Assembly: GCA_964605975.1 (NCBI GenBank)
Contig: CAZSER010000001.1
Location: forward strand, 1 to 39,450
DNA from: an uncultured Gammaproteobacteria bacterium
GTDB taxonomy: Bacteria > Patescibacteriota > Patescibacteriia > UBA11705 > JABHMO01
Length of the DNA: 39,450 nt
Reading direction: 5' to 3'
Part shown: piece by piece, positions 1 through 39,450 of the stretch
Layout: each line of letters opens with the position of its first letter
Numbering within the stretch: the first letter of the stretch is position 1
The notes under the pieces: model-generated
The model's database searches: none
Told to the model about the DNA's origin: nothing
What the model saw: the letters and a program-made list of their open reading frames with translations, nothing else
Program-made: the position numbers and the translations under genes

Positions 1-91
1 AAGATAATTCATCGTAAAGAATTTTCGCCCTCATGCAAAAAAGAATCTGTGTAATAAATAAAAAATAATTGAAAGATTTGCTTTTGGCCAT
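1..91 (-). CDS. hypothetical protein, N-terminal fragment (gene runs off the left edge of the window)
   Basis: ATG at 91-89 with AAAGGAGG (complement of 96-103) 4 nt upstream. Open to position 1 (MAKSKSFNYFLFITQILFCMRAKILYDELS...). Absent from the ORF track because it is truncated. Confidence 0.4.
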   Translation of the reverse strand, partial: MAKSKSFNYFLFITQILFCMRAKILYDELS

Positions 92-275
92 TAAACCTCC
101 TTTGTTAAAAGCCAATCAGTCAATAAATTAAAATATTAAAGAACATATTAGATATAAAAATTATAACAGAAAATAAAAGTTTAGGAAATTTTTGTGGATA
201 ATTTAAGATATTATTTTTAAGAAAATAAAATTTATTATACAATTAAAGTATTAAAAAATAAAAATAAAAATAAAA

Positions 276-1031
276 ATGTCAGGGACACAAGAATTATTAG
301 CGTTAGGTTTGTCAGAAAAAGAGGTAGAGGTTTATCTCTCTGCATTGAATCTTGGTTCGGGGACTGTTTTACAGATTTCTCAACGAGTAGGGATACCAAG
401 AACGACCGTTTATTCTCATGTAAAAACTTTAATTACAAGGGGCTTAATGAAAGGGAGGGACCGTTTTGGAAAAGTTTATTATGAGTCAGAGAATCCAGAA
501 AAATTAAAAAAGATTTTTGAAGAACAGGAACGGGAGATTTTACGAAAAAAAGAGCTTTTGGAAAATTTATTACCAGAGTTGGAATCTTTGTATAGTTTGG
601 CGAAGGATCGTCCCAGTGTTCGCTTTTTTGATTACAACCGTCCGGATGATTTACAAAAGGTCAGAGAAGAGATCGGCAGATTAAGAAAACAAGAATTGAT
701 TAATATTTTTAACTACGAAAAATACGGTCATTATTTTAGTCGTAGTCATGTGGAAAATATTTTAGATAATAATATAAGTTTGAAAACTTTGTATATCGCC
801 AAAAATAAAGTAGTAGATTTGAGAATAAAAAAATTATTGTCTAAGAAAAATTTTAGTATTAAATTTTTGCCAGAAGGTAAATTTGGGTTTTTGTGTGAAA
901 TTCTTGTTTCTGATCGGTATGTTTATATTGCTGGAACTGGTGGTTGGTTAATAATTTCAGATCCGCTTTTTTGTCATGCTTTGCACCTTTTATTTGAGGC
1001 GATGTGGGGGATTTCAGAAAAAGTTGAATAA
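276..1031 (+). CDS. TrmB-family winged-helix transcriptional regulator
   Basis: N-terminus LLALGLSEKEVEVYLSALNLGSGTVLQISQRVGIPRTTVYSHVKTLITRGLM matches the TrmB-type HTH pattern (LGLS..E..VY..L...G..T...I.....IPR..VY). 251 aa is a typical length. Confidence 0.75.
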   Translation: MSGTQELLALGLSEKEVEVYLSALNLGSGTVLQISQRVGIPRTTVYSHVKTLITRGLMKGRDRFGKVYYESENPEKLKKIFEEQEREILRKKELLENLLPELESLYSLAKDRPSVRFFDYNRPDDLQKVREEIGRLRKQELINIFNYEKYGHYFSRSHVENILDNNISLKTLYIAKNKVVDLRIKKLLSKKNFSIKFLPEGKFGFLCEILVSDRYVYIAGTGGWLIISDPLFCHALHLLFEAMWGISEKVE

Positions 1032-1061
1032 ACTAATGGGTTTTAAAAAATTAATGGTAAC

Positions 1062-1087
1062 AAAAAAACGCCAAAAGGCGTTTTTTT
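1062..1087. terminator. bidirectional intrinsic terminator between convergent genes
   Basis: AAAAAAACGCC-AAAA-GGCGTTTTTTT: a GC-cored hairpin flanked by an A-run and a T-run, so it works on both strands. Confidence 0.8.
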
Positions 1088-1105
1088 GTTTTGATTGGTT
1101 TTTTC

Positions 1106-3037
1106 TTATTTTTCTACTAGTCCAGTAGTATTGGCATGTTCATCTTTTTCTAATGCGGAGGTAGTAATGTTTTTTGTTCTAATAATGTTATCTAAGGTGG
1201 CGCTATCAATTGCGGAAATGGTAGTATTTCCAGTTAATTTTATGATTTGCCCCAAATCTTTTAATTGAGGTTTTATTGTTATTTTAAAGTTTGCATGAGC
1301 TTCGTTAATCGCTTCAGGTAGTCGGTCAATTAGCCAAAGGACTTCTCTGGTTGTTGAATCATAAGTTATTTTTCCGATAGTGGTACTTCTTTCTTCGCTT
1401 ATTTCAACATATTCAGGAACTGTTGTTTTGATTACAACATTATTGACTTCATGCCAGTCATTATTTAAATCCCAGAAAATTCTTAAAGAAGTTTCTTCGC
1501 CCACCTTAAAGGGCAAAGGTCCAGAGCCTAATGGAGTACCATCGGTAAAATAGTAAAGAGCTTTTACCCCTAAATCGAGATTAGAAATTAGTTTCATGGA
1601 AATTTCGGTGCTTTTAATTGGGGTTATCTCAATGTTGTCTGTTGTCTTTGCTATAAGTTCATTTTGAAAAGAAGCAAATGACTGTCCAATCTCTAAATTA
1701 GAGAATTCTTTTAAAGATTCTTTTGATTTTATTGGTAAAACCAAATCCAAAATAACTTCTTGTCGCGGTTTTATCTCTTTTAGTTCTTTTATTTTATCTT
1801 GATTCCAAAAAATTTCTTTAACTTCGTTGTTTTTTGATATTTTTCCAAAATTTTTATCTTCAATTTTTTCCCAATCCAAAATATCAACAGATGATGTTTT
1901 AACAAGAAGTTTTATTCCCGCGTCGAAAAAACTTTCACTCCCAGTATTTTTTATTATTAAGGAGAGGTTTAAAGGTTTGCCAATCTCAAAGTTTTTATTT
2001 TCTGAGCTTCCATTAATAATTAAATAAGACCAGAGCGGTTGTTCAATAATTTTTACTGAGGAGACAATTTCTTTTACCGGATGATAGATATTATCCTTGC
2101 CTGGAACTCTTATTGTTCCATTAAAATTTTTTGTTCTAGATTCTTCGTCAGTAAAATTTTGTCCGTCGTGAAAGAAACCCTCAATGATTATTTCAGGACT
2201 TTCTTGTTGTGGTTCTATTATTTCTATTTCCCATTCATTATTGTTTTCTATCGGTGATGGTTTTGAATTTAAAAAGGTAAAACCTTCAGGGTAGTCAATT
2301 TTTATTCTAGCTTTCTCATATAGAGTATTACCTGGATTTTTTAATTTTGTTTTAATTAAAAATTTATTAGTTAATATCGCATTAGCAGGAAGATTCAAGT
2401 CTAGTAAAAGATCCGGTTCTTCTGTTGTGATAGAAAAACTTTTTTCTTGTTTAAATTCAGAGTTAAAATTACTGGGAACAAAAAATATCCCAGCAGTTAT
2501 TTTTTGTTCATTATTTAAGCGGTCAACTATTTTTCCGGTTAAGGACATTTTTCCTTCTTGTCCCGGTTTGATTTCTCCGATTACTAATTTATGATTGGAT
2601 ATTTCTGGGCTTGTTTCGCTCATTATAAATCCGGATGGATATTGGAGGAGGATTCTAGCATCATATATTGGATATTCTCCATTATTTTTGTAATTTATAT
2701 TATAAGTAAAGGTTTCTCCTATTTTTATTTTATCAGGTGCGGAGATTTCCAGAGAGACGGAATCTGATTTAAAAAGTTGTCGATTGTTAAAATAAAAAAA
2801 ACCGGTTACTGCCGAAAAAACAAAAAACAAAAAAATAATAAAAAGATAAGCCAGTGTCACTCTTCGGCGATGAAAACGATTTTCTTCAATCAATATTTTT
2901 AAAGAATCAATGTCTGTTTCTTTGTTTTTGTGGTTATTTTGAGTGGTAAGTTCGGGATTTTCATTATATAACTCAACAAGTTCTTGAACCGGATCTAGAT
3001 CTTTGACAAAATGTCTTTTGAAGGGGGTTTTTTTCAT
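1106..3037 (-). CDS. membrane-anchored surface protein with repeated beta-sandwich (CARDB/DUF11-like) modules
   Basis: 643-aa ORF with one N-terminal TM helix (VTLAYLFIIFLFFVFSAVTGFFYF). Recurring module signature: YKNNGEYPIYDARILLQYPSGF, LKNPGNTLYEKARIKIDYPEGF, IKNTGSESFFDAGIKLLV. Starts 15 nt after the upstream gene. Confidence 0.7.
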   Translation of the reverse strand: MKKTPFKRHFVKDLDPVQELVELYNENPELTTQNNHKNKETDIDSLKILIEENRFHRRRVTLAYLFIIFLFFVFSAVTGFFYFNNRQLFKSDSVSLEISAPDKIKIGETFTYNINYKNNGEYPIYDARILLQYPSGFIMSETSPEISNHKLVIGEIKPGQEGKMSLTGKIVDRLNNEQKITAGIFFVPSNFNSEFKQEKSFSITTEEPDLLLDLNLPANAILTNKFLIKTKLKNPGNTLYEKARIKIDYPEGFTFLNSKPSPIENNNEWEIEIIEPQQESPEIIIEGFFHDGQNFTDEESRTKNFNGTIRVPGKDNIYHPVKEIVSSVKIIEQPLWSYLIINGSSENKNFEIGKPLNLSLIIKNTGSESFFDAGIKLLVKTSSVDILDWEKIEDKNFGKISKNNEVKEIFWNQDKIKELKEIKPRQEVILDLVLPIKSKESLKEFSNLEIGQSFASFQNELIAKTTDNIEITPIKSTEISMKLISNLDLGVKALYYFTDGTPLGSGPLPFKVGEETSLRIFWDLNNDWHEVNNVVIKTTVPEYVEISEERSTTIGKITYDSTTREVLWLIDRLPEAINEAHANFKITIKPQLKDLGQIIKLTGNTTISAIDSATLDNIIRTKNITTSALEKDEHANTTGLVEK

Positions 3038-3052
3038 AATAGTTAGGAAAAC

Positions 3053-5662
3053 TTAACGATTTTTAATTGTACCTGCCAACCAAAAATCAGTTGAGTTAGT
3101 ATTTTGAAGAGAAGTAATTTTGTTTTCAGATCTTCTTTCTCCTCTAATAGGTAAAATAGTTTTTTCTTCAGGGACTGATAATTCAACAGAAATGGTGGTG
3201 TTTTGTTGTCCTGATTGTTTTTGAACAAAAATTGCATGATTTAAGCTATCATAGTTCCTTCTTAGGAGTTGTTTTTTGTTAAATCTAAGCTTGAAAGGAA
3301 GTTGATATTCAATAATCATTTCGGTAGATTTCCCACTATCAGTTTGCATCCAGTTAGCAAAAACAGTTTTACCAAGTTCATTATTAATAAAAGTCTTTGA
3401 TATTGGTTCAACGGAAATTTCTCCGGAAATTTCTGAGAGATAAGCATCCTTGTCCCAAAGTGGATCAGGTTTTTCAAAAAGAGTTACGGGGACATCTTTT
3501 TGTCCGGATACTTTGAGTAGTTTAGATCCTTTTGGGACATAGACCCGAACATAGTTTAGGTTTGGATCTTTACCAAATTCGTCCATTTTATCTCCGAAAT
3601 GTTCTCGTTTAATAGTAAGTTTATTAATAATAGAACCATCTTGGTTGATAGTTGATTTTAAGTCAATATTTTGATTAATAAATTGATCAGATTTTCCTCC
3701 TCCAATATTGGTATTAACTACTAACAAATAATCATGATTTGTTTGTTTTATCTCTCCCGTCCAGCCTCGTTGAGAAAAAACTTCTTGAATTTTTTTGTTT
3801 TTAAAGTAAAGTTGGATAGATTTTTGGGATAAAGAACTATTAATTATTTTAATTATTTCAGGATAATTAATTTGAGAAGAATCAAAAAACTTTTCAATAA
3901 TTAATGGTGCCAATTCAGATAATATTTTTTTTGGTTTATTATTTTTTTCTGACAAGATGTTTTCGGCGGAAATTGTTTTTTGTAATTCGGTAATAACATT
4001 TTCAGAATTGATTGTTTTTCCAAAAGAGGGAAGATGTATTGGACCGGTAAGTTTCATTATTTCTGGGAGGAAGGAGGAATTTATGGCGACAACACCGTCA
4101 ATTGTTGGTCCTCCGGCTTGTTCGTAAAACCATTTGATTTTTTTTGCCGAAACAGAAAAATCAGGATACCAGTTGGAGTCTTGTAATTCCCAGCGAGGAT
4201 TTATAAGATGTAGCGGGTGGGGAGAAATTACCGTTTTGGTAAGTTGTCCTTGGACATCGTAAGTACCACCTTCGGGAATTTCCAGATTTTTTATTTTTCC
4301 TCTATCAATGTCTACTAAAGCAAAACTACCCATAAATCCTCCCGTTGCTCTAATTTCATTGGAATTTTGAAAAACAAAAAGATATCTTTTAAAATCATCT
4401 TTACCCAAAACATCATTTAAAGTAATTAAAAAGTCTGCTAAATTAGTAATGTCAAAGTAGGCTTTTTGAAAAATATTTTTAGTCTCAATAAATTCATCTT
4501 TTAATTCAATGGGGATACTGTTAGGATTTATTTCTGATAAATCGGTATTAATTTGTTGTATGGTTGGAATGTTTTCAGTTATTGTTTTTTGGGCGAATGA
4601 AATTTTTTCTGTAAGTGTATCTGAGGAGCTAAAAATTTTATGCCAAGTTGGTATTTTTTCTCCAAGTAAAGTTATATTTTCTCCAATCCGAATAACTTTT
4701 TCGGCATCAGATAAATTAAGGCCAGGAAGAGGAACAATTTTAAGAATGGTTCGCAGAGCAATATTTAAATTAGTCAGTTGGTTTTCTATCGAAAGGAATT
4801 TTTGTTTAGCTTCTGAAAAGTCTTGTCCTGCCACTTCTAGATTATTTTGTAAAATATTTTCTTTCGCTGATTTTAATTCGGAAATTGTTTCTTGGGCATC
4901 TTGTTTTATCTTTTGTTCTAATCCCAAAAGGTGTTCATAGTGACCGAAAACTTTATAAGGAGAGATGATTATTAGTCCTAAAAGTAAATAAGTTAAAGCT
5001 TTTTTGGGCCAAAAATAGGGGATATTTAGATGATAATGCCAAGGTTGAGAAGTGAATTGAGAGTTTAGTTTTTCTGTCAATTTTGTTTTGATTTTGGTAG
5101 TGACTTTTTTTTGGATAATAATTGACTTTTCTTGTTGTTGAGTGGATTTTTTAAAAAATTTTTTCGTTGGAACTTTAATTTGACCTTCTTTTTGGGCTAA
5201 AAATTTTAAAACATTTTCTTTTGTTTCTAGCTGTTTTCTTTTTTGAGAAACCAGATGACTTAGATCCAAAACAAAAGGAGAATGCTCAACTCGGTGACCA
5301 ACATTTTTAATAATAAGTTCTCGTTTTTTACTGGGGAGTTGTTTTTTTTGAGCTTCGGGAAGAATAATTTCTTCTTCTTTTGGTAAATATTCCGCAAGAG
5401 CTTTTTCTAGAGAGTATTCAATTTGACGATCTGTTTTGTTGAAAAAATTTTGTTTATTAAGAATTTCATCTATTTCATGTTGAAGTAATCCAAAAGTTAT
5501 TGGTTTTGCTGGTGGAACCGATTTTTCTAGGTTAACATTAGTGGGTAGTTTAAAAAAAATTTTTTCTTTGGAAATTGATTTTTTTTTGCCTGTGGAGATT
5601 TTTTTCTTTAATTCTTGCTTTGTTTTTGTGGGTGATTTTTTATTTTTGGCTATTTTTTTCAT
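3053..5662 (-). CDS. DUF4012-domain membrane protein with Lys-rich cytoplasmic N-terminus
   Basis: 869-aa ORF. Lys-rich first ~210 aa, then one TM helix (ALTYLLLGLIIISPY). Motif LFVFQNSNEIRATGGFMGSFALVDIDRGKI matches the DUF4012 core (QN..E.R.TGG..GS). The start overlaps the upstream GT stop by 23 nt. Confidence 0.75.
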   Translation of the reverse strand: MKKIAKNKKSPTKTKQELKKKISTGKKKSISKEKIFFKLPTNVNLEKSVPPAKPITFGLLQHEIDEILNKQNFFNKTDRQIEYSLEKALAEYLPKEEEIILPEAQKKQLPSKKRELIIKNVGHRVEHSPFVLDLSHLVSQKRKQLETKENVLKFLAQKEGQIKVPTKKFFKKSTQQQEKSIIIQKKVTTKIKTKLTEKLNSQFTSQPWHYHLNIPYFWPKKALTYLLLGLIIISPYKVFGHYEHLLGLEQKIKQDAQETISELKSAKENILQNNLEVAGQDFSEAKQKFLSIENQLTNLNIALRTILKIVPLPGLNLSDAEKVIRIGENITLLGEKIPTWHKIFSSSDTLTEKISFAQKTITENIPTIQQINTDLSEINPNSIPIELKDEFIETKNIFQKAYFDITNLADFLITLNDVLGKDDFKRYLFVFQNSNEIRATGGFMGSFALVDIDRGKIKNLEIPEGGTYDVQGQLTKTVISPHPLHLINPRWELQDSNWYPDFSVSAKKIKWFYEQAGGPTIDGVVAINSSFLPEIMKLTGPIHLPSFGKTINSENVITELQKTISAENILSEKNNKPKKILSELAPLIIEKFFDSSQINYPEIIKIINSSLSQKSIQLYFKNKKIQEVFSQRGWTGEIKQTNHDYLLVVNTNIGGGKSDQFINQNIDLKSTINQDGSIINKLTIKREHFGDKMDEFGKDPNLNYVRVYVPKGSKLLKVSGQKDVPVTLFEKPDPLWDKDAYLSEISGEISVEPISKTFINNELGKTVFANWMQTDSGKSTEMIIEYQLPFKLRFNKKQLLRRNYDSLNHAIFVQKQSGQQNTTISVELSVPEEKTILPIRGERRSENKITSLQNTNSTDFWLAGTIKNR

Positions 5663-6782
5663 AAATTTTTTGATAAACGGCCAAGGTTTGTTGGGCGCAA
5701 TTTTGCCAAGAAAAATTTTGGATATTTTGTTGTCCTTTTTGTTTTAAAATCGAACTTTGTTTTTCGGAGGAAATAATTTTAAAAGCAACATTTGCTAAAT
5801 CTGTCGGTTTATACGGATCAAAGAATAGTGCCGAATCTGCCAAAACTTCATTCAAAACGGGAATATTACTTGCTAAAACCGGTGTTTGACAGGCCTGTGC
5901 TTCAAGTGAAATAAGGCCAAATCCTTCAATAAATGAAGGTAAAACAAATAATTTGGCTATTGAGTAGATTACTGGCAGATCGTTGTCGGAAATATATCCC
6001 GGAGTAAAAATAAATTTACGAAAAGGTGATTTAGAGCTCAGCTCCAAGATGTTTGTTGCATGAAGATCAGCTCGTCCCGCAATGACTAAATTACCGGAAT
6101 AGTTATAGGTTTTTTTTAAAATTTCAAAACCTTTAATTAAGGTCTCTATGTTTTTATGACTGCGCCAAACACCAACATAAAGGAGAAAGTTATCGGGTAA
6201 TCCGTATTTAGTTTTGACTGTGTTTATTATACCATTATTTTCTATTTTTACGAAGTTTTCGTCCACACCTTGATAGATTACTTTAATGGATTTTTTTTCT
6301 TTGTGAAAATGCGTGATAATGTCTTTCTTGGTTGATTTTGAAATGGCAATAACTTGTTCAGCCCGAGTAATCGTTTTTTGAAAAACTAAACGATGGGCGA
6401 TTCGGCGAAAAGAAGATTTCATTTTATGCCCAGGAAAGAAGATCGGAGTAATATCATGAATGGTGCAAACTGATTTTTTAGGGAAGAAAAGTGGAGAATT
6501 GAAATGTGGGAAGTGAATAAGATCAAATTTTTCATTAACTAGCTCTAATGGAAATTTAAACTGTTCTTGATATGAATACCAAGGGCTTTTGACTAAAATT
6601 TTGCGAACATTCGGGTAAGTTTCTTGATAGTCAGGATCTTGTAATTCCGCTTCTCTCATAAAGAGAAGATATTCATTTTGTTGATCAATTTTAAACAAGG
6701 CTTCAGTCATTTTTCTAACATAAGCACCGATTCCAGTACACTGTTTATTGCCATACATTCGGGCATCAATAGCTATTTTCAT
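5640..6782 (-). CDS. glycosyltransferase family 4 (GT-B fold)
   Basis: MKIAIDARMY start. C-terminal EGFGLISLEAQACQTPVLASN matches the E-x-F-G-x4-E-A retaining GT4 motif. Confidence 0.9.
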   Translation of the reverse strand: MKIAIDARMYGNKQCTGIGAYVRKMTEALFKIDQQNEYLLFMREAELQDPDYQETYPNVRKILVKSPWYSYQEQFKFPLELVNEKFDLIHFPHFNSPLFFPKKSVCTIHDITPIFFPGHKMKSSFRRIAHRLVFQKTITRAEQVIAISKSTKKDIITHFHKEKKSIKVIYQGVDENFVKIENNGIINTVKTKYGLPDNFLLYVGVWRSHKNIETLIKGFEILKKTYNYSGNLVIAGRADLHATNILELSSKSPFRKFIFTPGYISDNDLPVIYSIAKLFVLPSFIEGFGLISLEAQACQTPVLASNIPVLNEVLADSALFFDPYKPTDLANVAFKIISSEKQSSILKQKGQQNIQNFSWQNCAQQTLAVYQKIYEKNSQK

Positions 6783-6785
6783 AAT

Positions 6786-7895
6786 TTATTTGTCAAGTGA
6801 TTTTATCAATTGGTTATTTTGAAATTTTATTTTTTGGATTATTTCAAGATACCGTTCTGATGATTTTTGAGAATAATATTTTTGTAAATTAGGATTTCTC
6901 GCCATTGCCTTTAAGGATTCTAGGAGTTGTTTGTTGTCAAAAACATTGTATAACATTCCGGCGTTGTTGACCACTTCACAGTTGGCTGAGTTTGAGGCCA
7001 CAATAATTGGCAACCCAAAGCTCATTGCTTCGACTAACGGTAGGCCAAACCCTTCGTAAAAAGAGGGGAAGACAAAAAATTCTGCTTTCTCAAACTCCGC
7101 CCACAACTCTTGTTCTGAAAGGTAGTTTTTGTAAATTATTTGAGGTTTATTTTTGGTTGCGGTAAAAATTTCATCAGAACCAAATCCTGGTTTGCCTATG
7201 AGAATTAGTTTATATTTAGGAAATGATTTTATGAAATTATTAAAAACTTTAACCAAATTTAAGATGTTTTTCCTTTTTTCTATAGTCCCTACAAACAAGA
7301 TGTTTTTATTTTTTGTTTCGTTAAAAAAAAGATTATCGGTGGGGAACTCTTTTTGATTTGGATAGTGAACTGAAATTTTCTCATCTTTTAAATTATAAAA
7401 GTGAATTAAATCGTTTTTGGTGTTTTGCGAAACTGTCCAGATTTTTTGGGCATTTTGGGCTATTTTTCGAGGATTGAATAAGTAGTGCCAAAGGCGACTT
7501 TTGAACGAAAAAAAATCAGGCACAATATGAAAACTTAAATCATGAAAAACAACAAAATAGGGTAGTGAGGTTTGAAAAAAATTAAGATTTGGCAAGATTA
7601 GGCGGTCCATTTTAACTTCGGGGAAAACTTTTTTTGCCAATTTTTCGATTTTGGGACCGCAATGGAAAAATTGGCTAACTTTTAATCTTTTATTTGATAT
7701 TTGATAATGTCCAAACTTAACTCTGGGGAGTTTTGCTAACTCTTGAGGATTATAAATTTTCTTTCCAGTTGTTAGTACAAAAAAATTATGGTCGAGTGCT
7801 TGTCGGCTTAACAGTTTGAGTAAGTTAATAGTAAAAAAAGTGACGCCCGTAGGTTTTTTTTCCATTAACGGGCGTCCATCAAAGAGAAAGTTCAT
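6786..7895 (-). CDS. glycosyltransferase family 4
   Basis: YEGFGLPLVEAMSFGLPIIVASNS motif. The track ORF extends to 8081 and would overlap the upstream GT by ~200 nt. The ATG at 7895 (MNFLFDGRPL...) leaves a 17-nt overlap and is preferred. Confidence 0.85.
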   Translation of the reverse strand: MNFLFDGRPLMEKKPTGVTFFTINLLKLLSRQALDHNFFVLTTGKKIYNPQELAKLPRVKFGHYQISNKRLKVSQFFHCGPKIEKLAKKVFPEVKMDRLILPNLNFFQTSLPYFVVFHDLSFHIVPDFFSFKSRLWHYLFNPRKIAQNAQKIWTVSQNTKNDLIHFYNLKDEKISVHYPNQKEFPTDNLFFNETKNKNILFVGTIEKRKNILNLVKVFNNFIKSFPKYKLILIGKPGFGSDEIFTATKNKPQIIYKNYLSEQELWAEFEKAEFFVFPSFYEGFGLPLVEAMSFGLPIIVASNSANCEVVNNAGMLYNVFDNKQLLESLKAMARNPNLQKYYSQKSSERYLEIIQKIKFQNNQLIKSLDK

Positions 7896-8985
7896 TTTTT
7901 CGTTGTTCAATTTTTTGGAGAACAAAGTTTTTGATCTTTTCTTCAAAAATTTGACGATCAAACTTTTGGGCATGATTTTTAATGATTTCAGGGCGAAAAT
8001 CAGTTTCCTTGAATCGCAAAACTGCGTAAGCCAAAGATTCCCATGTTTGTTCATCAAAAAAATTTCCAGTTTCTCTATCAATAATTGTTTCTAATGCTCC
8101 GCCTTTTTTATAAGCGATCACCGGTCGTCCCGCGGACATTGATTCCACAGCAGTAATTCCAAAATCTTCTTGTTGAGGATTAATAAAAGCTCGTGCACGA
8201 CTTAGCAATTCAATTTTTTCTTTATCCTTTATTTTTCCTAAAAATTGAATATTGTTACGAGCCATTTTTTGTAGTTTTTTTTCTAATGGCCCGGCGCCAA
8301 AGATTTTTAATGGTAAATTTAGTCTATTAAAGGCTTGGATGATTAAATCAAATCTTTTGTAGCCAACAAATCTGCCCCCAGCCAAAAAATAGTTATCAAC
8401 TTTGCCGGTAATATGAAATTTGGAGGTGTCAACTGGCGGGTAAATTACTTGGCTTTCTCGATTGTAGTATTTCTTAATCCTTTTTTGAACTTCCAAGGAA
8501 TTGGCTAGGAAATGATCTACTCTTTCGGAAGCCAAACGATCCCACAATCTCAATTTTGTCAAAGTTAGGGGTAAAATTTTTTTCACCAAAGCATTGTGTT
8601 GGATTTCTTGTAAATATTGATGCGTATCTGTCCATAAAAATCGGGGAGGGGTGTGACAATAGCAAATATGTAAAGCCCCTGGTCGAGTAATTACTCCTTT
8701 GGAAAAGATAGAGGAGCTAGATATTATCAACTGATACTTTGATAAATCATGATGTTCCGTTGCCGAGGGCATTAGTGGTAGTAACCATTCATGTTTTTTG
8801 TTTAAAAGGGGAATATTCTGTAAAAATGATGTTTTAATTGGTTGTTTTGAAAAGTTATTAAAATGGTTTTTGTTATGTAAAAGAGTAAAAAAATCACCTT
8901 TTGGAAATATTTCCAGAAGTTCTTTGGCGACTCGTTCAGCCCCTCCGTCCTGAACCAGGTGGTCATGGACAATGGCAATTTTCAT
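7879..8985 (-). CDS. glycosyltransferase family 4
   Basis: MKIAIVHDHLVQDGGAERV N-terminus and EDFGITAVESMSAGRPVIAY C-terminal GT4 motif. First gene of the five-gene minus-strand operon. Confidence 0.9.
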   Translation of the reverse strand: MKIAIVHDHLVQDGGAERVAKELLEIFPKGDFFTLLHNKNHFNNFSKQPIKTSFLQNIPLLNKKHEWLLPLMPSATEHHDLSKYQLIISSSSIFSKGVITRPGALHICYCHTPPRFLWTDTHQYLQEIQHNALVKKILPLTLTKLRLWDRLASERVDHFLANSLEVQKRIKKYYNRESQVIYPPVDTSKFHITGKVDNYFLAGGRFVGYKRFDLIIQAFNRLNLPLKIFGAGPLEKKLQKMARNNIQFLGKIKDKEKIELLSRARAFINPQQEDFGITAVESMSAGRPVIAYKKGGALETIIDRETGNFFDEQTWESLAYAVLRFKETDFRPEIIKNHAQKFDRQIFEEKIKNFVLQKIEQRKNELSL

Positions 8986-9057
8986 AGCTTTTACATTTTA
9001 ACAAAAAAACATAAAAATTAAAAGTTGATAACTATGTTTTTTTTGTTTTAATTTTAG

Positions 9058-9086
9058 GATAAAAAAACTCGCTTGGTTAAGCGAGT
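9058..9086 (-). terminator. intrinsic terminator downstream of purA
   Basis: Minus strand reads ACTCGCTT-AACC-AAGCGAGT followed by TTTTTTT, starting about 10 nt after the purA stop. Confidence 0.7.
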
Positions 9087-9095
9087 GGGTAATTT

Positions 9096-10445
9096 TTAGA
9101 GAGAAATAGTTTCGGAGGCTGTTGGTCCATAAGAGATAATTCTAACTTGCAAACCGGTAATTTTCTCGATAAGTTGAATATATTGGCGAACTTCCTCGGT
9201 TAGATCATCAAAACTATTTCGAGAATTAGGACAAGTAAAAATTTGCTTTATAGGAGAGAGAGTGTGGTAATAGGGGATAACATTTAGCGTTTCTTGAGGA
9301 TTTGTTGGCCAGTAGAAAGTTGTTCCACTTTGGTCTTTTCTGCGGTAACCAATTCCAACTTTTAGTTCCGGTAATCCTACCAAAACATCCAGTTTGGTAA
9401 TTGCTAGAGAAGTAATACCAGCGACTTCACAAGCATATTTAATTTGAGGTAGGTCTAGCCAGCCACAATCTCTTGGTCTTCCGGTATTTGAACCGTACTC
9501 GTGACCGCGCTTTCTAATTTCGGCACCTATTTCATCTTCAATTTTTGTTGGAAATGGACCATTGCCAACTCTGGTGGTATAAGCTTTCATAATTCCAACA
9601 TGTTTAATCGTTGACTCTTGATGGAATAGTCCACTTCCTCCAAGTCCAGAAAAAAGTCCGGTTAAACTGGTATTGCTAGAAGTGACAAAGGGATAAGTTC
9701 CAAAATCTTTATCCAACATAACTCCATGGGCGCTTTGAATAAAGATTGTTTTTGCCCTTGAACACATTTTTATCCCACTATTAACAAAGTTATTTTCTAT
9801 AAAACCTGAATCTTGAAGCTTGTAGCCAAAAGAAATTATTGCTGGCAGTTTTTTTAGTTCTTCCTCATATTCTTGTAAAAAGTTATTATCACCAAAAGAG
9901 GAAATAATCTGTCGATAATAAGCACTGATTTTATCTGTCTTTTGGTAAAACTCTTCTGGTGACAGCCAAAAGTCAAACATTCTTGTTGCGGTATGTCGAT
10001 AGTCTTTGTCAGCATAACAAGGACCAATTCCTCGGCCGGTTGTACCAATAGTTCCCTGCGGACTATCAGCAAAAAATGTTTCTATGAGCTTATCCATTAT
10101 TTTATGCCAAGGCATAATGACATGAGCGCCACCTTGTATTATGAGCTCGGAAGGATCAATTTTTTCACCTCTAATTTCTTCAACCTCAGCAATCTCTTTT
10201 TGGAGAGTTAAGAGGTCAATAACACAACCATTTCCAACAATATTCGTGGTATTATGAAAAACGCCGACTGGCAAATGTTTCAAAACTATCTTTTTGCCTT
10301 GGAAAATAACGGTATTTCCAGCATTCGGTCCACCATTATAGCGACAACACAGATCAAAGTTTCTTCTGGCAAAAAAATAATCAACAATTTTTGCTTTTCC
10401 TTCATCGCCCCATTGGATACCGCTAGCCATAATAATTTCGCTCAT
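9096..10445 (-). CDS. purA: adenylosuccinate synthase
   Basis: QWGDEGKAKIVD P-loop region, GTTGRGIGPCYADK, and the TKLDVL guanine-specificity motif. 449 aa. Confidence 0.93.
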   Translation of the reverse strand: MSEIIMASGIQWGDEGKAKIVDYFFARRNFDLCCRYNGGPNAGNTVIFQGKKIVLKHLPVGVFHNTTNIVGNGCVIDLLTLQKEIAEVEEIRGEKIDPSELIIQGGAHVIMPWHKIMDKLIETFFADSPQGTIGTTGRGIGPCYADKDYRHTATRMFDFWLSPEEFYQKTDKISAYYRQIISSFGDNNFLQEYEEELKKLPAIISFGYKLQDSGFIENNFVNSGIKMCSRAKTIFIQSAHGVMLDKDFGTYPFVTSSNTSLTGLFSGLGGSGLFHQESTIKHVGIMKAYTTRVGNGPFPTKIEDEIGAEIRKRGHEYGSNTGRPRDCGWLDLPQIKYACEVAGITSLAITKLDVLVGLPELKVGIGYRRKDQSGTTFYWPTNPQETLNVIPYYHTLSPIKQIFTCPNSRNSFDDLTEEVRQYIQLIEKITGLQVRIISYGPTASETISL

Positions 10446-10537
10446 TTTGGGCTCCTTGTTTTTTGATCAAATTTAACTACGGCAAAACTTCCCTCAAAAA
10501 GAGAGAGTAGTAGCTTTTTGAAGATTTCGGCATTCAT
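10442..10537 (-). CDS. 31-aa upstream mini-ORF translationally coupled to purA (candidate leader peptide)
   Basis: AAGGAG 10 nt upstream of the ATG at 10537. Encodes MNAEIFKKLLLSLFEGSFAVVKFDQKTRSPK. Its TGA overlaps the purA ATG (ATGA), and the purA SD lies inside its last codons. Confidence 0.35.
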   Translation of the reverse strand: MNAEIFKKLLLSLFEGSFAVVKFDQKTRSPK

Positions 10538-10582
10538 CAATAACAGTCTCCTTATTTAAGTTGATAATGAACACAGTAAAAA

Positions 10583-10611
10583 AGTTTACTGGATAAAAAG
10601 TAATTTGTCAA
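10583..10611 (-). promoter_or_regulatory. sigma70-like promoter for the mini-ORF/purA transcript
   Basis: Minus strand: TTGACA, 17 nt spacer, TAAACT. Confidence 0.5.
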
Positions 10612-10651
10612 TAAAATATTTATCTAAAAAAGTTAAAAACTAGACATCGTA

Positions 10652-10686
10652 ATAAAAAAAAAGAAGCGCTCTTATGGCGCTTCTTT
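10652..10686 (-). terminator. intrinsic terminator immediately after the sugar transferase stop
   Basis: GAAGCGC-(7 nt loop)-GCGCTTC hairpin flanked by an A-run and a T-run. On the minus strand it is followed by a 10-nt T-run. Confidence 0.8.
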
Positions 10687-12120
10687 TTAGGTTTTACTTT
10701 TCCTTTTAAGTATCGCCAAGGGGGTTTTGATCATTATCCAAAAATCCATTTTTAGCGACCAGTTTTCAATATAAAAAGTATCTAATTTAACTTCATCTTC
10801 AAAATCCAGATCGCTTCTTCCAGAAATTTGGGCTAATCCAGAAACGCCCGGTTTGATATCAAGAACTCTACGGTGATGATCGGCATATTGGGCGACTTCT
10901 CTGGGTTGATGGGGGCGAGGACCAATTAAACTCATATTACCAATTAAAACATTAAAAAATTGGGGTAGTTCATCGAGCGATGTTTTTTCCAAAAATCGAC
11001 CAATTTTTGTTCTTCTGGGATCGTTGAGGACTTTATAAACGGGACCTTTTCTTTCAGATTTCTTTTTTATAAGGTCTTTTTCAAGCTGCAAGGCTTTTTG
11101 GGTGTCGGCATATTTAACAAACTGTTCACCAGTGCAATATTTAACATACATGGAGCGAAATTTGTAAACATAAAAATTTTTATTTTTACTAACTCGTTCA
11201 TTTTTATAAATTGCTGGCCCCCAGTCTTCTAGTCTGATCACAATAGCAAGGACAAGCATTAAGGGGGCAAAAATTATAATTAAGATAAGACTAAAAACAA
11301 CGTCAAAAAATCTTTTGGCAATTCTACCCCAGCCGTCAAGTTTAGTTTTTTTGATTTCAATTATTGGTATTCCGGCAAGAACATGAACATCAATGTTTGT
11401 GGTCATGGATTCAAACTGTCCAGCGGTGTATTTAAAACTGATATTGTGTCGATTGCAAAAGGCAATTAGTTCAACACTTAATTTGCGAGAAAGTGAGCTA
11501 TCGGCTTGAATTATTTCATCAATAATTTTTTGTTTGTGTAGTTCTATTAATTCTGAATAATCATTTTGTTCAAAATTTCTAATTCGACCAATTATTTTAT
11601 AACCAAGTTCTTTTTGAAAGTTAAATGTTTCAATAAGTTTTTCGGTGTTTTTGTCATTGCCGATAATTACCACATTATGAGCTCCCCAACCAATTTTTTG
11701 AGAATAGTTTTGGAGTTTTCTGATAATAATTCTCCCAATAATTAGAAAAATGATAGAAATTATCCAAGCGGTCAAGACAATAAAACGAGAAGAAAACATT
11801 TCACGAACAAAAAACATATAAATAATTACTGAAGACAAACCAAACGAGGTGGCAATAATAATTTTGGCGATTTCATCAGTAATTTTACGACGAGAAAAAG
11901 AATAAAGCCCGGAAATAGCAAAAGAAATTAAACAGATAAGAGAAGTTAAAATCACGACCAGTAGATATTTTTCAAAAGGGAGGTCAAAGACGATTGGGCG
12001 AAATCTTTGGATCGTTTCATCATACCGAATAAAATATGACAAAATCCCTGCGAAGAGTAATAACAAAAAATCAGTAGGAATTTTTAAAAAAGTAAAGAAA
12101 AGGTCAGCTTTCTTTTTCAT
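10687..12120 (-). CDS. polyprenyl-phosphate glycosyl-1-phosphate (priming) sugar transferase, WbaP/bacterial sugar transferase family
   Basis: Multi-TM N-terminus. C-terminal catalytic domain has DELPQFFNVLIGNMSLIGPRPH and ENWSL motifs typical of the family. Confidence 0.9.
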   Translation of the reverse strand: MKKKADLFFTFLKIPTDFLLLLFAGILSYFIRYDETIQRFRPIVFDLPFEKYLLVVILTSLICLISFAISGLYSFSRRKITDEIAKIIIATSFGLSSVIIYMFFVREMFSSRFIVLTAWIISIIFLIIGRIIIRKLQNYSQKIGWGAHNVVIIGNDKNTEKLIETFNFQKELGYKIIGRIRNFEQNDYSELIELHKQKIIDEIIQADSSLSRKLSVELIAFCNRHNISFKYTAGQFESMTTNIDVHVLAGIPIIEIKKTKLDGWGRIAKRFFDVVFSLILIIIFAPLMLVLAIVIRLEDWGPAIYKNERVSKNKNFYVYKFRSMYVKYCTGEQFVKYADTQKALQLEKDLIKKKSERKGPVYKVLNDPRRTKIGRFLEKTSLDELPQFFNVLIGNMSLIGPRPHQPREVAQYADHHRRVLDIKPGVSGLAQISGRSDLDFEDEVKLDTFYIENWSLKMDFWIMIKTPLAILKRKSKT

Positions 12121-12147
12121 ATTATCGATCTTGGCGATTAGTTATTG

Positions 12148-12176
12148 ATATTATAATGATAACATTTTTCTTGCAA
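12148..12176 (-). promoter_or_regulatory. candidate promoter for the sugar transferase gene
   Basis: Minus strand: TTGCAA, 17 nt spacer, TAATAT (or a 15-nt spacer to TATAAT), about 30 nt upstream of the ATG. Confidence 0.4.
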
Positions 12177-12204
12177 AAATAAAAGGAACGCTGGTTCCTT
12201 TTAT
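12174..12204 (-). terminator. intrinsic terminator of rnpB
   Basis: AAAAGGAAC-(4 nt)-GTTCCTTTT hairpin directly 3' of the RNase P RNA, followed on the minus strand by ATTTTTG. Confidence 0.75.
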
Positions 12205-12208
12205 TTTT

Positions 12209-12568
12209 GGTTAATGACTGACGAATAAGCCGGATTCTGTTCATTTCGTCAAAAAACGAAACTCTTGATCATCTATCTGGAATCAAAATCACTTTTGACT
12301 TCTAGCGAGCTACCTAACTTGCTCTTGCACTCGGGTAAGGATTTAGCCGTTTCATTCTCAAAATTACTAATGAGATTCTTCCTTTACTTTAACTTGCGTC
12401 AAAAAAAGGAAGTTGTTTTCTTGCGAAAAGCAACGTCACTGTTCGCACCTCTATCTTGCGATTGACAGGGATTACCTGCTACCTTTTCTTCAATTTTACA
12501 AAAGAAGCGAGTGTCCGGACTTTCCTCTCCGAAATTAATCGAAGCGATCAAGTTGTCGGTCATTAACC
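12209..12568 (-). ncRNA. rnpB: RNase P RNA, bacterial type A
   Basis: Minus strand contains GAGGAAAGTCCGGAC (CR-I), GGTGCGAACAGTGAC (CR-II), CCAGATAGATGATCAAG (CR-IV) and ACAGAATCCGGCTTA (CR-V). P1 closes by pairing GGTTAATGAC at the 5' end with GTCATTAACC at the 3' end. About 360 nt. Confidence 0.92.
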
Positions 12569-12574
12569 GTTGTT

Positions 12575-12603
12575 AATATATCATTTTAACAATCTAATGT
12601 CAA
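12575..12603 (-). promoter_or_regulatory. promoter of rnpB
   Basis: Minus strand: TTGACA, 17 nt spacer, TATATT, then 6 nt to the first P1 nucleotide. Confidence 0.6.
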
Positions 12604-12610
12604 TGGTTGA

Positions 12611-12639
12611 TTGACTTTTTTAATAAGTGATGTTAAAAT
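12611..12639 (+). promoter_or_regulatory. promoter of the four-gene small-protein operon (divergent from rnpB)
   Basis: TTGACT, 17 nt spacer, TAAAAT. The predicted TSS falls after the track's ATG at 12643, which favours the SD-led ATG at 12676. Confidence 0.55.
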
Positions 12640-12675
12640 TAAATGTTCATTGAAATTTTAAGGAAGGAGCTTTCT

Positions 12676-13104
12676 ATGAAAGATCAAAAACAGTATTTTC
12701 GAGAAAGGCTTTACCGAGATATTGTCTCTAATTTTGAGGTTCTTTGTACTGTTTTTATTCGCGAAGATGGGACAAATTTCTATACGGAAAAAGAATTTTT
12801 TGAATTATTTTTTTGTTTTTTTGATGACAAGTTTATTAATATTGAATTACGAACTGCTTCTTGGCGTAGTTTTTCTGCGATTAAAGAGATTAATCGTAAA
12901 TTACAAGACTCTTGTTTTAGATTTGATTTGGAAAAAAGTCAAATTAAAAAAGCGGGAAAGCTTATCTTTGTTTGGGATTGTCTTTTTATAGACAATGAAA
13001 ATAATAAAACCAATAAAGTGGTAACCTTTTCAATCACTAGAAGAAAATTTTTTAGTGGGCGGAACTGTTTGCGTTTATTATCCAGCTATTCTCGGGAGTT
13101 TTAA
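12676..13104 (+). CDS. small orphan protein A (142 aa), Phe-rich, no TM helix or signal peptide
   Basis: AGGAAGGAG SD 6 nt upstream of the ATG. Its stop abuts the next ATG (TAAATG). No family recognised. Confidence 0.7.
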   Translation: MKDQKQYFRERLYRDIVSNFEVLCTVFIREDGTNFYTEKEFFELFFCFFDDKFINIELRTASWRSFSAIKEINRKLQDSCFRFDLEKSQIKKAGKLIFVWDCLFIDNENNKTNKVVTFSITRRKFFSGRNCLRLLSSYSREF

Positions 13105-13413
13105 ATGATTGTCAATCCTCAACTTTTTAGTTTTGCCAAGTTTTTTGTCTATTCAAAAGATGGCATACAGCAGAAAATATCAAGGGATGTCTTTGATTAT
13201 TATCGAGAATTAAGACAGGGAAAATGTTTGTTATTTACAGAAAAACCGGAAGAAATTTTTCTGCTAGCCGAAAACATTATCGAGCAAAATAGATTAAAAG
13301 CGAAAAGTTTTTCGTACCAAGTTGTTTTTGATGATGATGGGGTGCTTTTTTTTAATGGGATGAAGGTTAGTAGTTTTCATTTAGTTTTTGAAGAAACGGG
13401 AAATGAAAGATAG
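13105..13413 (+). CDS. small orphan protein B (102 aa), paralog of C
   Basis: GGGAG SD 6 nt upstream. Shares RQGKCLLFTEKPEEIF and FFNGMKVSSFHLVF motifs with protein C. Confidence 0.75.
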   Translation: MIVNPQLFSFAKFFVYSKDGIQQKISRDVFDYYRELRQGKCLLFTEKPEEIFLLAENIIEQNRLKAKSFSYQVVFDDDGVLFFNGMKVSSFHLVFEETGNER

Positions 13414-13423
13414 GAGGTGGAAG

Positions 13424-13789
13424 ATGGAAAGTCATTGTTTTAGTAACTTAATAAGCGTTTGGAACTTTTTTAATAACAACTTTTTTATTATTAATAACAA
13501 AAAAACCGAGTTGATTGTTCGCTTTGATGAGTTCCTAGATAAACTACTTTTTCGAGATGGAAGAGTGGTGCTGTTTTTCATCAGGGAAGAAGAGGAGGAA
13601 GAGTTTTGTCGGGTTCTTTCGGTTGGTCAATTAAAAATAAACTTTGATCAGTCGAGGGTAAATAAAGTTCCTGGGCATGTTTTAACTTTCTTCGGACAGG
13701 GTTCGGAGATGTTTGTTTTTTATAATGGAATAAAGGTTAAAGATTTTTCTTTGACTTTTATTTCCCAACCACCAAGGAGGAACTCATGA
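13424..13789 (+). CDS. small orphan protein C (121 aa), paralog of B
   Basis: GGAGGTGG SD 3 nt upstream of the ATG at 13424 (the track ORF starts at a TTG at 13388). Motifs RDGRVVLFFIREEEEEEF and FYNGIKVKDFSLTF. Confidence 0.7.
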   Translation: MESHCFSNLISVWNFFNNNFFIINNKKTELIVRFDEFLDKLLFRDGRVVLFFIREEEEEEFCRVLSVGQLKINFDQSRVNKVPGHVLTFFGQGSEMFVFYNGIKVKDFSLTFISQPPRRNS

Positions 13790-14157
13790 ACATTAATTTT
13801 GCGCCAGAAGGTAGTTTTTTTTATCAGCTGTTGGAATATATTATTCGAGCTTTTCCGAATGGGTTTGGAAAGGTTTATAATGAGGATATTGGAATTTTGT
13901 ATTATTTCATTATGGAGAGGAAGCAAATTCCTGTTAATATCTGGATAAAAACAAAAGATAGTTCGGAAGATTTTTATCGAGCAACCTTTGTGAGTTCGCA
14001 GGTTTATGTAGAAGATGGTGAAATAAAAATACTTTTTTTGCTTGAAAAAGGCGAACCAGTAGACATAACTTTTTCTCTTGACGGTGATGTTGTGGAGGCG
14101 TTTTGGGATGAGTTCAGTCTCGCTGATTTTCGTTTTTCAGTTAGTTCTTTTTCTTAA
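13786..14157 (+). CDS. small orphan protein D (123 aa), probable distant paralog of B and C
   Basis: AGGAGG SD 5 nt upstream. ATGA start/stop overlap with C. Motifs EDGEIKILFLLEKGE and FSLDGDVVEAFWDEFSLADFRFSV. Confidence 0.75.
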   Translation: MNINFAPEGSFFYQLLEYIIRAFPNGFGKVYNEDIGILYYFIMERKQIPVNIWIKTKDSSEDFYRATFVSSQVYVEDGEIKILFLLEKGEPVDITFSLDGDVVEAFWDEFSLADFRFSVSSFS

Positions 14158-14202
14158 TTCAAAAAAGGAGAGTCATCTTCTTTAAAATTTGTTATTTAAC
14201 GC

Positions 14203-14237
14203 AAAAGCCGACGGATAAAATTCCGTCGGCCTTTTTT
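14203..14237. terminator. bidirectional intrinsic terminator (small-protein operon / trpS)
   Basis: AAAAGCCGACGG-(8 nt)-CCGTCGGCCTTTTTT between convergent genes. Confidence 0.8.
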
Positions 14238-14254
14238 GTATAATAAAGAAAAAG

Positions 14255-15226
14255 TTACAAACCGATAGCTTTTTTTATTTTTTTTATTTTTTTACTGGCC
14301 GTTTGGGAGGCTTTTTCAGCGCCATTTTTTAAGATGTTTTTTATTTCTTTGTCACTGATGTTTTGTAATTTTTTTTGAATTGGCTCGACAAATGCAACAA
14401 CTCTTTCGGCGAGTTCGTTTTTGAAAACACCATAACCTTGACCAGTAAATTGTTGCTCAATTTCGGGGATAGTTAGTCCGGTTACCAGAGAGTAAATAGT
14501 CAATAAGTTAGCTAACGCCGGTTTGTCTTCTCCTCCTTTGATCTCTGTTCCGGAGTCGGTGACGGCTCTTTTTATTTTTTTGCGAATTAAATCGGGGGAA
14601 TCTGTCAAGGCAATATAGTTATATTCAGAACTGGCTGATTTACTCATTTTTTTGTTAGGATCGTCAAGTCCTTTTAGTCTGGCAGAAGTTTTGTTCAAGA
14701 ATAGTTCCGGAACTTTGAGAATATCGCCGTAAAGATTATTGAATTTCTTGGCTAACATTCTGGTAAGTTCAACATGTTGAACTTGATCTTCGCCAACTGG
14801 AACAATGTCAGCATCATAAAGCAAAATATCGGAAGCCATAAGACAGGGATAAGTAAAAAGTCCGGCATTGATATTTTCGGCATGTTGTGCCGATTTATCT
14901 TTGAACTGGGTCATCCGATTTAATTCTCCCATTGGGGCAAGGCAAGTCAAAATCCAAGCCAGTTCGGTATGTTCTGAAATATCAGATTGGCGAAAAATTA
15001 CCGCTTTTTTGGGGTCAAGACCAGAGGCGATATAAAGTTTGGCTAAATCAAAAATTCTGTGGTTTAGTTCTTTTGGATCTTGAAAAATAGTCAAAGCATG
15101 GAGATCGACAATGGGGAAAAATGATTGGTGAGTTTTTTGGAGTTCCAGCCAACTATGTAAAGCGCCAAAGTAATTACCAAGATGAATAATTCCCGTAGGT
15201 TGCATTCCGCTAAATAGTCTTTTCAT
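14255..15226 (-). CDS. trpS: tryptophan--tRNA ligase
   Basis: Class I signatures: QPTGIIHLGNYFGA (HIGH-like) and KMSKS. 323 aa is typical for TrpRS. Confidence 0.95.
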   Translation of the reverse strand: MKRLFSGMQPTGIIHLGNYFGALHSWLELQKTHQSFFPIVDLHALTIFQDPKELNHRIFDLAKLYIASGLDPKKAVIFRQSDISEHTELAWILTCLAPMGELNRMTQFKDKSAQHAENINAGLFTYPCLMASDILLYDADIVPVGEDQVQHVELTRMLAKKFNNLYGDILKVPELFLNKTSARLKGLDDPNKKMSKSASSEYNYIALTDSPDLIRKKIKRAVTDSGTEIKGGEDKPALANLLTIYSLVTGLTIPEIEQQFTGQGYGVFKNELAERVVAFVEPIQKKLQNISDKEIKNILKNGAEKASQTASKKIKKIKKAIGL

Positions 15227-15249
15227 ATTTTTAAACTTATGTTTCTTTG

Positions 15250-15277
15250 ATTATAGCAAAAATAGAGATAATTTCAA
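15250..15277 (-). promoter_or_regulatory. promoter of trpS
   Basis: Minus strand: TTGAAA, 16 nt spacer, (TGC)TATAAT, about 24 nt upstream of the ATG. Confidence 0.55.
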
Positions 15278-15315
15278 TTTTTACCAAAAAGCAGAAAGAG
15301 CTTTCTTTTTAAGAA

Positions 15316-15348
15316 AACAAAAAACCGCAAAAAAATTGCGGTTTTTTG
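15316..15348 (-). terminator. intrinsic terminator downstream of rnj
   Basis: ACCGCAA-(5 nt)-TTGCGGT hairpin flanked by an A-run and a T-run. Confidence 0.75.
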
Positions 15349-15365
15349 GGGTTTTTGTGATAATT

Positions 15366-17243
15366 TTAAACTTCAATCACCACCGGTAAAATCATCGGTC
15401 GGCGTTTGGTTTTTTTGTATAGAAGTTCCCCCAATTCATCTCGTAATTTATTTTTCAAAAACATGGGGTCGAATGCTTTTCCTACTTTTCCTGCGATAAC
15501 CTTTTTACTAAACACCCGCGCCTCTTCGATAAGTTTTTTACTTTCTTTCATGTGAACAAATCCACGAGAAATGATATCGGGACTACCAACTAATTCGCCA
15601 TTATTTTTTTTGACCATGGCAATAACGACAAACATACCATCTTCGCTCATCATCTGACGATCGCGCAAAACGATACTTGAAACATCTCCAACACCCAAGC
15701 CGTCAACCATGATGTATTCAGTGGGGACTTTTTCGGTGGTAAGTTTTCCGACTGTCTCTTTGGTTTTGGGGTCTTGAGAAAATTCCATGACTTGACCATT
15801 AGAGGCAATAAAGATATTTTCAGATTTCATTCCGACACTTTCTGCTAACTGCCCATGGATTCGCAACATGTAATGATTAGCTTCAACCGGGATTAGATAT
15901 TTAGGATTAAAAAGTCGGATAATAAGTTTTAAATCTTCTTGTTTCGCATGACCTCCGGCATGAACATCCAAAATTTGATAGTGATAAACAGTTGCACCTT
16001 GTTTGTAAAATGAATCCTTTAGATTTTGAATAGTTCTTTCGTTTCCGGGAATTACGGAAGAAGAAAAAAGAATTGAATCATTTTTCTTGACATGTAAAAA
16101 TTTATGATCGTGATTAGCAATGCGATTCAAAACGGCATTTTTTTCTCCCTGCGCCCCTGTGCCAATAATCACCAATTTATCGTCTGGGGTTTTTCTGGCA
16201 GTATTTTCATCAACCAAATTATGTCGATTAAATTTTAAATAACCAAGATCATAAGCGATTTCGATATTTGAGTTCATGCTTCGACCATCAAGATAAACTC
16301 GGCGACCGTATTTTTCCGCTAAGGTTAAAACTTGTTGAATACGATTGATCAAGGAGGCGAATGTGCCAACAATAATTCTGCCTTTGGCTTCTTGAAAAAC
16401 CGTTTCGATTGAACCGGTAATTTCACCTTCCGAAATTTGATGGCCACGATGTTCGGCATCAGTGGAGTCCGCCATTAAAGCCAAAACTCCTTTGGCGCCA
16501 ATTAAAGCAATTTTGTTTAGATCAATGGGTTTGTCATTAATTGGGCTTAAGTCAACCTTGAAATCTCCAGTGTGAACAACCGTTCCTATTGGTGTGTGCA
16601 TGACAACTCCAAAGCTATCGGGAATATTGTGGTTTACCCGAAAGAACTCAACTAAAAAATTCCCTAATTGAATGCGATCTTTTTCGGGATCAACTACTCT
16701 AATATCCAAGGCTGGTTTGCGATATTCTTCATGTCTTTTTTTGATTAGGCCAGCCGTTAGTTTGGCGGTAAAAAGTGGGGGATTGCCAAGTTCTGGCATT
16801 AGATGAGAAATTGCGCCAATGTGGTCATAATGCCCATGAGTAATAATTACACCACGAATCTTTTTTAATTTATTTCGTAAATAAGAAATATCAGGAATAA
16901 TATAATCAATTCCCGGCATGTTTTCTTCTGGGAACTGCAATCCCATGTCAACAATAATAATATCATCACCGTATTCTAAAACGGACATGTTTCTTCCTAC
17001 TTCTTCTAATCCACCCAAAACCATAATTCGTAATGAGTTTTTTTTACCGTTTTGATCTTGGGCAAAAAATTGACGAACTCTTGGTTGGGGGGCGAGAAAT
17101 TTGTTTTTTGGAGTAGGTGTTACCGTTGTTTGTAGTGAGCGAATTTTGGCGGCCACCACGGGCGACGGTTGTCGCCCCGCGGAACGCGGTCCGCTTTGCG
17201 GACGTGGTGTCCGCGTTGGATAACTGGGTGTTTTATTTAGCAT
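15366..17243 (-). CDS. rnj: ribonuclease J (metallo-beta-lactamase/beta-CASP RNase) with a Pro/Arg-rich N-terminal extension
   Basis: ITHGHYDHIGA (HxHxDH) motif, beta-CASP region, 625 aa. The first ~70 aa (SYPTRTPRPQSGPRSAGRQPSPVVAAK...) precede the conserved LRIMVLGGLEEVGRN start of the catalytic domain. Confidence 0.9.
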   Translation of the reverse strand: MLNKTPSYPTRTPRPQSGPRSAGRQPSPVVAAKIRSLQTTVTPTPKNKFLAPQPRVRQFFAQDQNGKKNSLRIMVLGGLEEVGRNMSVLEYGDDIIIVDMGLQFPEENMPGIDYIIPDISYLRNKLKKIRGVIITHGHYDHIGAISHLMPELGNPPLFTAKLTAGLIKKRHEEYRKPALDIRVVDPEKDRIQLGNFLVEFFRVNHNIPDSFGVVMHTPIGTVVHTGDFKVDLSPINDKPIDLNKIALIGAKGVLALMADSTDAEHRGHQISEGEITGSIETVFQEAKGRIIVGTFASLINRIQQVLTLAEKYGRRVYLDGRSMNSNIEIAYDLGYLKFNRHNLVDENTARKTPDDKLVIIGTGAQGEKNAVLNRIANHDHKFLHVKKNDSILFSSSVIPGNERTIQNLKDSFYKQGATVYHYQILDVHAGGHAKQEDLKLIIRLFNPKYLIPVEANHYMLRIHGQLAESVGMKSENIFIASNGQVMEFSQDPKTKETVGKLTTEKVPTEYIMVDGLGVGDVSSIVLRDRQMMSEDGMFVVIAMVKKNNGELVGSPDIISRGFVHMKESKKLIEEARVFSKKVIAGKVGKAFDPMFLKNKLRDELGELLYKKTKRRPMILPVVIEV

Positions 17244-17430
17244 AAGTTTATAAAGTCGAAATAGTTATTAAAAGTTTTTATTAAATAGGTAATAATTTTT
17301 TCGACTGTTTTTTATAGTTAATTTTTTAAGTAAAATAAAAAAAGTCTTTTTATTTGTTTGAAAAAGATTTTTCAAATTAAAATATTTTTTAAAAAGTCGT
17401 TAATTTTTAAGGGACAAGAAGTTAGGGAAA

Positions 17431-19284
17431 TTATTTATTCCAATTGCGAGTAGTTTTGATATACCAAGAAGTAATATTGGCAAAACGATTTGCCGGAGTA
17501 ATAATTTTTTTTATGGGAGAACTTTTTAGAATTTTATGTTGAGGATAAGTATAAGTAGAGCTATAAAGAAAAATCGCTGGAACATTATCCGTCAAAATTT
17601 TCTGAAAAGAGATATATTTTTGTGCTCGATCTTCTGGTTTAATTGTTTTCCGAGCTTCCTCTAAAAGTTTATCTGCTTCGGAAGAACCAAAAGAGGTTAA
17701 ATTTAAACCGGGAGAAACTTTTTGGCTACTATGCCAAAAAGGATAAGGATCAGGATCTGCTCCCAAAATTTGTCCATAAAGAAGAGCTTCATAATCTCGT
17801 GAAGCGATAATTGTGGAAATATTTTCTTTTTTGACAAATTTTAAATTAACTTTTACTCCTAACTGCTTCCAATCACTTTGAATCTTTTTGGCTACCTTTA
17901 CGATTTCCGCTTGTTCTACCGTGGTTAAAGTAAACTCAAGAAATCTATTACCATGTTTTCTTACTTGAAAAGGATAAGGCTCGGAAGATTCATTTTCAAC
18001 CGGATATTCGTTTAATTTCCAATCTGATTTTTCTAAACTTTCTCTGGCTTCTAAAATGTTAAATTCTAGCTTGTTAAGGTCTTCGGTATATCCTAAATAA
18101 CCGTTTAGGATAGGGCCATTAATAGTTTGAGCTTCGGCATTTTGAAGTTCATTTATCAATTGATTTTTGTCGATTCCTTTTGCTAATGTTTTTCTAATTT
18201 CTAACTCTTTTAAAATTGGGTTTTTTTCGTAATTAAAGAAAACGGCCGTATATTGGGGAAGTTGTAATAAATTGAAATTAATGTTTCGATTATTGATAAT
18301 TCTATCCCGCAGTTCTTTTGGTAGATAACTTAATCCATCAATTTTTTTGTTATTTAAAGCATCAACGGCCAAATCAAAAGATTCATAAAATTTCAGATCA
18401 AACTCTTCAATATATGGTTGTCCAAAATGGTATTGATTATTGTTTGTAAAAGTAAAGTTTTTGATCTTGCCGTTAGCGTTTTTTGTCAAAGAAGAAAATT
18501 TAAAAGGTCCAGACCCGATTGGTTTGAGGTTATATTCGGCCAATAACATGTTTTCCGGTTCAATGTTTTTCCAAATATGTTCCGGTAGGATACCAACGGT
18601 TAAATTTTCCAAGAAGGGAGAAAACGGTTCTGACAATGAGATTTTTAGACTGTTTTCATCAATTTTTTCCACCAAAACTCCTTGAAAATTATAATAAAGT
18701 GGTGTTTTACTTCGAGGGTTTTGGATTCTGGAAAAAGTAAATAAAACATCTTCGATATCTAATTTCTCACCATCATGGAAAAAAACATCTGATCGTAGTT
18801 TGATGGTATAAACTTTTTGGTCTTCTGAAATTTCAAAACTTTCGGCAACATCTGGGATAATACCTTCGGCGGAATACTTAAAAAGTCCGGAATAAATAAT
18901 TTCAACTAAGTCTAAATCTACATCATTTCCTTGTGCAAATAGTGGGTTGATATAACGAGGAGCACCAACTAAACCTTCGGAATAAGTTCCACCAATCTTT
19001 GGTTCGAGCGAAGAATTTTGCCAATAGATATTTAAACAAAGTGCAATCACGCAAACAAAAACTACTCCGAATAAAACACGGATGACTAATCTCTCTACAT
19101 CACTTAGGTATTTAAATGAATAAATAAGCTGTTCTTTGGTAGGGAGTTTTCTCTTGGTGTTTAGTTTTTGAACGAGGAGTTCATCATGACGATGAAACCT
19201 TTTTGTTTTTTTTTGCCAATCATTTCTTTTAAACTTAGATAGTTTTTTTAAAATGAAGGCTGAGATTTTTTTGAATAATGACAC
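17431..19284 (-). CDS. ABC-transporter family-5 (peptide/nickel type) substrate-binding protein, N-terminally membrane-anchored
   Basis: 617 aa. TM helix VIRVLFGVVFVCVIALCLNIYW, followed by an SBP_bac_5-like body (YTIKLRSDVFFHDGEKLDIEDVLFTF; GSGPFKF). The only in-frame start before the TM helix is a GTG at 19284. Confidence 0.8.
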   Translation of the reverse strand: MSLFKKISAFILKKLSKFKRNDWQKKTKRFHRHDELLVQKLNTKRKLPTKEQLIYSFKYLSDVERLVIRVLFGVVFVCVIALCLNIYWQNSSLEPKIGGTYSEGLVGAPRYINPLFAQGNDVDLDLVEIIYSGLFKYSAEGIIPDVAESFEISEDQKVYTIKLRSDVFFHDGEKLDIEDVLFTFSRIQNPRSKTPLYYNFQGVLVEKIDENSLKISLSEPFSPFLENLTVGILPEHIWKNIEPENMLLAEYNLKPIGSGPFKFSSLTKNANGKIKNFTFTNNNQYHFGQPYIEEFDLKFYESFDLAVDALNNKKIDGLSYLPKELRDRIINNRNINFNLLQLPQYTAVFFNYEKNPILKELEIRKTLAKGIDKNQLINELQNAEAQTINGPILNGYLGYTEDLNKLEFNILEARESLEKSDWKLNEYPVENESSEPYPFQVRKHGNRFLEFTLTTVEQAEIVKVAKKIQSDWKQLGVKVNLKFVKKENISTIIASRDYEALLYGQILGADPDPYPFWHSSQKVSPGLNLTSFGSSEADKLLEEARKTIKPEDRAQKYISFQKILTDNVPAIFLYSSTYTYPQHKILKSSPIKKIITPANRFANITSWYIKTTRNWNK

Positions 19285-19295
19285 AAATTATTGAT

Positions 19296-19324
19296 AAAAC
19301 AGACCCTTGTTCGGGGTTTGTTTT
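19296..19324 (-). terminator. terminator/attenuator-like hairpin between secG and the SBP gene
   Basis: Imperfect hairpin AAAACAAACCCC-loop-GGGTCTGTTTT (one mismatch on the minus strand) followed by a T-run, lying between the secG stop and the SBP start. Confidence 0.35.
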
Positions 19325-19551
19325 TAAGCTTGAAGCAAAATGTTAACAAAAGAAATTCCCAAAAATAGAACAGCAAAAATAATAGTCAAAATAAAGATTG
19401 TTTTTTCCATTCCTCTCTTGGTGCGATAAACATTCCCGGCACCAGATCCACCAAAAACACCAGAAAGTCCGCCTTCTTTGTTTTGTAATAAAACTAATAT
19501 AATTAAAACAATAGCAGAAATAACCTGTAAAATAGTAATGATAGTATTCAT
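19324..19551 (-). CDS. secG: preprotein translocase subunit SecG
   Basis: 75 aa with two TM helices around a Gly-rich loop (LLQNKEGGLSGVFGGSGAGNVYRTKRG). The ATG at 19551 is preferred because the consensus promoter overlaps the longer TTG-start ORF. Confidence 0.85.
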   Translation of the reverse strand: MNTIITILQVISAIVLIILVLLQNKEGGLSGVFGGSGAGNVYRTKRGMEKTIFILTIIFAVLFLGISFVNILLQA

Positions 19552-19589
19552 AAAATAGGAGTTTGTATTTGATTGTATAATCAAAAGGA

Positions 19590-19618
19590 ATTATAGCAAG
19601 CTCATTTTTTATTGTCAA
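19590..19618 (-). promoter_or_regulatory. consensus sigma70 promoter of secG
   Basis: Minus strand: TTGACA, 17 nt spacer, TATAAT (perfect consensus). Confidence 0.65.
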
Positions 19619-19731
19619 TACCTAAGGGGGATAAAATAGCTAAAATAAAACAATTTAAGCTGGATGTTGGAGGCTCTTCGGGGGATAACTTTATTTCTAT
19701 AAACAACTTTTTATGTTATAATTATTAAAGT

Positions 19732-20475
19732 ATGGAAAGCAATCAATTTAATCCTCAAAAAAATAATCAAATGGAGAAAAAAGCTGTAAAGTGGTGGGTT
19801 TTTATTTTGTTTTTTATTTTGGCTTTTATAGCTATGATGGTTCCCGTTTTTTTGTCACAGTTTTTTTCTATTTATGGACAGGCCAAAAAGGGGACTTATG
19901 TTTTTGAAGAAGAGCTAAAAAGAGAACCTCCTTTTCAGCCAGAAGAGTTTATGAGTCCCACTTCTTCTTGCATGGGGGCGGAAAATCCCAAGTTGACTAT
20001 TGTTGAGTTTGGTGATTTTAACTGTTCTAAATGTGCGGATTCTCATGAGATTATTAAAAACATAATGCAAGAATATGGAGAGGTTGTTCGTTTTTGTTGG
20101 AGAAATATGGCCATTTTAAGTGAGAGTTCTTTGAGTATGGCAATGGCCGGTGTTTGTGCGGAGAAGCAGGGTAAATTTTGGGAGGTTCATGATGCTTTTT
20201 TGCGGGCAAGAGGAACTTTTTTTGATGAAGATCAATTTTTTCAGGCAATTTTTGATCAAGGGGTTGATCAAAGCAAGTTTGAAGTTTGCATGAAGCATAA
20301 ACTTACAGAAGCTGAAATTAAAAAAGATTATTTTGCTTGGCGAGATTTGAATTTGATGGGAACGCCAACCTTTTTTGTTAACGGCCACAAGCTAGAAGGA
20401 GTTATTCCTTTGGATATTTGGCAAAAACTAATTCCATATTTTGTTAGCGTATATGACCAAAAAAATCCAAATTAG
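19732..20475 (+). CDS. DsbA-family thiol:disulfide oxidoreductase, membrane-anchored
   Basis: N-terminal TM helix (WWVFILFFILAFIAMMVPVFL). Thioredoxin-fold CxxC site FGDFNCSKCADSH. C-terminal GTPTFFVNG (cis-Pro loop region). Confidence 0.85.
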   Translation: MESNQFNPQKNNQMEKKAVKWWVFILFFILAFIAMMVPVFLSQFFSIYGQAKKGTYVFEEELKREPPFQPEEFMSPTSSCMGAENPKLTIVEFGDFNCSKCADSHEIIKNIMQEYGEVVRFCWRNMAILSESSLSMAMAGVCAEKQGKFWEVHDAFLRARGTFFDEDQFFQAIFDQGVDQSKFEVCMKHKLTEAEIKKDYFAWRDLNLMGTPTFFVNGHKLEGVIPLDIWQKLIPYFVSVYDQKNPN

Positions 20476-21010
20476 ATTTCATGGACGAGGTGGACAAGGA
20501 ACGGTCACTTTGGCTGATTTAACGGCGAGGTCCGCTTTTTATAATGGTTATGAAGTGCAAGGTTTTCCTAGCTTTGGAGTAGAGAGGCGTGGTGCGCCAG
20601 TGGAAGCTTTTGTGCGAATTTCTACAGAAAAAATTTTAACTAGAGAACAAATTTATTCTCCTGATTTTTTAATTATTCAAGATGAAACTTTATTAAAGTC
20701 CGAAGATATTGTTTTGCATGGAGTGAAGAATAAAACAGTAATTATTGTCAATAGCAATAGTCAGGAAATTCCAGCCATTTTATCGGGGAAAAAGGTTTTT
20801 CTTTTTCCTGCCGAAACTTTGGCGATAAAAACTATTGGTAAACCTTTTGTTAACACAATTTTATTAGGAGTTTTGGGTGTTTTGAGTGATCTTTTTGATG
20901 AGGATTCAATGGATAGAGCAATCAAAGAGGTAATAAAAAAAGAAGTAGTTGATTTAAATCTTCAGGCTATGAAAGAAGCTGTTTCCGAAACTAAGAAAAG
21001 ATTTTTATGA
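20453..21010 (+). CDS. porG: 2-oxoacid (pyruvate):ferredoxin oxidoreductase, gamma subunit
   Basis: IRFHGRGGQGTVTLADLTARSAF matches the gamma-subunit signature. The ATG at 20453 overlaps the DsbA-like gene by 23 nt. Confidence 0.9.
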   Translation: MTKKIQIRFHGRGGQGTVTLADLTARSAFYNGYEVQGFPSFGVERRGAPVEAFVRISTEKILTREQIYSPDFLIIQDETLLKSEDIVLHGVKNKTVIIVNSNSQEIPAILSGKKVFLFPAETLAIKTIGKPFVNTILLGVLGVLSDLFDEDSMDRAIKEVIKKEVVDLNLQAMKEAVSETKKRFL

Positions 21011-21276
21011 AAAATAAAATAGTTGCTTTGCCGGGAACAACCAAAGAAAACAAAACAGGGGATTGGAGAACTCATCGTCCGGTGGTTGATCATGACCGTT
21101 GTATCGCTTGTGGTAATTGTGCCCGTGTTTGTCCCGAGGGGTGTGTTTTTCCGGTAGGAGACAAGGCATTACAAGGAAAAATTTTTTATGAAAATGATTT
21201 GGATTATTGTAAAGGTTGTGGTTTATGCGCCGAAGAATGTCCGGTAAAGTGTATTAAAATGGTGAAGGAGGAATAA
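21007..21276 (+). CDS. porD: 2-oxoacid:ferredoxin oxidoreductase, delta subunit (2x[4Fe-4S] ferredoxin)
   Basis: Two CxxCxxCxxxCP motifs (CIACGNCARVCP, CKGCGLCAEECP). ATGA overlap with porG. Confidence 0.92.
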   Translation: MKNKIVALPGTTKENKTGDWRTHRPVVDHDRCIACGNCARVCPEGCVFPVGDKALQGKIFYENDLDYCKGCGLCAEECPVKCIKMVKEE

Positions 21277-21311
21277 AAAAGAATACAAGGACAAAAAAAC
21301 AAAAGAACAAT

Positions 21312-21418
21312 CCAATTTGTCATTTCGAGCTTGTCGAGAAATCTCAAATTGGGAAAATTGTAAACTGCAGTCATGAGATCTCTCCAGGCAATTCGTTTAG
21401 TCGAAATGACAAAAAGAG
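21312..21418 (+). repeat. palindromic MITE/REP-like intergenic repeat, copy 1
   Basis: Terminal inverted repeats TTGTCATTTCGA (21317-21328) and TCGAAATGACAA (21401-21412), with inner arms GAGAAATCTC/GAGATCTCTC. Shares conserved blocks with the inverted copy at 34218-34327. Confidence 0.7.
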
Positions 21419-21498
21419 GAAGCAAGGCGAAAAAGAAAAAATGGGAAAAATTTTTAAATTGAGAAACTGTATTCACTAATTTTTTACTTTTTATTTAT

Positions 21499-22629
21499 AT
21501 GCGAAAAATAACGGAAGGATCTTTGGCCGTGGCGGAAATTATCAATATGTGTCGTCCTCAGGTTGTTTCTGCTTATCCAATAACGCCACAAACTCATATT
21601 GTTGAAGAGTTAGCAAAGATAAAGGCCAATGGGCAAGGATCTTTTGAATTTATTAGAGCCGAAAGTGAGTTCTCGGCGGGATCTATTGTTTTAGGCGCAA
21701 GTGCTTCCGGCGTTCGTGCTTATACGGCAACAAGCTCACAGGGGTTGCTTTATATGACGGAGGTTTTATTTACTATTTCGGGAATGCGTTTGCCATTGGT
21801 AATGACTTGTGCCAATCGAGCTATTTCGGCACCGATTAATATTTGGAATGACGAACAAGATAGCATGACCGTTCGTGATGCTGGTTGGATTATGTTGTAT
21901 GCAGAAAATAATCAGGAAGCTGTTGATTTTCATCCCATTGCCTTTAAAATTAGTGAACAGTTAAATATCCCTGTTATGGTGAATATGGATGGTTTTGTTT
22001 TGACTCATACCATTGAACCGGTTGATATGCCCGATTTGGAATTAATAAAAAATTATTTGCCAGAAAGAGTTCCCCTTGGTGGCGAGTATTTGGATGTTAA
22101 TAATCCTGTAAGTTTGGGAAGTTTAGTTACTCCTGAATATTATCAACAAATTAGACAAGATCTACATAATGATTTGGTTTCTTCACAAAAAACAGTTAAG
22201 CAAGAGATGAAAAATTATGCTCAGATTTTTGGGCGAGGTTTTGGAGAATTAGTTGAGTATTTCGGAAATCACAAGGCTTCGACAGTAATTGTTTCAAGGG
22301 GCTCTGTTTGTGGAACAATTAAGCAAGTTTTGTCCGCTTATCCTGATGTTGCTTTGGCAAGATTAAAATGTTATCGACCTTTTCCTGTCGAAGAGTTAAA
22401 AGAAAAACTAAAAAATGCCAAAAACATTATTGTTTTGGAAAAATGTTTATCTTTGGGAAAGGGAGGTCCAGTTTTTTCGGAAGTTCGAGATGTCCTATGG
22501 GGAATGAAAAATATAAAAAAAATCAGATCTTTTATTGGGGGGTTGGGAGGTCGAGATATTACCGAAAAAATGGTTATTTCCATGATCAAAAAAAGTAAAT
22601 TACCAAATGAAAAAATGATTTTATTATAA
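21499..22629 (+). CDS. porA: 2-oxoacid:ferredoxin oxidoreductase, alpha subunit
   Basis: 376 aa. N-terminus GSLAVAEIINMCRPQVVSAYPITPQTHIVEELA is typical of the alpha subunit. Confidence 0.92.
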   Translation: MRKITEGSLAVAEIINMCRPQVVSAYPITPQTHIVEELAKIKANGQGSFEFIRAESEFSAGSIVLGASASGVRAYTATSSQGLLYMTEVLFTISGMRLPLVMTCANRAISAPINIWNDEQDSMTVRDAGWIMLYAENNQEAVDFHPIAFKISEQLNIPVMVNMDGFVLTHTIEPVDMPDLELIKNYLPERVPLGGEYLDVNNPVSLGSLVTPEYYQQIRQDLHNDLVSSQKTVKQEMKNYAQIFGRGFGELVEYFGNHKASTVIVSRGSVCGTIKQVLSAYPDVALARLKCYRPFPVEELKEKLKNAKNIIVLEKCLSLGKGGPVFSEVRDVLWGMKNIKKIRSFIGGLGGRDITEKMVISMIKKSKLPNEKMILL

Positions 22630-22634
22630 AAATT

Positions 22635-25067
22635 ATGATGAGGCAAAAAACAAAAAAAATAATGTTTTTAATTTCTTTATTTGCGGTAGTGATTTCATTT
22701 TTACCATTTAATGTTGTTTTGGCGGAAGAAGAATTACCTTCTGGAATAATTAAAGAAATGGAAATAAAAATTCCTTTTGGTGATTTGCCTACAAAGCTAG
22801 GTGGTGTCGAGGTTGTTCGTTGTGATTCTGGTGAAAGTTGTCCGGCGGGAGATAAGGCGTGTGAGGCGCGTCGTCAAAAAAGTTGTGTGACAATCCCTTG
22901 GTTGGCGATGTATATTTCGGCCGCTTATAGATATGCTGTCACTCTCGGGTCATTAATTGCAGTATTAACTTTGATGATGGGTGGTGTCTTTTATATTTCT
23001 GGCAAAGAAAGTTATATCTCCAAAGGAAAAGAGATGATGGTGGGAAGTGTTACGGGTTTGGTTTTTTTGATTGGTTCTTATTCTATTTTGCATTTTATCA
23101 ATCCTGATCTTTTGAAACTAAAGGCGATAAATATAGAGATTGTTAAACAACAAGAAAATATAGCAGTTTCTTTTTGTAGCGAAATCAAGGATATTTCTAA
23201 TTATACTTTTTATGATGAAAATAGCACAGTCGTTGATGTTAAAAAATTAACTTGCGGTAAAAAATACTCTTTTATTTCCAACGATCCCAAAATAGTTAAA
23301 TCGGGTGAATGTGTAGGTGATTTCTGTTTGGATGATTCAGCTTGGTGTATGCCTACTTGTGATACGCTTGTTAGTAGTGGTTATTGTTCTGGTTCCTTGG
23401 CCTCTTCTAATTATGCATGTCACAAAGAATTTGGATTGTGGGGAATTGTCACGGGAGATCCAGAGCGTTATTTAGATCATGCTTGGGTTTATAAAAAACC
23501 ACCGGGAAACCCAATTACTTCAACTAATTTTAGTCTACTTAGTATTGATCCAGGAAAAGATACTTACATTTATGCTTTTAGTAAAGAGAAATTAGCTGAA
23601 GAGATAGAAAAAGTGAGTACGCAGGATATTGTTCTTTTAATTGAGTTGAATGATTCAACTGCTCAGGCCGTTAGTGAAGCTTATAATACGCAAGGACTTT
23701 TTGATAAAGGTTTGAAATTTGTTGCGCAAACAATAGGACCAAGTTTGGATGATGAGTATCAAGTTTTGCCTGGTGCTGGTAAAAGAATAGGCCAAACGGG
23801 GATGTTTTATTCTGAAGGAAAATGGGCAAAGGCTTGTTCAGCGGGAATTTGTGCTATTGGGACTTTTAAAGGTCCAGAATCTTATCATTTTGCCACTACG
23901 GCGATCTCGGGGGCTGATTGTAAATGGCTTGATACTTATTATTTTTCTAAAACTAGTAAAGGTATTCGTTTGGATATAAATGTAAATAATTTTAGAGAAA
24001 ATACCAAGTTAGATTGTGATTATTTTGAAAAAAACACGAAAGTTGTTGGGACAAAAGAGATTGGCAAAGCATGTTCGGATCCTGATGAATGTATAAGTGG
24101 TGATTGTGAGTCCGTGGGTGGAATTAAACAATGTGAATGCAATGAAACTTCTGACTGTTATAACCCAAAAGAAAAAGAATTAAGAGCCGGTGCTGACGCT
24201 AATTTATTGTATTGTAAGAAAGAAATATCAACATGGAATATCTGTACGAAGGGGCTATCTTATGGTATGACATGTAATACTTCTGATAGTAAACCATGTA
24301 TTGGAGATATGATTTGTCAAAATCAGGGAGGTGGGGTAGCAACTTGTGCTTGTACAATGGATAACGATTGTGTTATTTCATTGGGAAATCCATACTTGCC
24401 ACAAGGTCAAATGAACTTGGCAAAATGTCAGAATGGAAAATGTTTACAAAAAGTAGAGCCTAGACCTGTTGACTGGATGGATACTTTTGGACCAAAGGGG
24501 AAAGTGGCGCATCCGGATAATAAGTGTAAGAATAATTCTGACTGTTTTTCTGATCTTTGTGTTAATGGGGTTTGTATGTGTGACAAGAATGACCAATGTC
24601 ATTATTCTAATACTTTTTGTAATAATCCTATCTCAGAAAATGGTTTTTGTGTAAAGAAAAAAGAAGTTGGAGAGGAATGTAATGTCTTAATGCTCAGTTC
24701 TTGTGTTAAAGGATCTTCTTGTAAGATGGTAAATTTTTACAAAAATGAGCCGGCCGTCCCGAGGTGTTCTTGTGATAGTGATGAGGCATGTCCTAATGGT
24801 GAAAGATGTATAAAGCATGATCAACCGACTTGTGGCTATAATTATTGTCACAAAAGCGATCAGCAAGTTCTTACTGTAGACAAAGATTTTGATTCTACAA
24901 AGAATCCAGCATATAAAGATAAACCTTATTGGGGTTTATGTAAAGAGTTTGATGATTGTAGTGATCCTACGATGGCTCAAAATCAGAAAACAAATAAATG
25001 TTATTTGGGTGATTTGGGATGTCGAATTTGCATGACCAAAGAAACTTATAATAATTTGAATAAGTAA
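22635..25067 (+). CDS. exported cysteine-rich protein with N-terminal signal peptide, two-helix membrane hairpin and four C-terminal 8-Cys modules
   Basis: 810 aa, ~54 Cys by my count. Signal peptide IMFLISLFAVVISFLPFNVVLA/EEE. TM pair AVTLGSLIAVLTLMMGGVFYI and MMVGSVTGLVFLIGSYSILHFINPDL. C-terminal repeats of the pattern C-x3-6-C-x3-4-C-xn-C-x-C-x3-4-C. Starts 5 nt after porA and ends 13 nt before porB. Confidence 0.85.
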   Translation: MMRQKTKKIMFLISLFAVVISFLPFNVVLAEEELPSGIIKEMEIKIPFGDLPTKLGGVEVVRCDSGESCPAGDKACEARRQKSCVTIPWLAMYISAAYRYAVTLGSLIAVLTLMMGGVFYISGKESYISKGKEMMVGSVTGLVFLIGSYSILHFINPDLLKLKAINIEIVKQQENIAVSFCSEIKDISNYTFYDENSTVVDVKKLTCGKKYSFISNDPKIVKSGECVGDFCLDDSAWCMPTCDTLVSSGYCSGSLASSNYACHKEFGLWGIVTGDPERYLDHAWVYKKPPGNPITSTNFSLLSIDPGKDTYIYAFSKEKLAEEIEKVSTQDIVLLIELNDSTAQAVSEAYNTQGLFDKGLKFVAQTIGPSLDDEYQVLPGAGKRIGQTGMFYSEGKWAKACSAGICAIGTFKGPESYHFATTAISGADCKWLDTYYFSKTSKGIRLDINVNNFRENTKLDCDYFEKNTKVVGTKEIGKACSDPDECISGDCESVGGIKQCECNETSDCYNPKEKELRAGADANLLYCKKEISTWNICTKGLSYGMTCNTSDSKPCIGDMICQNQGGGVATCACTMDNDCVISLGNPYLPQGQMNLAKCQNGKCLQKVEPRPVDWMDTFGPKGKVAHPDNKCKNNSDCFSDLCVNGVCMCDKNDQCHYSNTFCNNPISENGFCVKKKEVGEECNVLMLSSCVKGSSCKMVNFYKNEPAVPRCSCDSDEACPNGERCIKHDQPTCGYNYCHKSDQQVLTVDKDFDSTKNPAYKDKPYWGLCKEFDDCSDPTMAQNQKTNKCYLGDLGCRICMTKETYNNLNK

Positions 25068-25080
25068 AACCAACCCTTTT

Positions 25081-25971
25081 ATGCCTTATAAAATGCCTTT
25101 TCGTCATTTATTAAATCCCGGTCATACGGCCTGTGCTGGTTGTGGTGAGTTATTGGCGATGCGTCATGTTTTGGAAGCGTCCGGTTCACAAACCATTGTT
25201 GCTGGGGCTACCGGTTGTGGAGAAGTGACAACCACCAAATATCCAACTTCATCATTCAAGATTCCATGGATCCATGCTAACTTCGAAAACTCGGCTCCGG
25301 TTATTTCGGGAATTTTGGCCGGTTATCGTGCCAGAGGTCAAAAACCACCGAATTTAATTGCTTGGGGTGGTGATGGCGCAACTTTTGATATTGGCTTGGG
25401 AATGTTAAGTGGCGCATGGGAGCGTGGGGACGATTTTTTGTATGTCTGTTTTGATAATGAGGCTTATATGAACACTGGGGTTCAGTCTAGTGGGTCAACA
25501 CCTTATGGTACGAACACAACAACAACACCTCCGGGAAGAAAATCGACAGGAAATAATTTGGTCAAAAAAGATATGATCAAAATTGCCTTAGCACACAATT
25601 TGCCTTATGTTGCGACGGCAACCGTGGGAAATGTTTTGGATATTCAAAATAAGGTGCGCAAAGCGCTAACATTAAAAGGCCCGAAATATATTCAAATTTT
25701 GGTTACCTGTATTCCGGGGTGGTATACCGAAGCAAAAGATACAATTAAAATTGCCAAATTGGCTTCGCAAACCGGAATTTATCCGGTGGTTGAATATATG
25801 GATGGAAAGTTAACCGGTGTTGCCAAATGTCCAAATCCCCGACCCAAAGTTGAAGAATATCTGAGGTTGCAAGGGCGTTTTAAACATCTTTTTCAGAGTG
25901 AATCAGGAGCGGAGGAACTTGCTAAAATTCAGGATTTGGCTGATCAAAATGTTGAAAGGTATGGATTATAA
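25081..25971 (+). CDS. porB: 2-oxoacid:ferredoxin oxidoreductase, beta subunit (TPP-binding)
   Basis: GHTACAGCGE N-terminal Cys cluster and GGDGATFDIG...CFDNEAYMNTG TPP-binding motif. Confidence 0.92.
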   Translation: MPYKMPFRHLLNPGHTACAGCGELLAMRHVLEASGSQTIVAGATGCGEVTTTKYPTSSFKIPWIHANFENSAPVISGILAGYRARGQKPPNLIAWGGDGATFDIGLGMLSGAWERGDDFLYVCFDNEAYMNTGVQSSGSTPYGTNTTTTPPGRKSTGNNLVKKDMIKIALAHNLPYVATATVGNVLDIQNKVRKALTLKGPKYIQILVTCIPGWYTEAKDTIKIAKLASQTGIYPVVEYMDGKLTGVAKCPNPRPKVEEYLRLQGRFKHLFQSESGAEELAKIQDLADQNVERYGL

Positions 25972-25984
25972 ATTTAAATAGTAA

Positions 25985-26011
25985 AAAGAGGTTATCAAGA
26001 ACCTCTTTTTT
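25985..26011 (+). terminator. intrinsic terminator of the por operon
   Basis: AGAGGTT-(6 nt)-AACCTCT followed by TTTTTT. Confidence 0.75.
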
Positions 26012-26012
26012 A

Positions 26013-26041
26013 TTGACATTTATTTTATAATAATCTAAACT
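26013..26041 (+). promoter_or_regulatory. candidate promoter of the M48-like protease gene
   Basis: TTGACA, 17 nt spacer, TAAACT. A GGAGG SD lies 6 nt before the ATG at 26082. Confidence 0.5.
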
Positions 26042-26081
26042 AGCAATTCTTGTTCGTTAAAATCTAATTCGGAGGTTTATA

Positions 26082-27059
26082 ATGGAAAATCGTAGCTCTT
26101 TTTGGGTTTCGCCGTTTTGGCAAATTTTCAGTTTCTTTTTTATTTTAATTTGTGGTTCTGCACTTTTTTTCCCTGTTGTTGTTGTTGATTTGATTACTGG
26201 GTTTTTTAGTGCCTCGTTGGTGTCTAATTTATCGATATTGTTTATTGTTGGTTTTTTTTTCAACTTTCTTTATAGTGAGTCAGTTTATTACAGAAAAATC
26301 AATCTTTTGAACGGGGTAATCTTCGGTATTATTTTTGTCTCCGTTCCCAGCATTATTGCTTTTTTGTTTGAGAATGACCTTTTTTGGATAGTTCCAGTCG
26401 TTCTGATTGCTTTGGGACTTTTTAATTTAATTCTTGTTTGTTTTTTATTAAAGCGATTTAGGGGGAGAACGCCAGATGACTACGACAGAGTTAATGATGT
26501 GATTAAAAAGGTTAGAGAAATATCAGGACTTAATTTAGAAGTTTTCTATTCTGAAATATTTGCCTACAATTCTAATAACGATTCAGTCCTTATTTCTGAT
26601 ACATGGGACTCATTCATTACCGACAAAGAACTAGAAGCTCTTCTTTTGCATGAGTTTGCTCATGCTCATAGGCGTTTTTATATCTGGGGGAGTTTTTTGT
26701 TTGAGAAGGTTTCTTATTTTATCGTTTTATTTATAGCCTTGTGGTTGGTTAATGGTTTTTTGGATAGTGGTAGATTTGAGTTGTGGTGGATGTTTTTTAT
26801 CTTTGTTAGAAGCTCATTAAATTTTTTAATAATACTGATAACCTCTTTTGTTAAAAGAATAGAGGAGTATCGTGCTGATCACTATGCTTTTCAGAAAATG
26901 GGAACAAATAAAGAAATAATAAGTTCACTTGAAAAGTTAGAAAATTCTTATTTTCAAACAGAAAAAAAGAGTCGCTGGTTTGGGAGATTTGATCTTTTTT
27001 CAGATCATCCCAAATTAGAAAAAAGAATTAGACGCCTGCGAACCTATACAATCGGATAG
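26082..27059 (+). CDS. polytopic membrane zinc metalloprotease, M48 (HtpX/Ste24-like) family
   Basis: HEFAH (HExxH) zinc site, downstream EEYRADHYA glutamate, and C-terminal [12 protein letters not shown] as in HtpX-type proteases. Several TM helices. Confidence 0.78.
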
Positions 27060-27194
27060 AGTTCTAAAAACTGGTTAATAACCAGTTTTTTTTCGCTCTT
27101 TACAGTCCATTTTTTTTTTGCTATGATTTCAGGCAAAGTGGCTTCACAAAATCTGTCGGAAAAAATAAAAAATGAAGTCGATAAAGTGAAAAGT

Positions 27195-30065
27195 ATGGAA
27201 AACAAAATTTCGATCAAAGGTGCCAAGGTTAACAATTTAAAAAATATTGATATCGATATTCCACGCAATAAATTGGTGGTTATTACTGGATTGTCGGGAT
27301 CAGGGAAGTCTAGTTTGGCTTTTGATACGATCTATGCCGAAGGTCAGCGCCGATATGTGGAAAGTTTGTCATCGTATGCTCGGCAATTTTTGGAAGTAAA
27401 AGATAAACCGGATGTGGATCAAATTACCGGTCTTTCTCCTGCTATTGCTATTGATCAGCGGTATAGTGCGCAAAATCCTCGTTCTACCGTAGGAACAATT
27501 ACTGAAATTTATGACATGTTAAGGTTGATGTTTAGTCGAATTGGTCATCCGCATTGTCCTAAATGTGGTCAACCAGTTGGCAGACAAACGGTGGAGGAAA
27601 TTACCGAGAAAATTTGGGCTTTTGGCAAGAAAGTTAATGTGACTATTTTGGCTCCAATTGTTCGAGACCAAAAAGGAACGCACAAAAAAGTTCTGGATGA
27701 AATTCGCAAAGCCAACTATTTTCAAGTTCGGTTGGATGGTCATCTCTATGGTATCGAAGAAGCAGAAAAAATAAATTTAAATCGAGAGCAGAAACATACA
27801 ATTGAAATTGTTGTTGATCGAGTTTTGTTAGATGGTGATCGTGAAACAAAAACACAGTTAGCAGAGTCAGTCAAGGTGGCCATTGATTTGGGAAATGGTT
27901 TAGTAATTGTTCTTCGCTCTGATGAAAATAAGGATACCGTTTTTAGTCAATATTACACTTGTCCAAAATGCCAGATTGATTTACCGGAAATTGAGTTAAG
28001 AAGTTTTTCTTTTAACTCTCCTTTTGGGGCTTGTCCTGCTTGTACAGGGCTTGGTGTTCGACAAGAAGTTGATCCGCAGTTAGTAATTAGCAATCCTCGT
28101 TTAACTTTGGCGCAAGGAGCAATTAAACCTTGGACCAAAATTTTTTCCAATCAACCAATGATTTGGCAGTTATTGACGGCAGTTGCTCAGAAAAATAGTT
28201 TTTCTCTGGATGTCCCCGTAGAAAAATTAAGTAAAAAAGCTCGGGAAATAGTGCTGATGGGAACTGGAGAAAAAGAGTATTTAATTGCTGGGAAGAAGAT
28301 GGTCTTTGAGGGTGTTTTGCCGGGATTAGAAAAAAAATATCGAGAAACGGATAGTGAATATATTCGCAAAGAGATTGAAAAATACATGCGTCAGCATCAA
28401 TGTAATGTTTGTGGTGGTAAAAGATTAAAAAAAGAAAGTTTGGCGGTGACGGTTGGTGGCTTGTCAATTGTTGATTATACCGAAAAGTCTTTGAATGATC
28501 TTTTAAAAATGGTTTCCGAGTTGTTGTTAAGTGGTAATTACGAAACGAAAAAAAATTTACCCCAAAAAGATTTTCAATTTATTAAAGAGGCTTTGAGTAA
28601 AAATGAAATAAAAGTTGCGGGAGCAATTATTAAAGAAGTTGAAAGAAGAGTTGGGTTTTTGCGTAATGTTGGTTTGCAATATTTAACTTTGGATAGGGGC
28701 GCCAATAGTTTATCGGGTGGAGAGGCACAAAGAATTCGTTTGGCTACACAGTTAGGTAGTTCTTTATCAGAAGTTATTTATGTTTTGGATGAGCCTTCAA
28801 TTGGTTTACATCCGGCCGATAATACAAAATTGATAGAAACTTTAAAAGATTTAAGAGATAAAGGGAATTCTGTTATTGTTGTGGAACATGATCCAGATAT
28901 GATGAATTCTGCCGATTATATTATTGATATTGGGCCAGGTGCTGGAATTTATGGTGGAGAAATTGTTGCCAAAGGAACATTAGAACAAATCAAAAAAACA
29001 AAATCCTTAACCGGTAAATATCTGTCTGGTCAAATAACTATCGAAAGGAACTGTTCTTTGCGTAAAGGGAATGGTAAGTTTATTGAAATCAAGGGAGCCA
29101 AAGCGTTTAATTTGAAAAATATCAATGTCAAAATTCCTTTGGGTAAATTAATTTCAATTACCGGTGTCTCTGGTTCCGGAAAATCAACTTTAATGACTGA
29201 TATTTTGGCCAAAGCTTTGGCAAGACATTTTTATCGGGCCAAAGATTTACCAGCGGAACATAAAGAAATTGTTGGTTTGGAAAATATTGATAAAGTAATT
29301 ACTATTGATCAATCGCCAATCGGAAGAACTCCCAGATCTAATCCAGCTACTTATACCGGAGTTTTTACTTATATTAGAGATCTTTTTACGGAAGTTCCGG
29401 AGGCAAAAATAAAAGGATATAATGCCGGACAGTTTAGTTTTAATGTTAAAGGCGGAAGATGTGAATCTTGTGGTGGAGATGGGATGATAAAAATTGAGAT
29501 GCAATTTTTGCCGGATGTTTATGTGGAATGTTCGGAGTGTAAGGGGCGTCGTTATAATAAAAAAACTTTGGAAATTCATTATCGTGGCAAAAACATTTCT
29601 GATGTTTTGGATATGACTGTTACTGAAGCAAAAGCTTTTTTTGGGGATACTCCAATAATCAAAGAAAAGTTAAATTTATTAGAAGAGGTTGGATTGGGAT
29701 ATTTAACTTTGGGACAGTCCGCAACAACTTTATCCGGAGGTGAAGCGCAAAGAATTAAATTGGCAACAGAATTAAGTCGTTATGCAACGGGTAAAACTTT
29801 GTATATTTTGGACGAGCCAACAACCGGATTACATTTTGAGGATATCAAAAGACTATTATTTATTTTGAATCGTTTAGTTGACAAAGGGAATACCGTTTTA
29901 ATTATTGAACACAACTTGGATGTAATAAAAAATTGTGATTGGTTGATTGATTTAGGTCCAGAAGGTGGTTCGTCTGGAGGACAATTAGTTGCACAGGGGA
30001 CTCCCGATGATGTTGCTAGCTGTACAGAATCTTTAACAGGGCAATATTTGAAAAAAGTTATTTAA
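27195..30065 (+). CDS. uvrA: excinuclease ABC subunit A
   Basis: [65 protein letters not shown] aligns with the canonical UvrA N-terminus. Two ABC modules (LSGGEAQRI twice) and zinc modules (CPKC..., CESCGGDG...CSECKG). The track start at 27123 adds 24 non-conserved residues. Confidence 0.95.
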
Positions 30066-30114
30066 AGTATAAATTTTCAGAAAAAAATAAAAGTAGTATA
30101 TTTATATTTTCTAA

Positions 30115-30142
30115 AAACAAAAAACGCCGAAAGGCGTTTTTT
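30115..30142. terminator. bidirectional intrinsic terminator (uvrA / rplS)
   Basis: AAAAAACGCC-GAAA-GGCGTTTTTTG between convergent genes. Confidence 0.8.
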
Positions 30143-30152
30143 GTTTTGAAAA

Positions 30153-30500
30153 CTATTTGATTTCCTTCACTTTTTTATGAGATTTTCGCAAAAAAGTTGG
30201 TTTAGCTTGATGAATTTTTAGTTTTTTGACCAGTTCAATTTTTTTTAAGGTCGGCGCATTTAAAGGAATAATTCTTTCTACTCCAATTCCACCGGAAACC
30301 TTACGAACGGTAATAGTTGAATTGATGCCTTGGCCATGTTTTCTGGCTATCACTACACCTTCAAAAATCTGAATACGCTTTTTTTCTTCTCCCTTGGTAT
30401 TAATTTCAGAAACTTCTAGATGAGCCTTGATGACAGTTCCTGGTTGAACTTCGGGAAAATTACGGTCTAAAACTTCGGGGTTCTTTTTTTCTTCGGACAT
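30153..30500 (-). CDS. rplS: 50S ribosomal protein L19
   Basis: RIQIFEGVVIARKHGQGINSTITVRKVSGGIGVERIIPLNAPTLKKIELV is the conserved L19 core. 115 aa. Confidence 0.95.
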   Translation of the reverse strand: MSEEKKNPEVLDRNFPEVQPGTVIKAHLEVSEINTKGEEKKRIQIFEGVVIARKHGQGINSTITVRKVSGGIGVERIIPLNAPTLKKIELVKKLKIHQAKPTFLRKSHKKVKEIK

Positions 30501-30619
30501 ATTGTTTAAAATCTATAATTTGCTAAATTTGGGCAACTTGAAAGATTTTTTCCGATTGCTCAATTTATTCAAACTCAAGTTATTTTTTGTCTGGATTAAG
30601 TATATACAATTATCTAAAA

Positions 30620-31186
30620 TTAGTCAAGACCAGCCCTGTTTTTGATAAATTCAGCAATTTCTTCTCCAGCTTCAAGCAGTTTGTTTTCAGCATTTATAAC
30701 CACTAGGTCGAAATCTTTTTGCAGTGCTAATTCTTCGGTCACAAATTGCCATCTTTTTTGAAAATCATCTTCATTAGTGCGTCTTTGGCGGATTCTATTA
30801 GCTAAATTTTCTAAGTTATCAGGGGCAATAAAAACAGTCTGAACGTCGGGGAAGGCTTTTTTTATTTTTAGAGAAACTTGAGGGTCAAGGAGTAGCAAAA
30901 CAACTTTTCCTGAATCAACTATTTTTTGTAGATCTTTTTTGCTATTACCATAAAAATTTCCGTAATGTTCATCATATTCAAAAAATTCACCGGCAGAAAT
31001 TTTTTGAATGAAAGTTTCTTTGGAAACAAAGTGATAATCTGTGCCTGTTGTTTCGTTGGGGCGGGGTGGGCGGGTAGTATAAGTGACTAGTCTTTGCAGT
31101 TGAGGGAGGGTTTTAATTAAATAGTTCGCAAGTGAAGTTTTACCAACACCAGAAGGGCCGGATAAAATGAATAGTTTATTCAACAT
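30620..31186 (-). CDS. gmk: guanylate kinase
   Basis: LFILSGPSGVGKTSL P-loop, TTRPPRPNE..G.DYHFVS motif, 188 aa. Confidence 0.92.
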   Translation of the reverse strand: MLNKLFILSGPSGVGKTSLANYLIKTLPQLQRLVTYTTRPPRPNETTGTDYHFVSKETFIQKISAGEFFEYDEHYGNFYGNSKKDLQKIVDSGKVVLLLLDPQVSLKIKKAFPDVQTVFIAPDNLENLANRIRQRRTNEDDFQKRWQFVTEELALQKDFDLVVINAENKLLEAGEEIAEFIKNRAGLD

Positions 31187-32189
31187 AGTCCGGGATTTTT
31201 AATTTTTCTATTTTTTTGATAATTTGTTGAAAATTTTCTGGTATTGGAAGTTCGAAAACTTTTTCTTCTTCCTGACAATCAAGAAAAGCTAATTTCTTCG
31301 CCAGAAGTAAAATATGATCAGTTTTTATCGCCGATTTTCCGAACCTTTTTTGACTATAAAGAGAATCCCCAATAATTGGATGATTGATGGCGTTGAGGTG
31401 TACTCTAATTTGATGTGTTCTTCCACTTTTAATTAAAACTTGAAGTAATCCTGCATGAGGATAATTTTTTAAAACTGTATATTCAGTTAAACTTGCTCTT
31501 CCTAAGTTTGAACCAGCAGGGTGGGCGGCCATTTTCCCAGCGCCTTTTTTGCGACTAATTTCAAAATTTATTTCTCCTACTTCATTTTCCATTTTTCCAT
31601 GAACAAGCGCTAGATATTCTTTAACTAACTTTCTAGATTTAAAAATTTTTTTGAAGTGGTCGTAAGCCAGTTGAGTCTTGGCCAAAATTAGTAATCCACT
31701 TACTTCCTTGTCCAAACGATGAACAATCCCTTGTCGAAAACTATGGATATTGCGGGGGTCTTTGATTTTTTTTACTTGAGGAAAATTTTTGTTCAGCCAG
31801 TCAGCTACTGATGGTTCGTGGAGTTTTTCGTTTGCAGGATGAACAATTAAGCCAGCTGGTTTATTAATTACTAAATAGTCATCATTTTCGTAAATTATAG
31901 GAATTTCGTAAACAAATTTTGTACAGGTTTTTTTTGTTTGAATAATTTTTTTATTCGTAGTTGTTTTCTTTGCGATAGGAGCTTCTTTGGTTAATTCAAT
32001 AACATCACCAGTTTTTAAAAATTGGTGAACGGAAGGTTTCTTGTGATTAACCAAAACTAACCCCTTTTTGATAATTTTTTGAATTTGACTTCGGCTTTGT
32101 GATAAATGAGTTAAAAGGAATTTGTCCAAACGCAAACCGATTTCATTTTCGTTAACGGTGATTTTTTTCATACTTTGTAATTTTAGCAT
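31176..32189 (-). CDS. rluD: RluA-family (RluD-like) 23S rRNA pseudouridine synthase
   Basis: S4-like N-terminus (LRLDKFL) and catalytic HRLDKEVSGLLILAK and GRTHQIRVH motifs. Alternative start at 32171 (MKKITVNE...), because a TTGCAT-17-TAAAAT promoter (32180-32208) overlaps the first codons of the long form. Confidence 0.88.
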   Translation of the reverse strand: MLKLQSMKKITVNENEIGLRLDKFLLTHLSQSRSQIQKIIKKGLVLVNHKKPSVHQFLKTGDVIELTKEAPIAKKTTTNKKIIQTKKTCTKFVYEIPIIYENDDYLVINKPAGLIVHPANEKLHEPSVADWLNKNFPQVKKIKDPRNIHSFRQGIVHRLDKEVSGLLILAKTQLAYDHFKKIFKSRKLVKEYLALVHGKMENEVGEINFEISRKKGAGKMAAHPAGSNLGRASLTEYTVLKNYPHAGLLQVLIKSGRTHQIRVHLNAINHPIIGDSLYSQKRFGKSAIKTDHILLLAKKLAFLDCQEEEKVFELPIPENFQQIIKKIEKLKIPDYVE

Positions 32190-32211
32190 AAATAAAGCAA
32201 TAATGCAAATG

Positions 32212-32240
32212 AAAAAACTCGATTTCTAAATCGAGTTTTA
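32212..32240 (-). terminator. intrinsic terminator after the 122-aa orphan gene
   Basis: AAACTCGATT-(4 nt)-AATCGAGTTT hairpin with flanking A-run and T-run. Confidence 0.7.
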
Positions 32241-32268
32241 TTGAAAATTAAAGTTCGTCAAATTTTTA

Positions 32269-32637
32269 TTATTCCCACAGATTTTCACTGGTTTTATTCG
32301 CCGTGCTTGGTTCTTCTGTTGTTTCATAAACCAAAATCACATAAAACATTTCTCCATTTCTAAGGTCAATATCATGTCCCAAAATGACTTGCGAAATTAA
32401 GCCATCCACAGAGAGGTTTATTTTAAAACCTTCTTTTAAATATATTTTTCTTTTTAGTTTTTCTCCGTTTTTACATTGAACAACAACTTGTTTCTCTTGA
32501 AGTTTCCTTTTTTTTAAGTAGTCATTTAAAAGGTCAATTTTATAAATAACAGAAGATTCTTCCTGTCCAGAGAACTCCAGGACTCCCAGATTTTTGTCAA
32601 AAATGACTTTTTGTCTGGTAAACTTATAATTTGGCAT
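32269..32637 (-). CDS. hypothetical protein (122 aa), no recognised family
   Basis: GGAGG SD 7 nt upstream of the ATG, own terminator, no TM helix or signal peptide. Confidence 0.65.
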   Translation of the reverse strand: MPNYKFTRQKVIFDKNLGVLEFSGQEESSVIYKIDLLNDYLKKRKLQEKQVVVQCKNGEKLKRKIYLKEGFKINLSVDGLISQVILGHDIDLRNGEMFYVILVYETTEEPSTANKTSENLWE

Positions 32638-32780
32638 GATTAAACCTCCATAAAAAGAACAATAAAATAAAGGTTATAACAAAAAAAAGAGGTTGTCAAT
32701 AGTCAATTGTTGGCTTAATTTCTTTTAAAAAATAGCTAGTGATGTTAAATTTAGGGGAATTTTTGTGAAGAAAAATTTTA

Positions 32781-32809
32781 TTGCAATTTATCTTAAATTT
32801 AGATATAAT
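32781..32809 (+). promoter_or_regulatory. promoter of aspS
   Basis: TTGCAA, 17 nt spacer, TATAAT, 25 nt upstream of the ATG. Confidence 0.55.
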
Positions 32810-32834
32810 AAATTCATAAATTAATAGAAATTTT

Positions 32835-34175
32835 ATGTCAAGAATTTTAAATTTGGAAAGCAAAAACTTTATTGGACAAGAAGTTTTGATTAAGGGCTGG
32901 GTGAGTAATCGTCGAAACATGGGTAAAATTGCTTTTTTGGATATGCGGGATCGTTCGGGGATTTTACAAGTGGTGGTTGTTCCGGCGGAACTAGATGAAG
33001 ATTCTCAAAATTTAATTTCGGAAATAAGATCGGAATATGTTTTGGAAATTAGAGGTATTGTTAATGAACGGGGAGAAAAACAAAAAAATACGGATTTGCC
33101 AACAGGTTTAGTGGAACTTTTGGCCAAGAAAATTAAAATTTTAAGTCGAGCAGAAACTTTGCCTTATGATTTAAGTACCGAAATGAGGACAGATACTTAT
33201 TTAGACAATTTGCCACTTAATTTACGAGAAGAAAAAAAACAGGCGATTTTTAAAATTCAAAGTGAGTTGATTGCTGGTTTTCGTGATCATTTAGATAGCA
33301 ATGGATTTACCGAATTTCAATCTCCCAAAATTGTGGCCGGAGCGACAGAAGGCGGAGCTAATGTCTTTACCGTTAACTATTTTGGACGCAAGGCTTATTT
33401 GGGGCAGTCACCACAGTTTTACAAGCAGATAATGGTGGGAGTTTTTGAAAGAGTTTATACTACTGGAAATGTTTATCGTGCCGAAGAACATGATACCAAT
33501 AGACATATTAATGAATATACCAGTTTGGATTTTGAAATGGGTTTTATTGATGATTATACGGAGGTAATGCAAATGGTTTATCAAACAGTTTTTGAGATGA
33601 TGAGTAGAGTTCGGCAAAACTGTTCTACTGAAATAAAAATGCTTCAAGCAACAATGCCAGAGATGCCAGAAAAATATCCGGTATTAAAACTAAAAGAAGC
33701 GCAAAAAATTTTGGAAAATAAATATGGGGAGAAGGGAGTTCTCGACGAACCAGATTTAGAACCTCATCAAGAAAGATTATTAGGGCAATATGCCAAAGAA
33801 AATTTTAATTCGGATTTTATTTTTATTACGCATTATCCCGTTGCTAAAAGACCAATGTACACAATGGAAGATCCAAATGATCCTGGTTTTACCAAAAGTT
33901 TTGATTTGCTTTTTCGGGGGACGGAAATTGTTACTGGAAGTCAAAGAATAAATGAGTATGATAATTTAGTGAAAAATATGGAAAAGTTTGGGTTAAATCC
34001 GGCAGATTTTCAATATTATTTACAAGCTTTTAAATATGGGATGCCACCGGAAGGAGGGATTGGTATGGGATTAGAAAGAGTCACTTGGCAACTTTTGGGG
34101 TTAGATAATATCAAAAAAGCTACACTTTTTCCTCGGGATCAAGTTAGAATTGATGAACTGTTATCCGAGAAATAG
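32835..34175 (+). CDS. aspS: aspartate--tRNA ligase, short archaeal/type-2 form
   Basis: Class II motifs (FRGTEIVTGSQRI, GMGLERV), GQSPQFYKQ aspartate-pocket motif, OB-fold N-terminus. 446 aa, with no bacterial insertion domain. Confidence 0.9.
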   Translation: MSRILNLESKNFIGQEVLIKGWVSNRRNMGKIAFLDMRDRSGILQVVVVPAELDEDSQNLISEIRSEYVLEIRGIVNERGEKQKNTDLPTGLVELLAKKIKILSRAETLPYDLSTEMRTDTYLDNLPLNLREEKKQAIFKIQSELIAGFRDHLDSNGFTEFQSPKIVAGATEGGANVFTVNYFGRKAYLGQSPQFYKQIMVGVFERVYTTGNVYRAEEHDTNRHINEYTSLDFEMGFIDDYTEVMQMVYQTVFEMMSRVRQNCSTEIKMLQATMPEMPEKYPVLKLKEAQKILENKYGEKGVLDEPDLEPHQERLLGQYAKENFNSDFIFITHYPVAKRPMYTMEDPNDPGFTKSFDLLFRGTEIVTGSQRINEYDNLVKNMEKFGLNPADFQYYLQAFKYGMPPEGGIGMGLERVTWQLLGLDNIKKATLFPRDQVRIDELLSEK

Positions 34176-34217
34176 TTTTTTTGAAAAATTTTGATTATGT
34201 TGTCATCTTGATTTTCT

Positions 34218-34327
34218 TTCTCTTTTGTCATATCGACCGAGTGAACACTAGTGAACGAGTGGATAGATTTCATGTTTGCAGTTTACCAATTTGAGATTTC
34301 TCCATTACAGTCGAAATGACAAATTGG
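34218..34327 (-). repeat. palindromic MITE/REP-like intergenic repeat, copy 2 (inverted relative to copy 1)
   Basis: The reverse complement begins CCAATTTGTCATTTCGA (17/17 identical to copy 1). It also shares GAGAAATCTCAAATTGG (17/17), TAAACTGCA, CATGA.ATCT.TCCA and the terminal ATGACAAAA. Confidence 0.7.
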
Positions 34328-34397
34328 GGAGTTCTTTATCTTTTTGTTCTTTTAGGACTTTTCGATTTAAGTGATAAACTACTGTTTTTTTATTGTT

Positions 34398-34703
34398 ATG
34401 AAATTTTCTGTTTTGCAAAAAGAAATTTTACTTTCGTGTTATAATAGAGGTGACAAAAAAATAAATCGCCGAGTTTTTGAACTTTTTTGCCAACAAAAAA
34501 GTCATGCCAAAGAAAGTTTGCGAGTAAAAATTTTAACCCAAAGTTTGGAAAATTTAATCGAGAAAAATTTACTAATTGGTTATGGAATCAGAACTCCGAA
34601 AAAGTGGTTTTTGCAAGCCGTTTCATTAACTAAACAAGGTCATAAAATCAGCAAAAAACTTTTTTCTGAACAGTTAAAACTGAAACTTGGTTTTCGGAAG
34701 TGA
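34398..34703 (+). CDS. small basic protein (101 aa), possible winged-helix DNA-binding protein
   Basis: ATG at 34398 (the track start is a GTG at 34371). Helix-rich N-terminal part followed by a wing-like GYGIRTPKKWFLQAVSLTKQG. The family assignment is tentative. Confidence 0.55.
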   Translation: MKFSVLQKEILLSCYNRGDKKINRRVFELFCQQKSHAKESLRVKILTQSLENLIEKNLLIGYGIRTPKKWFLQAVSLTKQGHKISKKLFSEQLKLKLGFRK

Positions 34704-34746
34704 CTGTTTTTTTAAGACAAATAAAGATTAAGGGATAAAAATAAAA

Positions 34747-35436
34747 ATGTTGGAAATAAAAATGGAAAAATTTAATGGTCCTTTGGATTTACTATTGCAG
34801 TTGATTGAGAAGGACAAATTAGAAATTACCGAAATTTCTTTGGCTCAAGTGACGGAAGAATATTTGCTTAAAATAGAAGGGATGATCGATATTAATCCGG
34901 AAGATTTGGCCGATTTTTTGATTGTCGCCACGCGTTTATTATTATTGAAGTCGAGGGCAATTTTACCGGTATTAGAAGATGATGAATCTATTGATGATTT
35001 ACAAAAGCAGTTAAAAATGTACAAAGAGTTTGTCGAGGCTAGTAAAAAAATTTTATTGAGGTTAAAAGAAGGGAAGGTCTCTTTTGCTAGAAATAAGATG
35101 CCAATGAAGACGGAAATAAAATTTTCACCAGGGCAAAAGATTACGGAACAAAAATTGAGGGAAGCTTTTTTACAGGTTTTAAAAAAGCTTGACCCTTTGG
35201 TTAAAATCCCCAAACAGATAATTGAAAAAACGGTGACATTGCAACAGAAAATTTTTGATCTTAAAAATTTTCTGCAAAACAGCAAAAAGATTGGATTTCG
35301 AGATTTGGTTAGTAAATCCGAAAACAAGACGGAAGTGATTATGAATTTTTTGGCGATTTTGGAACTTTTAAAACAAAAAGAACTAAGAGTTCGTCAGGGG
35401 AATTTATTTGAAGATATCATTATTGAAAAAAATTAA
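34747..35436 (+). CDS. scpA: segregation and condensation protein A (kleisin)
   Basis: KFNGPLDLLLQLIEKDKLEITEISLAQVTEEYL is the canonical ScpA N-terminus. 229 aa. Confidence 0.9.
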   Translation: MLEIKMEKFNGPLDLLLQLIEKDKLEITEISLAQVTEEYLLKIEGMIDINPEDLADFLIVATRLLLLKSRAILPVLEDDESIDDLQKQLKMYKEFVEASKKILLRLKEGKVSFARNKMPMKTEIKFSPGQKITEQKLREAFLQVLKKLDPLVKIPKQIIEKTVTLQQKIFDLKNFLQNSKKIGFRDLVSKSENKTEVIMNFLAILELLKQKELRVRQGNLFEDIIIEKN

Positions 35437-35438
35437 TT

Positions 35439-35999
35439 ATGTTTAAGAAAAAAATAGAAAGTTTGTTATTTGCATCCGCAAAACCTTTGAGTAGGAATTT
35501 TTTCATTAAATTTTTCCGTTCACAAGAAGAAATTATTTCTACAGAACAGTTAGAGATTTTTATTTCGGACTTAAAGAGAAAATATAATGAAGATTCCGAG
35601 AGTGGGATTGTTATTGTTGAAGCTGGTGATGGTTGGCAAATGGTGACTAGCGGTGATTGTTCCGAAACCGTTAAAATGTTGATAAAAGATGAAACAGTAG
35701 GGGAACTTACTCCGGCGTCATTAGAAACTTTGACGGTAATTGCTTATCGAGGTCCGATTGCAAAAGCGGAATTAGAGCAAATTAGAGGTGTTAACTGCTC
35801 TTTGATTTTACGAAATTTATTAATTAGAGGACTGATTATTGCCAAAGAAGACATTTCCAAAAACAAAGTTTATTATCAGGTGACTATTGAGTTTTTAAAA
35901 TATTTAGGATTAAATTCAGTCAATGAATTGCCAGACTTTGCTAAGTTAAGTCAAGCTACAGATTTACAAGCATATTTAGATCAGTCGATGAAGGAATAA
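35439..35999 (+). CDS. scpB: segregation and condensation protein B
   Basis: IESLLFASAKPLS start and LETLTVIAYRGPIAKAELEQIRGVN winged-helix motif. Starts 2 nt after scpA. Confidence 0.9.
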   Translation: MFKKKIESLLFASAKPLSRNFFIKFFRSQEEIISTEQLEIFISDLKRKYNEDSESGIVIVEAGDGWQMVTSGDCSETVKMLIKDETVGELTPASLETLTVIAYRGPIAKAELEQIRGVNCSLILRNLLIRGLIIAKEDISKNKVYYQVTIEFLKYLGLNSVNELPDFAKLSQATDLQAYLDQSMKE

Positions 36000-36152
36000 G
36001 GGTAAGATAAAAAATGAAGAAAATTTTTGGCAGAAAAAGATTTATATTTGTTGATTTTTTAAAAATTGGGAGAGTGGGGTTTGTTAAAATTCAGTAGTTC
36101 TTGATTAAATGTTTCGCTTTGTAATTAAGTTTATAATTTATTTTTTTAAAAA

Positions 36153-37058
36153 ATGTTATTTAAGTTATTAGTGTTACTTTCTTTTGCCGGAGGAACTTTC
36201 TTGTCCGGTAATGTTATGGATCACTATTTTTCTATTTCTGGAATTGATAAACAAGTAGCTCCAAACAAGGTTGATGAAAAAAATTTAGGAGTGATAGTTT
36301 CGGCTGAAAAGTTTATTGCGATTGATGTTCGTAGTGGTAAGGTTTTATTACAAAAGGATCCTGATAAAAAACAACCAATTGCTAGTTTAACAAAATTATT
36401 AACGGCACTGGTAATTGCTGATTTGGAAAATATTGAATGGAATAAGCGGGTTGAACTTATTGAGCAAGATGAAACGGTCGGAGCAATGCCTCATCTCTAT
36501 CGTGGAGAAGAAGTGTCTTTTGAGGATCTTTTTTACTCTGCTTTGGTTAGCTCGGATAATAATTCAATTATTGCAATGATTAGATCCTTGGGGATTTCAA
36601 GATCTGAATTTATAGAAATGATGAATAACAAAGCGCAGGATTTAGAGATGTTTGATTCTGTCTTTGATGATCCAACGGGATTATCAAAACAAAATATTTC
36701 CACTGCTTATGATGTTGCTAAATTAGTTTATTCGGCTATGAAAAATGACAAAATAGCAGAGGCCGTTTTGAGCAAAAGTCACACTATTTTTTTTGCGGAA
36801 AAAAATAAAAAAAGGATTTTACGAAATACCGATATTTTATTAAACAGTTTTCTTAATAATGAAAACTATGGTTATGATTTTTTGGGGGGAAAGACCGGAT
36901 TTATTCCTGAGGCCGGATATTGTTTGGGAGTAAAAATTTCCAAAAACGGTTATCCTGTTGTTATTATTGTCTTAGATAGTGAAAGTATTGAGAGTAGATT
37001 TAATGATGTTAAAGTTATTGCTGATTGGGTTTTCGAAAATTATAATTGGCCAAAATAA
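36153..37058 (+). CDS. D-alanyl-D-alanine carboxypeptidase (peptidase S11, low-MW PBP)
   Basis: SxxK (ASLTKLL), SxN (SSDNN) and KTG (GGKTGF) motifs in the right order. N-terminal signal/anchor. Confidence 0.85.
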   Translation: MLFKLLVLLSFAGGTFLSGNVMDHYFSISGIDKQVAPNKVDEKNLGVIVSAEKFIAIDVRSGKVLLQKDPDKKQPIASLTKLLTALVIADLENIEWNKRVELIEQDETVGAMPHLYRGEEVSFEDLFYSALVSSDNNSIIAMIRSLGISRSEFIEMMNNKAQDLEMFDSVFDDPTGLSKQNISTAYDVAKLVYSAMKNDKIAEAVLSKSHTIFFAEKNKKRILRNTDILLNSFLNNENYGYDFLGGKTGFIPEAGYCLGVKISKNGYPVVIIVLDSESIESRFNDVKVIADWVFENYNWPK

Positions 37059-37061
37059 ATT

Positions 37062-38219
37062 ATGCGTTTTGGTATTGATTGCCGAAATTTTTACGATGTC
37101 CAAAACAATTCCGGAGCCGGAATTGAGCGTTATGTTTATCATTTGGTAAGAAATATTTTGCGTCTGCATCGAGCAGACGATTTTGTTCTTTTTTTTCGTC
37201 CGGATATTAGTTCTCTGACAATAAAAAAAGTTAAAGAAGATCATTCTCGAGTAAAAATAGTAAAAGTTGGACAACCGAATAAAAAAATTCCCTTTTGGGA
37301 TAATCATGTCCATTTTTCTCGTATTTTAAAAAAAGAAAAATTAGATGTTGTCTTGTTTCCGGCTAATGTTGTCCCTTTTTTTTATCGTCAAAAAAGCATT
37401 GTAGTTATACATGATTTGGCAATTTATTCTCATCCCGAGTGGTTTCCTGAGAAACAAAGTTTTGCTAAAAATTTTTTAGTCCCAAATTCATTAAAAAAGG
37501 CAACGGCTATTATTACCGTTTCTAATAATACCAAAAATGATATTATTAAAATTTTTGGATTAGATGGGAAAAAAATAAAGGTTATTTATCCGGGAGTTAC
37601 TATCAAGGATAACTATACCGATATGGATTTTTTGGCAACAAAAAGAAAATTTTCTTTAAAAGAAGAGTTTATTTTGTTTTTGGGCACAATAGAACCACGG
37701 AAGAACATTATGGGCTTACTAGAGGAATTTATTGGTTTTTGTGAAGAAAATAAAAATCAAAAAATCCAGCTTGTTTTGGCCGGATCTCAAGGATGGATTT
37801 ATCAATCAATAATGGATAAAATAAGAAATATTAATGCAAATAAAGAAAAAAAATTAATCCATTATTTGGGAAGAATTGGCAACCGAGAACGAAATATTTT
37901 ATTAAAAAATTGTCGATTATTTATTTATCCTTCTTTTTATGAGGGATTTGGTTTTCCCGTGGTTGAAGCAATGGCTTTGGGCGCACCGGTGATCTGTTCT
38001 AATAATTCTTCTTTGGGAGAAATAGCTGATGGACATTCTTTGACTATAGATGTTTTCCAAAAAGGAGAAATAAAAAAAGCGATAGAAGAATTAGTTCTAA
38101 ATAACAGTTTACGAGAAAAATATCGTCAACAAGGATTTCTACGGGCAAGGGATTTCTCTTGGAAAAGTTCGGCTAATAAAGTTTTGCAAATGATGATTGA
38201 TATTGGCAAAAAAAAATAA
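37062..38219 (+). CDS. glycosyltransferase family 4
   Basis: YEGFGFPVVEAMALGAPVICSNNSSLGE motif. MRFGIDCRNF start resembles the GT at 5640-6782. Confidence 0.9.
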   Translation: MRFGIDCRNFYDVQNNSGAGIERYVYHLVRNILRLHRADDFVLFFRPDISSLTIKKVKEDHSRVKIVKVGQPNKKIPFWDNHVHFSRILKKEKLDVVLFPANVVPFFYRQKSIVVIHDLAIYSHPEWFPEKQSFAKNFLVPNSLKKATAIITVSNNTKNDIIKIFGLDGKKIKVIYPGVTIKDNYTDMDFLATKRKFSLKEEFILFLGTIEPRKNIMGLLEEFIGFCEENKNQKIQLVLAGSQGWIYQSIMDKIRNINANKEKKLIHYLGRIGNRERNILLKNCRLFIYPSFYEGFGFPVVEAMALGAPVICSNNSSLGEIADGHSLTIDVFQKGEIKKAIEELVLNNSLREKYRQQGFLRARDFSWKSSANKVLQMMIDIGKKK

Positions 38220-38224
38220 AATTT

Positions 38225-39169
38225 TTAGAGATCAATATTTAGAACAGATATTTCGGGGGGCACAAAAAGTCTGGCGCGTGCTCCGCTTTCTCCTAGTCCT
38301 TGTGAAATAAAAAGTTGCAAGTTTGAAAAATTGAAAAGACCACGATCATATTTTTGACCTAATTTAGTCGGTATTTTTGCTAGACTTCCCCAAAATGGCA
38401 AGCGGAACTGTCCGCCATGCGTATGTCCAGAAATAACAAGGTCAAATTTTTTTTCTAATGGTAATAAAACAATTTCTGGATTATGAGAAATCAGTACTGT
38501 TTTCTGGCGCGGATCACATTTTTCATAAGCAGTTAAAAAGTTCGCTTTTCCTGTCCAAAAGTCAATAATTCCAGCGATATTTATTTTTTGGTTTTTTACA
38601 GTTACAACTTGGCAGTTGTTATCTAGCACTGTAATATTGTTTTCAAAAAAAAAGGTCCTGGTGTTAGCAGAAAGATCTTGAAATTTTGGATCAGCAAAAA
38701 ATCCTTGATTATATTCATGGTTTCCCATTACGGCAAAAGTGGGGAATAGGGAACTAATTTTTGATAGGGGGAAAAGTAGTTCAGTGGAGTTAATTTTTCC
38801 ATCAACATAATCTCCACCCAAAATAACAATATCTGGTTGTAGTTTGATAACTTTTTTTACAATACGATTTAAGAAAAAGGCAGATTTATAGTTTCCTAAA
38901 TGAAGATCAGTAAGAACAATCAAGCGGATATTTTCATTCTGGATTGTCTGGCCGAATTTAATAGGGTATTCTTTGCTGGTAATAATTTTTGGTTCGACAA
39001 AGGAACCATAGAAGGTTAAAAGTAAAACTATTAGAGAAAGTGAAAAAAATAGCCACAAGAAAAAATTTTTTCCTTGGCCGGTTTTTTTGGCATTATGCCA
39101 AAAAAACCGGACTAATCCGCTACTGGTTAAAATTATTAAAATAATCCAAAAATCAAAAAAATAACGCAT
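38225..39169 (-). CDS. membrane-anchored metallophosphoesterase (calcineurin-like, YaeI-type)
   Basis: LTDLHLG, GGDYVDG, GNHEY and GHTHGGQ motifs. Two N-terminal TM helices. Confidence 0.85.
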   Translation of the reverse strand: MRYFFDFWIILIILTSSGLVRFFWHNAKKTGQGKNFFLWLFFSLSLIVLLLTFYGSFVEPKIITSKEYPIKFGQTIQNENIRLIVLTDLHLGNYKSAFFLNRIVKKVIKLQPDIVILGGDYVDGKINSTELLFPLSKISSLFPTFAVMGNHEYNQGFFADPKFQDLSANTRTFFFENNITVLDNNCQVVTVKNQKINIAGIIDFWTGKANFLTAYEKCDPRQKTVLISHNPEIVLLPLEKKFDLVISGHTHGGQFRLPFWGSLAKIPTKLGQKYDRGLFNFSNLQLFISQGLGESGARARLFVPPEISVLNIDL

Positions 39170-39215
39170 AAAATAAAACTTTATATTTACAGTTTAACAG
39201 AAAAAAATTTTTGAA

Positions 39216-39244
39216 ACAAAAAAAACGGAGAAAAATATCCGTTT
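39216..39244 (-). terminator. intrinsic terminator of the tRNA gene
   Basis: AAACGGA-(8 nt)-TCCGTTT hairpin 4 nt after the tRNA 3' end, followed on the minus strand by TTTTTTTT. Confidence 0.6.
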
Positions 39245-39248
39245 GCTT

Positions 39249-39325
39249 TGGTACCAGGGGGCGGGATCGAACCGCCGACCTAGGGGTTATGATTCCCTCG
39301 CTCTAACCAACTGAGCTACACTACC
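39249..39325 (-). tRNA. tRNA with CAU anticodon (elongator Met or Ile2 type), encoded CCA, atypical acceptor stem
   Basis: Minus strand: GGTAGTG-TA-GCTCAGTTGGTTAGAGC-G-AGGGA-ATCATAA-CCCCT-AGGTC-GGCGG-TTCGATC-CCGCC-CCCTGGT-A-CCA (77 nt). D, anticodon and T arms are canonical in layout. The acceptor strands pair only 5/7, including two G-U pairs. Confidence 0.75.
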
Positions 39326-39337
39326 AATTACTACAAG

Positions 39338-39366
39338 ATTTTACTATTTCAAACCGGTAATGTAAA
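39338..39366 (-). promoter_or_regulatory. candidate promoter of the tRNA gene
   Basis: Minus strand: TTTACA, 17 nt spacer, TAAAAT, 12 nt upstream of tRNA position 1. Confidence 0.45.
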
Positions 39367-39420
39367 GCATAGCTTACTATTGGCGATGCAAATTAAAGAT
39401 TAAAATCTCTTGTTTTACAC

Positions 39421-39447
39421 AAAAAATCACCGTTTCACGGTGTTTTT
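39421..39447. terminator. terminator-like hairpin at the window edge
   Basis: CACCG-(5 nt)-CGGTG flanked by an A-run and a T-run. It probably ends a gene lying beyond the right edge. Confidence 0.45.
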
Positions 39448-39450
39448 AAA

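Follow-up and report, generated by a model that had tools for sequence, protein, structure and literature searches.

Four small orphan proteins encoded by a tightly packed operon opposite rnpB in a Patescibacteria genome

Between trpS and rnpB, the genome of an uncultured Patescibacteria (CPR) bacterium carries four small open reading frames that resemble no known protein family—raising the questions of whether they are real genes, whether they are related to one another, and what their products might do. We analyzed them within a 39-kb window, the whole stretch of 39,450 nucleotides, from a host for which the nearest relative sampled so far is a MAG of Ca. Falkowbacteria (67% identity of TrpRS).

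The four frames, here called A to D, are packed into 12676..14157 of the plus strand and encode proteins of 142, 102, 121, and 123 aa, each behind a Shine-Dalgarno (SD) site, just as a preliminary description of the region had reported. Gene A (12676..13104, +; 142 aa) encodes a basic orphan protein (pI 9.1, charge +5.5, 14% Phe), whereas gene D (13786..14157, +; 123 aa) encodes an acidic one (pI 4.3, charge -10.5) with a marginal internal repeat. Between them lie the paralogs B (13105..13413, +; 102 aa, pI 5.4) and C (13424..13789, +; 121 aa, pI 6.7). The junctions are also those described earlier: the start of B abuts the stop of A (TAAATG), C follows B after a 10-nt gap with its SD site, AGGAGGTG, overlapping the B stop, and the start of D overlaps the stop of C (ATGA). 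In gene order, the SD sites read AAGGAAGGAG, GGGAG, AGGAGGTG, and AAGGAGG, each 4-11 nt 5' of its own ATG; such strong sites, combined with abutting or overlapping stop and start codons, would be expected to yield coupled, roughly equimolar translation. An alternative ATG for gene A at 12643, the start chosen in the NCBI record, would extend the protein to 153 aa and lies 4 nt past the -10 box of the predicted promoter. We favor the 142-aa form because AAGGAAGGAG (12660..12669, +) stands 6 nt 5' of ATG 12676, whereas no SD site precedes 12643. Since A and B share a reading frame, we also considered a single gene with an in-frame TAA, and dropped this reading for ordinary coupling because B carries its own SD site and an ATG right after the stop. 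None of the four proteins has a transmembrane helix (maximum Kyte-Doolittle 19-residue mean <1.0), and their Phe content of 12-15%, against a mean of 6% for host proteins, agrees with the earlier description of them as Phe-rich.

The operon appears to be bracketed by its own transcription signals. On the minus strand, the bacterial type A RNase P RNA gene rnpB (12210..12563; Rfam RF00010, 108.5 bits over model positions 1-367, gathering score 100) is preceded by a promoter of its own, TTGACA-17-TATATT with a TG extension (12575..12603, -; 11 of 12 consensus positions), whose -10 element stops 12 nt short of the mature rnpB 5' end. Because rnpB has this separate promoter, the arrangement with the operon is divergent, as had been proposed. 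The predicted operon promoter, TTGACT-17-TAAAAT, again with a TG extension (12611..12639, +), matches the consensus at 10 of 12 positions at the level of pattern, and the two promoters stand back-to-back with 7 nt between their -35 boxes. Transcription from it is predicted to start close to 12646. At the far end, a predicted intrinsic terminator (14207..14237, +)—a hairpin at 14207..14230 with a 9-bp stem containing 7 GC pairs, then a T-run—is placed between D and the convergent trpS. The single upstream promoter and shared terminator of the preliminary description were thus both located, at pattern level, and no strong terminator interrupts the operon: two internal terminator-like matches have 3-4 GC pairs, and as many would be expected by chance (1.5 +/- 1.2 matches). 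The four genes would accordingly be expressed from one near-consensus sigma-70-type promoter set against that of rnpB, and end at one terminator.

RNase P in archaea and eukaryotes is a multi-protein enzyme with several small subunits. With this in mind, A-D could be read as lineage-specific RNA-processing partners of the RNase P RNA, co-regulated with rnpB through the palindromic promoter region; we consider this very improbable. In the syntenic relative, a comparable type A rnpB occurs although the A-D genes are missing, and A-D resemble neither RnpA nor the archaeal subunits. RnpA (PF00825), tested as a candidate on account of the divergent rnpB, gave no match to A-D at E<=1 in Pfam/NCBIfam.

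Could the frames instead be spurious and the region non-coding? Their orphan status and low-confidence structure models would fit such a reading, but several features speak against it. Open frames of at least 100 codons arose in 1.8% of 2000 shuffles of the region, with a maximum of one per shuffle, whereas four are observed. The host codon-usage log-likelihood is positive for all four genes in the annotated frame only, and inside the host range. SD sites precede 4/4 operon genes, compared with 3 clear and 2 weak cases among the 29 other ORFs of the window (Fisher p 0.0009-0.003), which upholds the contrast with SD-less neighbors (~3-5/29) drawn in the preliminary description. In addition, the genes were called by both the NCBI and Logan gene callers, their junctions are coupled, a promoter and terminator bracket them, and the B and C proteins are similar in colinear fashion across ~85 residues. 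The spurious reading is effectively refuted, with a very small probability left to it. In GC content and GC skew, the region agrees with other plus-strand genes, so the DNA is host-like rather than freshly imported; the high regional GC skew, considered as a signature of foreign DNA, was rejected as a strand effect common to all plus-strand genes. Taken together, A-D are very probably real genes, adapted to their host and restricted to its lineage, that form one operon for four small soluble proteins; these are Phe-rich and probably beta-rich.

The four products had previously been described as divergent paralogs of one another, a claim that survives for B and C only. These two proteins (28% identity) align with a Smith-Waterman score of 57, which shuffling attained 14 times in 20000 (Gumbel p 7.6e-4). 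When 2988 background ORFs are included, each is still the best hit of the other; the motif block said to be identical at 8 of 16 positions proved to have 8 identities in 14-15. Judged from this similarity, B and C are tandem duplicates that have since diverged. D is borderline against the B/C profile (p=0.066 by shuffles, P=0.097 by hhalign) and appears to be a very remote relative at best, whereas A shows no kinship to B-D in pairwise, HMM, or profile-profile tests (against the B/C profile, p=0.46 by shuffles and P=0.33 by hhalign). Neither D nor A is among the top matches of the B/C HMM. These tests lend no support to a single A-D family, and A and D probably represent separate orphan families, or a kinship beyond detection. 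A match of A to L067 with a Smith-Waterman score of 60 was set aside as a chance match to a spurious ORF, and shows that noise in this composition reaches ~60 with the longer protein A.

The orphan status of the proteins was borne out by every search, in keeping with the earlier statement that no known family was recognized in them: scans of Pfam, NCBIfam, PADLOC, PHROGs, PDB, and viral, metagenome, and genome sequences left A-D as strict orphans. In a collection of 15 billion proteins, each of the four forms a singleton cluster; an exhaustive HMMER search of 1.84 billion representative proteins with the B/C profile matched B and C only, and word-index protein searches with C and with D returned the query itself alone. 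An identical copy of B is found on a Logan contig from SRR11845636; the contig is 963 bp long and identical to the window. Pfam and NCBIfam profiles gave nothing significant, and PADLOC defense systems and PHROGs phage families nothing at E<0.01; the best PADLOC match, A against CARF_RelE (E=0.014, 12.7 bits), is not significant. PDB sequence searches found no match, as did tblastn of A against INPHARED phages and PLSDB plasmids, and tblastn of A-D against 80 trpS-anchored loci of related genomes found nothing at E<1. The B/C motif, which the preliminary description had put forward as a search handle, was scanned for in several forms (including [LV]F[FY]NG[MI]KV), along with A and D, in genome, viral, and metagenome contigs; many pattern matches resulted, of which tblastn upheld 0 as homologs. 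Three further small orphans—a 128-aa protein beside trpS in L002 and the window ORFs at 32269..32637 and 34371..34703—are unrelated to A-D.

One explanation for such isolation is that A-D are genes of recent or de novo origin, or evolving fast, whose function is hardly fixed or not fixed at all; they would have originated in a variable intergenic slot, undergone one amplification (B to C), and be sustained in expression by fortuitously strong signals. Consistent with this are the lack of a homolog at any depth, low AlphaFold confidence, a slot of just 555 bp in the nearest relative, and a T-rich coding strand whose Phe-rich products are what AT-rich DNA would be expected to give. On the other hand, four long ORFs in a row with well-spaced canonical SD sites are hard to arrive at without selection in an SD-poor genome, and their codon usage falls within the range of established genes. 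Furthermore, orphan status may merely mirror sparse sampling and fast divergence, because the nearest relative is distant. We consider this explanation improbable. Patescibacteria are a phylum with many unknown genes (PMC10849945), and in this sense A-D are a fairly ordinary lineage-specific orphan cluster: like other ORFan clusters of the CPR, they are small proteins whose genes occupy a variable slot flanked by conserved housekeeping genes, with no homolog in 15 billion proteins. Yet membrane and secreted proteins are reportedly overrepresented in novel Patescibacteria families (PMC10849945). A-D, by contrast, are soluble and have no signal peptide, and their genes all bear strong SD sites in a genome poor in them.

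The gene order SBP-RNase J-trpS-[slot]-rnpB-sugar transferase is kept in the relatives L002, L038, L051, L052, and L056, while the content of the slot differs among them: in L002 it holds an IS200-like transposase remnant, and in L056 a bpMoxR conflict-system ATPase. No relative that was sampled has A-D, not even at the syntenic locus of Falkowbacteria, and they thus cannot represent a conserved core function; a core housekeeping role is unlikely. The operon's neighbors are housekeeping genes. The trpS-rnpB slot may host different accessory, mobile, or conflict genes across relatives.

The transposase remnant in L002, together with the small, tightly packed character of the orphans and their strong SD sites, would suit remnant cargo of a phage or mobile element (a moron or an anti-defense set), and the ATGA and TAAATG junctions typical of type II toxin-antitoxin operons would suit a TA-like pair of pairs, A-B and C-D. 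We regard both forms of this explanation as quite unlikely. Viral contigs, INPHARED phages, PLSDB plasmids, PHROGs, and PADLOC yielded no match, the composition of the cluster is host-like, and neither an integrase nor att-like sequences or flanking repeats were found at it; a search of the flanks for direct or inverted repeats that an insertion might have left behind returned low-complexity matches only. Type II toxin-antitoxin operons do resemble this one in their small genes, junctions, constitutive promoter, and pairing of an acidic with a basic member. They differ in having two genes rather than four, Pfam, NCBIfam, and PADLOC recognize no toxin or antitoxin domain in A-D, and the paralogs B and C would straddle both putative pairs, holding non-equivalent places in them.

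We tentatively favor, at rather less than even confidence, an accessory, conflict-type role, in which A-D are an immunity- or antidote-like set of small binding proteins; this role is the most likely because the slot varies in relatives and because the products are small, cytoplasmic, and non-enzymatic, with one strongly acidic member and one that was duplicated recently. Under this proposal, they would be a heterogeneous, constitutively made set that neutralizes proteins delivered by neighbors, hosts, or mobile elements. Two comparable architectures have been described: polyimmunity loci of heterogeneous content in which no toxin is linked (PMC3482391), and strings in which immunity paralogs such as EsaG stand in tandem and diverge (PMC9484751). 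Like those loci, which consist of tandem, small (100-150 aa), cytoplasmic, non-enzymatic proteins, A-D are tandem, small (102-142 aa), and cytoplasmic, without transmembrane helix or signal peptide. The likeness extends to the presence, side by side, of unrelated families and of paralogs that were duplicated locally and diverge fast (here B/C), to the possible lack of a linked toxin, and to the strongly acidic D with its weak match to Imm40. Selective pressure for immunity is plausible, since hosts use secreted Esx effectors against Patescibacteria epibionts (PMC13622651). There are also differences: for Imm, SUKH, and all other immunity families, A-D stay below the threshold; genes for a toxin, a secretion system, or a recombinase are absent from the vicinity; a single operon with translational coupling holds the four genes amid housekeeping surroundings; and Patescibacteria are not a phylum in which such loci have been characterized.

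The match to Imm40 (Pfam PF15569) was obtained for D only, at 17.6 bits (E=0.0059, ~0.006) over residues 38-79, below the Pfam gathering cut-off of 25 bits; A, B, and C gave no match to this family. According to Zhang et al. 2012 (PMC3482391), GGD, F, and W motifs are conserved in Imm40. D is without the GGD, and has EDGE at 75-78, LDGD at 97-100, and W at 53 and 107. Nor did the association with an Ntox19-type toxin required for Imm40 emerge, as no toxin domain was found in ORFs of at least 100 aa across the 39-kb window. The sub-threshold match and the acidity of D (pI 4.3) are counted in favor of immunity; the failure of family membership, with a score under 25 bits and the missing GGD, counts against it. 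Also on that side are a window free of toxin, secretion-system, integrase, phage, and mobile genes—extending the earlier remark that no toxin or mobile gene is adjacent—the lack of anything significant in PADLOC/PHROGs, and the lack of flanking repeats to mark an insertion.

Nearly as likely as the immunity-type set is a co-translated hetero-oligomer, a possible though still doubtful reading in which A-D are subunits of one small, lineage-specific cytoplasmic assembly unrelated to conflict: B would pair pseudo-symmetrically with C, the basic A and the acidic D would be partners, and coupling would fix the stoichiometry. This assembly and the immunity/antidote array are the two roles that the preliminary description had proposed. 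The abutting or overlapping junctions, the uniformly strong SD site on every cistron, the single promoter and terminator, the complementary charges of A (+5.5) and D (-10.5), the duplicated pair, the host-like codon usage, and the housekeeping neighborhood are all consistent with such an assembly. It is harder to reconcile with the absence of the cluster from every sampled relative, and operon coupling is also common in toxin-antitoxin and immunity loci. Tight translational coupling suits a stoichiometric complex no less than independent immunity proteins.

Predicted structures, whose comparison by Foldseek had been suggested at the outset, were of low confidence. The AlphaFold2 models for B (with C) and for D by itself attained pLDDT values of 44 and 51.4, and had no match at E<0.1 in the PDB; the best matches, to PH-like, lectin, and NTF2-like folds, had TM scores of 0.2-0.3 and were dismissed as noise. 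At pLDDT 44 and 51, the models are too poor for any fold assignment.

If A-D are immunity-like, they would add new immunity families and offer an initial clue to the way in which epibiotic Patescibacteria with reduced genomes resist protein effectors of hosts or competitors; if they form a complex, they would be a lineage-specific small-protein machine. Known from a single genome and lacking orthologs, the operon does not open any long-standing question to a direct test. It mainly illustrates that strict orphans can bear every hallmark of real genes, and that here, in a CPR genome where SD sites are scarce, the strong ones are concentrated on an accessory orphan operon.

Four small plus-strand genes adjoining rnpB form a constitutively signalled, translationally coupled operon of real genes that encode small, soluble orphan proteins. 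Genes A (12676..13104, 142 aa), B (13105..13413, 102 aa), C (13424..13789, 121 aa), and D (13786..14157, 123 aa) meet in TAAATG at the A/B junction and ATGA at the C/D junction, while a 10-nt gap separates B from C and the SD of C overlaps the TAG of B. Each start is preceded at canonical spacing by an SD site (AAGGAAGGAG, GGGAG, AGGAGGTG, and AAGGAGG, in order). The operon promoter-like site (12611..12639, plus strand; TTGACT-17-TAAAAT with a TG extension) lies 7 nt from that of rnpB on the opposite strand (12603..12575; TTGACA-17-TATATT)—the better of the two, with a -10 box correctly placed for the mature 5' end of rnpB (12210..12563, minus strand; Rfam RF00010, 108.5 bits, full model). A terminator (14207..14237; 9-bp hairpin with 7 GC pairs and a T-run) ends the operon, facing convergent trpS. 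The preliminary description had given this anatomy, and all of it was borne out: rnpB, ORFs, junctions, SDs, promoter, and terminator. An imperfect 17-nt inverted repeat (82%; 12575..12591 and 12631..12647) runs across both extended -10 regions, such that the control region is roughly palindromic about position 12611. That the four proteins are lineage-specific partners of the neighboring RNase P RNA is scarcely credible.

Public (NCBI) models instead start A at ATG 12643 (153 aa) and C at ATG 13403 (128 aa, versus 13424 here). Both upstream ATGs lack an SD, and 12643 lies no more than 4 nt from the -10 box; as transcription is predicted to start near 12646, A would begin at the SD-preceded ATG 12676, with 12643 less likely. 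The SD-preceded starts of both A (142 aa) and C (121 aa) look more likely than the NCBI ones.

Several lines of evidence indicate that these are real genes. Under a codon-usage model built from 19 long window genes, per-codon log-likelihood ratios of A–D were 0.11–0.26 (0.16–0.37 for established genes), positive in the annotated frame only and negative in all five alternatives. An open frame of at least 100 codons arose in 1.8% of 2000 region shuffles and never more than once per shuffle, whereas the real region holds four consecutively on one strand. Judged from window ORFs of at least 100 aa (among them 9096..10445, 26082..27059, and 32269..32637), the genome is SD-poor: outside the operon, a clear SD precedes only 3 of 29 ORFs—purA, an M48 peptidase, and a 122-aa orphan—a contrast with A–D that is significant (Fisher p 0.0009; 0.003 with lenient counting). 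The orphan (32269..32637) carries GGAGGT, and operon-internal genes at 22635, 25081, 35439, and 37062 also lack an SD. GC content and GC skew match those of other plus-strand genes and thus give no sign of recently imported DNA. Together, these observations make spurious ORFs very improbable. A mobile-element or toxin–antitoxin (TA) remnant is also unlikely; tblastn of A against phages and plasmids returned no match.

The genes had been proposed to be four divergent paralogs, a claim that holds for B and C only. They align with a Smith-Waterman score of 57, whereas shuffles averaged 30 and 14 of 20000 scored as high (Gumbel p 7.6e-4). About 85 residues align colinearly, global identity is 28%, and, with 2988 ORFs of this genome and related ones as background, each is the other's best hit. 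B and C are thus tandem duplicates and the sole demonstrably related pair. Against a profile built from B and C, the C-terminal half of D aligned colinearly, which is plausible yet not significant (p=0.066 by shuffling; P=0.097 by hhalign), A showed no detectable relationship (p=0.46), and neither ranked with the best matches to the B/C HMM. The short ‘DG-hydrophobic-acidic’ motifs previously noted as common to the proteins do not establish homology and may instead reflect similar beta-hairpin architecture. D also contains a marginal internal repeat (residues 28–46 and 70–88; 13867..13924 and 13993..14050, plus strand; KVYNEDIGILYYFIMERK vs QVYVEDGEIKILFLLEKG); 9 of 300 shuffles equalled its self-alignment, and at the DNA level a 25-nt repeat is 72% identical.

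In a collection of about 15 billion proteins, each of the four forms a cluster of its own, with two start variants for C. Word-indexed protein searches with C and D each recovered only the query, and an exhaustive HMMER search of 1.84 billion representatives with the B/C profile found B and C alone. Pattern and tblastn scans of GTDB genomes, IMG/VR, and JGI metagenomes yielded no confirmed match, and Pfam, NCBIfam, PADLOC, PHROGs, and PDB sequence searches nothing significant. An identical 963-bp contig without variants occurs in SRR11845636, indicating that the organism was sampled twice. The only lead from these searches was D against Imm40 (E=0.0059; 17.6 bits, under the cut-off of 25), and the GGD motif given for Imm40 is absent from D (PMC3482391). 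AlphaFold2 models of B with C (pLDDT 44) and of D (pLDDT 51; a helix, about seven strands, and a C-terminal helix) were of low confidence, gave no Foldseek match below E=0.1, and support no fold assignment. That A–D are young genes with little function seems doubtful.

Apart from the operon, the AT-rich window (33.5% GC) carries housekeeping genes of the kind expected in a bacterium with a reduced genome: glycosyltransferases, purA, a Bac_transf sugar transferase, trpS, RNase J, a family-5 solute-binding protein (SBP), POR subunits, uvrA, rplS, gmk, rluD-like, asnS/aspS-like, scpA/scpB, and a D-Ala-D-Ala carboxypeptidase. A comparison of its TrpRS with 185,579 species-representative genomes gave the best match in a Candidatus Falkowbacteria MAG (67% identity), followed by Moranbacteria, Uhrbacteria, and other Patescibacteria, which places the organism in a sparsely sampled part of the Patescibacteria (CPR).

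Several Patescibacteria lineages keep the order SBP, RNase J, trpS, slot, rnpB, sugar transferase while the content of the slot varies. Occupied here by the operon (12564..14254), it is nearly empty in L052 (8527..8576) and holds an IS200-like Y1 transposase remnant and a 90-aa orphan in the Falkowbacteria locus L002 (10973..11526; 555 bp), small ORFs in L051 (4562..5893; about 1.3 kb), a class II aaRS-like paralog and a 380-aa ORF in L038 (10985..13437), and about 4.8 kb including a bpMoxR ATPase of MoxR-vWA conflict systems in L056 (10988..16046). With rnpB inverted relative to L002 and no tblastn match to A–D in any of 80 related trpS-anchored loci, this variability points to an accessory, recombination-prone slot and a lineage-specific operon. 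Where RNase J and trpS are separated by only some 140 bp in the window, L002 has a 128-aa orphan ORF (9237..9623, minus strand) with neither a Pfam match nor similarity to A–D.

We tentatively favor a role for A–D as an accessory, conflict-type module, in which a heterogeneous set would act as immunity/antidote-like binding proteins. This reading draws on the variability of the slot and on the nature of the products, which are small, soluble (no TM segment; maximum KD19 <1.0), and non-enzymatic, with one acidic member, one diverging duplicate, and a weak Imm40 hint in D, together with described polyimmunity loci that lack a toxin (PMC3482391, PMC9484751) and host-secreted effectors that target Patescibacteria (PMC13622651). 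Translational coupling and charge complementarity (pI 9.1, 5.4, 6.7, and 4.3 for A to D) could alternatively reflect one co-translated hetero-oligomer, a possible if less probable arrangement. All four proteins are rich in Phe (12–15%, versus a mean of 6%). Clusters of orphan small proteins are common in Patescibacteria (PMC10849945), and this one, a taxonomically restricted and perhaps immunity-like orphan operon, is well formed and unremarkable save for its SD contrast and divergent pairing with rnpB.

Elsewhere in the window, an 810-aa ORF (22635..25067, plus strand) with a signal-peptide-like N-terminus and no Pfam match separates POR alpha (21499..22629) from POR beta/TPP (25081..25971), an odd insertion into the pyruvate:ferredoxin oxidoreductase operon. 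Two small ORFs (32269..32637, minus strand, 122 aa; 34371..34703, plus strand, 110 aa) have neither a Pfam match nor similarity to A–D. Finally, adjacent GT4 glycosyltransferase ORFs (6786..8081 and 7879..8985, minus strand) overlap by ~200 nt as listed, and the downstream one probably starts later than its listed TTG.

Follow-up and report, generated by a model that had tools for sequence, protein, structure and literature searches.

Why should a gene for a large, apparently exported and cysteine-rich protein (hereafter X) lie between porA and porB, genes for two subunits of a cytoplasmic enzyme, and with which of its neighbours would its product work? The stretch of DNA in which we address this, the window, is 39,450 nucleotides long, and in it the adjacency of porA and porB is broken by the 2.4-kb gene X. 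A sequence-only reading had placed an 810-aa protein with 54 cysteines at this position, with spacers of 5 and 13 nt, and its coordinates proved correct: the X open reading frame occupies 22635–25067 on the + strand, has an ATG start, begins 5 nt after the porA stop at 22629 and ends 13 nt before the porB ATG at 25081. We favour, with a probability of about 0.6, the interpretation that X, folded by DsbA, anchored by its hairpin and fast to diverge, acts at the surface or in contact with a host and owes its expression to transcription of the por operon.

Neighbouring genes and architecture of X

Judged by domain content, the genes flanking X are those of a four-subunit 2-oxoacid:ferredoxin oxidoreductase (POR) of the pyruvate type (Table 1). 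All four subunit domains are present (Pfam POR, Fer4, POR_N with PFOR_II, and TPP_enzyme_C), and the top NCBIfam names are PorA, PorB, PorC and PorD, scoring under equivalog cut-offs; the porG-porD-porA-porB set first recognised by eye has Pfam/NCBIfam matches for all four members. The putative operon is headed by a dsbA-like gene, which matches Pfam Thioredoxin_4 (2e-23, 83.7 bits) and DSBA (2e-12, 48 bits) and overlaps porG by 35 nt at its 3' end, and an extended -10-like sequence, TGTTATAAT, lies immediately 5' of it. An M48 peptidase gene between porB and uvrA was seen in the window only.

Table 1. Coordinates of the por-region genes and of the predicted segments of X.
Feature	Position	Strand	Basis or remarks
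dsbA-like thiol:disulfide oxidoreductase	19732..20475	+	First gene of putative operon; N-terminal membrane anchor, CSKC motif
porG (gamma subunit)	20441..21010	+	PF01558 3e-37; TIGR02175 171 bits, over its cut-off
porD (delta subunit, 2x[4Fe-4S])	21007..21276	+	Fer4_7, Fer4; TIGR02179 94.8 bits, over its cut-off
porA (alpha subunit)	21499..22629	+	POR_N 8e-70, PFOR_II 2e-17, NCBIfam PorA_Arch 3e-126
X, predicted signal peptide, residues 1-31 (...FNVVLA/EEE)	22635..22727	+	Hydropathy, K/R-rich n-region, VLA motif
X, short N-terminal extracellular segment (predicted), 4 Cys (C63, C69, C76, C84)	22728..22889	+	
X, VirB2-like/T4SS_pilin two-helix membrane hairpin, residues 86-170	22890..23144	+	HMM, hydropathy, AF2
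X, beta-rich ectodomain, residues 156-478 (~320 aa)	23100..24068	+	No fold match
X, four tandem 8-Cys modules, residues 474-740	24054..24854	+	Spacing, module alignment
X, C-terminal tail, 5 Cys, residues 741-810	24855..25067	+	
porB (beta, TPP-binding subunit)	25081..25971	+	TPP_enzyme_C 2.5e-17, NCBIfam PorB 3e-102

Hydropathy peaks at residues 8–30, 100–123 and 134–155 of X agree with the signal peptide and two-helix hairpin proposed by the sequence-only reading. The hairpin helices span residues ~100–123 and ~134–155 and are joined by a short charged loop, KESYISKGKE; AF2 places helices at 88–121 and 125–155. The segment preceding the hairpin includes a Cys pair just N-terminal to it, and a C-x5-8-C-x-IPW motif is found in most of the dsbA-linked hairpin proteins. 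X is probably exported with its Cys-rich part outside, be the signal peptide cleaved or retained, and the predicted cytoplasmic portion amounts to a loop of only ~10 residues.

The resemblance of this hairpin to VirB2-like domains holds up by a detour. X itself scores 17.5 bits against PF18895 (E=0.0044), under the Pfam gathering cut-off of 26.6, and the only NCBIfam match to X is a spurious one to HAD (E=0.015). Two proteins from the same slot in relatives exceed the PF18895 cut-off (L007:9539-10810, 33.2 bits; L008:9827-10792, 29.5 bits), and an HMM built from X homologues gives the X hairpin 101.5 bits and matches, at 1e-16 to 1e-22, an array of classical small PF18895 pilins in L016 that includes one scoring 30.6 bits on PF18895. 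At the level of profiles, this chaining shows that the X hairpin belongs to the Patescibacteria VirB2-like T4SS_pilin family (PF18895). A profile search gave 15,614 matches, which for the most part cover the hairpin alone.

X is rich in cysteine, which makes up 6.67% of the protein (54 residues); for the remaining 32 ORFs of the window the figure is 0.84%. The middle region, described earlier as ~300 aa and Cys-poor, is present as a domain but still holds 12 Cys: an 8-Cys subdomain (residues 156–270) is followed by 200 aa that contain the other 4 (within 271–470). It is common to about 16 cluster representatives, and its AF2 model (pLDDT 70.5, pTM 0.71) consists mostly of strands. Foldseek searches with this model returned at best generic Ig-like beta-sandwiches (E 0.011 in PDB and 0.028 in BFVD, TM ~0.1), a profile search found no PDB sequence match, and Pfam gave nothing on all 17 middle-domain sequences. 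By these comparisons it is a previously unrecognised ectodomain of ~320 aa.

The four tandem 8-Cys modules lie at residues 480–537, 547–603, 631–672 and 682–733, and module alignment confirmed their spacing (C-x5/7-C-x4/5-C-x4..14-C-x-C-x5-C-x5..18-C-x4..9-C); a module HMM recovers the same modules in orthologues. Their suggested likeness to Dickkopf or EGF-like folds is weakly supported by sub-threshold matches. For X the EB module (PF01683) gives 15.3 bits (E=0.02, cut-off 24.3) and Dickkopf_N no match; for its orthologue P0002, Dickkopf_N (PF04706) gives 23.5 bits (E=6.9e-5, cut-off 25) and EB 20.8 (cut-off 24.3). No gathering cut-off was passed for the modules, and a PDB sequence search was empty. 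The full-length AF2 model of X, made from a 4-sequence alignment, was unusable (pLDDT 45, pTM 0.28) and Foldseek returned only noise.

We consider it unlikely that X is a true T4SS minor or tip pilin, polymerising through its hairpin and showing the Cys-rich domain on a filament. VirB2 and TraA pilins have both termini periplasmic, and with termini on that side a C-terminal fusion could show on the filament exterior. The homology of the hairpin to PF18895 pilins favours such a role, and so does the finding that T4SS clusters of Patescibacteria hold several pilin genes, which are variable and essential (PMC10633639, PMC12102498). However, X has 810 aa, 650 of them past the hairpin, where small pilins have ~70–130, and an appendage of 650 aa on each subunit is hard to fit into helical pilin packing. 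Pfam scans of 33 window ORFs (at least 110 aa, plus porD) detected no virB4, virB6 or other T4SS component, and none was found in the flanks of L008 and L016, so that a true pilus role is unsupported. The hairpin is mid-protein or C-terminal in L034, L014 and an 879-aa L016 protein, a placement that resembles a generic anchor.

The porA-porB slot and its descent

At least 18 distinct loci of Falkowbacteria-like Patescibacteria, with porB down to ~47% identity, carry a hairpin gene in the porA–porB slot. They come from a genome collection (L001/L004, L005–L008, L010, L012 and L013) and from metagenomes (L017, L018, L020, L023 and L029–L035). The gene that separates porA from porB measures 0.6–2.7 kb in these loci, porB is directly 3' of the hairpin gene in every clade locus having one, and the start of porB lies -3 to 75 nt from the stop of the slot gene; in L007, L008, L010 and L012 the order is hairpin gene, porB, hairpin gene. 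The sequence-only reading had X genetically welded to the por genes. The synteny check found the slot kept, and the objection that porA and porB might be contiguous in relatives fails within the clade. The slot is not obligatory, since one clade member, L024, has no hairpin gene, and in 51 more distant por loci (porB 45–57% identity, no dsbA or uvrA neighbours) porA and porB are contiguous, with neither hairpin nor dsbA. Other genes are found in and beside the operon: in L005 a 138-aa GxxExxY-like ORF separates porD from porA, in L024 a cyclophilin lipoprotein gene has the same position, and a 23S_rRNA_IVP gene adjoins the L003 homologue.

The slot proteins vary from 206 to 907 aa and from 2 to 70 Cys, and their ectodomains are not conserved; sharing of the X middle domain is graded across the clade. 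X is 30–34% identical where porA is 59–69%, porB 66–81% and uvrA 78–82% identical, and within X the hairpin is the most conserved part (55–56%, versus 20–32% for the ectodomain). Divergence of the hairpin co-varies with that of porB (Mantel r=0.85, a value reached by 0 of 5000 permutations), which rules out a recent horizontal insertion. By these comparisons the gene entered the slot long ago and has been handed down since; its presence there is no accident. Across four homologues at 31–34% identity, no change is seen at 45 of the 54 Cys as against 96 of 756 other residues (13%), gene length is kept across 30%-identity homologues, and at least 18 loci have an unbroken slot ORF. Together with the conserved hairpin these are signatures of purifying selection.

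Two other origins were considered and rejected. A mobile element is not indicated, as GC content is continuous across X, its codon-frequency profile is broadly similar (r=0.76, with no other genes as benchmark), and between 19000 and 27500 any repeats, whether flanking or template-like, were no longer than AT-rich matches expected by chance. The idea of a diversity-generating retroelement target was prompted by the 23S_rRNA_IVP/Avd-like gene beside the L003 homologue; no template/variable repeat pair was found, and the window Pfam scans gave no reverse transcriptase domain.

Transcription and partners of X

Judging only from the 5-nt and 13-nt spacers and the kept gene order, dsbA, porGDA, X and porB are probably co-transcribed. 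The lack of terminator- or promoter-like spacing around X, remarked on earlier, was borne out: a consensus scan of the + strand turned up nothing terminator-like in the two spacers, and promoter-like matches in the region are at chance level (23 found, 25 expected from shuffles). It seems improbable that a promoter within the 3' part of porA drives X independently, in which case the place of X among the por genes would carry no regulatory meaning. A weak match, TTACCA-16-TATTAT (9/12), does end at 22627, 8 nt before the X ATG, and in several relatives the slot gene is preceded by a gap of 160–190 nt after porA (610 nt in L031), which leaves room for a separate promoter. Matches of this quality are nonetheless expected by chance in AT-rich DNA, and porB, 13 nt from X and similarly close in relatives, would still need read-through from X.

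The Patescibacteria concerned are quinone-less and non-respiring, and X could be coupled to POR either by tethering or organising the oxidoreductase at the membrane or through an operon that ties low-potential electron flow, from POR by way of ferredoxin to a thioredoxin-type reductant, to the formation or isomerisation of extracytoplasmic disulfides. The slot lies exactly between porA and porB, tightly spaced and over deep divergence, the hairpin gene co-diverges with porB, one operon holds dsbA, four Fe-S/TPP enzyme genes and genes for Cys-rich exported proteins, and the cyclophilin lipoprotein of L024 is another exported folding catalyst within the same gene set. We nevertheless regard such coupling as very unlikely. 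The cytoplasmic loop of X is too small for docking, the slot ectodomains are unconserved, L024 and the 51 distant loci have por without a hairpin gene, and in L011, L014 and L015 dsbA is followed directly by hairpin genes with no por genes, these having been lost or never there.

The natural partner suggested by these last three loci is DsbA, not POR, and the sequence-only reading, which had treated POR as the link, missed the dsbA at the head of the operon. Wherever the sequence of a clade locus reaches far enough upstream, a dsbA gene precedes porG; none of the 51 non-clade por loci has one. A transmembrane segment is predicted at ~residues 22–49 in homologous dsbA-like genes of related loci, consistent with an extracytoplasmic location of the enzyme. 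The dsbA-linked hairpin proteins carry Cys pairs; no dsbA lies close to the L016 array, and 8 of its 10 genes are Cys-free. On this pattern of gene association, DsbA is the more likely functional partner of X. A broader proposal treats the operon as a functional module and no frozen accident, in which the redox state that pyruvate oxidation generates (reduced ferredoxin) is wired, by transcription or electron transfer, to the oxidative folding or isomerisation and the display of disulfide-rich host-contact proteins. Were it true, assembly of the adhesive surface would keep pace with the flow of carbon from the host; we hold it to be a long shot.

That X is a functionless insertion, hitch-hiking or decaying and not yet purged from a streamlined genome, is scarcely credible and largely refuted by conservation, for although other inserts are tolerated (the L005 ORF, the L003 23S_rRNA_IVP gene, the M48 peptidase gene of the window), the hairpin, the cysteines, the gene lengths and the reading frames have all been kept.

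We therefore return to a DsbA-folded, hairpin-anchored surface protein as the preferred interpretation. X would be exported by Sec and held in the cytoplasmic membrane by its VirB2-like hairpin, with both termini outside, and its 650-residue C-terminal part would be displayed outside and stabilised by up to ~25 disulfides. These would presumably be made by the membrane-anchored DsbA-like enzyme from the first gene of the operon. The slot may have arisen once, in an ancestor of the Falkowbacteria-like Patescibacteria, and been inherited vertically since, the hairpin being retained and the ectodomain changing fast or giving way to another. X would use the promoter of the central, highly expressed por operon, and the por genes are most likely its transcriptional neighbours, not its biochemical partners. 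A conserved hairpin joined to a fast-changing ectodomain fits a host- or substrate-contact role; X may be adhesin-like, a label given by analogy because the fold of the ectodomain has no match.

Comparison with known systems

Attachment to other cells is the way of life of Patescibacteria, and foremost among the candidates for recognising the host are their variable surface proteins and VirB2-like pilins. The X locus yields a subfamily of hairpin-anchored, disulfide-rich proteins. Its DsbA-like partner raises the question of how extracellular disulfides are formed without a respiratory chain. The clade-wide mixed operon offers a clean test of regulatory meaning versus inherited accident in streamlined genomes, and the dsbA-por-hairpin arrangement can be used as a synteny marker for the lineage. 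The earlier impression that the locus matched no recognised system is half right. Limited literature searches on PF18895/T4SS_pilin, on Patescibacteria POR with pilin, and on DsbA found no description of a dsbA-por-hairpin operon; the hairpin family, however, with ~15,600 representatives, is already known in Patescibacteria (PMC12102498), and X is not an orphan.

Like the VirB2-like pilins of Patescibacteria (PF18895; TrbC/VirB2, PF04956), X has a signal peptide, two hydrophobic helices and a short charged loop. The pilin arrays are variable (~25% identity within arrays) and sometimes broken by non-pilin genes, and the VirB2-like pilins of Southlakia are essential (PMC12102498, PMC10633639), this being the sole species tested genetically (PMC10633639). 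Unlike classical pilins of ~100–130 aa, X has a 650-aa Cys-rich ectodomain and falls below the Pfam cut-off, has no virB4 or T4SS neighbours, and is linked to dsbA inside a por operon. Large, Cys-rich, strain-variable extracellular proteins of the CPR have been proposed to act in attachment (PMC4736985), and X, being large, very Cys-rich and predicted to be exported, can be likened by description to those of Peregrinibacteria, whose genome also encodes a disulfide-bond formation protein; those proteins average ~1,650 aa, however, and neither a VirB2-like hairpin nor a location in a metabolic operon was reported for them (PMC4736985). The X modules are short, with 8–10 Cys and a C-x-C element, as in Dickkopf_N and the nematode EB module; their scores all lie below the gathering cut-offs, and the Cys spacing may be convergent.

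Compared with the porG/C-porD-porA-porB operons of archaea and anaerobes, the por genes of the window are ordinary members in the usual order. The operon differs in that a gene for an exported protein splits porA from porB and dsbA precedes porG, an arrangement seen in one Patescibacteria clade. The dsbA-like product itself resembles DsbA/BdbD-type enzymes in its thioredoxin fold, its CxxC motif, its membrane anchor and its being encoded in one operon with Cys-rich exported proteins, on which, in the case of X, its catalysis is putative. To our knowledge it is unusual for cytoplasmic-enzyme genes to be interleaved in an operon of dsbA and its substrate.

Organization of the X gene and its product

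Pfam and NCBIfam assign the neighbours of X, the protein encoded between porA and porB, to an ordinary four-subunit 2-oxoacid:ferredoxin oxidoreductase (POR) of the pyruvate type. The X ATG lies 5 nt beyond the porA stop codon and the X stop codon 13 nt before the porB ATG; a consensus scan of the two spacers revealed nothing terminator-like, and promoter-like matches occur no more often than chance predicts (23 found, 25 expected). Cysteine makes up 6.67% of X, compared with 0.84% of the other 32 ORFs in the window. The sequence-only reading had described a cysteine-rich gene splitting porA from porB with no terminator or promoter-like spacing beside it, and the ORF, its cysteine content, the por domain matches and the spacer scan bear this out.

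Features of the por operon, of X, and of loci in which dsbA and hairpin genes occur without por
Feature	Position	Strand	Details
DsbA-like thioredoxin-fold protein, operon start	19732-20475		membrane anchor, CSKC motif; 35-nt overlap with porG
porG	20441-21010	+	Pfam and NCBIfam
porD	21007-21276	+	Pfam and NCBIfam
porA	21499-22629	+	Pfam and NCBIfam
X ORF	22635-25067	+	810 aa, 54 cysteines
porB	25081-25971	+	Pfam and NCBIfam
X signal peptide	residues 1-31		K/R-rich start, hydrophobic core 8-30, VLA/EEE
X short outside segment	residues 32-85		4 Cys
X two-helix hairpin	residues 86-170		helices about 100-123 and 134-155; ten-residue loop KESYISKGKE; no Cys
X beta-rich region	residues 156-478		12 Cys
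X four tandem 8-Cys modules	residues 474-740		spacing C-x5/7-C-x4/5-C-x4..14-C-x-C-x5-C-x5..18-C-x4..9-C
X tail	residues 741-810		5 Cys
por-less dsbA-hairpin locus, L011	9242-13281
por-less dsbA-hairpin locus, L014	8446-11005
por-less dsbA-hairpin locus, L015	8437-12303

Because the hairpin adds two more membrane passes, the C-terminal 650 residues of X are predicted to lie outside the cell, with or without signal-peptide cleavage. Across X and three homologues 45 of the 54 cysteines are invariant, as against 96 of 756 other residues, which argues for structural disulfides. Neither Pfam nor PDB sequences gave a match to the middle domain, not even when a profile of 17 sequences was used; its moderately confident AF2 model (pLDDT 70.5, pTM 0.71), mostly of strands, was matched by nothing in PDB or BFVD when compared with Foldseek. 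The 8-Cys modules noted earlier are present, and their proposed Dickkopf/EGF-like character is weakly supported, by Pfam matches to Dickkopf_N and EB-module that stay below threshold.

The porD-porA junction (21277-21498) is a 222-nt non-coding spacer, the other operon junctions being 5-13 nt or overlapping; in relatives it spans 10-130 nt or holds an inserted gene, and in the window it could accommodate an RNA element or internal promoter. The window alone has a gene for a polytopic M48-family peptidase (26082-27059) between porB and uvrA, with its own promoter-like site (TTGACA-17-TAAACT, 26013-26041); relatives have nothing there, or unrelated small coiled-coil ORFs. No Shine-Dalgarno sequence is obvious for the six genes from dsbA to porB, and the M48 gene has GGAGG. 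Two large adjoining minus-strand genes without cysteine (1106-5662; 643 aa with DUF11 and 869 aa with DUF4012) adjoin three GT4 glycosyltransferases and a sugar transferase (5640-12120), and this region looks like a second envelope or surface locus, Cys-free in contrast to X.

Conservation of the porA-porB slot

Three loci with X homologues show the following gene orders: dsbA-porG-porD-porA-X-porB-...-uvrA (L001), X-porB-...-uvrA (L002) and X-porB (L003). Scanning the X alignment over 185,579 species genomes returned 13 loci, nine of which carry a hairpin gene in the porA-porB slot (L004, which is the L001 locus, L005-L008, L010, L012, L013 and, in part, L009), and four of these nine have a second hairpin gene directly after porB. 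Wherever the sequence of these nine extends far enough, dsbA precedes porG. Where records are named, they are MAGs of Candidatus Falkowbacteria or of the 'Patescibacteria group'. The 80 metagenome loci retrieved by porB form an independent, unbiased sample. Those with porB of at least 54% identity and dsbA or uvrA neighbours have a 1.5-3 kb porA-porB gap with a hairpin ORF inside (L017, L018, L020, L023, L029-L035), L024 being the sole exception; in 51 loci without these neighbours (porB 45-57% identical) porA and porB are contiguous and the hairpin domain is absent. The synteny comparison proposed earlier thus shows an insertion conserved within this Falkowbacteria-like clade.

Slot genes span 206-907 aa and 2-70 Cys, and end -3 to 75 nt from porB in every case. 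Identity is 30-34% for X, against 59-69% for porA, 66-81% for porB and 78-82% for uvrA in the same comparisons, and within X it is 55% in the hairpin and 20-32% in the ectodomain that follows. The conserved slot, the co-divergence of hairpin and porB (Mantel r=0.85, reached in 0 of 5000 permutations), a middle domain that is complete in nearer loci and recognisable only in its first 90 residues in farther ones, continuous GC content around X and no flanking repeats found there together indicate one ancient insertion, followed by vertical descent and fast divergence.

L024, the only clade locus without a hairpin gene, has a 62-aa Cys-rich ORF filling the porA-porB spacer, an exported lipoprotein-type cyclophilin (PPIase) gene between porD and porA (2382-3116), and, between porB and uvrA, a gene for a 944-aa, 46-Cys exported repeat protein with no Pfam match and no hairpin (5535-8369). 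This por operon seems to gather genes for the extracytoplasmic proteome.

Small genes of the GxxExxY-like and 23S_rRNA_IVP types are often inserted in CPR genomes. In L005 a 138-aa GxxExxY/PD-(D/E)xK-like ORF (7111-7527) separates porD from porA, and in L003, where porA is not adjacent, the X homologue has a 23S_rRNA_IVP (Avd-like) gene upstream (92-508, minus strand). Several GTDB representative MAGs among L007-L013 are deposited as 'uncultured Gammaproteobacteria bacterium', probably wrongly; their loci are colinear with Falkowbacteria/Patescibacteria MAGs, with uvrA 61-75% and SBP5 42-51% identical to the window.

The hairpin family and the link to dsbA

A word-indexed search found only three full-length X relatives, all metagenomic (31-34% identity). 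Searching 1.84 billion cluster representatives with a profile gave 15,614 matches at E<=1e-3, nearly all covering the hairpin only (profile positions about 85-180), the whole architecture being common to roughly ten. X itself scores 17.5 bits on T4SS_pilin (PF18895), under the 26.6 cut-off, whereas same-slot genes elsewhere clear it (33.2 and 29.5 bits), in keeping with the VirB2/TrbC-like resemblance first proposed. Since an HMM from X homologues also matches the pilin array of L016, which comprises about ten small genes (1e-16 to 1e-22), one scoring 30.6 bits on PF18895, sequence comparison places the X hairpin within the VirB2-like pilin family of Patescibacteria, as a divergent member. The pilins were found to be essential in Southlakia (PMC10633639). 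That X is a true pilus subunit is unlikely, as T4SS core genes were not found nearby and the X appendage is very large.

The L016 array (9734-20070) is classical, with T4SS_pilin genes of 98-145 aa, nearly all Cys-free, followed by an 879-aa protein with a C-terminal hairpin (residues 803-877); a scan of 10 kb of flanking sequence turned up no virB4-like gene. In L007 a hairpin paralogue right after porB (11740-12939) bears a Peptidase_C39_2 ectodomain (E=8e-7), and different functional domains are therefore presumably displayed on the same hairpin anchor.

Within the clade dsbA is present wherever the upstream sequence extends far enough, and the 51 other por loci all lack it. L011, L014 and L015 have no por genes, and between one and three hairpin genes come immediately after dsbA; L011 retains the outer neighbours (SBP_bac_5 upstream, uvrA downstream). 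Either por was lost there or it entered a pre-existing dsbA-hairpin cluster. The dsbA-linked hairpin proteins typically have a pair of cysteines immediately preceding the hairpin and Cys-rich ectodomains; in the L016 array, with no dsbA close by, eight of the ten small pilins are Cys-free. The clade-wide dsbA, its association with hairpin genes without por, and these cysteine features make a functional link between DsbA and disulfide-rich exported substrates the most economical explanation. The sequence-only reading had overlooked dsbA at the operon head. Direct biochemical coupling of X to POR is very improbable, given a cytoplasmic loop of about 10 residues, slot-gene ectodomains that are not conserved, and por and hairpin genes that are each found in loci lacking the other. 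Conservation of the X ORF and its cysteines all but rules out a functionless insertion.

Proposed role and relation to known systems

The extended -10-like motif TGTTATAAT is located just upstream of dsbA (19706-19731), with about 9 nt between its end and the ATG, which suggests a promoter for a near-leaderless transcript of the whole dsbA-porB cluster. We favour a role (probability about 0.6 for the whole of it) in which X would be expressed from this candidate por-operon promoter, exported by Sec, anchored by its VirB2-like hairpin and oxidatively folded by the DsbA-like enzyme of the operon, such that its rapidly diverging, disulfide-braced ectodomain could be displayed for host-cell or substrate contact.

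Limited keyword searches of open-access full text found no description of the clade-wide dsbA-porGDA-hairpin-porB operon, of the linkage between dsbA and hairpin genes or of the 320-aa ectodomain that lacks a fold match, each of which may nonetheless have been described. The earlier view that X matches no recognised system is too strong: X is a variant both of the Patescibacteria VirB2-like hairpin proteins and of the Cys-rich CPR surface proteins.
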